Part shown: positions 1 through 64,000 of the stretch, piece after piece
Layout of the letters: each line of letters starts with the position of its first letter
Numbering within the stretch: position 1 is the stretch's first letter
DNA from: an uncultured Candidatus Saccharibacteria bacterium
GTDB taxonomy: Bacteria; Patescibacteriota; Saccharimonadia; Saccharimonadales; Saccharimonadaceae
NCBI GenBank assembly: GCA_937981355.1
Contig: CALJPD010000019.1
Span: forward strand, 1,829 to 65,828
Length of the DNA: 64,000 nt
Direction: 5' to 3'
Notes under the pieces: model-generated
Seen by the model: the letters and a program-made list of their open reading frames with translations, nothing else
Told to the model about the DNA's origin: nothing
Database searches by the model: none
Made by a program: the position numbers and the translations under genes

Positions 1-310
1 AAAAGTGCTCGGCAATAAAGGCTTGAGTTTGATCACTAAGCTCTTGTTTGGCATTAATGTGACAGATTCACAGTCTGGCCTACGTATCTATTCGCGCCGC
101 GCCATTGATGACCTCGATTGGAAGTCAACTGGTTACGAATTTTGCTCGGAAATGATTTGGCGTGCCAAGCAAGCGGGGATGACAATTGGTGAATATCCAA
201 TCAAGGCAATATACACTGACTATTCCCGTGCTAAAGGTCAAAACAACTGGAATGCCATCAATATCGTCAAACGCTTATTCAAACAACGCTTAACGGAGCT
301 CTTCGAATGA
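1..310 (+). CDS. Glycosyltransferase family 2, DPM1/GtrB-like polyprenol-phosphate hexosyltransferase, C-terminal fragment (5-prime end outside window)
   Basis: ORF runs to the window edge. The C-terminal motif SQSGLRIYSRR...GEYPIK is typical of the DPM1/GtrB GT2 family. Its stop overlaps the next start as ATGA. Confidence 0.75.
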   Translation, partial: KVLGNKGLSLITKLLFGINVTDSQSGLRIYSRRAIDDLDWKSTGYEFCSEMIWRAKQAGMTIGEYPIKAIYTDYSRAKGQNNWNAINIVKRLFKQRLTELFE

Positions 311-666
311 GATATTTTGCTCTTGTCTTGCTCAATGTGCCAATTATTCTCCTGGCGCTCGTCAACATCATCACCCAATACAAACTAAATAAAATCACCG
401 TCACTCGCTTACGCCACCAAGTGGTGATGTGGTTGGTGGTGATGGCAGTGCTGCTGAGCTGCTTCCCGCTGTATAATATTTCGATTGGTCACCCACCGTT
501 TGATTCGTCGGAGTTGAGCTTGTTTGATATTGTCCAGACGACAGCGATCGTGTTACTCTTCTACATCGTCAACACGCAGCGCCAGCGGATTGACCAAAAC
601 GAACGCCGCGTGCGCGACCTCCATCAAGAACTGTCAATTAAACTCTCGGCTCATGACAAAAAATAA
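307..666 (+). CDS. Small integral membrane protein (DUF2304-like partner of GtrB-type GT2)
   Basis: 119-aa ORF with 2-3 hydrophobic helices. It is ATGA-coupled to the upstream GT2 fragment, and its 3-prime end overlaps the next GT2 start by 14 nt. Confidence 0.45.
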   Translation: MRYFALVLLNVPIILLALVNIITQYKLNKITVTRLRHQVVMWLVVMAVLLSCFPLYNISIGHPPFDSSELSLFDIVQTTAIVLLFYIVNTQRQRIDQNERRVRDLHQELSIKLSAHDKK

Positions 667-1468
667 ATCACTCGATATCGTCATCCCCTACTGGGGTGAA
701 TTTGCCTTACTCAAAGAAGCGGTTGACTCTGTCTTGGCTCAGACGAGCGACGACTGGCACCTAACCATTCTTGATGACCACTACCCATCGACCGAAGCAC
801 GTGATTATTACACAAAGCTCGCCGACCCACGCATCACCTACATCCGGCACAAGAAAAATCTCGGCATCACCAACAACTTCAACTTTGCCGTCCAGCACGT
901 AACAGCACCGCACTGTATGATTGTGGGGTGTGATGATCGGCTCTTGCCGGAGTGCGTAGCAGTGGCATTGCGAACAATTGGTGAGGCAAATTTTTATCAG
1001 CCAGGGGTGGAAGTGATTAATGATAAGGGTCAGCCATATCTCCCACTGGTTGACCGCGTCAAGCGATTTTTGCAGCCTCGTAAATCAGGGCTTTACTCGG
1101 GCGAAAAGCTCGCAACGTCTCTGAGTCATGGCGACTGGCTCTACTTCCCATCGATCGTCTGGAAGACAGCGACACTCAAGCGATATTCCTTTGATGCAAC
1201 ATATACCATCTTAGAGGATCTTGTTTTGGTGTTTGACTTCATTCTTGATGGTGCAGTGCTTGCTTTTGACACAAAGGAGACCTTCCAATACCGACGCTTT
1301 GCCCAGTCGCTCTCAAGCAAAGAAAAGTCAAAAGACGGCGTGCGCTTTGCAGAAGAAAATACAGTATATAATAGCTATGCTCAGCGCTTCGCATCGGTTG
1401 GCTGGCATAAAGCCGCTCGGGCAGCGCGGCTCCATATTACATCGCGCATTCATCAGTTGTTGTCGTAG
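653..1468 (+). CDS. Glycosyltransferase family 2
   Basis: LDIVIPYWGEF...DDHY...CDDRLLP has the GT2 DXD-type architecture. The ATG at 653 gives a typical GT2 N-terminus (MTKNKSLDIVIPY); the longer ORF from 524 overlaps the previous gene. Confidence 0.75.
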   Translation: MTKNKSLDIVIPYWGEFALLKEAVDSVLAQTSDDWHLTILDDHYPSTEARDYYTKLADPRITYIRHKKNLGITNNFNFAVQHVTAPHCMIVGCDDRLLPECVAVALRTIGEANFYQPGVEVINDKGQPYLPLVDRVKRFLQPRKSGLYSGEKLATSLSHGDWLYFPSIVWKTATLKRYSFDATYTILEDLVLVFDFILDGAVLAFDTKETFQYRRFAQSLSSKEKSKDGVRFAEENTVYNSYAQRFASVGWHKAARAARLHITSRIHQLLS

Positions 1469-1806
1469 TTAATGCAATTTGAACATCCTCTAATCTCTAT
1501 AAAAATAGAGGTTATTTTATGGTAAATTAGTGCCTCTTTGCTCTTGTACTACTGTATGGTAGAACTTGAGAATACATTCATTAGTAGTAATTCGCTTATT
1601 ATTTTCTCTATTAGTTAATTCCAGTTTCATTATAGATGAGATAATGGACGCGAAATTGGTTTTCACTTTTATAAAACACTTTTTTATATTTTTATATCGA
1701 GAAATTTTAGAATAACGCGCTGTCTTGAGTAATATACATGATAGTAAGAGCGTAAAAATTTACACTATTCTACATCAAGAAGTATTACTCTTTGCAGCGC
1801 ACGACA

Positions 1807-1845
1807 AAACCGGCTCGATTTCCTCGAGCCGGTTTGTTTTATTAT
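1807..1845. terminator. Intrinsic terminator hairpin between convergent genes
   Basis: Perfect 12-bp stem AAACCGGCTCGA/TCGAGCCGGTTT with loop TTTCC, followed by GTTTTATTAT on the plus strand. It lies 6 nt beyond the GT8 stop on the minus strand. Confidence 0.5.
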
Positions 1846-1850
1846 ATACG

Positions 1851-2879
1851 CTACCTCACGTTTGCTTCAGTAGTCTCGGTTTTTTCTTTATCGACTTCAG
1901 CAAATTTGCGCTCCACTGCCATGATGTATAGCTGCATAAAGATTGGGCGAGGTAAGACATCATACAGATACCACACCAGTGTTTTCTTGGCATGTGGGAG
2001 CTCGGTGTTTTTCCATGGAGTGAGTGCAAAGTACTTTTGCCACAGCAGCCGGTTCGGGTGCTTGTTGCCAACTTCCCATGGTTTACCCTGAATACCATAG
2101 AGGGAGTGGATAATCTTGGGACTGTAATAGTTAGTCATAATCTCGTCGTAACTATAAAAATACGGCTGCTTAAGATTATTAATGCGCAGTAGATCTTGCG
2201 GCCGATAAGCATAAAACGCACTAGAGAAATTATAGGCAATATCGAGCGTCTTAATCTGCCCTCGGAACATAACATTGCAGAGGTCTTGATCGGCAATGAC
2301 ATAGTCGCTTTTCTTCGACAGGTGCTCGACAACTTGGCTCGATACATCATCTTTGAGCCATTTTTTGTGATTGATGAGCATGATACCACAGTTGTAGTAG
2401 CCATCGGTAGGCTGGAGACCAATCGTTGCTTTGTGCTGATTAGTAAGAGTATCGTAGGCCAGTGCCATGATATTTTTTTCAAAATCAAACTCCAGTAAAC
2501 CATCGAGCGAGCTGGTAATGATCGTGTGCGGATTGAGATAGAGTACGCGATCGGTCTTGATATCAAGATCGGCTAGCGCCAGCATCTTGAGCCACGTCAC
2601 ATACACCCCATGCCACGGCTTGACACCTAGCTTCTGTAATTTCTTGTGGTACGTGTTGGGATTGATAAATGTTAAATAGGCGTTGGGGTATTTTTCAACC
2701 AACTTCTTGAGACGATCCTTACTTTGTTTACTTAGCTTATACCCACAATAAAAAATATGAATCTCATCGAGTGTCTTGTTGTTCTCAAGCAGTGATGCGA
2801 TCGAAATCGCACTCACCACTGCGTAGTTATCGTCACTTTGATACAAGACGTTTAAGATTTTCTTTTTGACTCTGGGCAT
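1851..2879 (-). CDS. Glycosyltransferase family 8 (LPS galactosyl/glucosyltransferase-like)
   Basis: YQSDDNYAVVSAISIASLLENN and YYNCGIMLINHKKW are GT8 signatures. Confidence 0.75.
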   Translation of the reverse strand: MPRVKKKILNVLYQSDDNYAVVSAISIASLLENNKTLDEIHIFYCGYKLSKQSKDRLKKLVEKYPNAYLTFINPNTYHKKLQKLGVKPWHGVYVTWLKMLALADLDIKTDRVLYLNPHTIITSSLDGLLEFDFEKNIMALAYDTLTNQHKATIGLQPTDGYYNCGIMLINHKKWLKDDVSSQVVEHLSKKSDYVIADQDLCNVMFRGQIKTLDIAYNFSSAFYAYRPQDLLRINNLKQPYFYSYDEIMTNYYSPKIIHSLYGIQGKPWEVGNKHPNRLLWQKYFALTPWKNTELPHAKKTLVWYLYDVLPRPIFMQLYIMAVERKFAEVDKEKTETTEANVR

Positions 2880-2895
2880 GGCCTGCCTCTCTCCT

Positions 2896-3753
2896 TTATT
2901 CCACCGCTGCTATGTTTTTTACGTAGTTTTCCAGTAATGGCTGGTAGCTCTCACTGATGAATCCGGTGTTGTGCAACTTCGACAAATTCATATCACTATA
3001 CATTGGTCGAGGTGCAAACGGAATCTTATCTTTACTATACTCTTGTGTTGACACTTTTACAACCCTATCGCGATCGTGCCCTGCATATTCGAAGATATCC
3101 TCGGCAAGCTCTGCCCATGACTTGATCGGTCCGGAGTTAGAGACATGATACAAACCATACTCGGCCTTGGTATCTATCAAATGCTTGGTGGCACGCGCAA
3201 TCTCCGACGCAAAGGTTGGCCGACCATATTGATCATCCACAACCTTAGGGTTAATGCGCATGTCGGCCAGGCGCTTCATCGTCCGTGGGAAATTGTGCCC
3301 ATCGCCAATCACCCACGAAACACGCAGCACATAATGACGTGGCGCAAGGCTAACTAGTAGATCTCCTGCTGCCTTGACATCACCATAGACCGACAGTGGT
3401 GAGAGTGACTCATCCTCGCCATGGTTTTTGTTCGTCCCATCAAAGACATAGTCGGATGAGTAGTGCACCAGTGTAATATCATGCTCCAGCGCTACCTTGA
3501 CGAGGTTGCGCGGGCCAACGGCATTAACCTGCCAGGCTTTAGCGCGGCCTTCACGTGTTTCGGATCCATCGGCATTGACGAACGCCGCCGCGTTGATAAT
3601 GACATCCACACCCGACCAATCATACCCAAGCACCTGCTCTTCATCAGTAATGTCGAGCTGCTGGTGACCCAGCGCCGTTGCCTTTGGATATATCTCCTGG
3701 AGCGCCCGCCCCACCTGGCCATTACAACCCAATATTACAATCCCCTTGCTCAT
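2896..3753 (-). CDS. rfbD: dTDP-4-dehydrorhamnose reductase
   Basis: N-terminal GCNGQVGRALQ Rossmann motif, HYSSDYVFDG, and a PRPMYSDMNLSKL C-terminal motif typical of RmlD. GGAGG SD 5 nt upstream of the ATG. Confidence 0.8.
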   Translation of the reverse strand: MSKGIVILGCNGQVGRALQEIYPKATALGHQQLDITDEEQVLGYDWSGVDVIINAAAFVNADGSETREGRAKAWQVNAVGPRNLVKVALEHDITLVHYSSDYVFDGTNKNHGEDESLSPLSVYGDVKAAGDLLVSLAPRHYVLRVSWVIGDGHNFPRTMKRLADMRINPKVVDDQYGRPTFASEIARATKHLIDTKAEYGLYHVSNSGPIKSWAELAEDIFEYAGHDRDRVVKVSTQEYSKDKIPFAPRPMYSDMNLSKLHNTGFISESYQPLLENYVKNIAAVE

Positions 3754-3774
3754 ATACCCTCCTTTATTTCCGCT

Positions 3775-3785
3775 ATTATAGCACA
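3775..3785 (-). promoter_or_regulatory. Extended -10 (TGcTATAAT) candidate promoter for rfbD
   Basis: The minus strand reads TGTGCTATAAT about 22 nt upstream of the rfbD ATG, followed by a GGAGG SD. Confidence 0.3.
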
Positions 3786-4201
3786 GTTAGCGTAAGCTTT
3801 TTGAAATATACGAAATCGTATGGTCGATGTGAAACAAAAAAGTACACTGGAGAGCTACCCTCTCCTTCTAAAAACTCATATAGCACCGTTAGATCTCTCA
3901 CCTTCTCAGGATATCGTAGCAATCAATTTTGTTAAGTAAGTGAGTCAGAAAAACTTGAATCTCATAATCTCTCTTTCTTAGTACTAGATAGAACCCCACT
4001 TTCTCATCGCTCTATCAGATAGAGGTGTACAATCAATTGTAATGATCAATTTCACCCCAGCATAAGAGGTTGGTATCTCGTAAGCTCAACCCTTTTAGTA
4101 CTCCGTCGGGGGAGTGAGGTGCTTTGAGGTTTAGGGTAGGAGATTAATAAAAAACAACCAATAGCTTTGCCTCAGAGCGATATGGAGATTATCCACTCAC
4201 A

Positions 4202-5431
4202 CTACAACACAGCCATACAGCGCAGCTGCCGGCGGTAGACTACTGAGAGCAGCGCCGCTTGGATGATGCCTGCCACCATAAAGCACAGCACACTGCCCAG
4301 CATCGCATAGTGCTGCACCACACCATACGAAACGACTGTGAGTACAATGTTACTCAGCAAAAGTATATAGAACTGTCCTTTGAATTCGCGCAGTACAGTG
4401 AGGATATTGATATAAATCGACACCAGCGCATTAGCCACCGCTCCCACGACCATGACGAGTAGCTCGGTGCGATAATCAGTAATGCGTGCATTGAAAATGA
4501 GAGTAAGAAGCGGTGCCCCAACTAGCCAGGTTGCAATCAGTGTCAGCGCACTAATACCCAAGACAATCAGGATAATTTTGCTCACCAAAGCGTGGAACTC
4601 AGGGCGCTTTTGCTGATGATAGAGCTCCGACAGCTGCACAATATTGGGCTGAATTATGAAGGTAATGAATAGTGAGAGCAAGGTGATGGGCATGGCCATA
4701 ATACCAAAATACGCGATCTCGTGCGTGTGGAATTTGTCAAGAAAATAGCGCGGAATATTAAGCGAAAACATCGTCAAGAATGTGGTAAGAAACACTGGTG
4801 CGCAGCGCCGCATGATCATACCAACATGACGCAGCTTAGGCACGAGATGGTCGATATGAAGCTGAATGGATTCGTACCGCTGTACCTGTTGCCAATCATA
4901 CAACACAAGCACGAGGACATTGACCAACACAATCGCTATTACCCCCCATAGCACACTGTGCACAAGCATATCGACGAGTAAAAATGCTCCAAAACCACCC
5001 ACTGCCTTAATAGTAAGCGAATAGCCAACAACGTAGAGTCTGTGGTGGATTTGCAGCACGCCATAGAGTGCGTCGGCCACTGCCTCCAGCGCCTTGAAGA
5101 GTACGAGCGCAATGATGATACTCGATTTAACGACATCATAGTGATTCGCCGCGCAAAACAGCACCGCACCCACCATCATCACGATCGACGTCACGAGTTT
5201 GACGGCAAGGTAACTACTGCTACTAAACTCTTTGCGCACATCCGACACCTGATAAGTGCGCCCACCCCACAAGCCAATCGCCCAGAACACTACCGAGAGC
5301 GATAACGCAAAGGAAAAAATTCCCGAGTCGGCAATGCCATTAAGCCGCGTAATAAGTAGCAGGAGCGCTGGCGAGATAGCACTTTGCAAAAAGGAGCCGA
5401 TGGAGTTCCAAATATAATTTTTAGATTGCAT
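4202..5431 (-). CDS. Polysaccharide biosynthesis protein, MOP-superfamily flippase (Wzx-like)
   Basis: 409-aa polytopic membrane protein with 10 or more hydrophobic helices, in a glycan cluster context. Confidence 0.6.
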   Translation of the reverse strand: MQSKNYIWNSIGSFLQSAISPALLLLITRLNGIADSGIFSFALSLSVVFWAIGLWGGRTYQVSDVRKEFSSSSYLAVKLVTSIVMMVGAVLFCAANHYDVVKSSIIIALVLFKALEAVADALYGVLQIHHRLYVVGYSLTIKAVGGFGAFLLVDMLVHSVLWGVIAIVLVNVLVLVLYDWQQVQRYESIQLHIDHLVPKLRHVGMIMRRCAPVFLTTFLTMFSLNIPRYFLDKFHTHEIAYFGIMAMPITLLSLFITFIIQPNIVQLSELYHQQKRPEFHALVSKIILIVLGISALTLIATWLVGAPLLTLIFNARITDYRTELLVMVVGAVANALVSIYINILTVLREFKGQFYILLLSNIVLTVVSYGVVQHYAMLGSVLCFMVAGIIQAALLSVVYRRQLRCMAVL

Positions 5432-5484
5432 AATCTTATTTAGTATACCACTGGTTGGTTATTTCTCGCGATTTAGACCATAAT

Positions 5485-5513
5485 TTGCTCTGTTGTGATT
5501 TGTGCTCTATAAT
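5485..5513 (+). promoter_or_regulatory. Sigma70-like promoter TTGCTC-N17-TATAAT directly upstream of the ATG at 5524 (leaderless-type)
   Basis: -35 at 5485-5490 and -10 at 5508-5513. The ATG lies 10 nt after the -10, so the predicted TSS is within a few nt of the start codon. Confidence 0.35.
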
Positions 5514-5523
5514 CAGGCGTGTT

Positions 5524-6963
5524 ATGAAGAAGTATTGGGCATCATTCGAATCATTTATTGCACGGCCAGAGCGGGTCTTTCTTTCGCTGTGTTTGTTGTT
5601 TGGCTTGTTGTCGGCGTTTTTTGTGCCGCAGCTATCGGTGAGTGATGAGAATATGCACTACTTGCGGGCCTATGCGCTGGCAGATGGGCGCTTAGAATCC
5701 AAGCGCTGCACCTACCCAGCGGATGTTAATGGCCGGGCATCATCGGTGTATCATGGCAATATTAGCGCTGATTATTCGCACCCCATCAACCGCTCAGATC
5801 TCAAGACAACAAGCAAATGCAACAGTGCTGTGGGTTATACCCCTATTATGCATGCGCCGCAAACGCTTGGTATTTTCATCGCTAATCTCTTCAATGGATC
5901 GACGGGCCTGACGATTCTCTTTGGGCGGATTGCCAACTTGCTGTTCTATGCGCTGAGTGTATTTTTCATTATCAAGTGGGTGCGGATTGGCAAGTGGGTC
6001 TTTGCAGTGGTGGGGCTGCTACCACTAATGGTTCATCTCGCTGCCTCGCTCTCGAGCGACGTCATGACGAATGTGGCGATATTCCTCATTACCGCCATGA
6101 CACTCAATCTCTACACCCAAGAAACGCCGATCCGCCGCAAGCAAGTCGCTGGCCTCTTAGCTATAGCGGCGCTGCTGGCACTGACCAAGGCGGTTAATGG
6201 CTTACTGCTCTTTCCGCTACTCTTTTTGCCAAGGCGGCTCTTTATCCCAAACACCGAGCTGTCGAAATTGCCATCACTACTCAAGAAGCTCCCCTTCAGC
6301 CTACACAAGTGGGCGCTGATCGCGGGCGCTGGCATTGTGTCGCTGGCGGCACTACTCATCTGGCAAAAGATCTATGATGGTGCGCTCCTTTCATCTGGCG
6401 CAGCTGATAATCCATTGCATCACAACCCGCTTGGCTTTATCCGCATCCTCTTTAATACTTACATTAATCCAAACATCGGCTACACCGACATCGTGGTACG
6501 TGGGAGTGTGGGCGACTTTTCAAGCTTCAAATATCACCTGCCGCTCTTTGTTTTGATTCCACTCTTTCTACTGGTCTTTCTTGCACTCATCAAGCGCGAT
6601 AAGACTGAGGAGCAAGCACTCGCCCCAGCTGCTGGTCGATTAGCCGTGGCCAACCTCACCACTGTTGCTGTCTTCATTGCGGCAGTTTCGTACGCCATGT
6701 ACACCGCCTGGGCGCTGCTACCAATTCGTTTTGGTGCCGGTGCATACTACGCCGATGGAGTGCAGGGGCGTTACTTTACGGCGCTACTCGTACTACTCAT
6801 CCCCTGTGGGGTGTGGCTACGCAAGTATATTTGGTTCCATACTGCCTCGGCTAAGGTGTTTCACGCCCTTATATTCTTTGGCTGCGGGGCAATTTTGCTG
6901 TACTATACCTTTGGCACCTATTGGGCTTACCACGCGCCAATACCAGTGCCGCCGGTAGCATAA
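5524..6963 (+). CDS. Polytopic membrane protein, DUF2142-like putative glycan polymerase/transferase
   Basis: About 480 aa with many TM helices and a large loop (YLRAYALADGRLESKRCTYP) resembling DUF2142/GT-C-like proteins in polysaccharide loci. Start chosen at MKKYWASF. Confidence 0.5.
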   Translation: MKKYWASFESFIARPERVFLSLCLLFGLLSAFFVPQLSVSDENMHYLRAYALADGRLESKRCTYPADVNGRASSVYHGNISADYSHPINRSDLKTTSKCNSAVGYTPIMHAPQTLGIFIANLFNGSTGLTILFGRIANLLFYALSVFFIIKWVRIGKWVFAVVGLLPLMVHLAASLSSDVMTNVAIFLITAMTLNLYTQETPIRRKQVAGLLAIAALLALTKAVNGLLLFPLLFLPRRLFIPNTELSKLPSLLKKLPFSLHKWALIAGAGIVSLAALLIWQKIYDGALLSSGAADNPLHHNPLGFIRILFNTYINPNIGYTDIVVRGSVGDFSSFKYHLPLFVLIPLFLLVFLALIKRDKTEEQALAPAAGRLAVANLTTVAVFIAAVSYAMYTAWALLPIRFGAGAYYADGVQGRYFTALLVLLIPCGVWLRKYIWFHTASAKVFHALIFFGCGAILLYYTFGTYWAYHAPIPVPPVA

Positions 6964-7384
6964 GAAAGAGAAAGCTCTTCTTTCTATCTCTCAAAACTCT
7001 CTATTTCTTTTGGTTTCATCTGCCTCAGTATCAAAACTTTCTTTTTGGAGTCAACCCCTCCGCTCCATTACTTCATCCAACGGGTATATACAAACCTATC
7101 ACTATCATAGCCAATTTTCAGCGCTGGGAGATTGCCATTTGTGGAGAAGAGTGGCGCTCTTTGTGACATCTTGAGAGTGATAAAAACAGAGAGATACGAG
7201 AATTGGTAAGGCTCTGAAACACAGGTTACCTTGAATTATATTAATTGACTGCTACACCTATTTTACTTTTAATCAAGAGATTTTTATACCACTGAGAACA
7301 TAGTCTCCATACACCACAGAAAAAATAAGATTATATAAGGATTCTTTGAAATTCTATTTTTCACCTTCCCCTTTCATTACGCTT

Positions 7385-7393
7385 ATGCTATAG
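7385..7393 (+). promoter_or_regulatory. Extended -10 (TGcTATAGT) candidate promoter for the 7423-10308 two-gene unit
   Basis: TGCTATAGT sits about 30 nt upstream of the ATG at 7423. No SD. Confidence 0.25.
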
Positions 7394-7422
7394 TGACATA
7401 GAACACTAATAGCACAAGCATT

Positions 7423-7998
7423 ATGAAATTATTACGTACTCTATCCAAAAAACGTCTCACACTCATCATTAGTATTGGCATTGCGCTCGTCGCCGCTGGT
7501 GGTTATGGTGCCTATATCGCAACGCGCCCTGCCCCACTGCCACCCCTGTCAGATGAGCCAACACCAGCCCAAAAACAAACGCAGCACAAGACCGATGCCG
7601 CCACGAAAGAATCATTTCTAGACAGCAACACAAACCATGACACGAATACTACCAAAGACACCTCTCAGCAGCGCATCACCCAGGCTCAGCCCGCGCCAGT
7701 CCCAACCTCAGCGAAGCATATTGAGCTCTCTGCTGAGCAGTCAGGCGAAACAGTCGTTGTGACTACTAAGCTGAGAGAACAAGGCTTTTCCTCTGGTCAG
7801 TGCGTGCTGACGATCACTAGTAGCGAGCAGCGCTCCGAGCAGCACGCTGCCATCATCTACCAACCAGAATACTCCACCTGCGCAGGATTCTCGCTGCCAG
7901 CTCGGTCGCTCCCCAAAGGTATGTGGCATATTTCTCTCGCTGTCACGCCACTTGGTGGCAAGACACTCACGAAGACACTTGATAAGGAGATTCGCTAG
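7423..7998 (+). CDS. Hypothetical N-terminally anchored or secreted protein
   Basis: N-terminal TM or signal segment LTLIISIGIALVAAGGYGAYI followed by a Pro/Thr/Gln-rich linker. Its stop abuts the next ATG (TAGATG). Confidence 0.45.
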   Translation: MKLLRTLSKKRLTLIISIGIALVAAGGYGAYIATRPAPLPPLSDEPTPAQKQTQHKTDAATKESFLDSNTNHDTNTTKDTSQQRITQAQPAPVPTSAKHIELSAEQSGETVVVTTKLREQGFSSGQCVLTITSSEQRSEQHAAIIYQPEYSTCAGFSLPARSLPKGMWHISLAVTPLGGKTLTKTLDKEIR

Positions 7999-10308
7999 AT
8001 GATGGCTCAATCATACTCCACCGCTCGTCTCTTCTCGACATATTGGCGATATATCTTTGCTGGTGTTTTGTGTGTGAGTTTATTTGCTGCGACTATCCTC
8101 TCTCACCCAGCCCAAGCAGTAACGGCAGCCGATTGGCGAGCAGGCAATATCGTTGATGATTTGCTCTTTACCAATAGCGACGATATGTCAGTGGCAGATA
8201 TTCAGGCGTTTCTCAATAGCCTCAACCCACAATGCGACACCTATGGCCGGCAGCCTGCTGCCGAACACGGCCGGCGCGATATCAGCCGAGCACAGTATGC
8301 CGCCGCTCGAGGTTGGCATGGGCCACCATATGTCTGCCTCAAGGACTATTATGAAGTGCCTAAATACACACCGGGCAATTACATCCCTGCCAATAACTTC
8401 AGTGGAACGATCCCCGCTGGAGCAGTCAGTGCCGCGCAGATTATCTATGATGCTGCCAAGCAGAACAATCTCAACCCTAAAGTCCTGCTGGTGAAAATCG
8501 CCACCGAGTCAGCTGGCCCGCTCACCTCTGACACTTGGCCACTTCAAAACCAATACACCTATGCCATGGGTTCGCACTGCCCCGATAGTGGTCCGGGTGG
8601 CAGTGCTAATTGCGATCGCAACTATGCTGGCTTCTCGATGCAAGTTGCCTCAGGAGCACAGCTCATCCGTTGGTATCTGGATAGTATGCAGCAACCGTGG
8701 TGGTCGTACAAAAAACCGTTTGCGACCAATCGTATCCTGTGGAATGTGGTGCAGCGAGGCTGCGGCGCTGGCGATGTGTATATCGAGAGCAAGGCCACAG
8801 CGGCGCTCTACACCTACACACCATACCAGCCCAACCAAGCAGCCCTGGCTAATATGTATGGCTTAGGCGATCATTGCAGCGCCTATGGCAACCGCAACTT
8901 TTGGCGCGTGTGGAACGACTGGTTTGGCTCGACCCAGCATAGCCGGCCACTTATCAGCTTCCGATCGCACAGCAGCTACATCGGCTGGACAGGGGTAATT
9001 CATAACCGTGGCATTACAGGCGTCACTGGTCAAAGCAAGGCAATGCAAGCTCTCACGATCGATGGTGAGGTAACTTATACCTCATACAGCAACGAGCGCG
9101 GTTGGCAGCCCACTGTACAGGGTAGTATGCAATCGGGTACAACAGGGCTTGGCCGGCCAATCACCGCCGTCAAAATCCAGCCAACTGGTACTCTCGCCCA
9201 GGCGTACGACATCTACTATCGCGCCCACGTGAGCTACATTGGCTGGATGGGCTGGGCTAAGAATGGTGAAGTGGCTGGTGTGACTGGCGGAGCTAACAAT
9301 GCTATCGAAGCGATCGAAATAAAGCTTGTGCGCAAAGGAACGCCTGCGCCTGGGTCATCTGGAATAGCGTATAAAAATATTGCAACACATGGCGACCCAT
9401 CACCCCTTAGACTCTCACTCAATTCACATGTTGGTATGGTTGGCTGGCAGCCAGAAGTGCGCGATGAGATGATGAGTGGTACCACTGGCCAAAGCCGCCG
9501 TATCGAAGCCATCAAAGCATCGCTCCACAACACAACGGGTCTGCCAGGCAGTATCCAATATTCATCACATGTTAGCTACGTCGGCTGGCAAGATTGGAAG
9601 CAAGCGGGCGACGTATCCGGCACCACAGGGCAGTTCCGCTCCATCGAGGCAGTCCGCTTCTTACTCACTGGCAAACTTGCCACTACATACGACATCTGGT
9701 ACCGAGGTTACTCGCAATACGTCGGCTGGATGGGCTGGGCTAAGAATGGCCAACCAGCTGGTTCGACCGGTGCCTACCGACAACTCGAAGCACTAGAGGT
9801 GCGCCTTGTGCCGAAGCATACACTAAGCCTACCTGGCGGTGCCTTTTATAACCCAACCAATACTGCTGTGCCCGATCTCTATCAACTGAGCTACGCTGCC
9901 CACGTAGGCTATATCGGCTGGATGCCCGATGTGTCACACCCTATCATGGCTGGCACCACTGGCAAATCACGCTACCTCGAGGCAATCCGTCTTGGCAAAG
10001 CCGTATCGCTGCGCGATGGTTCACCCATTACCATCCAGTGCGAAGTAAAAACTGCTGGCCAGTGGCTCCCACCAGTCACTCTCTCACCATCGCAGCCCTG
10101 TGGCACGACTGGCCAGCGCAAAGCACTCGAAAGCCTTAAGTTTAGCCTCAGCCCCACCGACACCGCTCGCTACGATATTTATTACAACACTCACCTCTCC
10201 TGGGTAGGTTGGCAGGGCTGGAAAAAGAATGGCGAAGTAGCTGGCGACCGGCCCAGCTCACACGTCGAAGCAGTGATGATTAAGCTCGTCGAGAAGAGTA
10301 ACGAGTGA
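7999..10308 (+). CDS. Secreted ChW-repeat (clostridial hydrophobic W) protein with an N-terminal domain of unknown function
   Basis: Signal peptide, then an approximately 300-aa cysteine-containing domain, then about 9 tandem repeats of about 50 aa with the pattern (H/Y)VxxxGW...G..GTTG.SxR(I/L)EA(I/V). This matches the ChW consensus. Confidence 0.7.
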   Translation: MMAQSYSTARLFSTYWRYIFAGVLCVSLFAATILSHPAQAVTAADWRAGNIVDDLLFTNSDDMSVADIQAFLNSLNPQCDTYGRQPAAEHGRRDISRAQYAAARGWHGPPYVCLKDYYEVPKYTPGNYIPANNFSGTIPAGAVSAAQIIYDAAKQNNLNPKVLLVKIATESAGPLTSDTWPLQNQYTYAMGSHCPDSGPGGSANCDRNYAGFSMQVASGAQLIRWYLDSMQQPWWSYKKPFATNRILWNVVQRGCGAGDVYIESKATAALYTYTPYQPNQAALANMYGLGDHCSAYGNRNFWRVWNDWFGSTQHSRPLISFRSHSSYIGWTGVIHNRGITGVTGQSKAMQALTIDGEVTYTSYSNERGWQPTVQGSMQSGTTGLGRPITAVKIQPTGTLAQAYDIYYRAHVSYIGWMGWAKNGEVAGVTGGANNAIEAIEIKLVRKGTPAPGSSGIAYKNIATHGDPSPLRLSLNSHVGMVGWQPEVRDEMMSGTTGQSRRIEAIKASLHNTTGLPGSIQYSSHVSYVGWQDWKQAGDVSGTTGQFRSIEAVRFLLTGKLATTYDIWYRGYSQYVGWMGWAKNGQPAGSTGAYRQLEALEVRLVPKHTLSLPGGAFYNPTNTAVPDLYQLSYAAHVGYIGWMPDVSHPIMAGTTGKSRYLEAIRLGKAVSLRDGSPITIQCEVKTAGQWLPPVTLSPSQPCGTTGQRKALESLKFSLSPTDTARYDIYYNTHLSWVGWQGWKKNGEVAGDRPSSHVEAVMIKLVEKSNE

Positions 10309-10320
10309 TCAACATATAAA

Positions 10321-10350
10321 ACACTCCTCCCATATTTGTGGGAGGAGTGT
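10321..10350. terminator. Intrinsic terminator hairpin between convergent genes (bidirectional-type)
   Basis: Perfect 12-bp stem ACACTCCTCCCA/TGGGAGGAGTGT with loop TATTTG. The minus-strand transcript is followed by UUUAUAUGUU. Confidence 0.5.
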
Positions 10351-10375
10351 CATACACTATAACAAGACAACAACT

Positions 10376-12592
10376 TTATTCGTAAATCGCCGCCACTTTC
10401 TCTTCAATATTCTTCCATTGATAGTCGTTGGCTGTTTGGCGGCCACCAGCGATGAGTTTGTCGCGTAGTGCTTTGTCTGCCACCAGGCGCTCCACCGCCG
10501 CGACACCAGCCGCTATATCACCCTGCTGGTAGAGGAGACAGTTCTCACCATCCTTGAGGTACTCAACATTACCGCCATTGGGCACCACCACTGCGAGGCC
10601 ACCAGTTGCCATCATCTCAAGTGGTGGATAGGAGAAGCTCTCGAGTATGCTCGTTTTGATGAGAATGTCACAGCTGGCGTATACTTCGCCAACCTTCTCA
10701 GGTGCAATGCGATTGTAGAATGTATCGACGCGGTACCAGTCCTTGGGTTCTTTGCGGTACGATAGGTACGAAACTTCATACTTCGCAGGGTCGAGCTGGT
10801 TGATGATGCGGAAGGCTTCGTCGGTATTCTTATACTCGCTCTTACTATCGCCCTCAACGAGGATTTTTATCTTGCGACCACTGTCAAAGTCGCGCTCGCG
10901 GTATGGATAATACTCGATATCGATGCCGTTCGAGACATACTTCGCATCCTTGCCAAACATATCTTTGAGCCACTTCTGGCACCAGAGCGACATTGTTACA
11001 TAGCGCACACCCGACTGGTCACAGTACGATGCATTGGCCGCGAAGCGTGGCCCACCCGTGCCGGGGATATAAAAATCAGTCTCGAAGTTCTGGACGAAGT
11101 AAAGCCGGTTGCGCACATTGGGATGTTTCTTGATGATCTCCACCGTCGACCACAGCGTCGCCACTTGCGTGTCAAAGAAGGCCTCTATCTTCGTCTTATG
11201 CGCTGTAATAACATTAAAACCTGGCAATTCAGAGCGGTATTGGTAGGTCTTTTTAGCTTGCTTAAGGGCATGCTTACTCACTGAATCGATCAGCGTTACA
11301 TCCCAGCCTGCCTTGCGCAGAATATCGGCATGCTTGACGGCAACGATCACCCCACCCGAGATATCCGTCGAAGGCAAAACAAAGCCAATATTGCGCGCTA
11401 AGCGCTTCCGTATAAACGATGCAAGCGTGTAGCCAGTGTAGACCGTCGAATAATCATTGGTGGCAATCTTGTGTGCATTTTCACCCAGCTGAGTGCGCAG
11501 TGTTTCGTCGGTAATGAGACGATCGAGCGCTGCATACCAATCGTTATCCGCGCCAACCAAGAGGCCCGTCTCGCCGTCCTTAACTTGCTCAGCAAAGGCC
11601 CCCACCTGACTCGCCACCGTCGGTACCTTGACGAGGCCAGCCTCAAGCCATTTGTTTTCGGACTTCGCACGGTTAAAGATTGTATCAACTAGTGGTGCAA
11701 GAATAATATCGCAGTCCACCATCACCTTAGGTAGTTCACGCCAATCGACAAAACCCGAGGTCATCACTCGCTCTTTATACGGCTCAAGCGCAGCCGGTAC
11801 ATCGAGAATACCAGCAATCTTGAGGTGGAGCTGTGGATACGCATCGAACAGCCGAATCAAGTCTGGAATCACCAGCTCAAAGTCCTCATTGTGTGTAATA
11901 CTCCCACTAAAGTACCCGATGATCAGCTTATTCTCATCCTTCTCGATGATACCTTCCTTAAGGTCTTCCAGCGCCATGTTAGACGTCTTGATCATCTCAT
12001 CAGAGGCAGCATTGCGGTTAATCAGTACATCACCGGTAGTGTACTTCTGTAGCTCATCGCGCAGTTGCGTTGTAGTCGTCACAACGTGATCACAAAGCTT
12101 AAGTGTCTCACGCATGCGATTCACCCCATCGTCGTAGAGCTGCTTATCGGCCTGGTTCATCTGCTGGACGTACTTGATACCATCGGTGTACGTTTGATCT
12201 ATGACAAGATCATCGATATCAAAAAAGCAGGTCTTGTTGAAGAACTTTGCTTGCTTGATAAACTCCCGCACCGTCTCTGTCACTGGGCAACGAAAGAAGA
12301 CGAAGCCACGATAATACTTGAGGTCATCCAGCGAGAGTCGATCATAAAACACACTCTCCACCGTTAGCCCCTGCGACATCAACTGCTCCATCTGGTGTGC
12401 CACGCGATAGCGCTCGGGGTGCGGCAGGGTGCAGCCGTTGATAAAGAGGATATCCTTGTAATACTTCTGTTTGCGCTCGGGAAACTTGCGATAGTAGGCA
12501 TACTTCGTGGCGCGCTTACCAAAGCCAATCATTCCATCGTCTTTGATAATCTTCATGCTTTTCTTGGCGGCTTTGTGTACTTTACCGATCAT
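10376..12592 (-). CDS. Two-domain (tandem GT-B, GT4-like) glycosyltransferase
   Basis: 738 aa. Two GT-B C-terminal-lobe signatures: ...ETGLLVGADNDWYAALDRL... and ...GGLAVVVPNGGNVEYLKDGENCLLYQQGD... The start overlaps the upstream GT2 stop as ATGA. Confidence 0.65.
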   Translation of the reverse strand: MIGKVHKAAKKSMKIIKDDGMIGFGKRATKYAYYRKFPERKQKYYKDILFINGCTLPHPERYRVAHQMEQLMSQGLTVESVFYDRLSLDDLKYYRGFVFFRCPVTETVREFIKQAKFFNKTCFFDIDDLVIDQTYTDGIKYVQQMNQADKQLYDDGVNRMRETLKLCDHVVTTTTQLRDELQKYTTGDVLINRNAASDEMIKTSNMALEDLKEGIIEKDENKLIIGYFSGSITHNEDFELVIPDLIRLFDAYPQLHLKIAGILDVPAALEPYKERVMTSGFVDWRELPKVMVDCDIILAPLVDTIFNRAKSENKWLEAGLVKVPTVASQVGAFAEQVKDGETGLLVGADNDWYAALDRLITDETLRTQLGENAHKIATNDYSTVYTGYTLASFIRKRLARNIGFVLPSTDISGGVIVAVKHADILRKAGWDVTLIDSVSKHALKQAKKTYQYRSELPGFNVITAHKTKIEAFFDTQVATLWSTVEIIKKHPNVRNRLYFVQNFETDFYIPGTGGPRFAANASYCDQSGVRYVTMSLWCQKWLKDMFGKDAKYVSNGIDIEYYPYRERDFDSGRKIKILVEGDSKSEYKNTDEAFRIINQLDPAKYEVSYLSYRKEPKDWYRVDTFYNRIAPEKVGEVYASCDILIKTSILESFSYPPLEMMATGGLAVVVPNGGNVEYLKDGENCLLYQQGDIAAGVAAVERLVADKALRDKLIAGGRQTANDYQWKNIEEKVAAIYE

Positions 12593-14004
12593 ACGTCCTC
12601 CTCTGGCGTTACGTGCGGGTTATATAGTGTGTTGTATCCTTTACCACAGAGTGCAGCAGTTATCTGAGCACTGGTAAGCGGTGTATCTGGCGCAAGAGCG
12701 GCAAGTTTGGTACGCGCCACCACCACTGTTGGTGCGTCGATAATACCAAGATTGTAGCGGGCTGTCAAGTAGATATGTTTGGTAAATGAGCGCCGGCTGA
12801 GCTGCTGAAGCAGACCTACCACCGATGGCTGCAAAATCGACGATAAATTTGCAATCACCTGCCGCTCATCAGTAATACGCGGTACCACTGCACCGATCAT
12901 TGGGCGAGCGGCATCGGTAGCGAGGTGCTGCAGCATGGCAGCGGACAGCGCATTATGCTGCGTTAGGCATATCATCTCGGCAGTGGTTGCCTCAAGCAGC
13001 TGACCAACGGTGGTCGACTCATCAAATGACGCGGTGTCAGTGCTATATGCTTGGCCTAAGCTATAGCTCATCTGCCACTGAGCGCCATACTGCGGGTCGC
13101 GCTCCACCTGGGTCTGCACCTGGCGAGCGGTGCTATCCGCTTCGAGAGCGCGGCGCTGCGCATCGATGACGTAAGGCTTAGCATCAAGGTCTTTCGCTGT
13201 AGAAGCTTGGTGAACACGCCAATAGTAGAGGATCTGCGGCACATGAGCAATCTGCTCGGGCTGCAAAGCCCGCGTCAGGCGCAAGAACAGCTCCCAATCC
13301 TGCGTGCCATTATACGCTCCATCTTCACCGCCAACCTCTGTGAGTAACTGGCGTGACATAACGGCAAAGTGTGTGATGTAATTCACCGCACGCAAAAAAT
13401 CTGCGTTCCAATCGGGCTTGAAAAATGGCTGATACGGCCGGCCATGTTCATCCATCTTCGTCTCATCGGTGTAGACAAACTGCGCGCCAGTACGGTCGAT
13501 CGCGACCGCAACCCACAGAAGCGCATCGGGGTGGAGAGTATCATCATGGTCAAGCAGCGCAATGTATTCGCCCGTAGCCTGTGCGATGCCATAGTTGGTT
13601 GCACCAGCAATGTGACGGTTCTTATCCAAAAAGAATGGCTTGAGCTGCGGTATGTCCTCAGCTAAGTCACGGATCGCCTGACGAGTAGTCTCATTGGTTG
13701 AGGCGTCGTCAACAAGGATAAGCTCCCAGTGCGGGTACGACTGCACCACCACCGACTGTACCATCTCTCGCAGGAATGGAATCGGCGTATTATACGTCGG
13801 TACGATGATGGAGATAAGCGGCTGCTTAGTAAGTGAGGCAAGTGCTGGCGACTGCTCAGTGTGCTGACGCTGCCATGCATCGTAGATGCGACGCTGGCGA
13901 TTATCGAGATGAGCCCGATACGGCGCTAGGAGGTAACGTACCGCGCGGTGGAGATGGCGATTGGCTTTGATAAGGTGCGTCAAACGATGTAATATATACG
14001 ACAT
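12589..14004 (-). CDS. Glycosyltransferase family 2
   Basis: LISIIVPTYNTPIPFLREMVQSVVVQSYPHWELILVDDASTNE is a canonical GT2 N-terminus. Confidence 0.75.
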   Translation of the reverse strand: MSYILHRLTHLIKANRHLHRAVRYLLAPYRAHLDNRQRRIYDAWQRQHTEQSPALASLTKQPLISIIVPTYNTPIPFLREMVQSVVVQSYPHWELILVDDASTNETTRQAIRDLAEDIPQLKPFFLDKNRHIAGATNYGIAQATGEYIALLDHDDTLHPDALLWVAVAIDRTGAQFVYTDETKMDEHGRPYQPFFKPDWNADFLRAVNYITHFAVMSRQLLTEVGGEDGAYNGTQDWELFLRLTRALQPEQIAHVPQILYYWRVHQASTAKDLDAKPYVIDAQRRALEADSTARQVQTQVERDPQYGAQWQMSYSLGQAYSTDTASFDESTTVGQLLEATTAEMICLTQHNALSAAMLQHLATDAARPMIGAVVPRITDERQVIANLSSILQPSVVGLLQQLSRRSFTKHIYLTARYNLGIIDAPTVVVARTKLAALAPDTPLTSAQITAALCGKGYNTLYNPHVTPEEDV

Positions 14005-14010
14005 TTCTCC

Positions 14011-15171
14011 CTATTTCCAGGTATGCTTGAGCTTGGTAACACCACCCCATCGGCCATGATCATAATCACGTTGCACCGAGAAGTGCGGCCCCTCCTCAGT
14101 AAAGGCGATCGTCTTCGTGTCGTCCGCCCCCATCAAGCCAGCCTTGATGAAGTAACTCCCCTCATTGAGGTTGAGCTGCACCGTGTAGGTCGCGCGATTC
14201 TTGTCAGTAATCTTCACCTTTTCTTGGTAGGTGTTAGGGCCATAGACATACTCACCATTCTCGCGGAAGATTGCCACACCAACGTGCTTGACCCCTGTTT
14301 GCTGCCACTCTAACTCCACCGTCATAGTTTCGTTATACTCATACACCGTCTGTTCGTTACCATCACTGCCGCGCAGTGTGATATCGAAGTCATCTGATAT
14401 TTGCTCGTCTAGCCCTTCTGACTCGTTGTAGCTCTTAATATTGCTCCGACTATAGGCGGCGGCGATGCGGTATGGCTTGCCGATCATCTTCACCTTCCCA
14501 TCCTCGATAAATACTGCCTTGTTGCAAAAGCGCTCTACCGCCGACATATCGTGCGTGACGAGGATAACGGTGCGCTTTTCGCGCTTGAGCTTATCGAAGT
14601 AGGCGTAGCATTTCTTTTGGAAGGCTTCGTCCCCCACTGCCAAGACTTCATCTAGCAGCAAGATATCAGCATGGGCACGGATGGCAATGGAGAAAGCCAG
14701 GCGCACTTGCATCCCGCTGGAATAATTCTTGAGCCGCTCCTCCATAAAGTCGTCCAGCTCGGCAAAGTCGACAATTTTGTCATACATTGCCTCCATCTCG
14801 TCATGACTAAAGCCGAGCAGTGCACCATTGAGAAAGACATTCTCACGACCAGTTAGCTCTGGGTTAAAGCCAACGCCCAGCTCGATAAACGGCACCAGCG
14901 AGCCACCCACCTCGACGCTTCCGCTATTGGGGGTGTAGATACCAGCGATTGTCTTGAGTAGCGTACTCTTACCTGAGCCATTGCGTCCGACAATACCAAA
15001 GAAATCTCCCTCGTTAATGGTAAAATCGATATCTTTAAGCGGGGTAAAGACCCGATACCCTTTGCGCCCCTTGAGGAGGTTAATGAGCTTTTGCTTAATG
15101 CCCGAACTTGCCTCTAGCGGGATCTTGAAGGACTTCGTGAGGTTATTGATAACAACGATTGGTTGCGCCAT
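14011..15171 (-). CDS. ABC transporter ATP-binding protein, Wzt/TagH-like glycan exporter with C-terminal extension
   Basis: Walker A GRNGSGKST, LSGGQ-like signature (YSSGMQVRL), Walker B ILLLDE, and an approximately 130-aa C-terminal domain as in Wzt/TagH. Confidence 0.8.
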   Translation of the reverse strand: MAQPIVVINNLTKSFKIPLEASSGIKQKLINLLKGRKGYRVFTPLKDIDFTINEGDFFGIVGRNGSGKSTLLKTIAGIYTPNSGSVEVGGSLVPFIELGVGFNPELTGRENVFLNGALLGFSHDEMEAMYDKIVDFAELDDFMEERLKNYSSGMQVRLAFSIAIRAHADILLLDEVLAVGDEAFQKKCYAYFDKLKREKRTVILVTHDMSAVERFCNKAVFIEDGKVKMIGKPYRIAAAYSRSNIKSYNESEGLDEQISDDFDITLRGSDGNEQTVYEYNETMTVELEWQQTGVKHVGVAIFRENGEYVYGPNTYQEKVKITDKNRATYTVQLNLNEGSYFIKAGLMGADDTKTIAFTEEGPHFSVQRDYDHGRWGGVTKLKHTWK

Positions 15172-15981
15172 CTAAATACTCTCCGCAAAATACTGTTGGT
15201 TGCGCCGGAAATAAAACACCGCCAACAGAATGATAATGATAATCGAAATAAATGGAATGAGCACCCACGGGAAAGAAACAAGATCGTAGAGCTGGATAGT
15301 CTGGGGTGTTACGAGCACTTGGCGGACGTCTTGGATGATCTGGGCTGCTGGGTTGAGCATAAGATATGGCGCAGCAGCTGGCATGCGCTCCATTACCATC
15401 TGCAAAGGATAAATAACCGGCGTGGCATAGAAGGCGGCCTGCATAAAGATCTCCCATAGGTAGCCAATATCGCGGTATTTCACATTAATCGTCGCAAGGA
15501 AAAATGCCACCGCCAAGGAAAGTACATAGAGCTCGAGGATGAGTGGAATAACCAACAATCCCTCAAGCGACCACTGTACGCCATTAACCAAACAAAAACC
15601 TAAAATCACTACCATGTTGATGGCAAGGTTGATAAAGGCCGAGATCGTACCTGAGATAACGATAATGTACTTGGGAAAGTTGATCTTGCGAATAAGGTCG
15701 CCGCGCGAGACGATCGACTGTAGCCCTTGCACCGTCGCCTCACTAAAGAAGTTCCATAGCACAATTCCCACTAAAAGATACACCGGATAGTGCTCGACTT
15801 GCTTACCAAGGCCGAGGAATTTATCGAACACGATATACAAAATAATAAACAAAAATATCGGCTTGAGGATTGACCACAAATAGCCCAGCACCGATCCCTG
15901 GTAGCGTAGCTTGAAGTCCGTTACGACTAACTCGCGCAGCAAGATGCGGTTTTTTCGTTGCAAAAGATTTGTTACTTTCAT
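15172..15981 (-). CDS. ABC-2 type permease, Wzm/TagG-like
   Basis: KLRYQGSVLGYLWSILKP is the ABC-2 permease N-terminal motif, followed by 6 TM helices. Its stop abuts the ATPase start. Start taken as MKVTNLL (alternative: 15996). Confidence 0.7.
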   Translation of the reverse strand: MKVTNLLQRKNRILLRELVVTDFKLRYQGSVLGYLWSILKPIFLFIILYIVFDKFLGLGKQVEHYPVYLLVGIVLWNFFSEATVQGLQSIVSRGDLIRKINFPKYIIVISGTISAFINLAINMVVILGFCLVNGVQWSLEGLLVIPLILELYVLSLAVAFFLATINVKYRDIGYLWEIFMQAAFYATPVIYPLQMVMERMPAAAPYLMLNPAAQIIQDVRQVLVTPQTIQLYDLVSFPWVLIPFISIIIIILLAVFYFRRNQQYFAESI

Positions 15982-16004
15982 AGTTTCTCTGGCCATTATA
16001 TAAT

Positions 16005-17030
16005 ATGACCGTGGTAAAAAACAATCTTGCAATCATAGTTCTTAACTGGAACGGCGCCGATGATGCCTTAGAATGCATCGACTCGTTGGCGCAGCAGACG
16101 CTGGTGCCGACCATTATCGTGGTCGATAACGACTCGCATGATGACTCGGTGGCACGCTTCCGCTCATATCAAGCTAAACACCCTGCGCTCAGTCTCGTCA
16201 TCATTGAGAATCAGCGCAACCTCGGCTTCGCCGGTGGTATTAACACAGGCCTGCGCTACGCACAGAAGCAGCAATTTCGCTTTGTTGGCGTGCTTAACCC
16301 CGACGCAGTTGCTAACACACACTGGTGCCAAGCCTTGGTGGACGAGCTGCGGGCTCATCCAGACTGTGGCATTGCCACTGGGCTACTGGCTCGCCGCGAT
16401 GGGACGACCATCGATAGCTCGGGCGACTTCTACACCACCTGGGGGTTGCCTGGCCCGCGCCACCGCGATGAGCCAATTAGCCACGCGCCAACAGAGGCCG
16501 GAGCAGTGTTTGGTGCAACGGGTGGTGGAGCAGTGTATCGCACGGCACTGTTCGACACTGTTGATCTTTTTGACGAAGCATTCTTTATGTATTACGAAGA
16601 TGTTGACCTCAGTTTTCGCACACAGCTGGCGGGCTGGACGGTGCGCTTCACGCCGCACGCCGTCGCATACCACAAGGTTGGTGCCAGCAGCAGTAAAGTC
16701 CCAGGGCTCGCGGTATACAATACCTTTAAGAACTTGCCGCTTATTTTTATCAAGAATGTGCCGGGGCGGCTGTTTTGGTCGATTGGGGCGCGCTTTTGCC
16801 TCACCTACTGGCTGATATTCTTGAGTGCACTGCGCCATGGCAATGGTTGGCCAGCACTGCGTGGTATGCTCGCCTCTGTTATTCGCCAGCCAGCGGCCTA
16901 TCGGCAGCGGTTTGCCATCCAGCGGCAGCGCAACGTATCGGTTGATTATATCCGTGGTATTATCCACAACGGGCCACTACCCAACCAGACAGGTCTACTC
17001 AAATTCCGGAAGTTTTTTACTGGTAAATAG
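16005..17030 (+). CDS. Glycosyltransferase family 2
   Basis: LAIIVLNWNGADDALECIDSLAQQTL...VVDNDS fits the GT2 fold. Confidence 0.75.
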   Translation: MTVVKNNLAIIVLNWNGADDALECIDSLAQQTLVPTIIVVDNDSHDDSVARFRSYQAKHPALSLVIIENQRNLGFAGGINTGLRYAQKQQFRFVGVLNPDAVANTHWCQALVDELRAHPDCGIATGLLARRDGTTIDSSGDFYTTWGLPGPRHRDEPISHAPTEAGAVFGATGGGAVYRTALFDTVDLFDEAFFMYYEDVDLSFRTQLAGWTVRFTPHAVAYHKVGASSSKVPGLAVYNTFKNLPLIFIKNVPGRLFWSIGARFCLTYWLIFLSALRHGNGWPALRGMLASVIRQPAAYRQRFAIQRQRNVSVDYIRGIIHNGPLPNQTGLLKFRKFFTGK

Positions 17031-17263
17031 CTCAGCTTGAGAGGACAGGTCAGCGCTAAAGAAGCGAATTTTAAAGGCCGGCTTTTGCATGATAATTGTA
17101 CCGAAAATGTTCCGGCCAGATTCTATATAGTGCTTCTCCGCCTACTAGGTTACTGGCCTCCAGATATTTTCTTGTACAATTATTCATACAAAAGTAGCGC
17201 ACCATACTCTACCAGTGCACAATTAACCTGCGTCTTATCACCCCTGTTACGCACGCAATCATT

Positions 17264-17291
17264 TTGCATATTCGCCATCTATGCGTACAAT
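17264..17291 (+). promoter_or_regulatory. Sigma70-like promoter TTGCAT-N16-TACAAT for sucCD (leaderless-type)
   Basis: -35 at 17264-17269 and -10 at 17286-17291. The ATG at 17299 is 7 nt after the -10. Confidence 0.35.
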
Positions 17292-17298
17292 AATACCT

Positions 17299-18348
17299 AT
17301 GCGTCTTCTTGAATACCAAGCCAAGCATTGCTTGGCCGAGGCTGGTGTGGCGGTGCCGCAGAGTGATATTATAGAATCTGCAACAGTGATGCCCACCGTC
17401 CCTATTGTCCTCAAATCACAAGTCCCGATCGGTGGCCGCGGCAAGGCAGGTGGTGTGGTGATTGTCCGCGAGCAATCCGCTGTTACACCAACCATTCAGC
17501 GTCTCTTTGCTCTCGATATCGGTGGCTACACCCCCACGAAGCTTCTTGCCGAGGAAGTTCTCTCCATCGCCCGCGAATGTTACATTTCGCTTACTATTAA
17601 CCGTGAGCAATCATCCATCGAGCTACTCGCCCACACCAGTGGTGGCATTGATGTGGAAGAACACGATCGTGCAGCGTTCTTTCGCCAGGCCATTACACCG
17701 CAAACAGTTCATACTGTAGCCGAAGCACTAGCGGAGTATCTGTCGCTGCCAGAGCAAGCCTTTACGCTTGAGGATATGGTGGCGAATTGTTTGCGTTGTT
17801 TTATTGACAACGATTGTCTATTACTCGAGATTAACCCACTCGTTGTAACAACAGATGGCCAGCTCATCGCTGGTGATGCAAAGATGACGATTGACGATGC
17901 AGCGCTGTTTCGCCACCCGCAGTGGCACGAAGCAGCCTTGGAGGATCATAATTTCGTCACGCTCGACTATAATGGGACGGTTGCGACGATTGCCAACGGC
18001 GCAGGTCTCGCAATGGCAACCGTCGATGCGGTGACTGCCCGCGGCGTGCAGCCAGCTAATTTTCTTGACATTGGTGGCACGGCAACTCCAGAGAAGATCC
18101 TGGCTAGCTTCGAGCAGATTACCCGTTTCCCTGCCGTGGCGCTCATCATTATTAATATCTTTGGTGGTATTGTGCGCTGCGACGACGTAGCAAGGGCCAT
18201 CATCAGTGCCAAGCAGCAGCTACCTGACCTCCCGCCACTCGCTGTCCGCCTAACAGGTAACCGCGAAGCCGAAGCCAAAACGCTCCTTGCCCGCGAGCAC
18301 ATTTCACTCTACGATAATCTCTCTCACATCCTGGAGGAGGCCGTATGA
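17299..18348 (+). CDS. sucC: Succinate--CoA ligase (ADP-forming) beta subunit
   Basis: MRLLEYQAKHCLAEAGVAVPQ matches the canonical SucC N-terminus (ATP-grasp). ATGA-coupled to sucD. Start chosen at the second M (17299). Confidence 0.8.
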   Translation: MRLLEYQAKHCLAEAGVAVPQSDIIESATVMPTVPIVLKSQVPIGGRGKAGGVVIVREQSAVTPTIQRLFALDIGGYTPTKLLAEEVLSIARECYISLTINREQSSIELLAHTSGGIDVEEHDRAAFFRQAITPQTVHTVAEALAEYLSLPEQAFTLEDMVANCLRCFIDNDCLLLEINPLVVTTDGQLIAGDAKMTIDDAALFRHPQWHEAALEDHNFVTLDYNGTVATIANGAGLAMATVDAVTARGVQPANFLDIGGTATPEKILASFEQITRFPAVALIIINIFGGIVRCDDVARAIISAKQQLPDLPPLAVRLTGNREAEAKTLLAREHISLYDNLSHILEEAV

Positions 18349-19217
18349 TGACCCCTGATATCTTTCGTGGTGAGCATGTTATTGTCCAGGGTATAACTGG
18401 CAAACATGGCTCATTTCATACCGAGCATATGTTGGCACGTGGTACACATATCGTTGGCGGCACGTCACCCAACCAATCGGTTACAGCGGTACACGGCGTG
18501 CCTGTCTTCCGGACGATTCGTGAAATTCAGGCGCAGCAGCCTGTCGATATTTCCGTCATTTTTGTACCAGCAGCCTATGCCAAAGCAGCGATTATGGAAG
18601 CAATTGATGCAGAGGTGCCACTCATTATTTGTATCACCGAGGGCGTGCCTGTCCACGATATGTTGCATATAAAACAACGCCTGGCAACCAGTTCTTCGAT
18701 TTTGATCGGCCCCAACTGCCCTGGCGTTCTCATCCCCGGCGTGCATAACCTCGGCATCATCCCTGCCACGCTCGCCACGCCAGGTCACACTGCTATCGTC
18801 AGCCGCAGTGGCACGCTCACCTACGAAGCAATGAGCCTCCTCACTCAAGCAGGTATTGGCCAGCGTTATGTGATTGGGATTGGCGGCGATATGATTGGCG
18901 GCAGTAGCTTCATTGATTGCTTGCAGTTGTTTGAGCAAGATGCAGCGGTAGAGCAGATTGTGCTGATCGGTGAGATTGGTGGCACGAGCGAGATTGCCGC
19001 GGCAGATTATATTAAGCGTCATATAAGCAAACCAGTCTATGCTTACATTGCGGGCCACAGTGCACCATCTGGAGTACAGATGGGCCATGCTGGGGCAATC
19101 CTTGGCACAAATGAGCTGGAATCGGCCCAGGCCAAGACGGCACGGCTCGAGGCCAGTGGCGCAGTGGTGGCATCGTCCATCCAGTCGCTCATCGCGCTCA
19201 TACCAACCAATAAGTGA
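18345..19217 (+). CDS. sucD: Succinate--CoA ligase alpha subunit
   Basis: VIVQGITGKHGSFHTEHMLARGTHIVGGTSP...VSRSGTLTYEA...MGHAGAI fits SucD along its whole length. Confidence 0.85.
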   Translation: MMTPDIFRGEHVIVQGITGKHGSFHTEHMLARGTHIVGGTSPNQSVTAVHGVPVFRTIREIQAQQPVDISVIFVPAAYAKAAIMEAIDAEVPLIICITEGVPVHDMLHIKQRLATSSSILIGPNCPGVLIPGVHNLGIIPATLATPGHTAIVSRSGTLTYEAMSLLTQAGIGQRYVIGIGGDMIGGSSFIDCLQLFEQDAAVEQIVLIGEIGGTSEIAAADYIKRHISKPVYAYIAGHSAPSGVQMGHAGAILGTNELESAQAKTARLEASGAVVASSIQSLIALIPTNK

Positions 19218-19232
19218 TACAATAAGGCTACG

Positions 19233-20180
19233 ATGAAAACAATCACCATTCTTATTCCTGCCTACAACGAAGCAGCTGTTTTGCCACAGCTGTTTGCCCG
19301 GCTCGAGACGCTGCAGCGCAGTGTTGATCGCCGGCGCTACCAGTTCGAATTCTTATTTATTAATGATGGCAGCCAAGATCACACGCTCGAGCTCATCCAG
19401 ATCGAGCAGCAACACAACCCCGCCATTGCCTACCTCAATCTCTCGCGCAACTTTGGTAAAGAAGCTGCTATGCTCGCTGGCTTCGACCACGCCGCGGGTG
19501 ATGCTGTCGTGGTAATTGATGCCGACCTGCAAGACCCACCAGAGCTGATCCCGCAGATGATCGAGTTATGGGAACAGGGGTATGATGATGTATATGCGCG
19601 GCGCCGAAGCCGCTCAGGCGAGACTTGGCTCAAGAAAAAAACTGCCGCTTGGTACTACCGCCTCCTCCAGAGTACAACACATATCCCTGTTCAGATCGAC
19701 ACGGGTGACTTCCGCTTACTTAGCAAGCGCTGCGTCACTGCTATCACCCAGCTGCGCGAATCTCAGCGCAATACCAAAGCGATCTTTAGTTGGGTGGGTT
19801 ACAAAAAGAAGGAGATCCTCTACGACCGCGACCCACGGGCTGCTGGCACTATCAAGCAAAGTCCGCGCACGCTCATTAACCTGGCCATTGACGGCATCAC
19901 GAGCTTTACAACCGCGCCACTGCGTATCTCGGCCGTGCTGGGCTTCCTTATCGCCTTCTTGGCCTCTATCTATATCCTCTATCTGCTCATTCGACCGCTA
20001 TTCGGTGTGCCAACCGGTGCAGGCTATTCGTCGCTCATGGCAGTCATTCTCTTCCTTGGTGGAGTGCAGCTGCTGAGCTTGGGGGTGATCGGCGAATACA
20101 TCGCCCGGATTTTTAGCGAAACGAAGCAGCGCCCACCTTATCTCGTCGAGGAACATCGTGAGGCTCGTCATCGCAAATAA
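19233..20180 (+). CDS. GT2 DPM1/GtrB/ArnC-like polyprenol-phosphate glycosyltransferase with C-terminal TM helices
   Basis: ITILIPAYNEA...FINDGSQDHT...VVIDADLQDPPE, plus two C-terminal TM helices. Confidence 0.8.
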   Translation: MKTITILIPAYNEAAVLPQLFARLETLQRSVDRRRYQFEFLFINDGSQDHTLELIQIEQQHNPAIAYLNLSRNFGKEAAMLAGFDHAAGDAVVVIDADLQDPPELIPQMIELWEQGYDDVYARRRSRSGETWLKKKTAAWYYRLLQSTTHIPVQIDTGDFRLLSKRCVTAITQLRESQRNTKAIFSWVGYKKKEILYDRDPRAAGTIKQSPRTLINLAIDGITSFTTAPLRISAVLGFLIAFLASIYILYLLIRPLFGVPTGAGYSSLMAVILFLGGVQLLSLGVIGEYIARIFSETKQRPPYLVEEHREARHRK

Positions 20181-20580
20181 CAGAGGTAAATTGCTGCGGT
20201 TTGCGCTTGTTGGCATGATTAATACAGCGATCGATATTGGCTTGCTATTTGGACTCACCACGCTTGGCCTGCCAAAGCTCGCGGCTAATACAGTATCAAC
20301 GGGCCTGGCCTTTATTTTTAGTTTTTTTGCTAATAGGTCGTATACTTTTCGCGCTCAGGGTGATGTGCGCCGACAGCTGATCTTGTTTGTCGTCGTTACT
20401 CTGGCGGGCTTGTGGGGGCTGCAAAATGCGGTTATTTTCTGCGCTTCGCCTATCCTGTCATCTGTTATTCATGCCGAGTCACTTGTGCTGCTGCTCGCAA
20501 AAATTATTGCTACTGGTGCATCGCTGGTGTGGAATTATTATTTGTATGATCATGTTGTTTTTCGAACAACAGAGAGATAA
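20158..20580 (+). CDS. GtrA-family membrane protein
   Basis: 140 aa with 4 TM helices and the LLRFALVGMINTAIDIGLLFGL motif typical of GtrA. Immediately downstream of the DPM1-like GT2. Confidence 0.65.
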   Translation: MRLVIANNRGKLLRFALVGMINTAIDIGLLFGLTTLGLPKLAANTVSTGLAFIFSFFANRSYTFRAQGDVRRQLILFVVVTLAGLWGLQNAVIFCASPILSSVIHAESLVLLLAKIIATGASLVWNYYLYDHVVFRTTER

Positions 20581-20642
20581 TGTTTCGCTAAAATACGGTT
20601 TTTAAACAGTACATTTACAAACTCATTATACTCTCATAACTA

Positions 20643-21164
20643 TTATTGACGCTGATAATCATCCGCCACCCGCACAATATCATCCTCTGTTGATGGGTGC
20701 GTTGGGTCAGTGTGTTGCCAGAGCTCAGCAATAATCGTTGGGTGCTGAGCATCACCGCAAGCACGGTGACGCTCCCCTGCCGCCAACCTTACGATATCGC
20801 CTGCCTGAGCTGGTGTTGGCTGGGCTGGTAGCTCGTCGCTCATGTTGCGATAGTACGCACCAGCAGTCAGAAAACGCCACAACTCCGCCCGCCGATGGTG
20901 ATATTGCCAGCTCAGACGCGCCCCTGGCCGGACAAAGAGAATCTTGGGGCTAAGCGGCGCATCGACTTTATCCTTAGTTTCTACCCCCGAGGCCGCAAAG
21001 AAGTCCGCCGCAAACCGCCCTGCCTGCGCTGGATCAATACAGACAAACCCGCCCCATGGCCGCTGACTATCTACCCCAGTAATGTAGTAACCGGCTTGGC
21101 GGAGAATGTGCTCGATTTGCGCCACGCTTGTCTGAGCTGCTATGTGTTGCAGTAATTCCATCAT
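20643..21164 (-). CDS. Cupin-domain protein, mannose-6-phosphate isomerase type II C-terminal domain-like
   Basis: PGARLSWQYHHRRAELW...GERHRA...EDDIVRVADDYQR matches the ManC-type cupin motif. Confidence 0.6.
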   Translation of the reverse strand: MMELLQHIAAQTSVAQIEHILRQAGYYITGVDSQRPWGGFVCIDPAQAGRFAADFFAASGVETKDKVDAPLSPKILFVRPGARLSWQYHHRRAELWRFLTAGAYYRNMSDELPAQPTPAQAGDIVRLAAGERHRACGDAQHPTIIAELWQHTDPTHPSTEDDIVRVADDYQRQ

Positions 21165-21279
21165 ATTACGATAATATGGGTATTATAACACTTTTATACA
21201 GAGTTGTGTTATTATTATCCGCCTTGACATACCCTCGCTCATCTGGCGCTTTTGGTGCAGGAGCTGTATACTAGAGGGT

Positions 21280-22383
21280 ATGAGTTTTCATATTGCAATC
21301 GACGCCCGCGTGATCAATTCTGGCACGGGCACATATGTCGTGAAGTTGCTTGAGCAGCTGGAGCGGCTTGATACGACCAACCGCTATAGCATCCTCGTTC
21401 CTACTAAGGACCGCGACTACTGGCAACCACACAACCCTAACTTCACCATCCGCACGGTCGACTTTGCCAACTATTCGCTAGCAGAGCAACTTGGCTTCCG
21501 GCGCTACCTAGATGAGCTAGGGCCCGACTTAGTACATTTTTGCATGCCGCAGCAACCGGTCTTTTACAGAGGTAAGCACGTCACCACGGTGCACGATATG
21601 ACCCTCCTCAAGACGTATAATTCCGATAAAAATTGGCTTGTGTTTCATCTCAAACAATTGGTGGGACGCTGGGTATTTCGGCGGATTGCCCGCACCAGCG
21701 AGCATATCATTACCATCTCTCAGACGACTAAGCAGGAATATCAGGACTTTACCAAGATCCCCGATAGCAAAATTTCGGTCATCTACGAGGCGGGCGAGGT
21801 ACACCCTGGGCATCTCACGCCGTATATCGATCTCCCCTTCAAGCGGTTTATTATCTACGTTGGGCAGCAGCCTGATTATAAAAATCTGCGGCGCTTCGCG
21901 GCCGCACACCAGCAGCTGCTGAGTCGCTGGCCTGACCTTGGTCTGGTATTTGTAGGGCGAATGAACGAAGACACCAAGCGCAACCAAGCCTACTACCAGC
22001 AGCAAGGCTATCGTAATATTCACTTCACTGGGTTTATCCCCGATGGACAGCGTGATTGGCTACTTAACAAAGCCGAGGCATACGTCTTTCCATCACTGAT
22101 GGAGGGGTTTGGCCTGCCACCACTCGAGACGATGGCGTATGGCACGACACCTGTTATATCGAGCAATACCTCGTGTATGCCCGAGATTTTAGGCGATGCT
22201 GCCGAGTACTTCAACCCACTCGATGTTGATGCCATCGCTAGCGCAATCGACCGCGTCCTCAGCCAACCAGCTCGCCGTCGCGAGCTTATCGTCAAAGGCA
22301 AAGCCCAAGCTGCCCGCTACTCGTGGGAGCGCTGCGGCAAGGAAACATTGGCGGTGTATGAGCGAGCACTTGGTAAGCAGTAA
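21280..22383 (+). CDS. Glycosyltransferase family 4 (GT1 superfamily)
   Basis: ...[43 protein letters not shown] is a GT4 C-terminal signature (E-x7-E). Confidence 0.8.
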   Translation: [367 protein letters not shown]

Positions 22384-22419
22384 GCGTGATACATAAAATA
22401 ACAGAGTAACTTATATACA

Positions 22420-22464
22420 GTAGCAGCTCCTATAGTTCAATACAGAACCTAAAGGAGCTGCTAC
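22420..22464 (-). terminator. Hairpin terminator downstream of two small minus-strand ORFs
   Basis: Perfect 12-bp stem GTAGCAGCTCCT/AGGAGCTGCTAC with a 21-nt loop. The minus-strand transcript is followed by a U-rich tract (UGUAUAUAAGUUACUCUGUUAUUUU). Confidence 0.4.
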
Positions 22465-22469
22465 TATGG

Positions 22470-22751
22470 CTACATCTGAGGTGTACTCGTCGCTCGTTCT
22501 ACTAAGGCTTGTACAGCAGCCCCTCGAGCTTGCGCCATTTGTACTTCCTTCCATGAAGGATCGAGTAGCGTATTAAGGGTTGCTATATCGTCTCGTGATG
22601 GATTATTCTTTTTTCTCACGCCTTCTACCGTTTGGTGTATATCCAGCCGACCACCATCGACCGTTACGAATTTCATAGACCCAATCATCGGCTCCTCTGT
22701 CATCGACCCCGATTCATGTAGTTGGTTGTTAGAGGGTATATTTGTATTCAT
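22470..22751 (-). CDS. Hypothetical small protein (93 aa)
   Basis: ORF in a low-GC islet with non-biased composition, followed by a terminator hairpin. No recognisable domain. Confidence 0.3.
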   Translation of the reverse strand: MNTNIPSNNQLHESGSMTEEPMIGSMKFVTVDGGRLDIHQTVEGVRKKNNPSRDDIATLNTLLDPSWKEVQMAQARGAAVQALVERATSTPQM

Positions 22752-22774
22752 ATCACGCCTCGCTACTTCTTCAC

Positions 22775-22984
22775 TTATTGTAATATCATGCTTACTTCGC
22801 GGCGAATTAATGGCTCATGCTCATTACTCCCCTTGTTATATTCTTTTGCAATATTTATTGCAACGCGTACATCATCCGTCCCTTTATACTGTGCTATGTG
22901 GGCAGCTTTTTGCTTCGCATCTTGCAGGAATGTCATAATGGTCTCAGACATATTTTGCTCTGCAATGTTCGTAAGATCTTCCAA
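22775..22984 (-). CDS. Hypothetical small protein (69 aa)
   Basis: ORF 23 nt upstream of the 93-aa ORF on the same strand. Charged, helical-looking sequence. No recognisable domain. Confidence 0.3.
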   Translation of the reverse strand: MEDLTNIAEQNMSETIMTFLQDAKQKAAHIAQYKGTDDVRVAINIAKEYNKGSNEHEPLIRREVSMILQ

Positions 22985-23317
22985 GGTGTAGACTGTTATA
23001 TATTTCTCTTGCCTACTTATGCCATTATATGGGTCGCCATGGTGTACAAATGGCTTCTTATTAAGCCGCTTATCGACGAGGCTATTAAAGTCTTCGGTTG
23101 CTAATTCCTTTGTTTTTCCTGCTCATAATATGGGTCTTCATAACGTGACATAGGGGTTCCTCGTGGTTCTTAGTATGTAACAATGGTATAATACTTTTTT
23201 CTCTGCAGCGCCAAACAGTTATTCTACTAAATACGCTACCTTTTCTCAAAGATATATAGAATAAGGGGTGAATGTTCTTTAGTGTCTCACTCCCCTGTTG
23301 TGTGTAGACTTTTACTT

Positions 23318-23782
23318 TTACTCAGCTTCTTCTAACTGGATAATTACATGGCGCTCACGACCTTCGCCTTCGGAGACGGTCGTGATGCCAGCTGCGTCGG
23401 CGGCAACTTGGTGGACGATACGTCGATCGGCTGGGTTGAGGTGGGCGGTGTAGGGCCCACCAGTTGCACGCACGCGCTCGATCCAGCCCCGCGCTTTGTC
23501 GGCAATCTTTTCCTCGTGCTGCTTTTTATAGTCGGCAATATCAACACTCACGCGCACCACTGCGGCATTTTGCGCCCGCAGCGCCGACGAGACGATATAT
23601 TGCAATGCCCGTAATGTCTCTGCCCCGCGGCCAATCAAGATACTATTGATATCCGACGACTCTACCCGAAGTGTCATTACCTCGCCATCGTCATCACCCG
23701 ATACCGCAATATTTTCGCCAAAAAATGAGATAATGTTCTGGAGATATTCTCGGGCAAATGTTACTGATTGGTATCGATCCAT
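23318..23782 (-). CDS. khpB: KhpB/Jag RNA-binding protein (KH + R3H domains)
   Basis: Conserved position downstream of yidC. R3H-like C-terminus (...RIVHQVAADAAGITTVSEGEG..R.VIIQ). Confidence 0.75.
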   Translation of the reverse strand: MDRYQSVTFAREYLQNIISFFGENIAVSGDDDGEVMTLRVESSDINSILIGRGAETLRALQYIVSSALRAQNAAVVRVSVDIADYKKQHEEKIADKARGWIERVRATGGPYTAHLNPADRRIVHQVAADAAGITTVSEGEGRERHVIIQLEEAE

Positions 23783-23799
23783 CGGGTTCTCCTCCTCTG

Positions 23800-24720
23800 T
23801 TATTCTTTGGCTTTGATGCGTGTGATGTTGGCTTCTGTAGCCGCTTTGGCGCGCTTTTTCGTCGATTTTTTCTTGGCAGGCGTTGTAATATCTACTTCAT
23901 CGGCAATTGCTTCAAGCTCTTGCTTGTCTTTGCGGAGGAGATATGACTGCTGCGCTACCGCTACTAGGTTAGATGCTGTGTAGTAGAGCGCCAACGCCCC
24001 TGGCAAGCCCATCATGATCATAAACATCATCACTGGCATAAACTTCGCCATATTACGCATCATTGCGGCGTTCATCTCGGCGGGGTCGGCCTCTTTACCG
24101 GCAGCCGTCTCCTTCATGATGTCACGGAAACGCTTAGCACTCTTACCAGTCGGCATAGTTTGCTTAATCATCACATATTGGGTGAGAGCTGAGATGATTG
24201 CGAGAGCGAGGAGCGGCCAGACAATACCATCCTTGCCAAGCGCTACCTTAGTGAGGTCGATAAAGCCGAGCATGGTGTGGTTGAATTGATCGGGGTGGTT
24301 AATAATGGTCTTGATAGCATCGATATTCTTGAGCGGCTCGTAGATGTAGCGCGCTACTTGGTCACGGTGGAGCGAGATGATCATGATCACCTGGTAGAGA
24401 CCGATAAAGATCGGAATCTGAATAAAGAGTAGGAGAATCGAGCGAAATGGCTTGATACCGTATTTTTTATACAGCTCCATCTGCTGCATAGCTTCTACTT
24501 GGCGGTTGCCATTAGCCGCTTTCTTGATCTTGGCGAGCTCAGGCTGCATCTTACGCATCTGTTTGCTCTGGTGGAGCTGCCGCTTGAGCAGTGGGTAGAG
24601 CAAGAAGCGGATGATGACCGTGAAGAGAATCACCGCCACGCCAAAGTCACCACCAGGGATGATACTATAGATAAGCAAAAGCGCGTTAAAAATGGGCTGC
24701 AAAATTATTGTCTCAAACAT
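23800..24720 (-). CDS. yidC: Membrane protein insertase YidC (short, Gram-positive type)
   Basis: The MFETIILQPIFNALLLIYS start is typical of YidC. 5 TM helices and a Lys-rich C-terminal tail. GGAG SD 5 nt upstream of the ATG at 24720. Confidence 0.85.
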   Translation of the reverse strand: MFETIILQPIFNALLLIYSIIPGGDFGVAVILFTVIIRFLLYPLLKRQLHQSKQMRKMQPELAKIKKAANGNRQVEAMQQMELYKKYGIKPFRSILLLFIQIPIFIGLYQVIMIISLHRDQVARYIYEPLKNIDAIKTIINHPDQFNHTMLGFIDLTKVALGKDGIVWPLLALAIISALTQYVMIKQTMPTGKSAKRFRDIMKETAAGKEADPAEMNAAMMRNMAKFMPVMMFMIMMGLPGALALYYTASNLVAVAQQSYLLRKDKQELEAIADEVDITTPAKKKSTKKRAKAATEANITRIKAKE

Positions 24721-25033
24721 ATTGACTCCGATTACTGCATTTATTGTATCATAGGTGGTCACGGAAGATGAATTGTGGCAAAGTAATTTGGAGATTAATC
24801 AGTGATATGTCCAAGATATTATCAATAATGCTGCGCATAGGTGTATCCAGAAGTTTAGAAAAATAACACTCATCTAGCTTGCAATCTAACTGAGCAGAAC
24901 ATCAATAAATAGAATATCATGTAGAGATTTTGAGCTTTGGTTAACACAGTTTACGGAAAAATTTCTGTACCAATTTGACTCAAATTAATATACAGAAAAA
25001 GTAGGACAAAAAAGACTCAGTCGCCACAAATTC

Positions 25034-25420
25034 CTATTCTCGCTTATCCGCATCATTACCTGGCATTACCCTACCGGGGCAAATGCCAGCTCGCACAAGC
25101 AGATTTGTCACCACCAGCACAAGCTCATCGTGCGACGTGGTAAGTACTTCGCTTGAGGTAATGATCAGTGCAACGTCGTACACCCCTGTAAAGTGCGATA
25201 CTTGCTGGCGCAGAATCTCGTAGATACGACGGCGAATACGGTTGCGCCCCACGGCGGATTTGTGCACCTTCTTGCTTACTACTACGGCAATTCGTGGCAT
25301 ACGCCGGCGGCGATTGGCAACGTACTTGACGGTCAGCAGGCGCGAACGCTCGGCACTCGCATGGCGATACAAATAGCGTAGCCCGCCATAGCCATGAAAC
25401 CGATATCGTTGCTGTAACAT
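25034..25420 (-). CDS. rnpA: Ribonuclease P protein component
   Basis: 128-aa basic protein with the RNR motif (...VGRNRIRRRIYEI...) immediately downstream of rpmH. Confidence 0.75.
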   Translation of the reverse strand: MLQQRYRFHGYGGLRYLYRHASAERSRLLTVKYVANRRRRMPRIAVVVSKKVHKSAVGRNRIRRRIYEILRQQVSHFTGVYDVALIITSSEVLTTSHDELVLVVTNLLVRAGICPGRVMPGNDADKRE

Positions 25421-25507
25421 AGCTGTATTATAGCAAATCTACTTACAGACCGAGACAAAATAACCCACTAAGCAGTGGGTTATTCTCGTCATTTTGCTAT
25501 CATCACA

Positions 25508-25648
25508 CTACGAGAGTGCGAGGCGAGCGCGGCCCTTGGCGCGGCGGCGCTTGAGTACGTTGCGGCCTGCCTTGGTAGCAATCCGTGCCCGAAACCCGTG
25601 CGTCCGAGCGCGATGACGAGTGTGTGGTTGGTGAGTTCGTTTTGGCAT
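25508..25648 (-). CDS. rpmH: 50S ribosomal protein L34
   Basis: Hand-translated 46-aa [49 protein letters not shown], matching the L34 consensus. It is below the 60-aa ORF-track threshold. Confidence 0.8.
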
Positions 25649-25750
25649 ATCATCGCTATTATACGCGATTGCCCGAGATCTTTCAACTTTTCACCTTTTT
25701 AGTAGATTTTTTGTTCCTATCAGCCTTCGCGGTAAGCATAGCCAAATTAT

Positions 25751-25875
25751 TTATCCACATTTGTTCGTGAGTTATCCACACTTTAACAGAGGTAGTGTGT
25801 TTTTGTGGAAAAACTACACCCCTGTTACTCTTCTCGCTTTCACCCCGCTGTTGTATTTCTCACGGTTGTGGAAAA
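25751..25875. promoter_or_regulatory. oriC DnaA-box cluster upstream of dnaA
   Basis: TTATCCACA at 25751-25759 and 25772-25780. TGTGGAAAA (reverse of TTTTCCACA) at 25805-25813 and 25867-25875. AT-rich flank at 25690-25750. Confidence 0.6.
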
Positions 25876-25936
25876 GTCGGTTTTTTCCTATACTAAAAAG
25901 AGTCATTGTATAACAAATAAGGAGTAGTAAAAGCTA

Positions 25937-27319
25937 GTGTACCACAGTTTGTGGAAGAGTGTTTTGGGTGAGATTGAAGTGTCGATACCAAGCGGTATTT
26001 TTTCGACGTGGTTTGCCAATACCGAGATGCTCAGCAACAAAGACGGGGTGATCACTATTGGCGTGGTGAATGTCTTTGCGATTCGCCAGTTTGAGGTGCG
26101 CTACGATAGCATCGTCAAAGAAGCGCTGCAGAGCAGTGGTATTGAGGTGTCGCGCATCGCCTATGTGGTGAACAAACGCAGCAAAAAACGTACTGTTATT
26201 AGCCGCGAAACTACTGGTCAGCCAACCAACCGCGTCGAGGAGCGAGCAGCAGCACTCATTAGCAAGCCAACCACCCCCTCGCACTCTAGTTCTCCGACAC
26301 CAGCGACAAGCCTCAATGCGCGCTATACCTTCCAGAATTTCATCGTCGGCTCGAGCAACGACCTCGCCTACACCGCCTGCCAAGCGGTCGCACATAGCCC
26401 TGGTACGAAGTATAATCCCCTCTTTATCTACGGTGGCGTCGGTCTCGGTAAGACACACCTCATCCAAGCGGTAGGTAATGAGATCCTTGCGCGCGACCCA
26501 CGCAAGAAGGTCGCCTATCTGAGCTCGGAGACGTTTGTTAAAGAATTTATCGAGTCGATCCGCTTCAAAAAGGCTGGCTTTTCTGACCGGTACCGCAATG
26601 TTGATGTGCTCATCGTCGACGACATGCAATTTATTGCTGGGCGCGAAAAGACTCAGGAGGAATTCTTTCACACCTTCAATGCCCTCCACCAAGCCAACAA
26701 GCAAATTATCATCGGTAGTGACAAGCCACCGCACAGCATCCCTACCCTGACGGAGCGCTTGCGCAGTCGCTTTGAATGGGGGATGGCAATTGATATCCAG
26801 ATGCCCGACTTCGAGACGCGCTGTGCGATCGTCGAGACCAAGGCGAGCTTCGCTGGTGTAACGCTTGAGCGCGACACCGTGGAATATTTGGCCAAGAACG
26901 TCAAGACAAATATCCGCGAGCTCGAGGGCGCGCTTAATCAACTTCTTGCTTATGCCGAGATGCGCGGCGTCGCTCCTGATGTAATGACAGCGGAGGGTTT
27001 GCTTGGTAACGTCCGACGCAGTCGCCCCCAACACCTTACTGCCAAGCAGATCATCGATAAGACTGCCCGCCATTTCCAGATCGATAGCAAAGAAATCTGT
27101 GGTGCTAAGCGGGCTAAGCATATCGTTGTGCCGCGACAAATTGCCATGTACTTACTGCGCAGCGAGCTCCACATGAGCTTTCCACAAATTGCCAATGAGC
27201 TAGGCCGCAAAGACCACACTACCGCCATCCATTCAGTCGAAAAAATCGAAAAGTCCATCAAGCTCGACTACCTCATCCGTGAGCAGGTCGCTGACATCCG
27301 GGATAAGCTCTATGCCTAA
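25937..27319 (+). CDS. dnaA: Chromosomal replication initiator protein DnaA
   Basis: N-terminal LWKSVLGEIE...FSTWF, AAA+ Walker A GGVGLGKTHL, Walker B LIVDDMQF, and a C-terminal DNA-binding helix-turn-helix. GTG start with AAGGAG 12 nt upstream. Confidence 0.9.
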   Translation: MYHSLWKSVLGEIEVSIPSGIFSTWFANTEMLSNKDGVITIGVVNVFAIRQFEVRYDSIVKEALQSSGIEVSRIAYVVNKRSKKRTVISRETTGQPTNRVEERAAALISKPTTPSHSSSPTPATSLNARYTFQNFIVGSSNDLAYTACQAVAHSPGTKYNPLFIYGGVGLGKTHLIQAVGNEILARDPRKKVAYLSSETFVKEFIESIRFKKAGFSDRYRNVDVLIVDDMQFIAGREKTQEEFFHTFNALHQANKQIIIGSDKPPHSIPTLTERLRSRFEWGMAIDIQMPDFETRCAIVETKASFAGVTLERDTVEYLAKNVKTNIRELEGALNQLLAYAEMRGVAPDVMTAEGLLGNVRRSRPQHLTAKQIIDKTARHFQIDSKEICGAKRAKHIVVPRQIAMYLLRSELHMSFPQIANELGRKDHTTAIHSVEKIEKSIKLDYLIREQVADIRDKLYA

Positions 27320-27443
27320 GCCATGTGTCTTTTTCGCTGCGCCTGTGGAAAAGCCGTGCACAGCTGGTCGTATAACCCGCGGACAGCTCGTAGGCAATCA
27401 TCCACAGCATGAAAAGCACACCATACGAAAGCCTTACTGGCTG

Positions 27444-27556
27444 GTGGATAACCCCTGCTTCTCCCCGATTTATCCACGCCAGCGATCGCAGCGTTTTACA
27501 CAAGTAGTGGGCAGGTCGTACCTCTGTTATTCGTCATGGTTTCCACAGTATCCACA
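27444..27556. promoter_or_regulatory. DnaA-box cluster in the dnaA-dnaN intergenic region
   Basis: GGTGGATAA at 27444-27452, TTATCCACG at 27469-27477, and TTTCCACAGTATCCACAG at 27540-27557. An AT-rich tract follows, before dnaN. Confidence 0.5.
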
Positions 27557-27601
27557 GCACCTATTACTATATCAACCAGATAAAAAGAAAGGATTGTAGA
27601 T

Positions 27602-28702
27602 ATGAAACTGTCTGTCACACAAGAAAACCTTGCCCGGGCGCTCGGGGTTGTCGGGCGCGTTGCGAGCAACCGAGCTGGCCTGCCGATCTTAAATAATATA
27701 TTATTCCGCACCGAAGGTAATCGCCTTCTTCTCGCTGCGACAAACCTAGAGATTGCCGCCACCTACTATATTGGTGCAAAGGTAGAGATGCCGGGGGTAA
27801 TTACCCTACCGGCTAAACTTGTGAGCGAATTTGTGGCGAATTTGCCGAAGGGGCCGATCGAGCTTGAGGCCGATGGCACGCGTATGACACTGACGTCTGG
27901 CGGGTACACTTCGACGATTAATGGTGTAGTAGCAGATGACTTTCCGGAGCTACCGACGATTGATGAAGAACAATCGGTACGTTATAGCATTGCTGCTGCA
28001 GATTTTAAGCAGGCGACAGCGCAAACCTTGGTAACCTGTAGTAATGATACGACTCGGCCTGTTCTGACTGGTGTGTATTGGCATACAGTGGATGGTGCGC
28101 TGTATATGGCAGCGACGGACGGCTATCGCCTGGCTGAGCGGCGTTTGATGGCAAGCCAGAGCCAGATTGCAGCCATTGTGCCAGCGAGCAGTTTGCAGGA
28201 AGCGCTACGCTCGCTCAGTGACGGCACGGAAGAAGTGGAGGTGCTCTTTGATGAGACGCAGGTGCGTTTTCGGCTAGAGGAAGTGGAGATTACCAGCCGC
28301 TTAATTGATGGCACCTATCCAAACTATCGGCAGCTCATCCCTGCTCAATCAGAGACAAACGTGACGCTTGCAGCAGGCGATTTCTCGCGCGTAGTAAAGG
28401 TGGCAGGGCTCTTTGCGCGTGAGTCTGGTGGCAGTGTCACGCTTACCGCCGACCATGAGGCGCAGAAATTGCGGATTCACTCCGTTGCGTCCGAGCTGGG
28501 CGAAAATACTTCCGAAGCAGAGGCTGAGGTGTCGAGTGATGGGCAAATTACGCTCAATTCGAGGTACATTAGTGATGCATTAGGTGTTCTTGATGGCGAG
28601 ACAATCACCTTCCGCTTTAGTGGTAAGCTCTCGCCCTGTGTCTTAACAGTCGCTCAGCCTGGGCCAAACTATATTCATATTATTATGCCACTGAAGAGCT
28701 AG
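27602..28702 (+). CDS. dnaN: DNA polymerase III beta sliding clamp
   Basis: The MKLSVTQENLARALGVVGRVAS start and 366-aa length fit a three-domain clamp. Position after dnaA. Confidence 0.9.
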   Translation: MKLSVTQENLARALGVVGRVASNRAGLPILNNILFRTEGNRLLLAATNLEIAATYYIGAKVEMPGVITLPAKLVSEFVANLPKGPIELEADGTRMTLTSGGYTSTINGVVADDFPELPTIDEEQSVRYSIAAADFKQATAQTLVTCSNDTTRPVLTGVYWHTVDGALYMAATDGYRLAERRLMASQSQIAAIVPASSLQEALRSLSDGTEEVEVLFDETQVRFRLEEVEITSRLIDGTYPNYRQLIPAQSETNVTLAAGDFSRVVKVAGLFARESGGSVTLTADHEAQKLRIHSVASELGENTSEAEAEVSSDGQITLNSRYISDALGVLDGETITFRFSGKLSPCVLTVAQPGPNYIHIIMPLKS

Positions 28703-28704
28703 CG

Positions 28705-29703
28705 ATGAAGATAACACGGCTAGCAGTGCAGCATGTGCGAATCCATACGCTCAAGACACTCAACCTTGAGCCAGGTACGACGCTGATTTCTGGCCCAAAT
28801 GGCTCTGGTAAGACATCGCTTATTGAGGCGATTCATATTGCGCTGCGTGGTACTTCCTTTCGCGGTAGTGATGAAGCAGTCTGCCAACATGAACAAAAAA
28901 GTTATACAATTGATCTTGCGACGGATGAACAACATTACCGCGTCCAGTACGATCGTCGACATGAGACGAAGCGCAAGCGTTTTATTGTCGATGGTACAAC
29001 CTATGGTCGCCTTCCCTATGGCAAAAAATATCCGATCGTCCTTTTTGAGCCAGACACATTGCGGATTATCACTGGCTCGCCGCAGCGCCGGCGTGATTTT
29101 CTCGATACGCTTATCCAGCAATATGATGCACACTATAGTCACGAACTAAGTCGCTACCACCGAGCACTGCAGCAGCGAAATAAATTACTCAAAGACCCTA
29201 CCCTCAGCGAGGCGGCACTTTTCTCGTGGAATCTTATCTTGAGTCAGTATGGCGCGTCGATCATTACGAAGCGTCAGCGCGTGCTGCGTTATCTTAATGC
29301 AAAAAGCAGTGCTATGTACCAAAGTATTGCGGGCGTAGCGGATAGCGTTGCGCTGCACTACTCGGAGGAGCGCAGTATGACCGCGCAGCAGCTTCTCGCC
29401 GAGTATGAGCAAAAAACAGCGTACGACAAAGCAATTGGCGCGACGAGTGTTGGCCCACACCGGCATGATATCACGGTGCTATTCCGAGGCAATCCGGCCG
29501 CCAAGACTGCATCGCGCGGCGAAACCCGCACCATTGTGCTTGCCCTCAAATTTCTCGAAGCAGCCTACATCCAGCAGCAAACAGGCCAAGCGCCACTCAT
29601 TCTGCTCGACGATGTCTTTGGTGAGCTCGACCAGCAGCGCCAGCAGCGCCTCCTCAGCGAATTCATCGATAACCAGATTGTGATGACGAGTGCGGTGGGG
29701 TAG
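28705..29703 (+). CDS. recF: DNA replication and repair protein RecF
   Basis: Walker A GPNGSGKTSL at the N-terminus, SMC-like signature, and C-terminal Walker B LILLDDVFGELD. Confidence 0.85.
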   Translation: MKITRLAVQHVRIHTLKTLNLEPGTTLISGPNGSGKTSLIEAIHIALRGTSFRGSDEAVCQHEQKSYTIDLATDEQHYRVQYDRRHETKRKRFIVDGTTYGRLPYGKKYPIVLFEPDTLRIITGSPQRRRDFLDTLIQQYDAHYSHELSRYHRALQQRNKLLKDPTLSEAALFSWNLILSQYGASIITKRQRVLRYLNAKSSAMYQSIAGVADSVALHYSEERSMTAQQLLAEYEQKTAYDKAIGATSVGPHRHDITVLFRGNPAAKTASRGETRTIVLALKFLEAAYIQQQTGQAPLILLDDVFGELDQQRQQRLLSEFIDNQIVMTSAVG

Positions 29704-29711
29704 GCTCCACT

Positions 29712-30440
29712 TTATATATCAGTATACATATAGCACCACGGTGGGTTGTTGCCGCCACACGGGACAGCACGCTTCTTTTCTAATTCCTCGGCAGTGGGGT
29801 ATATTTTACCATTGATTTTTATGTCGTATTTATCAATATCTTTGTCGTATTTTTTAAGATAGCTGAGCGCTTGGTCAACCTGTGATTGGCTTGTCTTGTC
29901 TGTTGTGACAATGCATATACCAAGCCGATTTGATCGGTCGGTCGTGCGATATGGGTTGCAGGTAACAATATAAAACCAACGCGAGTAGCGAGGAAGTTTA
30001 TTAATAAGAGGACTGTCTTGAGATATCTTTGCTCCTCCTTGTGTTGTTTCGTGACCCCCGATTGCTTCGCGGATATCATTATATCTTTCCCTCTTCGCTT
30101 CCCTCTTCGCCTCCTCGGTTAGCGGCTTCATGGCAAAGAATAACTTCTTTTCTTCGCCTTGCTTGAGATCTAACTTAACCTGGTGGTCGGCAAACCCTTT
30201 GGCTCGGAATATGTATGTGTATGACCCACTTTTTACGGCGTGTTTTGTCCGCGTTGTTACCTTTTGGTCTTTGATTGTATCATACGAGACAGTGAGATTA
30301 TCGGGGATAGCATAGACAAGGATAGTACTGTCGTATTTGAGATTATCAACAAAGCGATATATCGTAAAAGCAATCATGCCAACGGCAAGCAGTGCAAATA
30401 TTGCGATAACTTGGTTACGTTTTTGATTGAGTATTTCCAT
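29712..30440 (-). CDS. Hypothetical bitopic protein, last gene of the T4SS operon (VirB8/TcpC-like candidate)
   Basis: N-terminal TM helix IAIFALLAVGMIAFTIY followed by an approximately 200-aa extracytoplasmic domain with a C-terminal CGGNNPPWC. GAGGA SD 6 nt upstream. Overlaps the upstream hydrolase gene by 26 nt. Confidence 0.45.
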   Translation of the reverse strand: MEILNQKRNQVIAIFALLAVGMIAFTIYRFVDNLKYDSTILVYAIPDNLTVSYDTIKDQKVTTRTKHAVKSGSYTYIFRAKGFADHQVKLDLKQGEEKKLFFAMKPLTEEAKREAKRERYNDIREAIGGHETTQGGAKISQDSPLINKLPRYSRWFYIVTCNPYRTTDRSNRLGICIVTTDKTSQSQVDQALSYLKKYDKDIDKYDIKINGKIYPTAEELEKKRAVPCGGNNPPWCYMYTDI

Positions 30441-31794
30441 TGACTGTCCTCGCTAATACAACACCCGAGTTTCCAAGCATCCACTCGATTGTTCCTTGAT
30501 TAATATAAGATGGGACGTGATCATATTGAGAAGCTTGCGCACCGACAAACCCATTACCAAGATCACCTAAATAAAACAGTGTATGACCATTAAAGACTAG
30601 AATATCGCCAGGCTGTAAATCCCCCATACTTGGGGATTCTTTAGTATAGTATTTCTCAGGATGGCTGAGGACATAAGGCCGCTGGTTGACTGTTCCAGCC
30701 GGTGGGTAATTTGGGTCTGCTCCACTCATACGCATCACTGTTGCAACGTATTTGCCGCAGTCTGTGTAGTCACCACCCGCTTCTGGATTATACTGCTGGC
30801 GAGCATTTCGGTATTCTTCTTTTTCACCACCATTACCAACTCGCCGTCCGTCCTCCCAAGCAAGACTCTTGGCTGTTTCAACGATTGATCCACCGGCGGC
30901 ACTCTTATTACCATTTGCGGTGCAACCTCCGGTCGAAGCATTTTGGGCGTTAGTGCCATTGTTATTACCACCTTCGACTTGGATTTGGGATGAAGGCGGA
31001 GACAAGTTTTCTTCCTTGACAATCTGCTCAATCTTGTCAATATATTCGGTGACAGTCGAGACGTATTGACTGTCGGTAGCATAGCCAGCATTTTTGATTT
31101 CCTGGAGGTATTTGCGTGGGTCGCCGGGGTATTTGAGGGCTTCGCTATAGCGTGAGTTACTAGTGATGAATTCGCCATAGCCAAGCCAGCCAGCCTCGAC
31201 GGTAGGATATTTGCGAAAACCATCAACGATTGTTGTCCGGCCAGAGGAGTATTCTTCCTCTGTTTCCATATCGATTACCTCGCCCGACCAATTTCCGCCA
31301 GCCTTGATGCCGTGGAAGTTGTTTGCCTTGACGGTAAGACCAGATTTACCATAACCAGACTCAATAACTCCCTGAGCGAGGACCGTCTCGTATGGCGTGC
31401 CATACTTTTTGTTCGTTTCGACAGCCATCTTGACATACTTACGGACGAAGTCCTTGAGGTCTTCTGCTGCAGTCCCGCTACTACCGTCGCTACTGCTGGT
31501 GGTGCTGGTAGAGCAGGTTGCTGCGTCGGGGTCGAAATGTTCGATGTAGTTGCCAGAAAAGAATCTTGCATCTAAGGCTGAAGCAGGAGTTGACACGAGA
31601 GAGAATACTATCGCAAAAACAAGAGAACTTATTCGATAAATGGTAGTGCAGCGAGAAAAGAGTTTCGTCGATGGCGAAAAAAGAGACAGAAAGCTAAGTA
31701 ATCGTTGCCGAATATATATTCGGCAACGAGCGATAAAAACGCAAAGAAAGTATAGACACCGAGTAAAAGTAATGTGAATCCATCGTATGATCAT
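30415..31794 (-). CDS. CwlT-like bifunctional cell-wall hydrolase (glucosaminidase/muramidase domain + NlpC/P60-like peptidase)
   Basis: Central LAQGVIESGYGKS...NNFHGIK...GYATDSQYV (Pfam Glucosaminidase/FlgJ-like). C-terminal CGKYVATVM...GDILVFNGHTLFYLGD (Cys...His papain-like). Start chosen at the ATG that overlaps the upstream TGA as ATGA, with GGAGGG 5 nt upstream. Confidence 0.6.
   Translation of the reverse strand: MIIRWIHITFTRCLYFLCVFIARCRIYIRQRLLSFLSLFSPSTKLFSRCTTIYRISSLVFAIVFSLVSTPASALDARFFSGNYIEHFDPDAATCSTSTTSSSDGSSGTAAEDLKDFVRKYVKMAVETNKKYGTPYETVLAQGVIESGYGKSGLTVKANNFHGIKAGGNWSGEVIDMETEEEYSSGRTTIVDGFRKYPTVEAGWLGYGEFITSNSRYSEALKYPGDPRKYLQEIKNAGYATDSQYVSTVTEYIDKIEQIVKEENLSPPSSQIQVEGGNNNGTNAQNASTGGCTANGNKSAAGGSIVETAKSLAWEDGRRVGNGGEKEEYRNARQQYNPEAGGDYTDCGKYVATVMRMSGADPNYPPAGTVNQRPYVLSHPEKYYTKESPSMGDLQPGDILVFNGHTLFYLGDLGNGFVGAQASQYDHVPSYINQGTIEWMLGNSGVVLARTVNGNTQSKT
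31705..31726. repeat. 22-bp perfect palindrome TTGCCGAATATATATTCGGCAA inside the 5-prime region of the CwlT-like gene
   Basis: The sequence is self-complementary across all 22 nt. On the minus strand it is followed about 15 nt later by a UUUUUU run. Confidence 0.6.
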
Positions 31795-34760
31795 GATGAC
31801 CCTCCAATGCGTCGAGCATATTCCCAGTGCCATGCCTCTGGTTTGCTACCATTTGGTTCTGCCCATTCAGGGTGGACATAGCCATACTTATGAGCGTTAG
31901 CTTTGAGCCAATTGTAAGTAGAAGAACCAAAGTCTCCCACGCTGATATCTGCTGCGAGCCCCCAGCCATGGTTCGAGCTACACGGTGGCGCTGGCTTGGC
32001 GAGGCCACCTTGGTATAGTGGGTCACCTGGTGTTGCGTATGCAATTTGTCGTTGGCAGTCTCGGTATGCCTCATTAATACCGAAATCAGCACCAGTTTCT
32101 GCTTTGTATGCTTTGTTCATTTCTTCCATAGCGGTGGCGGCTTGTTTATGCATCCTCTCGCCGGATGAAAATGACAGAGCTACCAAGTCGCCTTCTGCCA
32201 GCTCGCCGTTTTTAAGACCATTCCACGTTGATATAGAATCGCCGCCTTCTGCAGCAGGCTGGGCTTGGTTGAATTCTGGCTCACCAACTGCCGAGCCACT
32301 GGGGGTGTTACTGCTAGATTGGTTTGTTCCACCACCTCCACCAGAGATTGGTTCATTGTCCATGGTGTCGACGACGCGTTGGTCGATCGTGAAGAGTGCA
32401 GCATTGACTTTTTCTTCAGAATCAAACTTGCAATAATCAGTATCGACACCATTCTCGCCATCAGTGCCTTTGCCACATTTTTCTTGCCATTCTTTGAGCG
32501 TGCCGCCAGTTGCTTCGCCTGTTTCTTCGTTGTATTGCCCAGCAAGAGATTGGGCGACATCGTCGGGATCTTTATCAAGATTGAGCGCACCATACGATAT
32601 ATTGCAAAATGGCCCAGCAGCGACGTCTTTGGGGATATTTGGGTCATCGCACGCTTGCCAAATCTTTTTCATGCGATCTGTTTCGGTATTAGCGCTAACT
32701 TTGTTGCCAAAGAAGGCCGGTACGATATTCTTAGGGAGCGATACAAGATTATGAACAAAACTACTAAGATTAGAAAAGCTGCCCATGTATGGAATAAATG
32801 AACTATAGAGACTTCCCATAAAGGTATATGGCGATGTTGCGTCAAAGGGGCTCCGCTCAACGCGTTGCTCGGCGGCATAGGCAAGATTGAGATGAGCTGT
32901 TTCTCGTTCGTAGGCAATTGTTTGGTCAACATTGAGCATGCCGTTACCGCCCGCTGCTGCTGCTTCGGAGAACATATTTACTGCACCACTCGTTAGAGCA
33001 TCCCCAGCATCTTCGCCAACGGTAGCGCTACTCACGAGGGTGCCCGCCATAGAATTTATGAGCTTACTGAGAATTGGCGCAAGTACAGCAGAAATAACAG
33101 GAGCAGCTAAATTTGAGACTAACTCACCGACGACACTTGTCCATCCACCAACAACACTCATGAGAAGCTGACCACCAGTACTATTGATAACCTTGCAGGA
33201 TGTTTTCAGCGCACCAATATTAGCCCCAAGGGCATTGGCAACGCCACCCATCTTCCGGGCCCACCCTCCGCCAGGGACATATTCCGTCCAGTTGGAGGTA
33301 CCAGTTGGGGCTATTTCTTTTAGTAAGCCGTACTTGAGACCCATTCCGTCGGTTGCGGCTTTTTTGGTTACATTGCCAGCTTTGTTGACGAGTACAGTAG
33401 TCAGAATCGTCCCAAGTACAGCAACGGCTATATAATCTGTTGAGCCAGCTTTAATATTATCTGCCATCGTAAAGAACATCATGGCATAGCTAATGACCTG
33501 CGTCATTTGAATGAGGCGAATTGTCTTACTGATAGACTTAGCACCATCTTGCACCATACAGAGGCCACCAGCAATCATAGCGACAATATTACCAGTTTTG
33601 CCGACACCGTTTTTGATAATATTGGCAGCTGCTTCCTTAGTAACAGATTTTGTTGCTCCTTCAGTTCCTTCACCTACTGCTTCTTTAGCGGCTTTGCCAA
33701 CATCGGTATCTTCAGTAACCTTTTCTTTGCCTTCATCGTCATTTTCCTTGGCTTCATATTTGCCTTTCATTTCTTGGCCTTTGGTATTTTTGTCGATGCT
33801 TTCGCGGACTTCTTTCTCGCTTTTGGCACCAGCGAGCTTGTTTTTCTTGGTAAGAGAGAATTTTTTTATGACGCCATTGTTAAACACTTTATCGAAGAAA
33901 GCGACCCAACGCGGTGCATATGCGCGGTGCATAATTGCTCTGAGCTCAGGCTTCTCATAATATAATTTTTTAAAATCTTTGGCGCTAATTGTTTCCTGGG
34001 TGCCATTAGGGTAGGTGACACGCAGATTCTCGATTTTTTCACCGATTGTGGACTTTTTTGCATCAAACCCATCGGAAGCTTTGACGACATTCCCTTCCTT
34101 GTCGAGGGCTTCAACATTATTTTTTTCAAATTGCTTTAGCAGCCGATTCGAAACACGATTATAGCGGCATCGTACATTCACAACCGAACAAAGGCCATCG
34201 GTTGCAGTGTTTTGGATGCGCTTGAACATCACCTTATTAGCGCGTCGTTCGAAGCTGGTATTTTGTGAATTCCAGTGGTTGGTGAGATTTTCTTTGATAT
34301 GAAGCAAAAGTAGGCTTGGCCCACCAAAAAATGAGAGCATTGAGCCACCACCAAGCAAAATAGCGCCAAGGATACCCATTGGCCCGCCCTTCTTAGAGAA
34401 GATAGCACTCCGCGCCTTGGCAAAACGAGATTTGGGTTCAGAGAGTTTACTGTCTGGCGGGACTACCTTATTGAACCAGTTATTATCGCTCCAGTTACTT
34501 CCTGGCGCGCCTTCTTGGCCTCGGACGGAGTTGGCATAGTCGCTGCCAGTTGTACTAGTACTGTTGGCGTTATTATGGGCGGATGAGCCACTCCCGCTAT
34601 TCTCGCGTGACTGGAGGTCTTGGGCGGTGTTGGATTGGCTATGATCACTACTGCCAGCATGGTTATTCCGACCAGCGAAGGTGTCGTTGCTCCAATGCGT
34701 ATTCCCCGGATTATGCCGGTCGAGGTCGGGTTTTTGTTGGGAAGGAATAGGGGTAGGCAT
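31791..34760 (-). CDS. T4SS-associated large polytopic membrane protein with C-terminal peptidase M15 (VanY/D-Ala-D-Ala carboxypeptidase-like) domain
   Basis: 989 aa. Ser/Asn/Gly-rich N-terminus, multiple TM helices in the middle, and a C-terminal HGWGLAADI...EAWHWEY zinc-peptidase M15 signature. Confidence 0.55.
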   Translation of the reverse strand: MPTPIPSQQKPDLDRHNPGNTHWSNDTFAGRNNHAGSSDHSQSNTAQDLQSRENSGSGSSAHNNANSTSTTGSDYANSVRGQEGAPGSNWSDNNWFNKVVPPDSKLSEPKSRFAKARSAIFSKKGGPMGILGAILLGGGSMLSFFGGPSLLLLHIKENLTNHWNSQNTSFERRANKVMFKRIQNTATDGLCSVVNVRCRYNRVSNRLLKQFEKNNVEALDKEGNVVKASDGFDAKKSTIGEKIENLRVTYPNGTQETISAKDFKKLYYEKPELRAIMHRAYAPRWVAFFDKVFNNGVIKKFSLTKKNKLAGAKSEKEVRESIDKNTKGQEMKGKYEAKENDDEGKEKVTEDTDVGKAAKEAVGEGTEGATKSVTKEAAANIIKNGVGKTGNIVAMIAGGLCMVQDGAKSISKTIRLIQMTQVISYAMMFFTMADNIKAGSTDYIAVAVLGTILTTVLVNKAGNVTKKAATDGMGLKYGLLKEIAPTGTSNWTEYVPGGGWARKMGGVANALGANIGALKTSCKVINSTGGQLLMSVVGGWTSVVGELVSNLAAPVISAVLAPILSKLINSMAGTLVSSATVGEDAGDALTSGAVNMFSEAAAAGGNGMLNVDQTIAYERETAHLNLAYAAEQRVERSPFDATSPYTFMGSLYSSFIPYMGSFSNLSSFVHNLVSLPKNIVPAFFGNKVSANTETDRMKKIWQACDDPNIPKDVAAGPFCNISYGALNLDKDPDDVAQSLAGQYNEETGEATGGTLKEWQEKCGKGTDGENGVDTDYCKFDSEEKVNAALFTIDQRVVDTMDNEPISGGGGGTNQSSSNTPSGSAVGEPEFNQAQPAAEGGDSISTWNGLKNGELAEGDLVALSFSSGERMHKQAATAMEEMNKAYKAETGADFGINEAYRDCQRQIAYATPGDPLYQGGLAKPAPPCSSNHGWGLAADISVGDFGSSTYNWLKANAHKYGYVHPEWAEPNGSKPEAWHWEYARRIGGSS

Positions 34761-34766
34761 AATGAA

Positions 34767-36602
34767 CTACGACCTCACTGGCTGCTGGTATAAGCTGTTA
34801 TTGGCCACTGGGTTGGTGGTAATGAATTGTGTCTCAGTCTCGCTGGCAAAAATGCGGATATGGACGTGGTTTTGCCCAGCAAAGAAGAGGCCATCTCCCA
34901 CAGGGAAGTTAGATAGACGCTTACGCTCCTCCTCGGTGAGCTTGAAGACCTCAGCTAGCACATCCACCGCACTGGTCGATTGCTTTAGCAAGAGTTGAAG
35001 CGAGCTGTTTGCTACAATAGCTCGGCCCTTCTCGCTCCCCATAAAATCCTCTACGTCCTGTGTGATAGTCGTCAGACCCAGAGAGTACTTACGAGCTCGC
35101 TTGGCTAGGCTGTGGAGAAATTCTGCCGAGTCTTCGTACTTCATCAACTGCCAGGCCTCATCGACGATCAGCATCCTCCGGCGTTGTACGGTGCGAGCGA
35201 TATTCCAGATGTGGCTCAGCACAATATACATCGCTACTGGCCGCAGGTCGTCCTCGAGGTCGCGGATATTAAACACCACCATGCTGTTATTGATATCAAC
35301 ATTGCTTTGCTGGCTAAAGATGCCAGCAAAGGTACCCGTGGTGTATTTGCGCAGGCGCTGGGCCAGTGACGGCCCTGCTCCACCCATGTGAAGGAGAGTA
35401 TCGTAGAGGTCGATGATAGTCGGTGGCTGAGAATTATGTGTTAGTGGATCGCTGGTAATACCAGCCCGGGCGTAGGTATCGATAAGTGCTTGGTCGAGAT
35501 CGGCCTCTTCAGCTGGGCTGAGCAAGGCAATCTGTTGCCCACCCACCAATGTGCCGCCCAACATAAGCTTGAAGAGCCGCTGCAGGGTGATGAGATTAGC
35601 GCGCAGGGCGTCGGTTGCTTCGTCGCTGTCGATTACTCGGGGGAGGTCAAAAGGATTAATTCGCGTATCGCTACTGAGGCTGAGGCGAATGTAACTGCCG
35701 CCGACTGCATCAGCTAATTTCTGGTACTCGTTCTCCGGGTCGATGACGAGGATGTCGGTGCCAAGCATCATACTGCGCAGTGCCTCGAGCTTAACGGTGA
35801 AGGATTTACCAGCACCAGACTTTGCAAAGACGACCATATTTGCATTCTCAAGGCTAAAGCGGTCGAAAATAACGAGTCCTTGGTTGTGCTGGTTGACGCC
35901 GTAGAGAATACCCTCGCCGTCGCTGAGGTCGGCACTGGTAAAGGGAAAGCTCGTGCTCACCGCACCAGTGTTCATGTTGCGGCGGACTTGCAGTTGGTCG
36001 GTCATTTGGGGGATGGTGCTGTTGAGGCCTTGCTCTTGCTGGTTGCTGGCGGTCTTGCTATAGACCATATTTTGGCCAAAGATTGTCTCGATGACGTGCT
36101 GGACAAAGCTTAGCTCCTCGAGGCTATCGGCATAAAGGGTGACATAGAGTCCAAAGCGGAAGAAGCGTTCGGCCCCAAGCTGTAGCTGGTCGCGCAATTC
36201 CTCGGCGTCAGCCAGAGCGGCCTCGCGGGCTGGGTCACGCACCTTACCCTTCTCGGAATTAAGTGCCATATCGGCCTCAAGCTGAGTCACCTTCTTGCGG
36301 AGGTTATTAAGGACGATCTCTGTCTCAACAGGGTAAATAAACATGCTAATATCGAGCACTTGGTCGATGTTGATCAATCCTGACAGCCAGCCTGTGTAGA
36401 GCTCACGTGGGTAGCCATAGATGTAAAGTGTGCGGCCATACTTGGTGCCAATGCGGAAGTACGTGCTGTGAATCTCGAGACTGCTGGGAGCGATTAAGTC
36501 GCGCAGTGTCGTCATCCCCTTGATAAAGGCTTCTTCTACCTCTGCTTGCTCGCGCTCGCGCTGCTGGGCAGCAATGTCGATTGGATCGGGTCGTCGTGCC
36601 AT
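34767..36602 (-). CDS. virB4: VirB4/TraE/ConE-family T4SS ATPase, C-terminal 611-aa part (central and ATPase domains)
   Basis: Walker A FAKSGAGKSF about 260 aa from its start, Walker B-like ML(I)VDEAW, and a conserved ...TKYGRTLYIYGYP...GWL block of VirB4. AAGGAG SD 8 nt upstream of an ATG that overlaps the upstream TAA as TAATG. Confidence 0.7.
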   Translation of the reverse strand: MARRPDPIDIAAQQREREQAEVEEAFIKGMTTLRDLIAPSSLEIHSTYFRIGTKYGRTLYIYGYPRELYTGWLSGLINIDQVLDISMFIYPVETEIVLNNLRKKVTQLEADMALNSEKGKVRDPAREAALADAEELRDQLQLGAERFFRFGLYVTLYADSLEELSFVQHVIETIFGQNMVYSKTASNQQEQGLNSTIPQMTDQLQVRRNMNTGAVSTSFPFTSADLSDGEGILYGVNQHNQGLVIFDRFSLENANMVVFAKSGAGKSFTVKLEALRSMMLGTDILVIDPENEYQKLADAVGGSYIRLSLSSDTRINPFDLPRVIDSDEATDALRANLITLQRLFKLMLGGTLVGGQQIALLSPAEEADLDQALIDTYARAGITSDPLTHNSQPPTIIDLYDTLLHMGGAGPSLAQRLRKYTTGTFAGIFSQQSNVDINNSMVVFNIRDLEDDLRPVAMYIVLSHIWNIARTVQRRRMLIVDEAWQLMKYEDSAEFLHSLAKRARKYSLGLTTITQDVEDFMGSEKGRAIVANSSLQLLLKQSTSAVDVLAEVFKLTEEERKRLSNFPVGDGLFFAGQNHVHIRIFASETETQFITTNPVANNSLYQQPVRS

Positions 36603-37561
36603 TAAAAATCTCCTTTGTGATATGCTGTCGAGGTTGGGACAGCTCCCTCGCCTTTGCGGACGAAGGTGGAAGTCACGTTATTAAAGTCGCCCAGCGGCTC
36701 GCGCACTGCCGTGTCGGGGTTATACATGTTGTAATAGAGAGTGCCGAGCTCCTTAGTCTTGAGTTGCACTGCACGCACACCAATCTGCATCAAGCCGTTG
36801 AGGATGGTGTCAGCCCGGTTACGAATTTCCTCGCGGGCTCGCTCGTAGGTTTCTTTGCTGATCTTCGTCACGGTGTTGGTATTCTTAGGGGCGAAGAGCT
36901 TAGTGAAGAACCCTTTACTCTGGTCGAGAATCGTCCCCTCTCCTGCTGGGTAATACGGGATGACGACGTAGAAACTCTTGTCCATGATGTTGGCGTTTTG
37001 CGAGAGGTCGTCGATGAAGTTGATATAGTCTTCCATCAGTACGCTGAGCAGCATGTTGTCTTGGGTGCGCTGGATAGCAACAAGCTTATCCAAATACGGG
37101 CCAATATCGACCCGCTGCGAGCGGATGCAGATCTGCACTGGGAAGTATAGCGCATTGAGGAAGTTCTGGTAGCTATACTCTACCCCCTCGCGCTCACGGG
37201 CGCTCATCAGGTCGAAGTTAATCGACTCACAGGCGATGACGGCGCGGAAGCTGCCATCACCCATGATGATCATATCATCGCGCAGTTCTGAGAGGAGGAG
37301 GCTATTCTGCGTGGTAGCGGGCTTGGGCGGAGCCTTTTTCTTGGTATCTTGAGTAGGCTGATCATTCGTACCACCCTGCACAGCTGGTGGCTGAGCCGGT
37401 GTTTGTACTACGGGGTAGTTACTCTGCGGCGGAGCGGGGTACTGCGGATAATTAGCTGGTACCTGGCCCGCTGGCGCAGTGCCCTGGCCTTGGCTATACC
37501 CAAACTGGCTGGGTGGCCCAGCTGGTGGCTGTTGATTGTTGGGTGAATTTGGTGACACCAC
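36602..37561 (-). CDS. VirB4 N-terminal domain encoded as a separate ORF, with a 100-aa Pro/Gln-rich N-terminus
   Basis: ...DGSFRAVIACESINFDL...QNFLNALYFPVQICIRS... resembles the N-terminal domain of Gram-positive VirB4 proteins. The ORF ends TAA overlapping the next ATG. Confidence 0.5.
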   Translation of the reverse strand: MVSPNSPNNQQPPAGPPSQFGYSQGQGTAPAGQVPANYPQYPAPPQSNYPVVQTPAQPPAVQGGTNDQPTQDTKKKAPPKPATTQNSLLLSELRDDMIIMGDGSFRAVIACESINFDLMSAREREGVEYSYQNFLNALYFPVQICIRSQRVDIGPYLDKLVAIQRTQDNMLLSVLMEDYINFIDDLSQNANIMDKSFYVVIPYYPAGEGTILDQSKGFFTKLFAPKNTNTVTKISKETYERAREEIRNRADTILNGLMQIGVRAVQLKTKELGTLYYNMYNPDTAVREPLGDFNNVTSTFVRKGEGAVPTSTAYHKGDF

Positions 37562-37576
37562 TCTCCTTCTTATTTC

Positions 37577-39394
37577 TTAGCGCAAAGGGATGACAATCTC
37601 ATCATCGTCATCATCTTGACTGGCCTGCTCTTGATGTTGAATCCGGTTGGCTTCATTGGCAATGGCAGCAACGGACAAATCAGAGTTGCTGGCTAGTCTA
37701 ATTATATCAGGCGAGACGGTGTTTGTGCTAGTGTTTGGCGGCATATTGTTGCGTTGCTGGGCGAGCTGCTCCTCACGTAGACGTTCCTCGCGCGTGGGGG
37801 TTGTCTTGGCGTAATAGCTGGGGTCGAGCGGCTGGATGACCGACTGGTGAATACTGGGGTATGGGTTGTAGCGCACCGCCATATCGATGACATTTTTGTC
37901 ATCAGCCAGTGTCGAGCGCTCCCGGTAGGACACGGCGGCTGGGGTGGGTGCGAGAGCTTGTGTGGTTTGGGCTGGTGCGACGGGTGGCTGCTGAGTTGGT
38001 ACTGGCTGCTGGGAAGGGTGTGGCGTAGGAGTGTGTGGATAATTGGGAGTTGGCGCTGCTGGGGTCGGTTGCTCTGCAGGTGCTGGAGTGAATGGCGGCT
38101 GAGTATCGGTAGGAGGTGTTGCTTCAGCTGATGGGTAGCTGGGTGCAGTTGTGGTGCGCGTGGCTGACTTTTGGGGTGGCACAAGCGGCACAGCATCAGT
38201 GGTGGGAGCAACGTGCTGGCGCAGGTTGGCATAGATCGTTTCGAAGGATGGTGTCTCCTCTGGTTTGGGCTCTGGCGCAGTTTCTGCTGTGGGTTTAGCC
38301 GGTGTGTAGGGCTTACTCAGGGCGTCTGGCAAAACCGAATCGTGTGGAATAACGGCGGGCAGTGCCATTGGTAGAGACTGGAGTGAGTCATGCGCCACAT
38401 CATCCACTGGCGAAATCTCGTATACCTTGGTAGATTGCTGAGGTGGGTATGGGTTTGGTTGATTTTGGTAAGCGCTAGCGTCGGGTGAAGGAGCTTGCTG
38501 ACGCGACGATACAGTGCGGTTCTCCGGGAAACTCGTGGACGAATACGACACCGCTGGGCGCTGAGGCTCTGGTGCTGGGTATGGCGGCTCAGGCATACGA
38601 GGCTGAGGTGGTGATACTGGTGCAAAACCAGCATCGTCAACTGGTGGCTGGTATGGTGGTGTAACCTGTGGTGGAATAGTTGGAGTTGGCTGTGCTGCTG
38701 CCTGGTATGGTTGCGGCTGAGTCTGCGGCCATGCTGGCTGATATGGCACCGGGGCTTGCTGGAGTGGTTGCCCATCAGCTATGGCAGGTAGTGCAGCTGG
38801 TGGGGCTTGCATGCGCTCAATGGCGGCCTGGCGCCGGGCTTGATTGGATTGCTCAATGCGCCGCGTCATCGCCCGTGCTTCGCTGCTGTTGTCATCAAAC
38901 ATATCCGAGGTCTGCTGCGCCTCGAAGTAGACGTCACTAATCATCGACCCCTGTGCATCGGGCACGCGGGTGTGGCGGATAGACCAGCCATGGCTATCAG
39001 CTAGCTGTGACAGATACGCCAGGCGGCGCTCGGCTTCGTCTTGGCTGAGGTTCTTCGTTCGCTCAATCTCCACTTTCTCGGGCACCGTAATCTCGATTAA
39101 CGAGTTAATGCCATCAGGTTGCCACATCCGTCGGCGTGGCTTGGTGTAGAATGACACTATCGCCGCAAGGTAGACCTCCATTGGCTGATCCTTGCGCAGT
39201 GGCAAAGCTAGCGCACCAAACAGCAGAATAATCGGCACTGGAATGACCGCCAGCGGCAAAAACACCTGTGACAATCCCCACGCCAACGCAATCCCCGCCG
39301 CCGCAACTAGCAGATAAATAAACTGGCGAAAGCTAAACGGCCCAAGAATCTTATCCTCTGCCTCTACATCCTGCGCAACCTTATATCTCGACAT
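37577..39394 (-). CDS. PrgI/VirB3-like T4SS membrane protein with an approximately 430-aa proline-rich C-terminal extension
   Basis: N-terminus KVAQDVEAEDKILGPFSFRQFIYLL followed by two TM helices matches the PrgI family. The remainder is P/Q/A/T-rich low complexity. Confidence 0.5.
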   Translation of the reverse strand: MSRYKVAQDVEAEDKILGPFSFRQFIYLLVAAAGIALAWGLSQVFLPLAVIPVPIILLFGALALPLRKDQPMEVYLAAIVSFYTKPRRRMWQPDGINSLIEITVPEKVEIERTKNLSQDEAERRLAYLSQLADSHGWSIRHTRVPDAQGSMISDVYFEAQQTSDMFDDNSSEARAMTRRIEQSNQARRQAAIERMQAPPAALPAIADGQPLQQAPVPYQPAWPQTQPQPYQAAAQPTPTIPPQVTPPYQPPVDDAGFAPVSPPQPRMPEPPYPAPEPQRPAVSYSSTSFPENRTVSSRQQAPSPDASAYQNQPNPYPPQQSTKVYEISPVDDVAHDSLQSLPMALPAVIPHDSVLPDALSKPYTPAKPTAETAPEPKPEETPSFETIYANLRQHVAPTTDAVPLVPPQKSATRTTTAPSYPSAEATPPTDTQPPFTPAPAEQPTPAAPTPNYPHTPTPHPSQQPVPTQQPPVAPAQTTQALAPTPAAVSYRERSTLADDKNVIDMAVRYNPYPSIHQSVIQPLDPSYYAKTTPTREERLREEQLAQQRNNMPPNTSTNTVSPDIIRLASNSDLSVAAIANEANRIQHQEQASQDDDDDEIVIPLR

Positions 39395-39480
39395 AGCTTA
39401 TGTATTTATTATAGCATGAGGGGGATAGATGGACAGTAAAGATGAGTGATTGGTTTACTTTACAGAAGCGAGAGAGGATA

Positions 39481-42234
39481 TTAGATATCTTTCCATTTTC
39501 TCATTGCTTGTGCGTGATTATTTACCATTGGGTTACCAAGAATTTCTGGAGATAATTCTGGCGAGTTAAGAGCAGCCTCGACAGCTTGTCCTGTTGCTTT
39601 GCGCGCTTCAAAAATATCATTATAGCTAACACGTGGGTCTTTTGAGTGTCTTTTGTTGAGGGCTTCATGTAGATTCCTTGCTGCAGCTCCATCCATTTGT
39701 GCGACTTTAGACGCAGTGATTTTGCCAGCATTTGCTGCGTCAGTAACAGCCTTATCGAAGTTAAATTTTCCAGACTGAATATCGGCAATTGCACGACCGG
39801 TCACCCAGGGGTTCTTACTAGCCGCACCTGAATCTCGAATACCCTCAGCGAGTGTTTGAAGATCAAAGGCGTCTAGTGGCCCCATTGACGATTCTGGATC
39901 AACGGATGCTTCTGCGAGCTTTTTAATCTGATCTGAGTTTCCACCCTTGGCTGCTCGTTGAAGGACAAAACGCCTGTCATATTGAGGCATTTTAGCGCCT
40001 TCAAGAATTGGGACAAGCTCGCCCTTCTTGTTTCTCCCCATTATATTTCCACCCATTGCAAGATCAAAATAATCGCCCTGAGTAAGTGATTGCTTTTTGC
40101 CCTCAGCATTTACATATTCTATGTTTTCGTATTTTGCTTCAGCGAGGTCCATTTCCTCTTTTGACTGCTGTTTTATAATATTGGCAGCATTCCCTTGGGC
40201 GCGTCGAGCTGTCTCTCCAATAGCCCCTGGGACTCTCCCGGCTATATTGTTGATACCGCCCATTGTTTTGCTTCTTGCATTTCTGACCCAGTTTGTGGGG
40301 ATCCAGTTAGAACCTCTATAGGTGCCCGCTTGTATTTGTGCCCGCCTACGCTCTTTATTTCGTTTACGAGTGGCCATAAGTTGCCCATACATAGAATTAT
40401 CCAGCCCAGACTGCAATTTCTTCTCAGTAGCATTACCAGCTAGTTTACCCCATCTATCGGCAATATTCGCTAGCCCCATCATTGAGGTCATGAGGCTTGT
40501 CAGACGAGAGACCAGGAGAAGTGGCGTGAAGGTAAGAGCAGCAGCAATAATCTGTAATAATACCTCCGACTCACCCTTCATACCATTAATGACCGTTGCT
40601 CCTAGGTTGCACGCACCATAGAGCAGGCCAACTGCAGGGTAAAGAAGGAGTAGTGTCTTGAAGAACCCCCACCACTTCTTGAACAGTCCCTCCGTACTTG
40701 GTAATAGCAGTGCTACAAAGGCAAGCGGAGACAAGATAATAGTAAAGATAACCAATGCATGCCGTGCCCCAAGTAAGAATACTGTGACTGTGACGGTGAC
40801 GGCTACAAAGACAAGTCCAGAGATGAGCGCCCCTACAACAAAGAAGCCAACAGTACCAGCAAGAACCAAAGCAGCAAAACCGGTCCACCCATTACCTTTC
40901 GTTGCCCAGCCACCCTCTGGGCCACTCCCACCACCACCAAGTGAGGTAATGAAGTTGAACGATGATGACCCAACAATATTAGAGATATCGACAAGAATGC
41001 TACATATATAGAAAGATATATTGACGAGGACGATAGTCATAAGAAGCTTGGGTAAAAGCTTCTTAATACCATAATTGCTAATACCAAGACCACTAACCTG
41101 TGAGTAGATAACAATCAAGAAAACGATAATAAAGACGATATTGGCAATATCACGAATGCGCGACCAATAGTGAAAGGCCGAGTCGGGGCCACGATCTGTC
41201 AATATAAACGAGTTAACTTCAAGTAGCTTGGCCAAAATACCTGCGGAATCGTCTGAGATGTCGGCGAGGAAGTTGACGACGGGGCAGATGATCCAGCCAA
41301 TACCGTCAATGGCGCAGCGTGATTTGGAATCTTCTCCCCCATCTTTATTTTCTTCACTAGCGCCGGCTGCTTGAGAAGCCTGCTCTCCTGTTCCAGCATT
41401 GGTGTTGCCACCTGTGTTGGCTTTATTTTTCTCGGCTTCTTTAATTGCAACCTGCGCTTGCTCTGTGACTTTTTTTGATTTATCTATACAAATTTGTTCA
41501 TCTTTTACTTCTCCAGCACCAGGCCCTGCTGACAAAGTTTTGTCAGTTGGGGCTGTATATTTTGCTATAACTTGCTGTACTACGTCGTTGTTGCCGTCTT
41601 TCCCAATTTTGCTGTAGGATATATATCCATCTTTTGCCTTGTCTGCGAGAGTAGTTTGAGAACTATTAAATTCTGATCGATTTTTCTCATCCTTGACAGA
41701 GCATGTACTAACAAAGTCGCTGTAATAGTACGAATATAATTCGCCTGGTGATAGATATTCCTTTGGGTCATCATTTTTTACACCAAGCTTGCTTCTAATT
41801 GCTCTGTTCACACCTCCTTGCTTGCCATTAGTCGGCTCCCACCAGTCTCCTCCTCCATCATCTTTTCTATACCCAGCTGCAGTCAGAAAATCTTCAGCGT
41901 CTGAAAAACCCCATTTGGGGATACCCTCTTCGTAAATAGCAGTACAAGACATTTCTTTGCCTCCGACAGTGCGTTTCCTACTAAGCTTGGACCCCTGAAG
42001 AGAATTACCCGAAATATCTTTGAAATAAAGCCATTTTACATCATCAAAACACCCTGGGTCAAGACTGTTACTGTCCCCATTCTGGCCCATATATAAAACC
42101 CACGTCCGAACCTTATCATCATGATCATCAGCATACGCCTTGTGGTCTATAAATACACTAAAACTCAGCACGAGAATAATAGCTAATGGAAAGAGTGAAA
42201 AGCGCTTTAGCTTAGATACAAGAGAGTTTGTCAT
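39481..42234 (-). CDS. VirB6/ConG/TcpH-like polytopic T4SS channel protein
   Basis: 917 aa. Signal peptide, about 300-aa extracytoplasmic N-domain, 7 or more TM helices including CAIDGIGWIICPVVNFLADI, and a C-terminal soluble domain. Confidence 0.5.
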   Translation of the reverse strand: MTNSLVSKLKRFSLFPLAIILVLSFSVFIDHKAYADDHDDKVRTWVLYMGQNGDSNSLDPGCFDDVKWLYFKDISGNSLQGSKLSRKRTVGGKEMSCTAIYEEGIPKWGFSDAEDFLTAAGYRKDDGGGDWWEPTNGKQGGVNRAIRSKLGVKNDDPKEYLSPGELYSYYYSDFVSTCSVKDEKNRSEFNSSQTTLADKAKDGYISYSKIGKDGNNDVVQQVIAKYTAPTDKTLSAGPGAGEVKDEQICIDKSKKVTEQAQVAIKEAEKNKANTGGNTNAGTGEQASQAAGASEENKDGGEDSKSRCAIDGIGWIICPVVNFLADISDDSAGILAKLLEVNSFILTDRGPDSAFHYWSRIRDIANIVFIIVFLIVIYSQVSGLGISNYGIKKLLPKLLMTIVLVNISFYICSILVDISNIVGSSSFNFITSLGGGGSGPEGGWATKGNGWTGFAALVLAGTVGFFVVGALISGLVFVAVTVTVTVFLLGARHALVIFTIILSPLAFVALLLPSTEGLFKKWWGFFKTLLLLYPAVGLLYGACNLGATVINGMKGESEVLLQIIAAALTFTPLLLVSRLTSLMTSMMGLANIADRWGKLAGNATEKKLQSGLDNSMYGQLMATRKRNKERRRAQIQAGTYRGSNWIPTNWVRNARSKTMGGINNIAGRVPGAIGETARRAQGNAANIIKQQSKEEMDLAEAKYENIEYVNAEGKKQSLTQGDYFDLAMGGNIMGRNKKGELVPILEGAKMPQYDRRFVLQRAAKGGNSDQIKKLAEASVDPESSMGPLDAFDLQTLAEGIRDSGAASKNPWVTGRAIADIQSGKFNFDKAVTDAANAGKITASKVAQMDGAAARNLHEALNKRHSKDPRVSYNDIFEARKATGQAVEAALNSPELSPEILGNPMVNNHAQAMRKWKDI

Positions 42235-42326
42235 ACACTACATATAATACACAAAAATAAGTAAGAAAACCAGCCAAATAACGTAAGTAATGTATGATAT
42301 TTGGCTGGTCTTTGCTTCAACAAGGG

Positions 42327-43451
42327 CTATTGTTCTTCGACATCGTTGAGAGGCGCAGTAATCTCTGGTTTTATAGCGCGAGCCTCGTCGCTTTTGTCGT
42401 CTGTTGGATAGAGGTAAGACATGCGAGGGAATGAATGCACTGTGTATTGGCCCGTTTTTCGATCGTTTTTAGTTATTTGCCTTTGGCGCTCAATACCTGC
42501 GTCGTATGATTTTTTATCCTTATCCTTTTCTCTCACCTCTTGTACTTCGCAATATGCTGCCGAATATACCTGGGGTTGATTGGTTTCTTTGCCGTCGTTG
42601 ATTGGGAATGGGTCTTCGTATGGTGCCATTTGGGCGCATTTCGTAACGCGGAGAACTATGCGGTCTTCTTCCTTCGGTTTTTTGCCTTTCGTATGAGCTT
42701 CATAGGCAGCTTCGACAAGGCGGCCATAATAACCGTGGGGTTTTGATTGGTTTTTATCGCCGCCATCTTTACTCTCATCATTGGAACCTCTAACAATGTT
42801 AGAATGTGGGACGTCTATATAATCTGCCAAGCACCGCAGCACTGGCCATGCGTCGACTTCTCTACCCTCTGCATTTGTGAATAAAGCATTTGACTGAGCA
42901 TCATCACAGAGATCACGGAAAAGTCGATCAACATTATCAAACCACGCAATTGCCAACTCTTTTGACTGGTCAGCACGTGATTCGGTAAGAATTGTCATGA
43001 CATTGGGGTCAAGATTGTTACTAAAGAAGGTTTTACACGTGAGCCCTTTGTCATAGTCATTTAAGGTATCCCACCTGTTAGAATCGAATTCGCTGAGATT
43101 TGCGAAATTATACGACCGGAGGGGCTTGGGTCGCTCACTACTTGGTGTGCCAGGCTCTACCGGCTCTTGGGTAGGTGACGGAGTTTCTGTCGCCGTGGCA
43201 GATGGGGTTGCTTCTGGGCTCGAGCTTGGAGATTCTGATGGAGAGGGTGTTTCTGAAGAGGCTGAGCTAGATCGGCCACGACCTAAAAGAGCTGCTGATA
43301 GACCTGCTCCAACAGCCAAGGCTGCACCACCGAGACTCAAACCGAGAAGGAAATCTCGTCTACGGGGTTTTTTTTGTTCATGTGAGGCTGCACTATCTGG
43401 TTCTTCAGATCCGCTAGCGTTTGCCGGATAACCATTGTATTTGTCTGTCAT
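42327..43451 (-). CDS. Secreted protein with Tat-type signal peptide and Ser/Pro/Thr-rich linker (first gene of the T4SS operon)
   Basis: The RRRDFLLGLSLGGAALAVGAG twin-arginine motif, then an SPSESPSSSPEATPS linker, then an approximately 250-aa domain. Start taken as the ATG at 43451 with GGAGGA 9 nt upstream. Confidence 0.45.
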   Translation of the reverse strand: MTDKYNGYPANASGSEEPDSAASHEQKKPRRRDFLLGLSLGGAALAVGAGLSAALLGRGRSSSASSETPSPSESPSSSPEATPSATATETPSPTQEPVEPGTPSSERPKPLRSYNFANLSEFDSNRWDTLNDYDKGLTCKTFFSNNLDPNVMTILTESRADQSKELAIAWFDNVDRLFRDLCDDAQSNALFTNAEGREVDAWPVLRCLADYIDVPHSNIVRGSNDESKDGGDKNQSKPHGYYGRLVEAAYEAHTKGKKPKEEDRIVLRVTKCAQMAPYEDPFPINDGKETNQPQVYSAAYCEVQEVREKDKDKKSYDAGIERQRQITKNDRKTGQYTVHSFPRMSYLYPTDDKSDEARAIKPEITAPLNDVEEQ

Positions 43452-43518
43452 AAGCTTCAATCCTCCCCAATACAGGATTAGTGGTTATGTGTGCTTATTG
43501 TATGCGCACTTGCGTTTC

Positions 43519-43547
43519 ATGCTACCATTGTTTGCGCGGCAGGTCAA
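43519..43547 (-). promoter_or_regulatory. Candidate promoter TTGACC-N17-TAGCAT for the T4SS operon
   Basis: The minus strand reads TATTTGACCtgccgcgcaaacaatggTAGCAT about 70 nt upstream of the first gene. A 330-bp AT-rich tract lies further upstream. Confidence 0.3.
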
Positions 43548-43849
43548 ATATTTTTTGGCCTCTGTTGAGGAAAATGAATGGCGCATGCACACAGAGGTTA
43601 GTATAGAAATATATTCGAACGATATTTTTTGGAAAAAATGGGAGATATTTTATACATACCGCATGATAAAGAAAATATGGTGGTTTGCAACCACCTAATC
43701 ATGTAAGAATAAATAATATTCATCCTCCCTCTATATTTGTATTTAAAATATATAACGATACAGACTGACAAATATAATACCAATACACACGCTCATAGGT
43801 AAAATACTTGCATGAGCAAATTGCAATATATCCGAGCAACTCATACATA

Positions 43850-43878
43850 TTGCCACCCCACCCTACATCCGCTATAAT
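43850..43878 (+). promoter_or_regulatory. Promoter TTGCCA-N17-TATAAT for tRNA-Ser(GGA)
   Basis: -35 at 43850-43855 and -10 at 43873-43878, 10 nt before the mature tRNA 5-prime end. Confidence 0.45.
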
Positions 43879-43888
43879 ACAGAGGTAC

Positions 43889-43978
43889 GGAGAGGTGCAA
43901 GAGTGGTTGAATTGGCACGCCTGGAACGCGTGTGTGGCGGCAACGTCACCCAGGGTTCGAATCCCTGTCTCTCCGCCA
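43889..43978 (+). tRNA. tRNA-Ser (anticodon GGA)
   Basis: Hand-folded: 7-bp acceptor stem, 3-bp D stem, anticodon stem CACGC/GCGTG, loop CTGGAAC, long variable arm, T arm CAGGG-TTCGAAT-CCCTG, and an encoded CCA. Confidence 0.85.
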
Positions 43979-44116
43979 TATCAGCGCCAGGCGGCACGCT
44001 GCCATAGAAGTGCGCTGCTGATTCGTCTTTTGGCATGATGCGTGGCTATACTGCATATTTTTGTGCAGATTGGGCTTGCAGAAATGTTTTTTGACAGTTT
44101 ATACTAAAGGATAATT

Positions 44117-45400
44117 ATGGTACGATCTTCTACACCAGTTATAGAACTCCGAGGCCTCACCAAGCAGTATGGTCTGGGCGACGCTGCCCAAAATGCCTTG
44201 GACAACGTCGACCTGCGAGTCGAAAAAGGCGAATTCATCGTAATCATGGGCCCCAGTGGTTGCGGTAAGACGACATTGCTCAATATCATGGGCTTGCTCG
44301 ACCGCGCCGATAGCGGCGAGTATTTTCTTGATGGAACATCGGTGGCCACGCTGAGCAAGCGCCAGCACGCCCGGATTCGCTCGCGGCAGATTGGCATCGT
44401 CTTCCAGAGTTTTAACCTGATTAATCGCCTAACGGTGCTTGAGAATGTTGCCCTTCCCCTGAGTTATCGTGGAGGGATGCGCCGCGTCAAGCGTCTGGAG
44501 CAAGCCAGTGCAGTGCTGAAGAATTTCCACCTCCAAGAGCGCGAATATTACATGCCGTGGCAGCTTAGTGGTGGACAGGTGCAGCGTGTGGCAATTGCTC
44601 GCGCCCTGGTAAATCACCCGTCGATTATCCTAGCTGATGAGCCAACTGGTAACCTCGATAGCCGTTCGAGCCATATCATCATGGAAGAACTGGCTCAACT
44701 ACACCGCCGGGGTAATACCATCATTATGGTGACGCACAACCCGAACCTCACGAGCTATGCTAGCCGCGTGATTAAGATGCTTGATGGGCAGATTGCCAGT
44801 GATGAGCAGATGCGCACCACTGCTGCCACGCCAACACCAGTGGCTCGCAAGCCACGGGTTCGCCGAGCGGCACCTGCTGGCAAGACTACACCGACGATTG
44901 CGCACGGCTCGGCATCGGCTGCTCAGCCAGCTGTACCCGTCAAGGCAATTGCTCGCGGTCGTCCCGCCAAGGCTACGGCACCAGCAACGACAGCGCCAAC
45001 AGTGGTCGACTACGAAGATCCGCACACCCAAGATGGCCCAACTATTGAGCCTATGCCAGTTGCCCCACCAGAGGTGCCGCCAGCCTTGCCGGCCGCGCCG
45101 CAGGCTCCGTCGGTAGCGCAGCCTGCTCTGGCACACTCTGCTGCGCCGGCTCATACAACCTCAGTTACCCCGGCTCAGTCTACACCAGCTTTGCCAGCGC
45201 AACCTACCCCAGCTCAATCCCAACCAGCTGCACCACAGCCAACCAACCAACCTGCAGCACCAGTGGCCCATACTGCAGCTCAGCCATCATCTACGTCGTC
45301 TGCTGTATCGGTCGCTCAGCCAGTTGTGGCTACACCGGCTCAGCAGCCCGCTACACCATCGTCTGCTCACCAATCTAGCACAAAGGAGCCCCAGGCATGA
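44117..45400 (+). CDS. ABC transporter ATP-binding protein (FtsE/MacB/LolD-like) with an approximately 200-aa Pro/Ala/Thr/Gln-rich C-terminal extension
   Basis: Walker A GPSGCGKTT, signature LSGGQVQRVAIARAL, and Walker B ILADEPTGNLD, followed by low complexity. AAAGGAT SD. Confidence 0.8.
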   Translation: MVRSSTPVIELRGLTKQYGLGDAAQNALDNVDLRVEKGEFIVIMGPSGCGKTTLLNIMGLLDRADSGEYFLDGTSVATLSKRQHARIRSRQIGIVFQSFNLINRLTVLENVALPLSYRGGMRRVKRLEQASAVLKNFHLQEREYYMPWQLSGGQVQRVAIARALVNHPSIILADEPTGNLDSRSSHIIMEELAQLHRRGNTIIMVTHNPNLTSYASRVIKMLDGQIASDEQMRTTAATPTPVARKPRVRRAAPAGKTTPTIAHGSASAAQPAVPVKAIARGRPAKATAPATTAPTVVDYEDPHTQDGPTIEPMPVAPPEVPPALPAAPQAPSVAQPALAHSAAPAHTTSVTPAQSTPALPAQPTPAQSQPAAPQPTNQPAAPVAHTAAQPSSTSSAVSVAQPVVATPAQQPATPSSAHQSSTKEPQA

Positions 45401-46620
45401 TAATTATTGACCATTTCGAAAATGCAAGCAGCAGCTTCCGGCGCAACCGCGGCCGTAATTTGCTGGCGACGCTGGGTGTGGCAATTGGCGTGGGTAGCAT
45501 CGTGGCGATCTTGGCGCTGAGTGGTGGCCTGCATAATATTATTTCTCAACAGGTGTCTGAGCTTAATAATAACCTCATTGTCGTGCGCCCTGGTGTACAA
45601 GATAAGAGTTTCTCGTCACTGGCGAGCTCGGTCGCGCAATATAATTACAATACCAGCACCATCACCGAGTCCGATGTCGAGGCGGTACGCAAGATGCCAC
45701 ATATCCGCGCTGTAGCACCAATGATGACTTCTGAGAATAAGCTCAAGGGCGATGGTCGAGAAGCTAATGCGACTGTTGTGGCGACCTCGCCAGATCTTGC
45801 CATTACGAGCCAGCTTGCACTGCGCGATGGCGATTTCCTTGAGGGTGGCACACACGACGCCAAGCCAGCGGTGCTTGGCCCAAAGCTGTCGGTGCAGCTG
45901 TTTGGTACAGAGCAGTCAATTAGCCAGACCTTCAAGATTCGCGGCAAGGAATTCATCGTCGTCGGGATATTGCGCGGTGTAGAAAAACCGCTGAATTATA
46001 ACAATGTCGATTTCGACAACGCAGCTATCATCACCACTGAGGCAGGTAAAAAAATTCACAACGGCCATACACAGATTCAGCAGATCAACATCCAGGCTGA
46101 TGCGTCGCAGCAGGTCGGGCAGATTGCTCAGCAAGTTAAGGACAAGATTAAGCAAAATCACCAAGGGGAAGAAGACTTTACTGTGGCAACGGGCGATGCG
46201 ATCAGCCAACCAACCAACCGGCTCTTCACAGCACTAACCCAGGTGTTGACGCTGATTGCAGCCATCTCGCTGGTGGTTGGTGGCATTGGTATCATGAACA
46301 TCATGCTGGTGAGCGTGGTAGAGCGCACGCGCGAGGTGGGTATCCGCAAAGCGGTTGGTGCGACTGATGGTAATATCATCACGCAGTTTGTTATTGAGGC
46401 GCTGGCGATTAGTTTGCTTGGTGGTATCCTGGGCTACATCCTGGGCTACATAGTGGCGCTGAGCTTTAGCGTCTGGCTGTCCTTCCCGCCAGCACTGGAG
46501 TGGCAGACAGCGGTGATGGCAATTGGTCTTGCACTAGCGGTTGGCCTCACCTTTGGTCTCTACCCAGCTATCCGTGCCGCGCGCAAGAACACAATTGAGT
46601 CGCTACGGCAGTACCATTAA
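45397..46620 (+). CDS. ABC transporter permease, FtsX/MacB-like
   Basis: ATGA-coupled to the ATPase. N-terminal TM helix, large extracytoplasmic domain, and 3 C-terminal TM helices with the FtsX-type motif ...ERTREVGIRKAVGAT... Confidence 0.75.
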   Translation: MIIIDHFENASSSFRRNRGRNLLATLGVAIGVGSIVAILALSGGLHNIISQQVSELNNNLIVVRPGVQDKSFSSLASSVAQYNYNTSTITESDVEAVRKMPHIRAVAPMMTSENKLKGDGREANATVVATSPDLAITSQLALRDGDFLEGGTHDAKPAVLGPKLSVQLFGTEQSISQTFKIRGKEFIVVGILRGVEKPLNYNNVDFDNAAIITTEAGKKIHNGHTQIQQINIQADASQQVGQIAQQVKDKIKQNHQGEEDFTVATGDAISQPTNRLFTALTQVLTLIAAISLVVGGIGIMNIMLVSVVERTREVGIRKAVGATDGNIITQFVIEALAISLLGGILGYILGYIVALSFSVWLSFPPALEWQTAVMAIGLALAVGLTFGLYPAIRAARKNTIESLRQYH

Positions 46621-46643
46621 TCGACATAGTTATGTTGACACAG

Positions 46644-46670
46644 AACCCGCCAGGAGAGTGGCGGGTTTTT
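46644..46670 (+). terminator. Rho-independent terminator after the ABC operon
   Basis: Stem AACCCGCCA/TGGCGGGTT with loop GGAGAG, followed by TTTTT. Confidence 0.6.
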
Positions 46671-46731
46671 ACTTGGCTTTCTATCCTACTCTACTCTAAA
46701 TATAGAGTTTTGAAGTGTGAAGTTTGACATT

Positions 46732-47754
46732 TCAAGATATACTGCCCCTTCCCTGCTTCACGCCATTCAACACGCCAAGGTAGCAGCTAGCAAATTCTGC
46801 TAGTATCATGCCATGTAATACCTGCTCTACCTCTGTCTCGCCAGCAAGCAAGATAGACTTTGCATGGGGTCTGCGGCCACTGAGGCGGCGATCGAGCACC
46901 GCCATGCGCTGCTGGGTAGTGGTGTCATTCTCCCCCACTAGGTCGAATAGCGCAAATGGCTTATCTACCGGATGACTTAGCCAGCCATGAGCATCAGCGT
47001 GCTCTGCCTCAGTAAGGGTGGTAGAAAAGGCTACATTATGCGCTCGTTCCTGCCAACACCATTGCCACCACTGGGCCACTGGCGCGAGCGCTCCACTGCT
47101 ACAAAACACTGCTGTCTTGCCCGCCGCCTGGCGTGCGAGCTGCTTGGCGAGGTTATGGGTGGTCGACACGGTAGCGCCCCACTGCTGCAGCACGTTGCTC
47201 ACATGCCCTGCTCTATGGACTATAGTATCCACTACGTTACCATCCAGCAGGTGGTAAGCCGCCAGCAACCTACCAAGCGTCGTGAGTATGCGCTGCCGCT
47301 CCACCTGCCCTTCCCTATGAGCAATTGGCATAATAGTGGCTGTAGGATATACTGCAGCATACTCAGCCACGGCAGCAGCATGAGTGAGTAGAATAGCTAG
47401 AGCGGCGTGCTGCTGTGTATCGCGCAATATATTTTTCACCTGGTCAGGTGAGATGCCAGCCTCGATAATAATCACCAAACTCTGTGCACTCACAAATGGT
47501 GGTACTGCTGCTGCCTTGCAGCACAGTACAGGCACAGCCATGTGAGGCTGCACGAGCTGCTGAGCGACGTGAGCCAGCACTGCACCACCATCCGTTGCTA
47601 TAATAACAACATTATGAATATCATGCTGGGGTGATATGTGTGAGAGCTGATTTGCTACCTCTGTTGGTAGCGTCGTTTGTTTCCATAATGTTGCAACGTG
47701 ACGCAGAGTGGCCTCGGCACCACGTTGAAGTAATATGGTCTGGTCATCAAGCAT
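46732..47754 (-). CDS. SIS-domain bifunctional phosphoglucose/phosphomannose isomerase-like protein
   Basis: Tandem SIS-like halves (...NVVIIATDGG..., ...TAVFCSSGAL...), with size and architecture like archaeal-type PGI/PMI. The start at MLDDQ has a GGAG SD. Confidence 0.4.
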   Translation of the reverse strand: MLDDQTILLQRGAEATLRHVATLWKQTTLPTEVANQLSHISPQHDIHNVVIIATDGGAVLAHVAQQLVQPHMAVPVLCCKAAAVPPFVSAQSLVIIIEAGISPDQVKNILRDTQQHAALAILLTHAAAVAEYAAVYPTATIMPIAHREGQVERQRILTTLGRLLAAYHLLDGNVVDTIVHRAGHVSNVLQQWGATVSTTHNLAKQLARQAAGKTAVFCSSGALAPVAQWWQWCWQERAHNVAFSTTLTEAEHADAHGWLSHPVDKPFALFDLVGENDTTTQQRMAVLDRRLSGRRPHAKSILLAGETEVEQVLHGMILAEFASCYLGVLNGVKQGRGSIS

Positions 47755-47844
47755 AATCGTCTCCTTCTGCTTGCAAGAGTATACCCTCCCATGATACATT
47801 AATTAGCAGAGAATCATAAGCATATTTGGAGACAGGTGGGAACC

Positions 47845-48309
47845 ATGAATATCAGCACTACATCACAATCAATTACCGACGATCAAGAGCTTGCCAAGGT
47901 GCTTGCTGGGATCGGTCCACAGGTAGGCACAGCAGCGTCGCAGCGGTCGCAGGCGATGATGTCGGGGCAAGGTGCTGGCCGTTCATCACTCTCGGGTATG
48001 TCGGGCAATATGGGTTCGTCGGTGCCAGTCATGTCCTCGCAGCAGCAATCTTCTCAGCCTGCGCCCAGTGGTGAGGCGCTCAATGGCGTGAAGCAATCGG
48101 CGATCAAAGAGCTGCGCCCACTGGTGGATAAGCTCAATGTCAGTCCAGATGAGAAATTCGATACCTATTTGCTTTTGATCCGTTCGACAGACGACAAGAG
48201 TTTGATCGACCCAGCGTACCAAATTGCCAAATCCATCCGCGATGAAACCCGCCGCGCCCAAGCGCTGCTCGACATCATCAAAGAGATCGATTATTTGTCG
48301 CAGCGGTAA
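47845..48309 (+). CDS. Hypothetical protein with low-complexity Ser/Gly/Gln/Met-rich N-terminal half
   Basis: The ORF has a plausible RBS (AGGTGGG) and is followed by a terminator hairpin. No recognisable domain. Confidence 0.4.
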   Translation: MNISTTSQSITDDQELAKVLAGIGPQVGTAASQRSQAMMSGQGAGRSSLSGMSGNMGSSVPVMSSQQQSSQPAPSGEALNGVKQSAIKELRPLVDKLNVSPDEKFDTYLLLIRSTDDKSLIDPAYQIAKSIRDETRRAQALLDIIKEIDYLSQR

Positions 48310-48335
48310 CGACTTATAGAGTAAGAATAGGCATT

Positions 48336-48360
48336 ATCACCACTGATGTGGTGATTTTGT
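48336..48360 (+). terminator. Rho-independent terminator
   Basis: Perfect 8-bp stem ATCACCAC/GTGGTGAT with loop TGAT, followed by TTTTGTT. Confidence 0.5.
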
Positions 48361-48397
48361 TATGGTGCTAAAAATGATATATAATACAAACACAACC

Positions 48398-49318
48398 ATG
48401 ACAAAGACACACCACCATAAGTCACACCATACACATAAACGCAAACGCTATGATATTGATACAATGCCGTCGCTTATATCGCCGAGCCAATGGTCGACGT
48501 CTTCTTCGAACATCAAAAAGCAGCTTGTTACCGTTGATGCAGCGCTGAAGAGCCAAAAGCCACACCTTGCCTACCTCGTCGAGCAGCAGGGTCGCAATTG
48601 GAGTGAGGAAAAACGCCGCCAGCGACGCTCGGTTGCCCTGGGAGAAAGTGCTGTGACGCTTGTGCAGCACTATGCGAGCAAAGAACAGTGGTCGCATGTC
48701 GATATGGCGCGGCTGCTCGCAGCGTATCCTGGCTGGGTGGAGGCGACTGAACAAGATGATACGACGCTAACTCGACAAGAAAATAAACAGCGGATCAAAA
48801 AGCTCACACACTTTAACCATGCCCTGCGCGATGTGATAGACAACGCCACACACTCTTGTGAGACATGGAAGTCGATACCGTCTGTATCAGATATAGTTAA
48901 CGGCTTAGAAGCAGTGTGCCCAGGCAATAAGCATACTCAAAACAAGCAAGATCGAAAAGATATGCTGTATGCGACAGTAGCGGGCATTCGCAATGAAGTG
49001 CTTTTTATGCGGGTGCTGGATGAAGCGGGCATTGCCTATGAGCCAGGTACGGCCAACCAGGATATGCGCGGGATAGATATGATAGTGAATGGTAAGCTTA
49101 TTGACCTCAAGTCGTCTGAATACTACGAATATGAGGCCCAGGAAGATGCTGCTGAGCATGATGATGACGGGCGGATCTTTTTCTTCCCTGGTGTGGAGGG
49201 GTATGAATACCGTAATAAATTAATGTTGCCGAAGGAAAAAATTATTCAGGTTATGCCACGGGTGGTAGCCCGCATGTATAGCCATGGCATTCTAGATAAG
49301 CCAACACAACAGAGGTAG
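48398..49318 (+). CDS. Hypothetical protein with His-rich N-terminus and possible C-terminal PD-(D/E)xK nuclease-like motif
   Basis: ...RNEVLFMRVLDEAG...GIDMIVNGKLIDLKSS fits an E...D...(D/E)xK pattern. The ORF-track start (48362) overlaps the upstream terminator and a TTGTTA-N17-TATAAT promoter, so the ATG at 48398 was chosen (leaderless-type). Confidence 0.4.
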   Translation: MTKTHHHKSHHTHKRKRYDIDTMPSLISPSQWSTSSSNIKKQLVTVDAALKSQKPHLAYLVEQQGRNWSEEKRRQRRSVALGESAVTLVQHYASKEQWSHVDMARLLAAYPGWVEATEQDDTTLTRQENKQRIKKLTHFNHALRDVIDNATHSCETWKSIPSVSDIVNGLEAVCPGNKHTQNKQDRKDMLYATVAGIRNEVLFMRVLDEAGIAYEPGTANQDMRGIDMIVNGKLIDLKSSEYYEYEAQEDAAEHDDDGRIFFFPGVEGYEYRNKLMLPKEKIIQVMPRVVARMYSHGILDKPTQQR

Positions 49319-49370
49319 ATTCCACCACAGACATGCGACCATAACAGAGGTAAAGGAGGTGCATTGCTAT

Positions 49371-49670
49371 ATGCCACACGAAATACCACGGCAGCCGTCA
49401 AATGAAGACTACGAGAGGCACTCAGTACTCAAAGAGTCAATTTCTCGATCGATTTTTGAAAGAAGGCCATGGCCCTATAGTGGGGCTGAGAATGAGACGA
49501 GGCTGCTTTCTATCCAGTGGATGTCGCTACAGTGTGCCGAGGATGGCTGGGTAGCAATTGGTCTGACCACTGATGGGCGCTATGTAAGAGTAAATATCAG
49601 CAATAATACAGAAGATGTGATACTTGAAGTAGAGGCCAAACAAGCTGATGGAGAGACAGACATTTCATAG
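49371..49670 (+). CDS. Hypothetical protein (99 aa)
   Basis: AAAGGAGGT SD 10 nt upstream of the ATG at 49371. No recognisable domain. Confidence 0.35.
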   Translation: MPHEIPRQPSNEDYERHSVLKESISRSIFERRPWPYSGAENETRLLSIQWMSLQCAEDGWVAIGLTTDGRYVRVNISNNTEDVILEVEAKQADGETDIS

Positions 49671-49710
49671 AGCAGTCAGAGCAGGTATCCGCAGGGTAAA
49701 AAACACTAGC

Positions 49711-51186
49711 TTAGATTGCCGATGTACGCTTGTTGTGGCGCGAAGTTGGCTTTTTCTTGCGCTTGGCTTTGTCTTTGGCTTTAGGTCGAGGTTTGCTAGC
49801 GTCTTTTGTGCGCTTGCTCTTGCCTCGCGCTGGCTTCTTCTTCGATGCTTGCCGCTCGTGGATAGCGTTTCGTACCTCTGTTATTTCGTCCCAGGGGTGG
49901 GTTCCGTCGGCGCGTTCGATGGTTTTTTCATGGCCTTTGCCGAGGAAGACAACGGTGTCGCGGGTGGTGCGGGCACGGCGAATAGCAAAGCGGATGGCCT
50001 CAGCGCGGTCGTGGATGAGGAAGAGATCGGTATCTTGGGTTTTGCCAGCGGCTTCTGCGCCTTTGGCGATTTGGGTGAGGATGTGTTGCCCATCGACATC
50101 GCGGTCGTCTTCTTCGGTGAGAATAAGCTCGTCAGCAATTCGCCCTGCGATCTTGCCTTGGATGGCTCGCTTGGACTCATCGCGCCGGCCAGCCGAGCCA
50201 AACAGGACGATCAGCTTGCCTTTCGTGCTCGCTCGCACACTACCGAGGAGCCGCTCAAAAGCGTCGGGTGTGTGGGCAAAATCAACAATAGCAGAGAATG
50301 GCTGCCCAGCATCCACGACTGTCATGCGGCCATCCACCCCAGTGAGTGCAGCCAGGCCGTGCTCGATCTGCGCCCGGCTTAAGCCCACCTCGTGCCCCAC
50401 CGCTACTGCGGCTAGGCTGTTGACGATGTTGAACTCACCCGGCATATTGATGGTGATGTGGTGCATCTCCCCCATGAGCCACACGTCGTAGCGGCTACCC
50501 GAGGCGGTTTGGGTGATGTTAGTCGCCCGGATGTTGCCGTCAGCGATGCCGTAGCATAGGCTACGGGGCACGGCTTGCTCGAAGACTGCTGCTGATGGGT
50601 CATCCGCATTGATAATGCCAACCCGCCGCGCCAGCTTGAAGAGACGCGTTTTGACGGCGCGGTAGCGCTCAAATGTCTTGTGATAATCGAGATGCTCGTG
50701 CGTGACGTTAGTCATGACGGCAATGTCGATCGGGACGCCAAAGATGCGGTGCTGCGCCAATGCGTGGCTCGTCACCTCTAGCACTACCCACTGCACATTA
50801 TGCCGCCGAAACTCCGCCAAACGCTGCTGCAACAGGGGTGCAGACACAGTGGTCATGTGCTCGGTTTGCGGTGTGATGTCGCTGTTTACCCCATAGGCCA
50901 CCGTCGTCATTAGGCCGACATTGTAGCCTGCTTCGACCAGCATGCGGTGGATCATAAAGCACGTCGTGGTCTTGCCGTTCGTCCCTGTTACGCCAATGAC
51001 GTGCATGCCCTGGGCTGGGAAGCCTTGGTTGGCTGCTGCTATAGTGGCTTCAAGCAGCCGATAGCCTGGCTCTAGCGCCGCCAGCACGCTGGGTGGGAGA
51101 GTATTCTTGAGTGTTTGTTTTAGAGAAGAAGATGCCATGGCACATATTATACCACTTTTGGTAGTATTTAAAACCATGAGAGGCAT
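49711..51186 (-). CDS. murE: Mur ligase family protein, MurE-like, with a Lys/Arg-rich approximately 45-aa C-terminal tail
   Basis: P-loop GVTGTNGKTTT with central and C-terminal Mur ligase domains. The tail is KKKPARGKSKRTKDASKPRPKAKDKAKRKKKPTSRHNKR. Confidence 0.6.
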   Translation of the reverse strand: MPLMVLNTTKSGIICAMASSSLKQTLKNTLPPSVLAALEPGYRLLEATIAAANQGFPAQGMHVIGVTGTNGKTTTCFMIHRMLVEAGYNVGLMTTVAYGVNSDITPQTEHMTTVSAPLLQQRLAEFRRHNVQWVVLEVTSHALAQHRIFGVPIDIAVMTNVTHEHLDYHKTFERYRAVKTRLFKLARRVGIINADDPSAAVFEQAVPRSLCYGIADGNIRATNITQTASGSRYDVWLMGEMHHITINMPGEFNIVNSLAAVAVGHEVGLSRAQIEHGLAALTGVDGRMTVVDAGQPFSAIVDFAHTPDAFERLLGSVRASTKGKLIVLFGSAGRRDESKRAIQGKIAGRIADELILTEEDDRDVDGQHILTQIAKGAEAAGKTQDTDLFLIHDRAEAIRFAIRRARTTRDTVVFLGKGHEKTIERADGTHPWDEITEVRNAIHERQASKKKPARGKSKRTKDASKPRPKAKDKAKRKKKPTSRHNKRTSAI

Positions 51187-51449
51187 GATTTTTTGAGCAA
51201 GTAAATATGCTAAGATGAGGGCTGTAAAACACTCGCTTCCAGACCATTATAAAGGTGAATATCTCTCTAATATTCATCGTGTGCGCCTGGGCTAAGATTG
51301 ATTATTGCGATTGACCCACACGCCATCGGATGAAGGGATTGGCTGGTGGAGCTAACACTGCAAAAGTGAGATTATACGTATTTTCTACACCATTTTTATT
51401 TTGGAGTAAGTTTTCTGCGTTGTGTACCCTCCTTTGCTATAATAACCCT

Positions 51450-52544
51450 ATGAAGATTCTTGGGATTGAGAGCAGCTGCGACGAGACGGCGGCTGCGGTG
51501 GTGGCCGATGGGCGGCACCTGCTGAGTAGTGTCGTGCACTCGCAGATAGATATTCATGCCCAGTATGGCGGCGTGGTGCCAGAAGTAGCGGCGCGGAGCC
51601 ATATTGAGATGATTACCCCGGTGATTGACCGCGCCTTGGTCGAGGCAGCGTGCAGCTGGGATGAGATTGATGGCATTGCGGTGACGTATGCGCCTGGGCT
51701 GGTAGGGTCACTATTGGTCGGGACACTGGCGGCGCGGACGTTGGCACTTGTGCACGAGAAGCCGCTCTACGCGATTCATCATGTGGAGGCGCACGTCTAT
51801 GCCAACTTTGTGGTGGAAGATGGTCGGCCAAAGCCCGAGCCAGCTTTAGCGCTACCCGCTGCACAGCCGAGCTTCCCTATGCTGGCGCTCATCGTCTCTG
51901 GTGGGCATAGTCAGTTGGTGTTGTTTCGTGCGCATGGTGACTATACACTACTTGGCCAGACGCAGGATGATGCTGTAGGCGAAGCCTTCGACAAGGTAGC
52001 AAAGATCATTGGTTTGCCCTACCCTGGCGGCCCGGCCATTGCTGCTGCCGCTATGCATGGTGACCCGCAGCATTACGCGTTACCCAAGGCGCGGATGCAT
52101 GGCCAGTACGATTTCTCTTTTTCAGGCCTTAAGACGGCCGTGCTGCGCCGAATGCAAGCTGAGGTGGGCAAAGATACCTCTTTTCCTTCGCACGAGCTCC
52201 CAGCGCTTGTCACGCCGCAGCAGCGCTATGATATGGCAGCGAGCTTCCAGCGTGTAGCGGTAGAGACATTGGTAGATAAAACGGTGCTGGCGTATGAACA
52301 CTATGCGCCACGCTCCGTCGTGATTGCTGGTGGTGTGGCGGCCAACCAAGAACTCCGCCGCCAGCTGCGCACCGCCCTGCCCTGCTCCATTAGCTACGCA
52401 CCGATGGCCTTTTGCACGGACAATGCAGTGATGATTGCTACCCTCGGCTACTACTACGCCCAGGCTGGCCACACAGTCGATCCATACCTGCTCGAAGTGC
52501 AGCCGAGTTTGTCGATGCGCGAAGCAGTGTGGGCTGATATTTAG
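51450..52544 (+). CDS. tsaD: tRNA N6-adenosine threonylcarbamoyltransferase TsaD
   Basis: MKILGIESSCDETAAAVV is the canonical Kae1/TsaD start, with metal-binding histidines HHVEAH. Start chosen at the internal ATG at 51450. Confidence 0.85.
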   Translation: MKILGIESSCDETAAAVVADGRHLLSSVVHSQIDIHAQYGGVVPEVAARSHIEMITPVIDRALVEAACSWDEIDGIAVTYAPGLVGSLLVGTLAARTLALVHEKPLYAIHHVEAHVYANFVVEDGRPKPEPALALPAAQPSFPMLALIVSGGHSQLVLFRAHGDYTLLGQTQDDAVGEAFDKVAKIIGLPYPGGPAIAAAAMHGDPQHYALPKARMHGQYDFSFSGLKTAVLRRMQAEVGKDTSFPSHELPALVTPQQRYDMAASFQRVAVETLVDKTVLAYEHYAPRSVVIAGGVAANQELRRQLRTALPCSISYAPMAFCTDNAVMIATLGYYYAQAGHTVDPYLLEVQPSLSMREAVWADI

Positions 52545-53032
52545 CCTTCTTTTGCGCGAATCTGCCTGGCTAGCGCTGCAGCAGCTACAACAGTTTCATC
52601 GAGTGTGTGATAGATCGGGAGCTCTGGCTGCTCGAGGTGTGCTTGTGTTTCGATGTCAAATGGTCGGTCGAAGCTTTTGCCAATGCCAAGCACAATGGGC
52701 GAGCCGCGTCCGAGTTCCTTACCAAGCTCTAGTGGTGTAATGATGCCCGGCCCCTTGACGAAGTAAAACATGACCACACGTGCAAGCTGCAAATTTCGGT
52801 GCTCCCATGTGATCTGCTCCTTCGCAATATCACCAACGCGCGGTATTCCTTCCGGGCGTCGTGGGTTGGCAATAATGAGCTCTTCGTCACATGATTCTGT
52901 TTGCTCAATATTTTCTAATAATTTTTCTGCTTGTTTTTGCCAATCTTCTGCCCCAGAAATAGGGCCTGCAACGAAGATGTCTGGTCGTAATTCTTGCATA
53001 GATAACGCTGATGTTGGGCGTTTGACGAGCAT
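52541..53032 (-). CDS. Hypothetical protein, nucleoside 2-deoxyribosyltransferase-like
   Basis: ...DIFVAGPISG... near the N-terminus resembles the NDT/LOG-like Rossmann fold. A TGATACTAT extended -10 lies 6 nt before the ATG. Weak call. Confidence 0.35.
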   Translation of the reverse strand: MLVKRPTSALSMQELRPDIFVAGPISGAEDWQKQAEKLLENIEQTESCDEELIIANPRRPEGIPRVGDIAKEQITWEHRNLQLARVVMFYFVKGPGIITPLELGKELGRGSPIVLGIGKSFDRPFDIETQAHLEQPELPIYHTLDETVVAAAALARQIRAKEG

Positions 53033-53188
53033 GGCAAAATAGTATCATGGACTACTGCAAAGATCAAATATCACAGACACGAAAAATAAGCTGAAGATCT
53101 GCAAGTCGCGGATTTTTTATCTTACCGTAAGGTGAATGCTATCTACCACGGTGCCTAGTAGTGTAGATATTGTTACGAAGGCAGTGCT

Positions 53189-54445
53189 CTACCGCGCTAT
53201 AATCTTTCGCGCCGCACGCATGAAACGAACCACCTGATGTATGAATGGTCGAGCAATATATTCATAGCAACCAGCGCGTTCCTCCAGCTGGCCACCAAAG
53301 CCTTTCTTAAAGTGATACACTCCCTCTTGCTCGGGGAAGCCGTTGAAGTTTCCGCTTGTGCCGTAGAAGTTATAGCGCTGAGCGCCAAGGCTGATGGCAC
53401 GGCGCATTGCTGCGTATTGCAGGGCGTATGAGCCAGAGAACTTGGCATGCTGATCGTCCGACCCGCTAAGAAAATACACCACCTCGTTATCGCTCGTGTG
53501 CATGAATATGGCGGCGGTCAGCGGCAGGACGTCCCCATTGGCTGCCTGGCGGAGTGTTTCGTAATCTGCCAAGCGTTTGGATACCGCAGTGAGCTGATTG
53601 TCGAGCTCCTTCACCTGTCCCTGCTTGTCTGGCTCAGCTGCCAGCATATCGCGCTTGGCTTGCAGTGCATCCTGCTGGCCGCTGAGACGGGCTTGGTAGC
53701 CAGCAAGGTCGAGCTCGGCAATCAGGAACCACGCCTGCTTGCGGTGAAAGGCGCGGAACAATTGCTGATAAAACGCTTCGTTGCGTCCTGAGAAGCCACG
53801 CCGCGTGCCAGTATCGATTAGCAGCTTCGCAAACGGGACGAGATCGTCCACTGCAGTAATCTCGCGTACCGCCACACCATACTTGGTGGCCGCCTTGACG
53901 CAGCTGCGTGTCTTAGCATCGAAGCTCTTGAGTAGTGCTGCGTCGTCGTGATAAGGCGAAAGATCTTTGGCAAAGAACCAGCGCACATAGCGTGCGTTGT
54001 GGTCGGTCTGCTGCGGGGGGATAGCGCGAAAGCCTGCCTTTTCTAATTGTTGCAGCGCCTTGGTCGTGCCTGCTACTTCGAGAAGCTGAGTAGGGTCACT
54101 TCCCTGCCGTAGGATGAGTGGCGGCTGAAGCCGAAGTAAAATACCTTTATGTGCTTTGACATATTTCTTAAGTTCTGTCAATAATGTACTGAGCACGGCT
54201 GGGTTGTGATAATCCACGAGCGGTCCTTGCAAACATTCAAACTCGCTATAGCCCAAGGTGTGCCACTCATATAACACGGCAGTAGCTACCAAGCGATCAT
54301 CCTCAGTAAACAATCCCAAATAATGTGGCTGCCAGCCCAGCTGTGCCACTCGCTTGGCATTAGCGGCTGATTGGACGAAGCTCCCTAGTGGATGTTGCGC
54401 AACAAATTGCTCGAGAGTGGATGGATCGATGGGCTTTAGCTGCAT
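53189..54445 (-). CDS. FemAB-family peptidoglycan interpeptide bridge aminoacyltransferase
   Basis: About 419 aa with two GNAT-like halves and a central coiled-coil region (...QDALQAKRDMLAAEPDKQGQVKELDNQL...) typical of FemA/FemB. A TGCTATACT extended -10 lies 12 nt before the ATG at 54445. Confidence 0.75.
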   Translation of the reverse strand: MQLKPIDPSTLEQFVAQHPLGSFVQSAANAKRVAQLGWQPHYLGLFTEDDRLVATAVLYEWHTLGYSEFECLQGPLVDYHNPAVLSTLLTELKKYVKAHKGILLRLQPPLILRQGSDPTQLLEVAGTTKALQQLEKAGFRAIPPQQTDHNARYVRWFFAKDLSPYHDDAALLKSFDAKTRSCVKAATKYGVAVREITAVDDLVPFAKLLIDTGTRRGFSGRNEAFYQQLFRAFHRKQAWFLIAELDLAGYQARLSGQQDALQAKRDMLAAEPDKQGQVKELDNQLTAVSKRLADYETLRQAANGDVLPLTAAIFMHTSDNEVVYFLSGSDDQHAKFSGSYALQYAAMRRAISLGAQRYNFYGTSGNFNGFPEQEGVYHFKKGFGGQLEERAGCYEYIARPFIHQVVRFMRAARKIIAR

Positions 54446-54644
54446 AATGATAGCGATAGTATAGCATTTTTGAGTGGTGAGAGGAAGAGAGCGATGGTAA
54501 TGAGCGACATACAATTGGTTATAACGAAGGAGTTTAAAGAGATAATACCTTACATCAGACTTATCATTTTGTTGTGGTGTTCATGAATGTGTTTTTGCAA
54601 TAATCATCAGTGAAAATCCGCCGCAAAGTTGCTATACTAATGTT

Positions 54645-55598
54645 ATGAAACATTTTTTACAGACTGAGGCATGGGAGGCCTTTCAACAAGCGCAGCAGCG
54701 CCATACGGTGCGGCGAGTAGACAAAGGGTGGCAGTATTATGGCATTATTGAGCACGGTCGGCTCAACCATCGGTTGTATGTACCCTATGGGCCCGAAGCA
54801 GATAATGATGCAGCCCAGGAAGCTGCACTCAAGGATATTATTGCCACAGGGCGGCAATATGGTGCAGATTTTGTGCGGGTCGACCCCCGAACGACGCGGC
54901 TTGAACAGCTGCAAAATCTCGGCTTTCGCAAAGCAAAGAGTCTCCAGCCAGACCGAACGATTATTAATGATGTGACGATGGATCACGATGCGATCCTGGC
55001 TAATGCCAAACAAGCGGTGCGTTACACCTGGCGCAAAAATCAGAAGGCAGGGGTGCGCTTCCATACTAGTTATGAGCCAGCAGATATCGAGATTTTTCTT
55101 AATATGATTCACGATGTTGCCAAGCGTACTGGCATGCAGCCTCATAGTGATGCCTACTTTCGTCAAATGGCAGAAGTGCTTTTCCCACGTAAGGCAGCTG
55201 GCCTGATGTATGCCACGCTAGAGGACAAGCCAGTTGCTAGCCTGATATTCTTTAGTGATGGCACGACGATGGCCTATGCCCATGCTGCGTCCTACACCGC
55301 CCAGCGCAACCTCAGCCCAGCTACAGCACTAGTGGTATCTGCTCTCTTCTATGCGCACGATACCGGGCACAAATTCTTTGACTTTTACGGCATTGCGTCA
55401 GACGATGTGCCAAAGGATCACCCCTGGGCGGGCTTCACGCACTTTAAGAAGTCGTTCGGGGGTACGCCAGTGGATTACATCGGCACCTGGGAGAAACCTC
55501 TCCACCCACTGCGTTACCGGTTGTATCACCTCTACCAAGCGATGTATCAGCACATGCGCAGTCTGCGCCAAGCATCGTATCGCCGCTCGCATAAGTAG
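54645..55598 (+). CDS. FemAB/FemX-family aminoacyltransferase (short form)
   Basis: 317 aa with the FemX-like motif KHFLQTEAW...FKKSFGG. TGCTATACT lies 6 nt upstream of the ATG. Confidence 0.7.
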   Translation: MKHFLQTEAWEAFQQAQQRHTVRRVDKGWQYYGIIEHGRLNHRLYVPYGPEADNDAAQEAALKDIIATGRQYGADFVRVDPRTTRLEQLQNLGFRKAKSLQPDRTIINDVTMDHDAILANAKQAVRYTWRKNQKAGVRFHTSYEPADIEIFLNMIHDVAKRTGMQPHSDAYFRQMAEVLFPRKAAGLMYATLEDKPVASLIFFSDGTTMAYAHAASYTAQRNLSPATALVVSALFYAHDTGHKFFDFYGIASDDVPKDHPWAGFTHFKKSFGGTPVDYIGTWEKPLHPLRYRLYHLYQAMYQHMRSLRQASYRRSHK

Positions 55599-55621
55599 TT
55601 GGTAGAGAGATCACTTAGAAG

Positions 55622-55651
55622 AAGACGCTCTAGCTGGGCGTCTTTTTTTTT
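55622..55651 (+). terminator. Rho-independent terminator
   Basis: Stem AAGACGC/GCGTCTT with a 9-nt loop, followed by TTTTTTTTT. Confidence 0.6.
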
Positions 55652-55751
55652 ATTTCTTCTGCCCTACTCTACAGACGTGACTTCAGATGGATGATGATAT
55701 GAGATCCATATGATGATGTGGGGCTATAGAGCTTGATGAAATTGCGCATTA

Positions 55752-55763
55752 TTCACGTGAAAT
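55752..55763. promoter_or_regulatory. CACGTG-core palindromic motif (copy 1) upstream of valS
   Basis: TTCACGTGAAAT. Confidence 0.3.
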
Positions 55764-56049
55764 GAGGATATGTATAGGTGAGAAATTGGGCTATCACTTC
55801 CCTACTGTAATTCAATTTTGGTTGTAACTATGATAAACGCAATTTATCTTCATCTCTGATTTATTATTCATACTTCCCTTTTGCATTGTATGAAGCGCGT
55901 TGATGAATGCAGCATGATGGTATGTGAGCAGACATTTGCAGTGCAGAGATTTCTGCTGCTTTCTGGTAGTCTGCCCATTCCTCATGTTCTACTGGATGAG
56001 ATAGTAAAATTGTAATTGCTTTAGTCGCAGGTCGTCACAAGGTGCACCT

Positions 56050-56062
56050 TCCACGTGAAAAA
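56050..56062. promoter_or_regulatory. CACGTG-core palindromic motif (copy 2)
   Basis: TCCACGTGAAAAA. Confidence 0.3.
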
Positions 56063-56265
56063 CTACACAATGGGAAACTATCAGAACAAGTGACTGCTCG
56101 ATAGTGACTAATTTGCAAAGCGAGAAACAAATCATATCATCTTAATCAGCTGCGTCTTAGCCTCATCACTAACCCCTGTCATCTCTGCCATTGAACCATC
56201 AAACGTGCTATACTAGGTAGCTGAAGTTGCACCAAAAAATCGGCCTGGCAGATGCTGCACTCATA

Positions 56266-56308
56266 TTTTCACGTGAAGTATTGACCGCGCCGTTTTCGTG
56301 TGAAAAGT
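56266..56308. promoter_or_regulatory. Paired motifs TTTTCACGTGAAG and TTTTCGTGTGAAAAG, 30-70 nt upstream of the valS start (candidate operator)
   Basis: Copy 3 at 56266-56278 and a degenerate copy at 56294-56308. AAGGAAG SD at 56323-56329. Confidence 0.3.
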
Positions 56309-56336
56309 ATCAATAATCTGTAAGGAAGCCATCGCC

Positions 56337-58886
56337 ATGAAACTTGCCAAGACCTACAACCCTAACGAATACGAGCCAAATATCTACGCTATGTGGGAGA
56401 GTGCTGGCGTGTTTCGACCGAGAGGAGAGGGCACACCGTATAGCATCGTGATGCCGCCGCCCAATGCCAATGGCAACCTGCATGTCGGGCATGCCCTTGG
56501 CTCAGCCTTGCAAGATATCTTAGTGCGTTACCACCGGATGAAAGGCGATGATGCGGTGTTTATTCCTGGGGCAGACCACGCTGGATTCGAGACGTGGGTG
56601 GTGTACGAGCGCGAGCTAGAGAAGCAGGGTAAAACGCGCTTCGATTACTCTCGTGATGAACTGTATGCGCAGGTGTGGGACTTTGTCGACCAGAAGCGGG
56701 GCGATATGGAGCTCCAGCTGCGCGCCCTTGGCGTTGGGGCCGACTGGGAAGATATGGTCTTTACGCTTGACCCTAAGGTGGTGGAGACGGTCTATGGTAC
56801 CTTCAACAAGCTGTGGCAAGATGGGCTGATCTACCGCGGTGAGCGGATCGTCAACTACTGTACCAAGCACCAGACCAGCTTTGCTGACATCGAGGTGGTG
56901 CACAAGACGGAGAAGTCTAAGCTGTGGCGTATTGCGTATCCATTACTCGATCATATTGGTGAAATTATCGTTGCTACGACGCGGCCTGAGACGCTGCTGG
57001 GAGATACCGCCATCGCTGTCAACCCGGCAGATGAACGCTACAAGAAGTTGATTGGTACTAAGGCGCTGCTCCCACTGGTAGGGCGCGAGATACCGATTAT
57101 TGCTGATGAATATGTTGATGCGTCATATGGCACTGGTGCGGTGAAGATCACGCCAGCTCACGACCCAAATGACTTCGAGATGGGGCAGCGGCATGGGCTG
57201 CCAGTGGAGCAGGTGATTGGCTTCGATGGGCGAATGACGAATGTACCCACGCCATTTGATGGCCTCACCACGACGGAGGCGCGCCAACGGGTGCTGGAGG
57301 CGCTGGAGCGCGAAGAGCTGCGCCGTGGCGAGGAGGAGCTGGAGCACTCGGTGGGGCACTGCTACAAGTGTGATACTGTCATTGAGCCGATGGTGAAAGA
57401 GCAATGGTTTATCTCGATGCGGCCATTGGCGGATGCAGCGATTGCTGCTATTGAGCGCGGTGATGTGACCTTCACTCCTGCCAACAAAGGCGAGGTGGTC
57501 ATCAAATACCTGCGCGAGATCAAAGATTGGAATGTCAGCCGGCAGATCCCGTGGGGGATACCCATTCCAGCCTTCCAGAGCACGACCGACCCAAGCGATT
57601 GGATCTTCAACATAAACGTCAACGAAAAAGAAATAGTTGTAAATGGCACAACATACCGCCGGGAAGAAGATACACTTGATACCTGGTTTAGTAGTGGGCA
57701 GTGGCCATTCATCACCACCGACTATTTGCAAGATGGGCCGCTGGCGAAATTCTACCCCAACGCAGTAATGGAGACGGCGGGAGATATCCTCTTCTTCTGG
57801 GTGGCGCGGATGATGATGCTTGGCCTGTACTGCACGGGGCAGGTGCCGTTCCGCCATGTGTATCTCCATGGGCTGGTGCTGGATGAGCATGGGCAGAAGA
57901 TGAGCAAAAGTAAGGGCAATGTGATCAACCCAATGGAGGCGATCAGCCAGTACGGTTCAGACGCACTGCGCATGGGGATTATCGCTAGCCGCTCAGCCGC
58001 TCAGCCGCAGGCCTTTAACACCGGCAAGGTGGTGGCAGCGCGCAACTTTTGTAATAAATTATGGAACATTGCTCGCTTCATCGAGGCGCAAGTGGGAGAT
58101 ACGCAACCGGTGCATGTGCCAGTGCCGCAATCGATGGCTGATCATTGGATTATCCGACAGCTGAGCAAGGCAGGGGAGACGATGGAGCAGCAGCTAACGC
58201 AGTATCGTTTTGCCGAGGCGGCAGAAACGCTCTACCATACGGTGTGGGATGATGTAGCCGATTGGTATATTGAGGCAGCTAAGGTGGAGCAGCACGCTGA
58301 TATGCTGGTGTGGGTGCTCGATACGTGTCTGCGCTTGGCTCACCCGTTTGCACCATTTGTAACGGAGACGATTTGGCAAAGCCTGAGCTGGCATAACGAC
58401 CTGCTGGCGGCAGCGCGCTATCCGCAGGCTGAGAAATACAATGAGCTGCAAGCAGCTGAGTTTGGCCGGCTCAAGCGGCTCGTGACCGAAGCGCGCTACG
58501 TAACGAGTGAATTGCCAGGCAATGAGCGCTACACACTGCTCTATATGGATGACGCGCTCGTAGCGGACAATGCCGAGCTGGTGCGGCGTTTGGCTGGCCT
58601 AGCGGCGGTGGAATATACTGATGTAGCACGAGGGCTGCGCTTGGCAGCCAGTGGCCGGGATGCTTGGCTTGATGTGAGTGACGAGACGCTCTATGAGCAC
58701 CAAACGAACCTCGAGAAGCGTTTAGTTGTAGCGCGCAATGACGCCGCCAAGCTGGAGGCACGCCTAGCAAACGAACGCTATACAAGCCAAGCACCCGCTC
58801 ATTTGGTGGAAGAATCACGCCAGCAGCTGGCAAGCAAGCAAGCGTTGATCGAGCGGCTGGTGAAGGAATTGCAGGTGATCGAATAG
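56337..58886 (+). CDS. valS: Valine--tRNA ligase
   Basis: HIGH motif PPPNANGNLHVGHA, KMSKS motif KMSKSKGNV, and the C-terminal coiled coil typical of ValS. 849 aa. Confidence 0.9.
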   Translation: MKLAKTYNPNEYEPNIYAMWESAGVFRPRGEGTPYSIVMPPPNANGNLHVGHALGSALQDILVRYHRMKGDDAVFIPGADHAGFETWVVYERELEKQGKTRFDYSRDELYAQVWDFVDQKRGDMELQLRALGVGADWEDMVFTLDPKVVETVYGTFNKLWQDGLIYRGERIVNYCTKHQTSFADIEVVHKTEKSKLWRIAYPLLDHIGEIIVATTRPETLLGDTAIAVNPADERYKKLIGTKALLPLVGREIPIIADEYVDASYGTGAVKITPAHDPNDFEMGQRHGLPVEQVIGFDGRMTNVPTPFDGLTTTEARQRVLEALEREELRRGEEELEHSVGHCYKCDTVIEPMVKEQWFISMRPLADAAIAAIERGDVTFTPANKGEVVIKYLREIKDWNVSRQIPWGIPIPAFQSTTDPSDWIFNINVNEKEIVVNGTTYRREEDTLDTWFSSGQWPFITTDYLQDGPLAKFYPNAVMETAGDILFFWVARMMMLGLYCTGQVPFRHVYLHGLVLDEHGQKMSKSKGNVINPMEAISQYGSDALRMGIIASRSAAQPQAFNTGKVVAARNFCNKLWNIARFIEAQVGDTQPVHVPVPQSMADHWIIRQLSKAGETMEQQLTQYRFAEAAETLYHTVWDDVADWYIEAAKVEQHADMLVWVLDTCLRLAHPFAPFVTETIWQSLSWHNDLLAAARYPQAEKYNELQAAEFGRLKRLVTEARYVTSELPGNERYTLLYMDDALVADNAELVRRLAGLAAVEYTDVARGLRLAASGRDAWLDVSDETLYEHQTNLEKRLVVARNDAAKLEARLANERYTSQAPAHLVEESRQQLASKQALIERLVKELQVIE

Positions 58887-58921
58887 CAGTAATGCAAACT
58901 TAATAACTTGTGCTAATAGAG

Positions 58922-58955
58922 AAGGCTACCGTCGATGTGAGATGGCAGCCTTTTT
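58922..58955 (+). terminator. Rho-independent terminator after valS
   Basis: Stem AAGGCTACC/GGCAGCCTT (one mismatch), followed by TTTTT. Confidence 0.45.
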
Positions 58956-59301
58956 GATGAGTAGAGATATTGAAGAATGTTGATTTAACCTCTTGCGTTC
59001 TCAATGACAAAAGGGCACTTGGTGGTAAGGAGGGAAGTGCGAGCACAGACAAAGGGATTATTGTGATGACGAGCTATATTAACCTGAAGCTGAAAAATCT
59101 CACCGCATCACTCTTTCAATTCGTACCATTCTTTTTCTGAGACTTGTAGTGAGTAAGGCTTACGAAGAGTGTTCATCGCATGGATTTTATAAGCATACAT
59201 ATGCTGCGACAAACAGCTTTCATACCTCATTTAAGCGAGACGATAGGAGAAGAGAGTTAATGAAGAAAAGAAGGGTATTCCTATATCTACACAAAACATA
59301 C

Positions 59302-59330
59302 TTGACAGAAAAGAAACATCCTGCTACCAT
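59302..59330 (+). promoter_or_regulatory. Sigma70-like promoter TTGACA-N17-TACCAT
   Basis: Perfect -35 at 59302-59307 and -10 at 59325-59330. An ATG at 59335 is followed by a 14-codon mini-ORF ending in ATGA overlap with the 124-aa ORF. Confidence 0.4.
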
Positions 59331-59375
59331 GAATATGAACAAAAATAGAACTAACGATAGTCACCAACACACACA

Positions 59376-59750
59376 ATGAAATACAAAAACCACACTACCT
59401 CATACAAAACCATCCTCGCGCAGGCGGCTGTGGCGGTCTTTAGCATAGCGACTGCACTTGGGGTGTTCTTGCACGATGGGCAATTTGATAAGATGACCAC
59501 CGTGCTCCTTACGCTCGAGCCTGTCGCGCTGCGAAGTCGTGGACTGCAAGGCTCGGCGGAGCACGATAAGCTAACAACCGACCCACACGTCCATCCGCAT
59601 CATGCGTCGCTGGGGCACAAGGCAGGGCACCATGGGCAACACCACACGCCGAGTGTGCCACCGCGCGATAATGAATATAGATACCTGGCACATAAGCAGC
59701 GGGGAACGCGTCACGCCTTTGATAATCAGTTTTTGCCAATTGTTGGTTAA
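59376..59750 (+). CDS. Hypothetical small His-rich membrane protein (124 aa)
   Basis: One TM helix (ILAQAAVAVFSIATALGVFL), then an HPHHASLGHKAGHHGQHH segment. ATGA-coupled to an upstream mini-ORF behind a strong promoter. Confidence 0.3.
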   Translation: MKYKNHTTSYKTILAQAAVAVFSIATALGVFLHDGQFDKMTTVLLTLEPVALRSRGLQGSAEHDKLTTDPHVHPHHASLGHKAGHHGQHHTPSVPPRDNEYRYLAHKQRGTRHAFDNQFLPIVG

Positions 59751-60206
59751 CTATTGATGGTGATACGGATGACCAGCGGCAATCTGCTGCGCCCGGTAGA
59801 GTTGCTCGGCCAAGATGAGCCGCACCAGCTGATGTGGAAACACCAGGCGAGACAGCGACCACACCAGGTTAGCGCGCTCCATCACTGCCTCTGTCACACC
59901 GTATGCTCCACCAATGATAAGTACGAGTGATTTGCCTTGCGCCATTGGCTGATGCAGGCTGCGCGAGAGGGCAGGCGAGTCGAGCATTGTGCCACGCTCG
60001 TCCAGTAGTACAACATATGCCTGGGGCGAAAGTGCCCGAAGAATCTGCTGCGACTCCTCACGGCGTGCCGCATCGTTACTATGCTGGCTAGCTGGGATGA
60101 GCTTCCACTGCAGCTGCCAGGCACGAGTCATGCGTTGCTCGTAGCGTGCTATGCCATCGGCTAGCCAGGGCTCGTGCCGCTTGCCAACAGCGATGATGGT
60201 GATCAT
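59751..60206 (-). CDS. rlmH: 23S rRNA (pseudouridine1915-N3)-methyltransferase RlmH
   Basis: MITIIAVGKRHEPWLADGIARYEQRM, a 151-aa SPOUT fold, and ...LIIGGAYG... The start overlaps the upstream HIT stop as ATGA. Confidence 0.8.
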   Translation of the reverse strand: MITIIAVGKRHEPWLADGIARYEQRMTRAWQLQWKLIPASQHSNDAARREESQQILRALSPQAYVVLLDERGTMLDSPALSRSLHQPMAQGKSLVLIIGGAYGVTEAVMERANLVWSLSRLVFPHQLVRLILAEQLYRAQQIAAGHPYHHQ

Positions 60207-60628
60207 GCGTTGGCGTCTCTACTACTGCTGGACACTGCTGCAGCAAGGCGCTGAGCAGTGGTAGACAGGTGAGTGTCGCTGGTGTCGGTTGGGTAGCCAT
60301 GATGGAGCTGTAGCACCTCGCGGTCATACAGCGGCACGAGATGAATGTGAGCGTGCGGCACATCAAAGCCCTCTACCACAACGCCGACCCGCTCAGGCTG
60401 AAGTGCCACCTCCATTGCGTGGGCAATCTGCTGTGCCACCGTCCAGAGATGTTGATATATTTCGGTCGGGAGCGCCCACAGCGAGTCAATCTGCTGCTTC
60501 GGCACGACCAGCACGTGACCATCACTTAGTGGGTTGATATCGAGGAAGGCTATAGTGTGCTCGTCTTCATACACCGTATGGCTTGGTATTTCACCTTTGA
60601 TAATCTTAGTAAAAATAGAATCCTGCAT
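60203..60628 (-). CDS. HIT-family (histidine triad) nucleotide-binding protein
   Basis: IFTKIIKGEIP...FLDINPLSDGHVLVVPK...HAHIHLVP contains the HxHxH triad. Start chosen at MQDSIF, because the longer ORF would run through the divergent tRNA. Confidence 0.8.
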   Translation of the reverse strand: MQDSIFTKIIKGEIPSHTVYEDEHTIAFLDINPLSDGHVLVVPKQQIDSLWALPTEIYQHLWTVAQQIAHAMEVALQPERVGVVVEGFDVPHAHIHLVPLYDREVLQLHHGYPTDTSDTHLSTTAQRLAAAVSSSSRDANA

Positions 60629-60727
60629 GACTTTAGTATACGCGAAGGTGGGGCAAGAGCTCAAGGACATCTGCTGCGCGATATTTCCGTCCGGCACCAC
60701 ATCTGTTATAATGAGAGAAGACCACGT

Positions 60728-60815
60728 GGAGAGGTGCAGGAGTGGTTGAACTGGCCGCTCTCGAAAAGCGGTAAGCCGCAAGGCTTCGAGGGTTCGAATC
60801 CCTCTCTCTCCGCCA
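60728..60815 (+). tRNA. tRNA-Ser (anticodon CGA)
   Basis: Hand-folded: acceptor GGAGAGG/TCTCTCC, D stem CAG/CTG, anticodon stem CCGCT/AGCGG, loop CTCGAAA, long variable arm AAGCCGCAAGGCTTC, T arm GAGGG-TTCGAAT-CCCTC, and an encoded CCA. Confidence 0.85.
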
Positions 60816-60937
60816 TGTTTTTGATCGTATTTATCTGCGAGCTCTGGGCTGGCAGGTTTTTATTATATAACGACGCATCGCGACGTGAGGGGTGCCGCTT
60901 GGTGCACTTCTGTCTTGCACATACTCACCAGAGGTAA

Positions 60938-60966
60938 TGAAAAAGCGCACACCGCGAAGTGTGCGC
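60938..60966 (-). terminator. Rho-independent terminator downstream of the pilin-like gene
   Basis: Perfect 8-bp stem GCGCACAC/GTGTGCGC with loop CGCGAA. The minus-strand RNA is followed by UUUUUCA. It lies 37 nt after the stop at 61003. Confidence 0.55.
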
Positions 60967-61002
60967 ATATGTTTGTGTGAGAAGAGAGCCAAGTATTATT
61001 GG

Positions 61003-61431
61003 CTAGGTGGTTGAAGCACCAGTGTTGCTGCTATTGGTAGTAGTGTTGATGTTACCACCAGGGATGATAGTGTTGATGACAAAGTTCACCGCCGCATAGG
61101 CTAGTAGCGCCACCACGACGCCGACCAGAGCGTACATGATAGTATTCTTTGCACCTTGTACCTGTGATGAATTACCACCAGAGACAACATAACGAATACC
61201 ACCGAAGATGATCATAATGACCGCGATAGCACCAACGAGAAACAGCATGATGTTGCTTACTCGTGTGAAGATACCAGCGTCACCAAAGAGATCGGCTGGC
61301 TGGTCTTTGCCCCGTGAGCGGCTGGCACCATCTGACACGCCACCAATTGCAGCGCTGGGCGGTGCAGCAGCAATTATCCCACCCCCGATGAGGGCAAGAG
61401 CACTGATAGATAGTAGACATTTTTTTAGCAT
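61003..61431 (-). CDS. VirB2/TrbC-like T4SS pilin candidate
   Basis: 142 aa. Signal peptide, a hydrophilic segment, then two long hydrophobic helices separated by a short loop (IMLFLVGAIAVIMIIFGGIRYV - SGGNSSQVQGAKN - IMYALVGVVVALLAYAAVNFV), and an Asn/Thr/Ser-rich C-terminus. Confidence 0.5.
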   Translation of the reverse strand: MLKKCLLSISALALIGGGIIAAAPPSAAIGGVSDGASRSRGKDQPADLFGDAGIFTRVSNIMLFLVGAIAVIMIIFGGIRYVVSGGNSSQVQGAKNTIMYALVGVVVALLAYAAVNFVINTIIPGGNINTTTNSSNTGASTT

Positions 61432-61799
61432 AATAAACTTAGCTCCTTTTATCTTGTAATTATACGATATGGCGTTTTTTTTGTCGAGAGGAAAGCGGTG
61501 AAATTTCTCAGCTTGTGATACTGTGGTGACTCGCTTCCTTCATCTCTTTTGCCAGTGACGTCTTGAAAGCTTGCTGTTATGACGATATCTTGAAGCTCAG
61601 CGTGAGGAATGGTATGTTAGCGAGACACTTAGCCTCTTACTCATTGATATTGCTTGATAGAGGGAAGGGGGTGCAGGAAATATACGGCTAAGGACACTGA
61701 GGCAGAGCAGAGATAAAATTGCACCTCACAAATGTCTAGCGCAATTGCCGCACCTATGCTACAATAACCAGTGCACGTTGGTGCACAATCCGACACGCT

Positions 61800-61892
61800 G
61801 GAGGAGTACCCAAGTGGCTGAAGGGGACGGTTTGCTAAATCGTTAGTGCGGGGAGACCTGCAGCGGGAGTTCGAATCTCCCCTCCTCCGCCA
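61800..61892 (+). tRNA. tRNA-Ser (anticodon GCT)
   Basis: Hand-folded: acceptor GGAGGAG/CTCCTCC, D stem CCC/GGG, anticodon stem ACGGT/ATCGT, loop TTGCTAA, 21-nt variable arm, T arm GGGAG-TTCGAAT-CTCCC, and an encoded CCA. Confidence 0.85.
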
Positions 61893-62297
61893 GGATTGTT
61901 TTTGAGATATCGCTACATGCTGGGCTTCGTCTTGTGCAAATAGTGACGAGAAGCAACAGAAGAAGCAACCACGCAGTAGCACTGATAGCTCGATAGACAC
62001 ATGAAAGACCATATGAATGCTGAGATTGCTTAGCAGTTTATAGTTTTAACATAAAACACGTAAGAACGGGAGAGAAACAAATCATTGTAGATATTACAAT
62101 GATATTTTTATTTGTGCAGAATATGGCGAAATAAGTGGTACATGCAATACGTGCGAAGTATCATATGTGTCAAGGGTGTTATCTGTGGTATGAGCTATGT
62201 ATGTACGCTATAGTAGCAAGGCTCTTGAAAGGGACGAAGTATGGGCATTGAATGAGATTCAGACATTCAGATAGTGCGGATATGCGGGTTATGGTTA

Positions 62298-62325
62298 ATT
62301 GACCAGCGCGGCCATTATGATAGAA
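62298..62325 (+). promoter_or_regulatory. Sigma70-like promoter TTGACC-N16-TAGAAT for the beta-helix protein gene
   Basis: -35 at 62298-62303 and -10 at 62320-62325. AGGGGAGGA SD at 62361-62369. Confidence 0.35.
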
Positions 62326-62376
62326 TAGTTTTTGTAACGTAAATCTAACGCCAACCGACAAGGGGAGGAAAGAGCA

Positions 62377-64000
62377 GTGAAGATTAGACGTCAAAAACGT
62401 GGGATCGTCATGCGTATCGCATCGGTTGTGGCTGTGAGTGGGCTCGCTATAGGCGGGCTTTTTTATGGCCTCAATTCGGTGAACGCAGCCGGTCTGAATA
62501 AAAACTATAACTATATCAAGGCAAATTACGCTGTGCCGAACGCCAACGTAGCCTGGGTGTCGCCCAACGGGGATGACAACAAGGGTAACGGAAGCGAGTC
62601 AGCACCGTACAAGAGCTTTGGTCGCGCTGTCACGAAGATCGGCGACGGCGGAACAGTGGTGGCAAAGAGTGGTATCTACCGCGAGCCACACTTTTTTGTG
62701 ACGAAGAAGAATGTCACTATGCAGGCAGCACCGAACGCCGAGGTGTGGCTGAAGGGTAGCGATGTCGTGACTAACTGGTCGCGCGAAGGTAATATGTGGA
62801 AGGCCACTGGCAACTTCCAGAACTTTTGCCACGTTTGTACCACTAACGTCAAGCCAGAAGTTGAAGGCATGGCTGCCTACCCAGAGCAGGTCTTTATTGA
62901 TGATAAGGCCCTGACACAGGTTGGGAGCAAGGCTGAAGTTGGCCCCGGCAAATTCTACGTAGAGGACGCTACGCAGACGACGCGTAATGGTGGGCACTTC
63001 AACCCAGGTAAGCAAGATACGGTGAGTTACTACCTAGGTTCAGATCCTACGGCTGGTACGACAGAGATCTCGCAGCGCACCCGTGCCTTTACCACAACAG
63101 GCGAGAACTTCAAGCTACAGGGTATTAATATTTCGCAATATGCACCGAACCAAACCTGGGGCTTTAAAGACCCTCAGTTAGACGACAAGGCTGGGCCAAT
63201 CGCTATCTCTATTAACGGGAAGAACTCGCTAGTGCAAGATGTGATTGTGGCGCAGAACTCTAGCTCCGGATTGTTCCTTGATAAAGCCTCTGGTACCGTG
63301 GTGAAGAACAGCCAATTCCTTGACAACGGGGGTAATGGTGCTGGCGCAAACCGCATTGAGAATGCCGTGTTTGAAAATAATACCTTTAGCAACAACAACG
63401 CCGCTGGCTTCGAAACCAATGGCAGCTACTGTACTTCATGGTGCGGTATGGCCGATGTGAAGGTGACGCACGCCGAAAACTTCACCTTCCGCAATAATGT
63501 GGTGGACTACTCGAAGTCTGGCTCGACCAACTCCGACATCGCTGTAGCTAAGCGTCACCAGCTGCCAGGCTTCTGGTGTGACGAAGGGTGTATTAACACT
63601 AATATCGTCAATAACTACTTTACTAACGTGCAGATGGCGATCTTCTACGAGGTATCACACACCGGTATCATCGCCTCGAATATTATTGAGGGTTCGGGCT
63701 CTGGTATCTTAGTGTCGGGTAGTAGCAAGACGAAGATCTACAACAACTCTATCTCACGCACCGCCTACCCAATCCGCATCCGTGAGGATACCCGCAGCAA
63801 GGGTTGTAATGCCTACCAAGGTAGCACCTGTACTGCACCGGAGAGCTGGTCGCAGGCCAAAGGCCTGAGCTGGGACACGACGGGTACAGAGATGTACAAC
63901 AACATCATCTCGTCACGTGCCGCAACTGCTAAGGATGGCGATAGCCCATACTGGGCATACGGTGTCCGCACCAAGGGTGGTGCTAACATTGGCGGGCCAA
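62377..64000 (+). CDS. Secreted right-handed parallel beta-helix repeat protein (pectate-lyase/NosD-like fold), 3-prime end outside window
   Basis: GTG start 7 nt after a strong SD. Signal peptide IASVVAVSGLAIGGLFYGLNSVNA. Repeated ...N.I.NN.F.NN... beta-helix-type motifs. Hand-translated open frame to the window end with no stop. Not in the ORF track because it has no stop. Confidence 0.6.
   Translation, partial: MKIRRQKRGIVMRIASVVAVSGLAIGGLFYGLNSVNAAGLNKNYNYIKANYAVPNANVAWVSPNGDDNKGNGSESAPYKSFGRAVTKIGDGGTVVAKSGIYREPHFFVTKKNVTMQAAPNAEVWLKGSDVVTNWSREGNMWKATGNFQNFCHVCTTNVKPEVEGMAAYPEQVFIDDKALTQVGSKAEVGPGKFYVEDATQTTRNGGHFNPGKQDTVSYYLGSDPTAGTTEISQRTRAFTTTGENFKLQGINISQYAPNQTWGFKDPQLDDKAGPIAISINGKNSLVQDVIVAQNSSSGLFLDKASGTVVKNSQFLDNGGNGAGANRIENAVFENNTFSNNNAAGFETNGSYCTSWCGMADVKVTHAENFTFRNNVVDYSKSGSTNSDIAVAKRHQLPGFWCDEGCINTNIVNNYFTNVQMAIFYEVSHTGIIASNIIEGSGSGILVSGSSKTKIYNNSISRTAYPIRIREDTRSKGCNAYQGSTCTAPESWSQAKGLSWDTTGTEMYNNIISSRAATAKDGDSPYWAYGVRTKGGANIGGP

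Follow-up and report, generated by a model that had tools for sequence, protein, structure and literature searches.

A resident type IV secretion system beside the replication origin of an oral Saccharibacterium, with envelope-facing genes exchanged around an invariant motor

The stretch of DNA analysed here (64,000 nucleotides, referred to as the window) comes from an oral Saccharibacterium and encodes dnaA, dnaN and recF, together with a type IV secretion system (T4SS) operon at 29712–43460. An earlier interpretation of the letters alone (the sequence-only reading) described a single minus-strand operon of eight genes by recF, and all eight ORFs are present at the positions it proposed. Neighbouring genes of the operon overlap or are separated by at most 92 nt, and its last stop codon lies 8 nt from that of recF, with which the operon is convergent. 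DnaA-box clusters are located at 25751–25875 and 27344–27556, about 2 kb from the operon. Scans for promoters and terminators returned consensus-level matches only, barely above shuffled expectation. Seven parts of the operon were confirmed by HMM and fold searches. The operon genes and one detached gene are as follows, with counterparts given as locus tags of Southlakia epibionticum ML1.

29712–30440, minus strand: bitopic PEGA-family protein, 242 aa (TM scan; PF08308 matches of relatives; counterpart SEML1_0005)
30415–31833, minus strand: secreted bifunctional cell-wall hydrolase, 472 aa (PF01832, 5e-28; profile match to NlpC/P60 structures)
31791–34760, minus strand: membrane protein with a C-terminal VanY/M15 (LD/DD-peptidase) domain, 989 aa (PF02557, 8.9e-13; counterpart SEML1_0007)
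34767–36602, minus strand: VirB4 ATPase, C-terminal motor part, 611 aa, Walker A GAGKS (NF045971 CD1110 family, TraG P-loop, AAA_10)
36602–37561, minus strand: TrsD-like protein, 319 aa, with a Pro/Gln-rich tail ahead of the VirB4 N-domain (NF041427 TrsD, VirB4_CagE)
37577–39394, minus strand: PrgI/VirB3-like membrane protein, 605 aa (PF12666, 2.5e-12; TM scan)
39481–42234, minus strand: extended VirB6-like channel protein, 917 aa (TrbL link via relatives; Foldseek)
42327–43460, minus strand: RR-motif protein, 374–377 aa, candidate VirB8-like (NTF2-like) component (counterpart SEML1_0012)
61003–61431, minus strand: single VirB2-like T4SS pilin, 142 aa, signal peptide and two TM helices (PF18895, 1.3e-8)

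VirB4 scores 381 bits (1.2e-113) against the CD1110 family model NF045971, above the curated cutoff of 325, and is 77–100% identical to the VirB4 proteins of 80 Saccharibacteria genomes; judged on sequence, it would belong to the Patescibacteria VirB4 clade, which is related to MPF-FATA. The TrsD-like protein matches NF041427 weakly (5e-5), covers positions 19–185 of the VirB4_CagE profile, and is predicted to be the VirB4 N-terminal domain in detached form, in agreement with the split ATPase that had been proposed. The stop codon of its gene overlaps the start of virB4 by 1 nt, and it lies directly upstream of virB4 in 80 of 80 Saccharibacteria loci; TrsD has been published as the most abundant T4SS component of Patescibacteria (PMC12102498). 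The PrgI/VirB3-like protein, also anticipated and now supported by PF12666, carries the characteristic region as a TM hairpin at residues 5–90, followed by a Pro/Gln-rich tail of about 500 residues.

The 917-aa protein consists of an N-terminal anchor or signal, a Cys-containing α/β ectodomain (residues ~40–230), a polytopic TM core (~310–600) and a helical C-terminal domain (~690–917). Since a Pfam scan of the window's own protein gave no match, its assignment as a VirB6-like channel, which had been suggested from the start, is indirect and rests on a relative's TrbL match and a fold search. A relative's protein (P0292) that matches TrbL (PF04610) at 2.9e-6 shares 43% identity with the TM core, and the allele of the related locus L001 matches TrbL at 4e-5. 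In a Foldseek search of the AF2 model (pLDDT 71) against the PDB, the best four matches were TrwI/VirB6 of R388, with probabilities of 0.80–0.94. A precomputed PF19590 label on homologues of the protein was not reproduced by hmmscan.

The RR-motif protein (an ORF of 377 aa, with translation probably beginning at the ATG at 43451) is made up of an N-terminal tail, an RR motif with a hydrophobic segment, a Ser/Pro linker and an α+β domain of about 260 residues. Across 24 homologues the RR pair does not vary; the RRxFL motif is conserved, and unrelated alleles carry RR as well. This protein had been taken to be Tat-secreted. The twin-arginine motif and the hydrophobic region after it stand, and the protein matches the Pfam TAT-signal model weakly (0.02), but export by this route is doubtful: there is no TatA or TatC in the 64-kb window, and in the cultivated relative S. 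epibionticum the proteome table has no PF00902 or PF02416 entry. Because that table is without TatA/TatC, the RR segment may be a plain N-in membrane anchor rather than a Tat signal. By position the protein corresponds to SEML1_0012, to which an NTF2-like/TraM fold was assigned in S. epibionticum (PMC10633639), and on this analogy, although the fold evidence is weak, it is a likelier candidate for the VirB8-like (NTF2-like) component than the 242-aa protein. Alignment of alternative RR-protein alleles with hhalign gave a common signal confined to the N-terminal anchor and linker, with none in the globular domains.

The 242-aa protein itself, originally put forward as the VirB8-like candidate, has a single N-terminal TM segment (residues 10–28) followed by a PEGA-type β-sandwich family domain. 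Its relatives comprise 142 cluster representatives; PEGA (PF08308) is matched by 31 of the 50 that were aligned, no VirB8 or NTF2 match was found for it, and the earlier assignment is not upheld. The proposal of a CwlT-like muramidase/NlpC-P60 hydrolase fares better. The enzyme has a glucosaminidase/muramidase domain at residues 135–269 and an NlpC/P60-like Cys-His peptidase domain at ~300–472; single-sequence searches (Pfam scan, PDB phmmer) gave no match for the latter, which is visible only with a profile built from related loci, through modest matches (E=0.003) to NlpC/P60 structures, MepS/Spr among them, in which the catalytic Cys and His line up. With these domains it would fit the CwlT/PrgK-type bifunctional T4SS wall hydrolases. 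A signal-peptide-like segment sits at residues 62–80 (TM scan), so the ORF as called probably starts too far upstream.

In the 989-aa membrane protein the expected M15 peptidase is borne out by PF02557 and spans residues 868–982. A family profile searched against the PDB retrieves solved M15 carboxypeptidases (2e-10) and, for the central 700 aa, identified nothing beyond this C-terminal peptidase. In 70 of the 80 Saccharibacteria loci the gene after virB4 is a large ORF, whose C-terminal domain varies by locus between VanY, M23 and C39-like. Peptidase and lysozyme genes are present directly downstream of virB4, as in Patescibacteria T4SSs.

The pilin gene stands alone rather than in an array, flanked by two tRNA-Ser genes and 17.5 kb away from the operon; an HMM built from the pilins of related loci matched this one ORF of the window (1.5e-40). 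It was absent from the inventory of the sequence-only reading.

The locus corresponds to the already published Saccharibacteria (TM7) T4SS beside the replication origin, described by McLean 2020 (PMC7427843), Wang 2023 (PMC10633639) and Quinonero-Coronel 2025 (PMC12102498). Saccharibacteria are tiny bacteria living on other bacteria, and the T4SS is needed for growth on the host (PMC10633639). SEML1_0004–0019 adjoins recF in the same order, with nearly all of its genes essential by Tn-seq (PMC10633639), and a review describes this system as the first T4SS essential for the survival of its bearer. As in the window, the cluster of S. epibionticum ML1 and of Nanosynbacter lyticus TM7x is convergent to recF, comes after dnaA-dnaN, lacks a relaxase and T4CP, and runs from the PEGA protein through the lysozyme/cysteine-peptidase hydrolase, the large M15 (Hedgehog/DD-peptidase) protein, VirB4, TrsD-like protein, PrgI and VirB6-like protein to the TAT-signal/NTF2-like protein. 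Compared with ML1, the window has one VirB6-like gene rather than two, lacks the extra 249-aa prealbumin-like gene beside recF, and encodes a shorter hydrolase (472 aa against 643 aa, without the phage-tail-lysozyme domain) and a PrgI of double the length (605 aa against 300 aa); its single pilin gene is 17.5 kb off, whereas ML1 has six in a divergent array abutting the cluster.

The Patescibacteria T4SS described at class level is relaxase-less and near dnaA, with a VirB4 clade related to MPF-FATA (PMC12102498), and shares with the window TrsD by virB4, a PrgI-type VirB3, VirB6, hydrolases downstream of virB4, the lack of a relaxase and the proximity to dnaA/dnaN. The comparison of synteny that the sequence-only reading had called for agrees with this, and most of the 80 Saccharibacteria loci have the same gene order beside recF-dnaN-dnaA. 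The VirB6-PrgI-TrsD-VirB4-large hydrolase protein order is found in nearly all loci that reach far enough, and in most of the 80 this run is followed by dnaN-dnaA, often with recF.

Gram-positive conjugative T4SSs (ICEBs1 ConB-ConG/CwlT, pCF10 PrgH-PrgL, pIP501 Tra, CTn2 CD1110) have the same component set, namely VirB4, VirB3-like, VirB6-like and VirB8-like (a candidate here) proteins and a bifunctional wall hydrolase, and likewise have no VirB7, VirB9 or VirB10; the CTn2 CD1110 family is the best model for the window VirB4. They differ from the window in that the latter has a split VirB4 and a VirB2-like pilin, is without a relaxase, T4CP, integrase or element borders, and is a chromosomal locus by the origin, class-wide in distribution and essential in a cultivated relative.

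Pfam scans of the main ORFs (at least 140 aa) across the 64-kb window found no relaxase, integrase or VirD4/TcpA-type coupling protein, as the sequence-only reading had maintained. Its description of the operon as coupling-protein-less holds within the window and not beyond it, since S. epibionticum has a distal TrwB/TraD-like T4CP, SEML1_0293 (PMC10633639). An ICE at the tRNA-Ser gene (43889–43978) was considered and rejected, there being no integrase in the window and the same chromosomal site being occupied in most of the 80 related loci, a distribution that is not patchy in the manner of ICEs. A resident, monoderm, Saccharibacteria-type T4SS that is no ordinary ICE, as originally proposed, agrees with both the literature and the 80-locus synteny.

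The locus was also compared with those of eight relatives that are ~91% identical in the flanks and are mostly metagenome-assembled genomes (MAGs). It is divided into three blocks, for which no strand is assigned:

29700–34691: variable cassette A, with the PEGA protein, hydrolase and M15 membrane protein (blastn breakpoints, allele matrix, GC)
34692–39426: conserved core, with the first 23 codons of the 989-aa gene, virB4, trsD and prgI (~91% nucleotide identity to 8 of 8 relatives)
39427–43446: variable cassette B, with the VirB6-like and RR/NTF2-like proteins (blastn breakpoints, allele matrix, GC)

In these close relatives cassette A is swapped wholesale and cassette B wholly or partly, with sharp blastn breakpoints at 29699, 34692, 39426 and 43446 and replacement at gene boundaries. 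The motor is invariant, and the envelope-facing parts, in two cassettes, are exchanged between close relatives. In eight comparisons the VirB4 motor part shows 0 amino-acid changes in 611 positions (dN=0 at dS 0.27–0.40), against 3–15 changes each in DnaA, DnaN and RecF. The sequence-only reading had held that GC content matches the flanks; the outer blocks in fact depart from it, cassette A having a GC of 0.467 (GC3 0.44) and cassette B of 0.45 (GC3 0.39), compared with 0.50–0.52 (GC3 0.53–0.63) in the flanks and 0.546 (GC3 0.55–0.65) in the core. Every allele of cassette A contains two hydrolases, with catalytic domains that are interchangeable across alleles (glucosaminidase, phage-tail lysozyme, NlpC/P60, C39-like, M15, M23), and the allele matrix shows the greatest variability in these domains and the proteins that carry them. 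Allele groups are discordant with flank similarity, and one related locus (L006) is a hybrid. Mis-assembly of MAGs was rejected as the cause of the mosaic, each allele type recurring in three or four independent assemblies. The exchange probably proceeds by homologous recombination on the conserved flanks, because Saccharibacteria are naturally competent, competence being taken here from another genus.

No paper describing a cassette mosaic around an invariant VirB4 was found in the literature; the study of the Patescibacteria clade is a class-level one in which strain-level replacement of this kind is not reported (PMC12102498). The swapping of outer parts around an identical motor is the one point that is possibly new. 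A possible parallel is the Trw system of Bartonella, a conjugation-derived T4SS without a coupling protein that has been repurposed for host interaction; its surface subunits are under diversifying selection, and its exposed parts vary around a conserved motor. Trw varies by tandem paralogue amplification in a diderm, whereas here whole cassettes differ between monoderm genomes.

We consider it quite probable that the locus is a resident Saccharibacteria T4SS, derived from monoderm MPF-FATA-type conjugation machinery, kept beside oriC and needed, to judge from a cultivated relative, for epibiotic growth on an actinobacterial host. The dN of 0 in VirB4 is consistent with such a requirement, which is known from Tn-seq in S. 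epibionticum, a member of another genus. In this system the VirB4 ATPase, whose TrsD-like N-domain and motor are separate proteins, would dock on PrgI/VirB3 and the extended VirB6 channel at the cytoplasmic membrane, and the path through the wall would be scaffolded by the bitopic NTF2-like protein and the PEGA-domain protein. The secreted glucosaminidase/NlpC-P60 enzyme and the membrane-anchored M15 peptidase would open peptidoglycan, that of the cell's own wall and possibly that of the host, and the VirB2-like pilin would form an external fibre. The apparatus would then carry proteins, or some other macromolecule, across the contact between epibiont and host instead of serving self-transfer. 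No substrate or effector of the window T4SS was identified; what it transports and in which direction, the cassettes' role and a function other than self-transfer are what we infer.

The hydrolases themselves could be the cargo, breaching the host wall in a wall-attacking or killing system like the bactericidal T4SSs of Xanthomonas and Stenotrophomonas. The presence of two hydrolases with interchangeable catalytic domains in every cassette A allele favours this, as does the variability of these domains and their carriers, which is what proteins facing a variable target should show. We nevertheless regard it as rather unlikely: monoderm conjugative T4SSs carry hydrolases (PrgK, CwlT, TraG) purely for assembly in their own wall (PMC12102498), one of the two hydrolases is membrane-anchored in the producer (TM scan), and no immunity gene is evident beside them. 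Essentiality would fit a feeding role, in which the apparatus imports host DNA, nucleotides or other macromolecules into the dependent epibiont, as the archaeal Ced and Helicobacter ComB devices do, and Saccharibacteria are unable to make nucleotides, amino acids or lipids (PMC10633639). VirB4 does match the DNA-import ATPase CedB weakly (3e-11), but this is far below the cutoff and covers only the shared P-loop region, and no uptake-specific component was found. Deletion of comEC in S. epibionticum abolishes competence and leaves the cells viable, so DNA uptake by the comEC route is not the essential function, and an import device seems quite improbable to us.

A machine for DNA conjugation, exporting chromosomal or other DNA by means of a relaxase that has diverged beyond recognition and a coupling protein whose gene lies elsewhere in the genome, would account for a VirB4 of the conjugative CD1110/MPF-FATA type. 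It would also be compatible with the distal SEML1_0293, given that the absence of T4CP and relaxase here covers 64 kb, and with the T4CP homologues of 2,918 Patescibacteria genomes, which are rarely near virB4 (PMC12102498). Against it, only 109 relaxases were found in 103 Patescibacteria genomes, again rarely near virB4, and the T4CP is reported to be non-essential while T4SS genes are essential (PMC12102498). A growth-essential apparatus is hard to square with a purely conjugative role, the window has no relaxase, T4CP or integrase, and we judge conjugation very unlikely.

Within the preferred reading of a resident system for epibiotic growth, the mosaic may have a function of its own. Tentatively, and with our judgement leaning against it, the invariant motor (VirB4, TrsD and PrgI) might be combined with two cassettes, traded when transforming DNA recombines on the conserved flanks, that set which hosts or wall types can be exploited. 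One cassette holds the PEGA protein and the two hydrolases with swappable heads, the other the RR/NTF2-like protein and VirB6, C-terminal domain included.

As described by the sequence-only reading, the T4SS locus is a rediscovery of a published system and adds little alone, though it demonstrates that a T4SS is recognisable in raw sequence. An essential motor without any amino-acid change, set between blocks of envelope genes that differ completely in genomes with flanks ~91% identical, may be worth following up. If the cassettes decide host compatibility, they would provide an entry point for studying the host range of oral Saccharibacteria.

The eight open reading frames of the operon overlap or lie at most 92 nt apart, and its last stop codon falls 8 nt from that of recF, which is on the opposite strand. 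The genes are listed here together with dnaA and the pilin gene discussed below.

29712-30440, minus strand: 242-aa PEGA-family protein
30415-31833, minus strand: 472-aa wall hydrolase
31791-34760, minus strand: 989-aa membrane protein with an M15 domain
34767-36602, minus strand: 611-aa motor part of VirB4 (VirB4C)
36602-37561, minus strand: 319-aa TrsD-like protein
37577-39394, minus strand: 605-aa PrgI protein
39481-42234, minus strand: 917-aa VirB6-like protein
42327-43460, minus strand: 377-aa protein with an RR pair (RR protein)
25937-27319: dnaA
61003-61431, minus strand: VirB2-like T4SS pilin, single gene (PF18895, 1.3e-8)

Pfam or sequence evidence confirmed dnaA, dnaN and recF. DnaA boxes number 26 in the window against 14 expected, with clusters immediately upstream of dnaA (25751-25875) and in the dnaA-dnaN interval (27344-27556); the operon, read from the sequence as a single unit beside recF and the origin, is therefore about 2 kb from the likely origin.

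The T4SS as described is already known, because the main interpretation of the sequence-only reading, which was largely correct, agrees with published work. McLean et al. 2020 (PMC7427843) described, in TM7x and across Saccharibacteria, a T4SS region that encodes VirB4, VirB6 and VirB2 along with arrayed small secreted proteins. In S. epibionticum, SEML1_0006-0019 are essential by Tn-seq, and the authors remarked on pilins and on finding no recognisable coupling or relaxase protein (Wang et al. 2023, PMC10633639); in the tables of that study the gene order beside recF equals that of the window operon. Quinonero-Coronel et al. 2025 (PMC12102498) assigned these VirB4s to a clade of Patescibacteria proteins related to MPF-FATA, with TrsD, PrgI and VirB6 near virB4, relaxases rare and dnaA/dnaN close by, and a 2025 review considers the Saccharibacteria T4SS the first that is essential for its bearer.

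HMM and fold searches confirmed most of the proposed T4SS parts, but the label of the 242-aa protein did not hold. VirB4C matches the NCBIfam VirB4-like CD1110 family (1.2e-113, 381 bits against a cutoff of 325) over profile positions 173-732, whilst the 319-aa protein, which matches TrsD (5e-5) and, in the VirB4_CagE model, positions 19-185, supplies the VirB4 N-terminal part absent from VirB4C. The genes share one base and occur together in all 80 related loci, so the split VirB4 is a conserved arrangement and a frameshift is ruled out. The PrgI domain occupies residues 5-90 of the 605-aa protein (2.5e-12), as proposed; beyond it, about 500 aa form a Pro/Gln-rich, low-complexity tail, and this PrgI has twice the length reported for that of S. 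epibionticum. A comparable tract, of about 90 aa, opens the TrsD-like protein, and VirB3 topology would place both tails in the cytoplasm.

Several oral Saccharibacteria MAGs encode a VirB4 with 100% identity to that of the window, and across the class identity is 77-85%. Comparison with eight close relatives (loci L001-L007 and L009), each of them representing a separate species, gave no amino-acid change in the 611 codons of VirB4C in 8/8 comparisons, at a nucleotide divergence of 5-7% and dS of 0.27-0.40. DnaA, DnaN and RecF have 3-15 amino-acid changes each in the same genomes, and VirB4C is thus under tighter constraint than any of them.

The flanks of these relatives are about 91% identical to the window in nucleotides. 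Identity holds to 29699, is lost across cassette A (29700-34691), returns in the core (34692-39426), is lost again in cassette B (39427-43446) and resumes from 43446; the breakpoints coincide with the recF end, with a position 23 codons inside the 989-aa gene, with another 32 nt upstream of prgI, and with the RR-protein start codon. A per-gene identity matrix separates three allele groups: alpha (the window, L002, L003 and L005), beta (L001, L004 and L009) and gamma (L007), with L006 a hybrid of beta-type 989-aa, VirB6 and RR genes and alpha-type hydrolase and PEGA genes. Proteins from different groups share 17-38% identity or cannot be aligned, except the M15 protein (54%, alpha versus gamma), and the architecture is kept: a VirB6-like protein with a TrbL match, an M15 ending, and a lysozyme plus cysteine peptidase. 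The closest relatives of the window are L007 in dnaN and L009 in the ABC gene (dS 0.06 each), yet they carry gamma and beta cassettes respectively; cassette type is not predicted by flank similarity. The earlier statement that GC content matches the flanks is valid only on average, because the cassettes (GC 0.45-0.47, GC3 0.39-0.44) are AT-richer than the core (0.55, GC3 0.55-0.65) and the flanks. A literature search found no published description of this cassette pattern.

Within cassette B, the 917-aa protein has no direct Pfam match. A homologue with 43% identity to its transmembrane core (residues 307-662) matches TrbL/VirB6 (PF04610, 2.9e-6), the L001 allele matches TrbL at 4e-5, and a Foldseek search of the entire PDB with an AlphaFold model of the 917-aa protein (pLDDT 71) puts TrwI/VirB6 chains from the R388 T4SS in the first four ranks (probability 0.80-0.94, E only 0.1-0.3), in support of the proposed VirB6-like channel. 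Its helical C-terminal third (39481-40430) is replaced even among the alpha relatives, which keep about 86% nucleotide identity in the ectodomain and transmembrane core. A strongly basic stretch after the last transmembrane helix suggests that this domain is cytoplasmic and, speculatively, it might serve as a substrate receptor replacing the coupling protein.

The RR protein most likely starts at the ATG at 43451. In it, an invariant RR pair precedes a hydrophobic segment, and a Ser/Pro linker leads to a folded alpha+beta domain (pLDDT 80-90). The features that had led to its description as Tat-secreted and Ser/Pro-rich are thus present, but Tat export is doubtful, since the S. epibionticum proteome table contains no TatA or TatC Pfam entry; the RR segment may be a mere N-in anchor, i.e. 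VirB8 topology. The published annotation gives SEML1_0012, the gene in the equivalent position, a TAT signal and an NTF2-like domain of the type seen in TraM of pIP501 (PMC10633639), and TM7x has an annotated virB8 adjoining its virB6 genes; the RR protein is therefore a likelier, though tentative, VirB8-like candidate than the 242-aa protein proposed before. The latter has a single N-terminal transmembrane segment, and its family, recovered from 1.8 billion representatives, comprises 142 clusters with members of about 200-240 aa, in which 31 of 50 aligned members match PEGA and none matches VirB8 or NTF2, ruling out that assignment; its counterpart SEML1_0005 is annotated as a PEGA-domain exported protein (PMC10633639).

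In the 472-aa protein, a glucosaminidase domain (5e-28) is joined to a C-terminal stretch of 170 aa that gave no match when searched alone. A profile of 21 homologues from related loci, however, picks up NlpC/P60 structures, MepS/Spr among them (E=0.003), and the Cys of the conserved DCGxF and the His of GHT align with the catalytic residues, which bears out the CwlT-like reading. The first ~55 codons of this frame resemble non-coding sequence, residues 62-88 resemble a signal peptide and include an ASA motif, and the true start is probably further downstream. The M15 assignment of the 989-aa protein likewise stands (C-terminal VanY/M15, 8.9e-13; family profile to solved M15 carboxypeptidases, 2e-10). 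Large post-VirB4 proteins occur in 70/80 loci and keep their body, the central ~700 aa of which match nothing known, whilst the C-terminal peptidase differs among genomes (e.g. L001:11843-14941): among 36 sampled, 14 end in VanY/M15, eight in M23 and three in a C39-like peptidase.

The pilin, missed in the original parts list, is encoded 17.5 kb from the operon, between tRNA-Ser genes at 60728-60815 and 61800-61892; a third (43889-43978) abuts the operon. An HMM built from pilins of related loci found no second pilin in the window. Arrays of 2-7 pilin genes adjoin the operon in 28/80 loci and in none of the close relatives, and rearrangement between tRNA-Ser copies may have separated pilin and operon. 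ARAGORN calls all three tRNA-Ser genes; an Rfam gathering-threshold scan calls only one (61800-61889).

Neighbouring genes in the window include polysaccharide synthesis genes, rnpA-yidC-jag, a MacB-type ABC pair, cell-wall genes and valS. Within a 22-kb block of glycosyltransferases, RmlD, a Wzt/ABC-2 exporter and GtrA, the plus-strand frame at 7999-10308 encodes 769 aa with seven ChW (clostridial hydrophobic W) repeats; the block may serve surface polysaccharide synthesis and include a wall-binding protein. Amid the glycosyltransferase genes, adjacent lookalikes of succinyl-CoA ligase beta and alpha (17281-19217, plus strand; ATP-grasp_2, CoA_binding, Ligase_CoA) are unexpected in a lineage said to be without a TCA cycle. 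An open frame of at least 554 codons (~62340-64000, plus strand) continues past the right end.

From the observed parts list, homologies, position, conservation and mosaic, we infer that a VirB4 hexamer built of two polypeptides would sit on PrgI and VirB6, and that the NTF2-like and PEGA proteins, the two hydrolases and the pilin would complete a wall-spanning conduit at host contact, whose cargo would be protein or another macromolecule and not the element itself. Less probably, the system may export DNA using a distal coupling protein. Pfam scans of the main ORFs of at least 140 aa across the 64-kb window found no VirD4, relaxase or integrase, as had been noted, but coupling-protein-less is not claimable from 64 kb because S. 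epibionticum encodes a T4CP homologue, SEML1_0293, away from its T4SS; that gene is reported to be non-essential. Import from the host and delivery of the hydrolases as weapons are likewise less probable accounts of the machinery.

Saccharibacteria are naturally competent, which makes it plausible that the cassettes are exchanged through homologous recombination on their conserved flanks. An invariant motor between exchangeable cassettes is the sole element of this T4SS that may be new.
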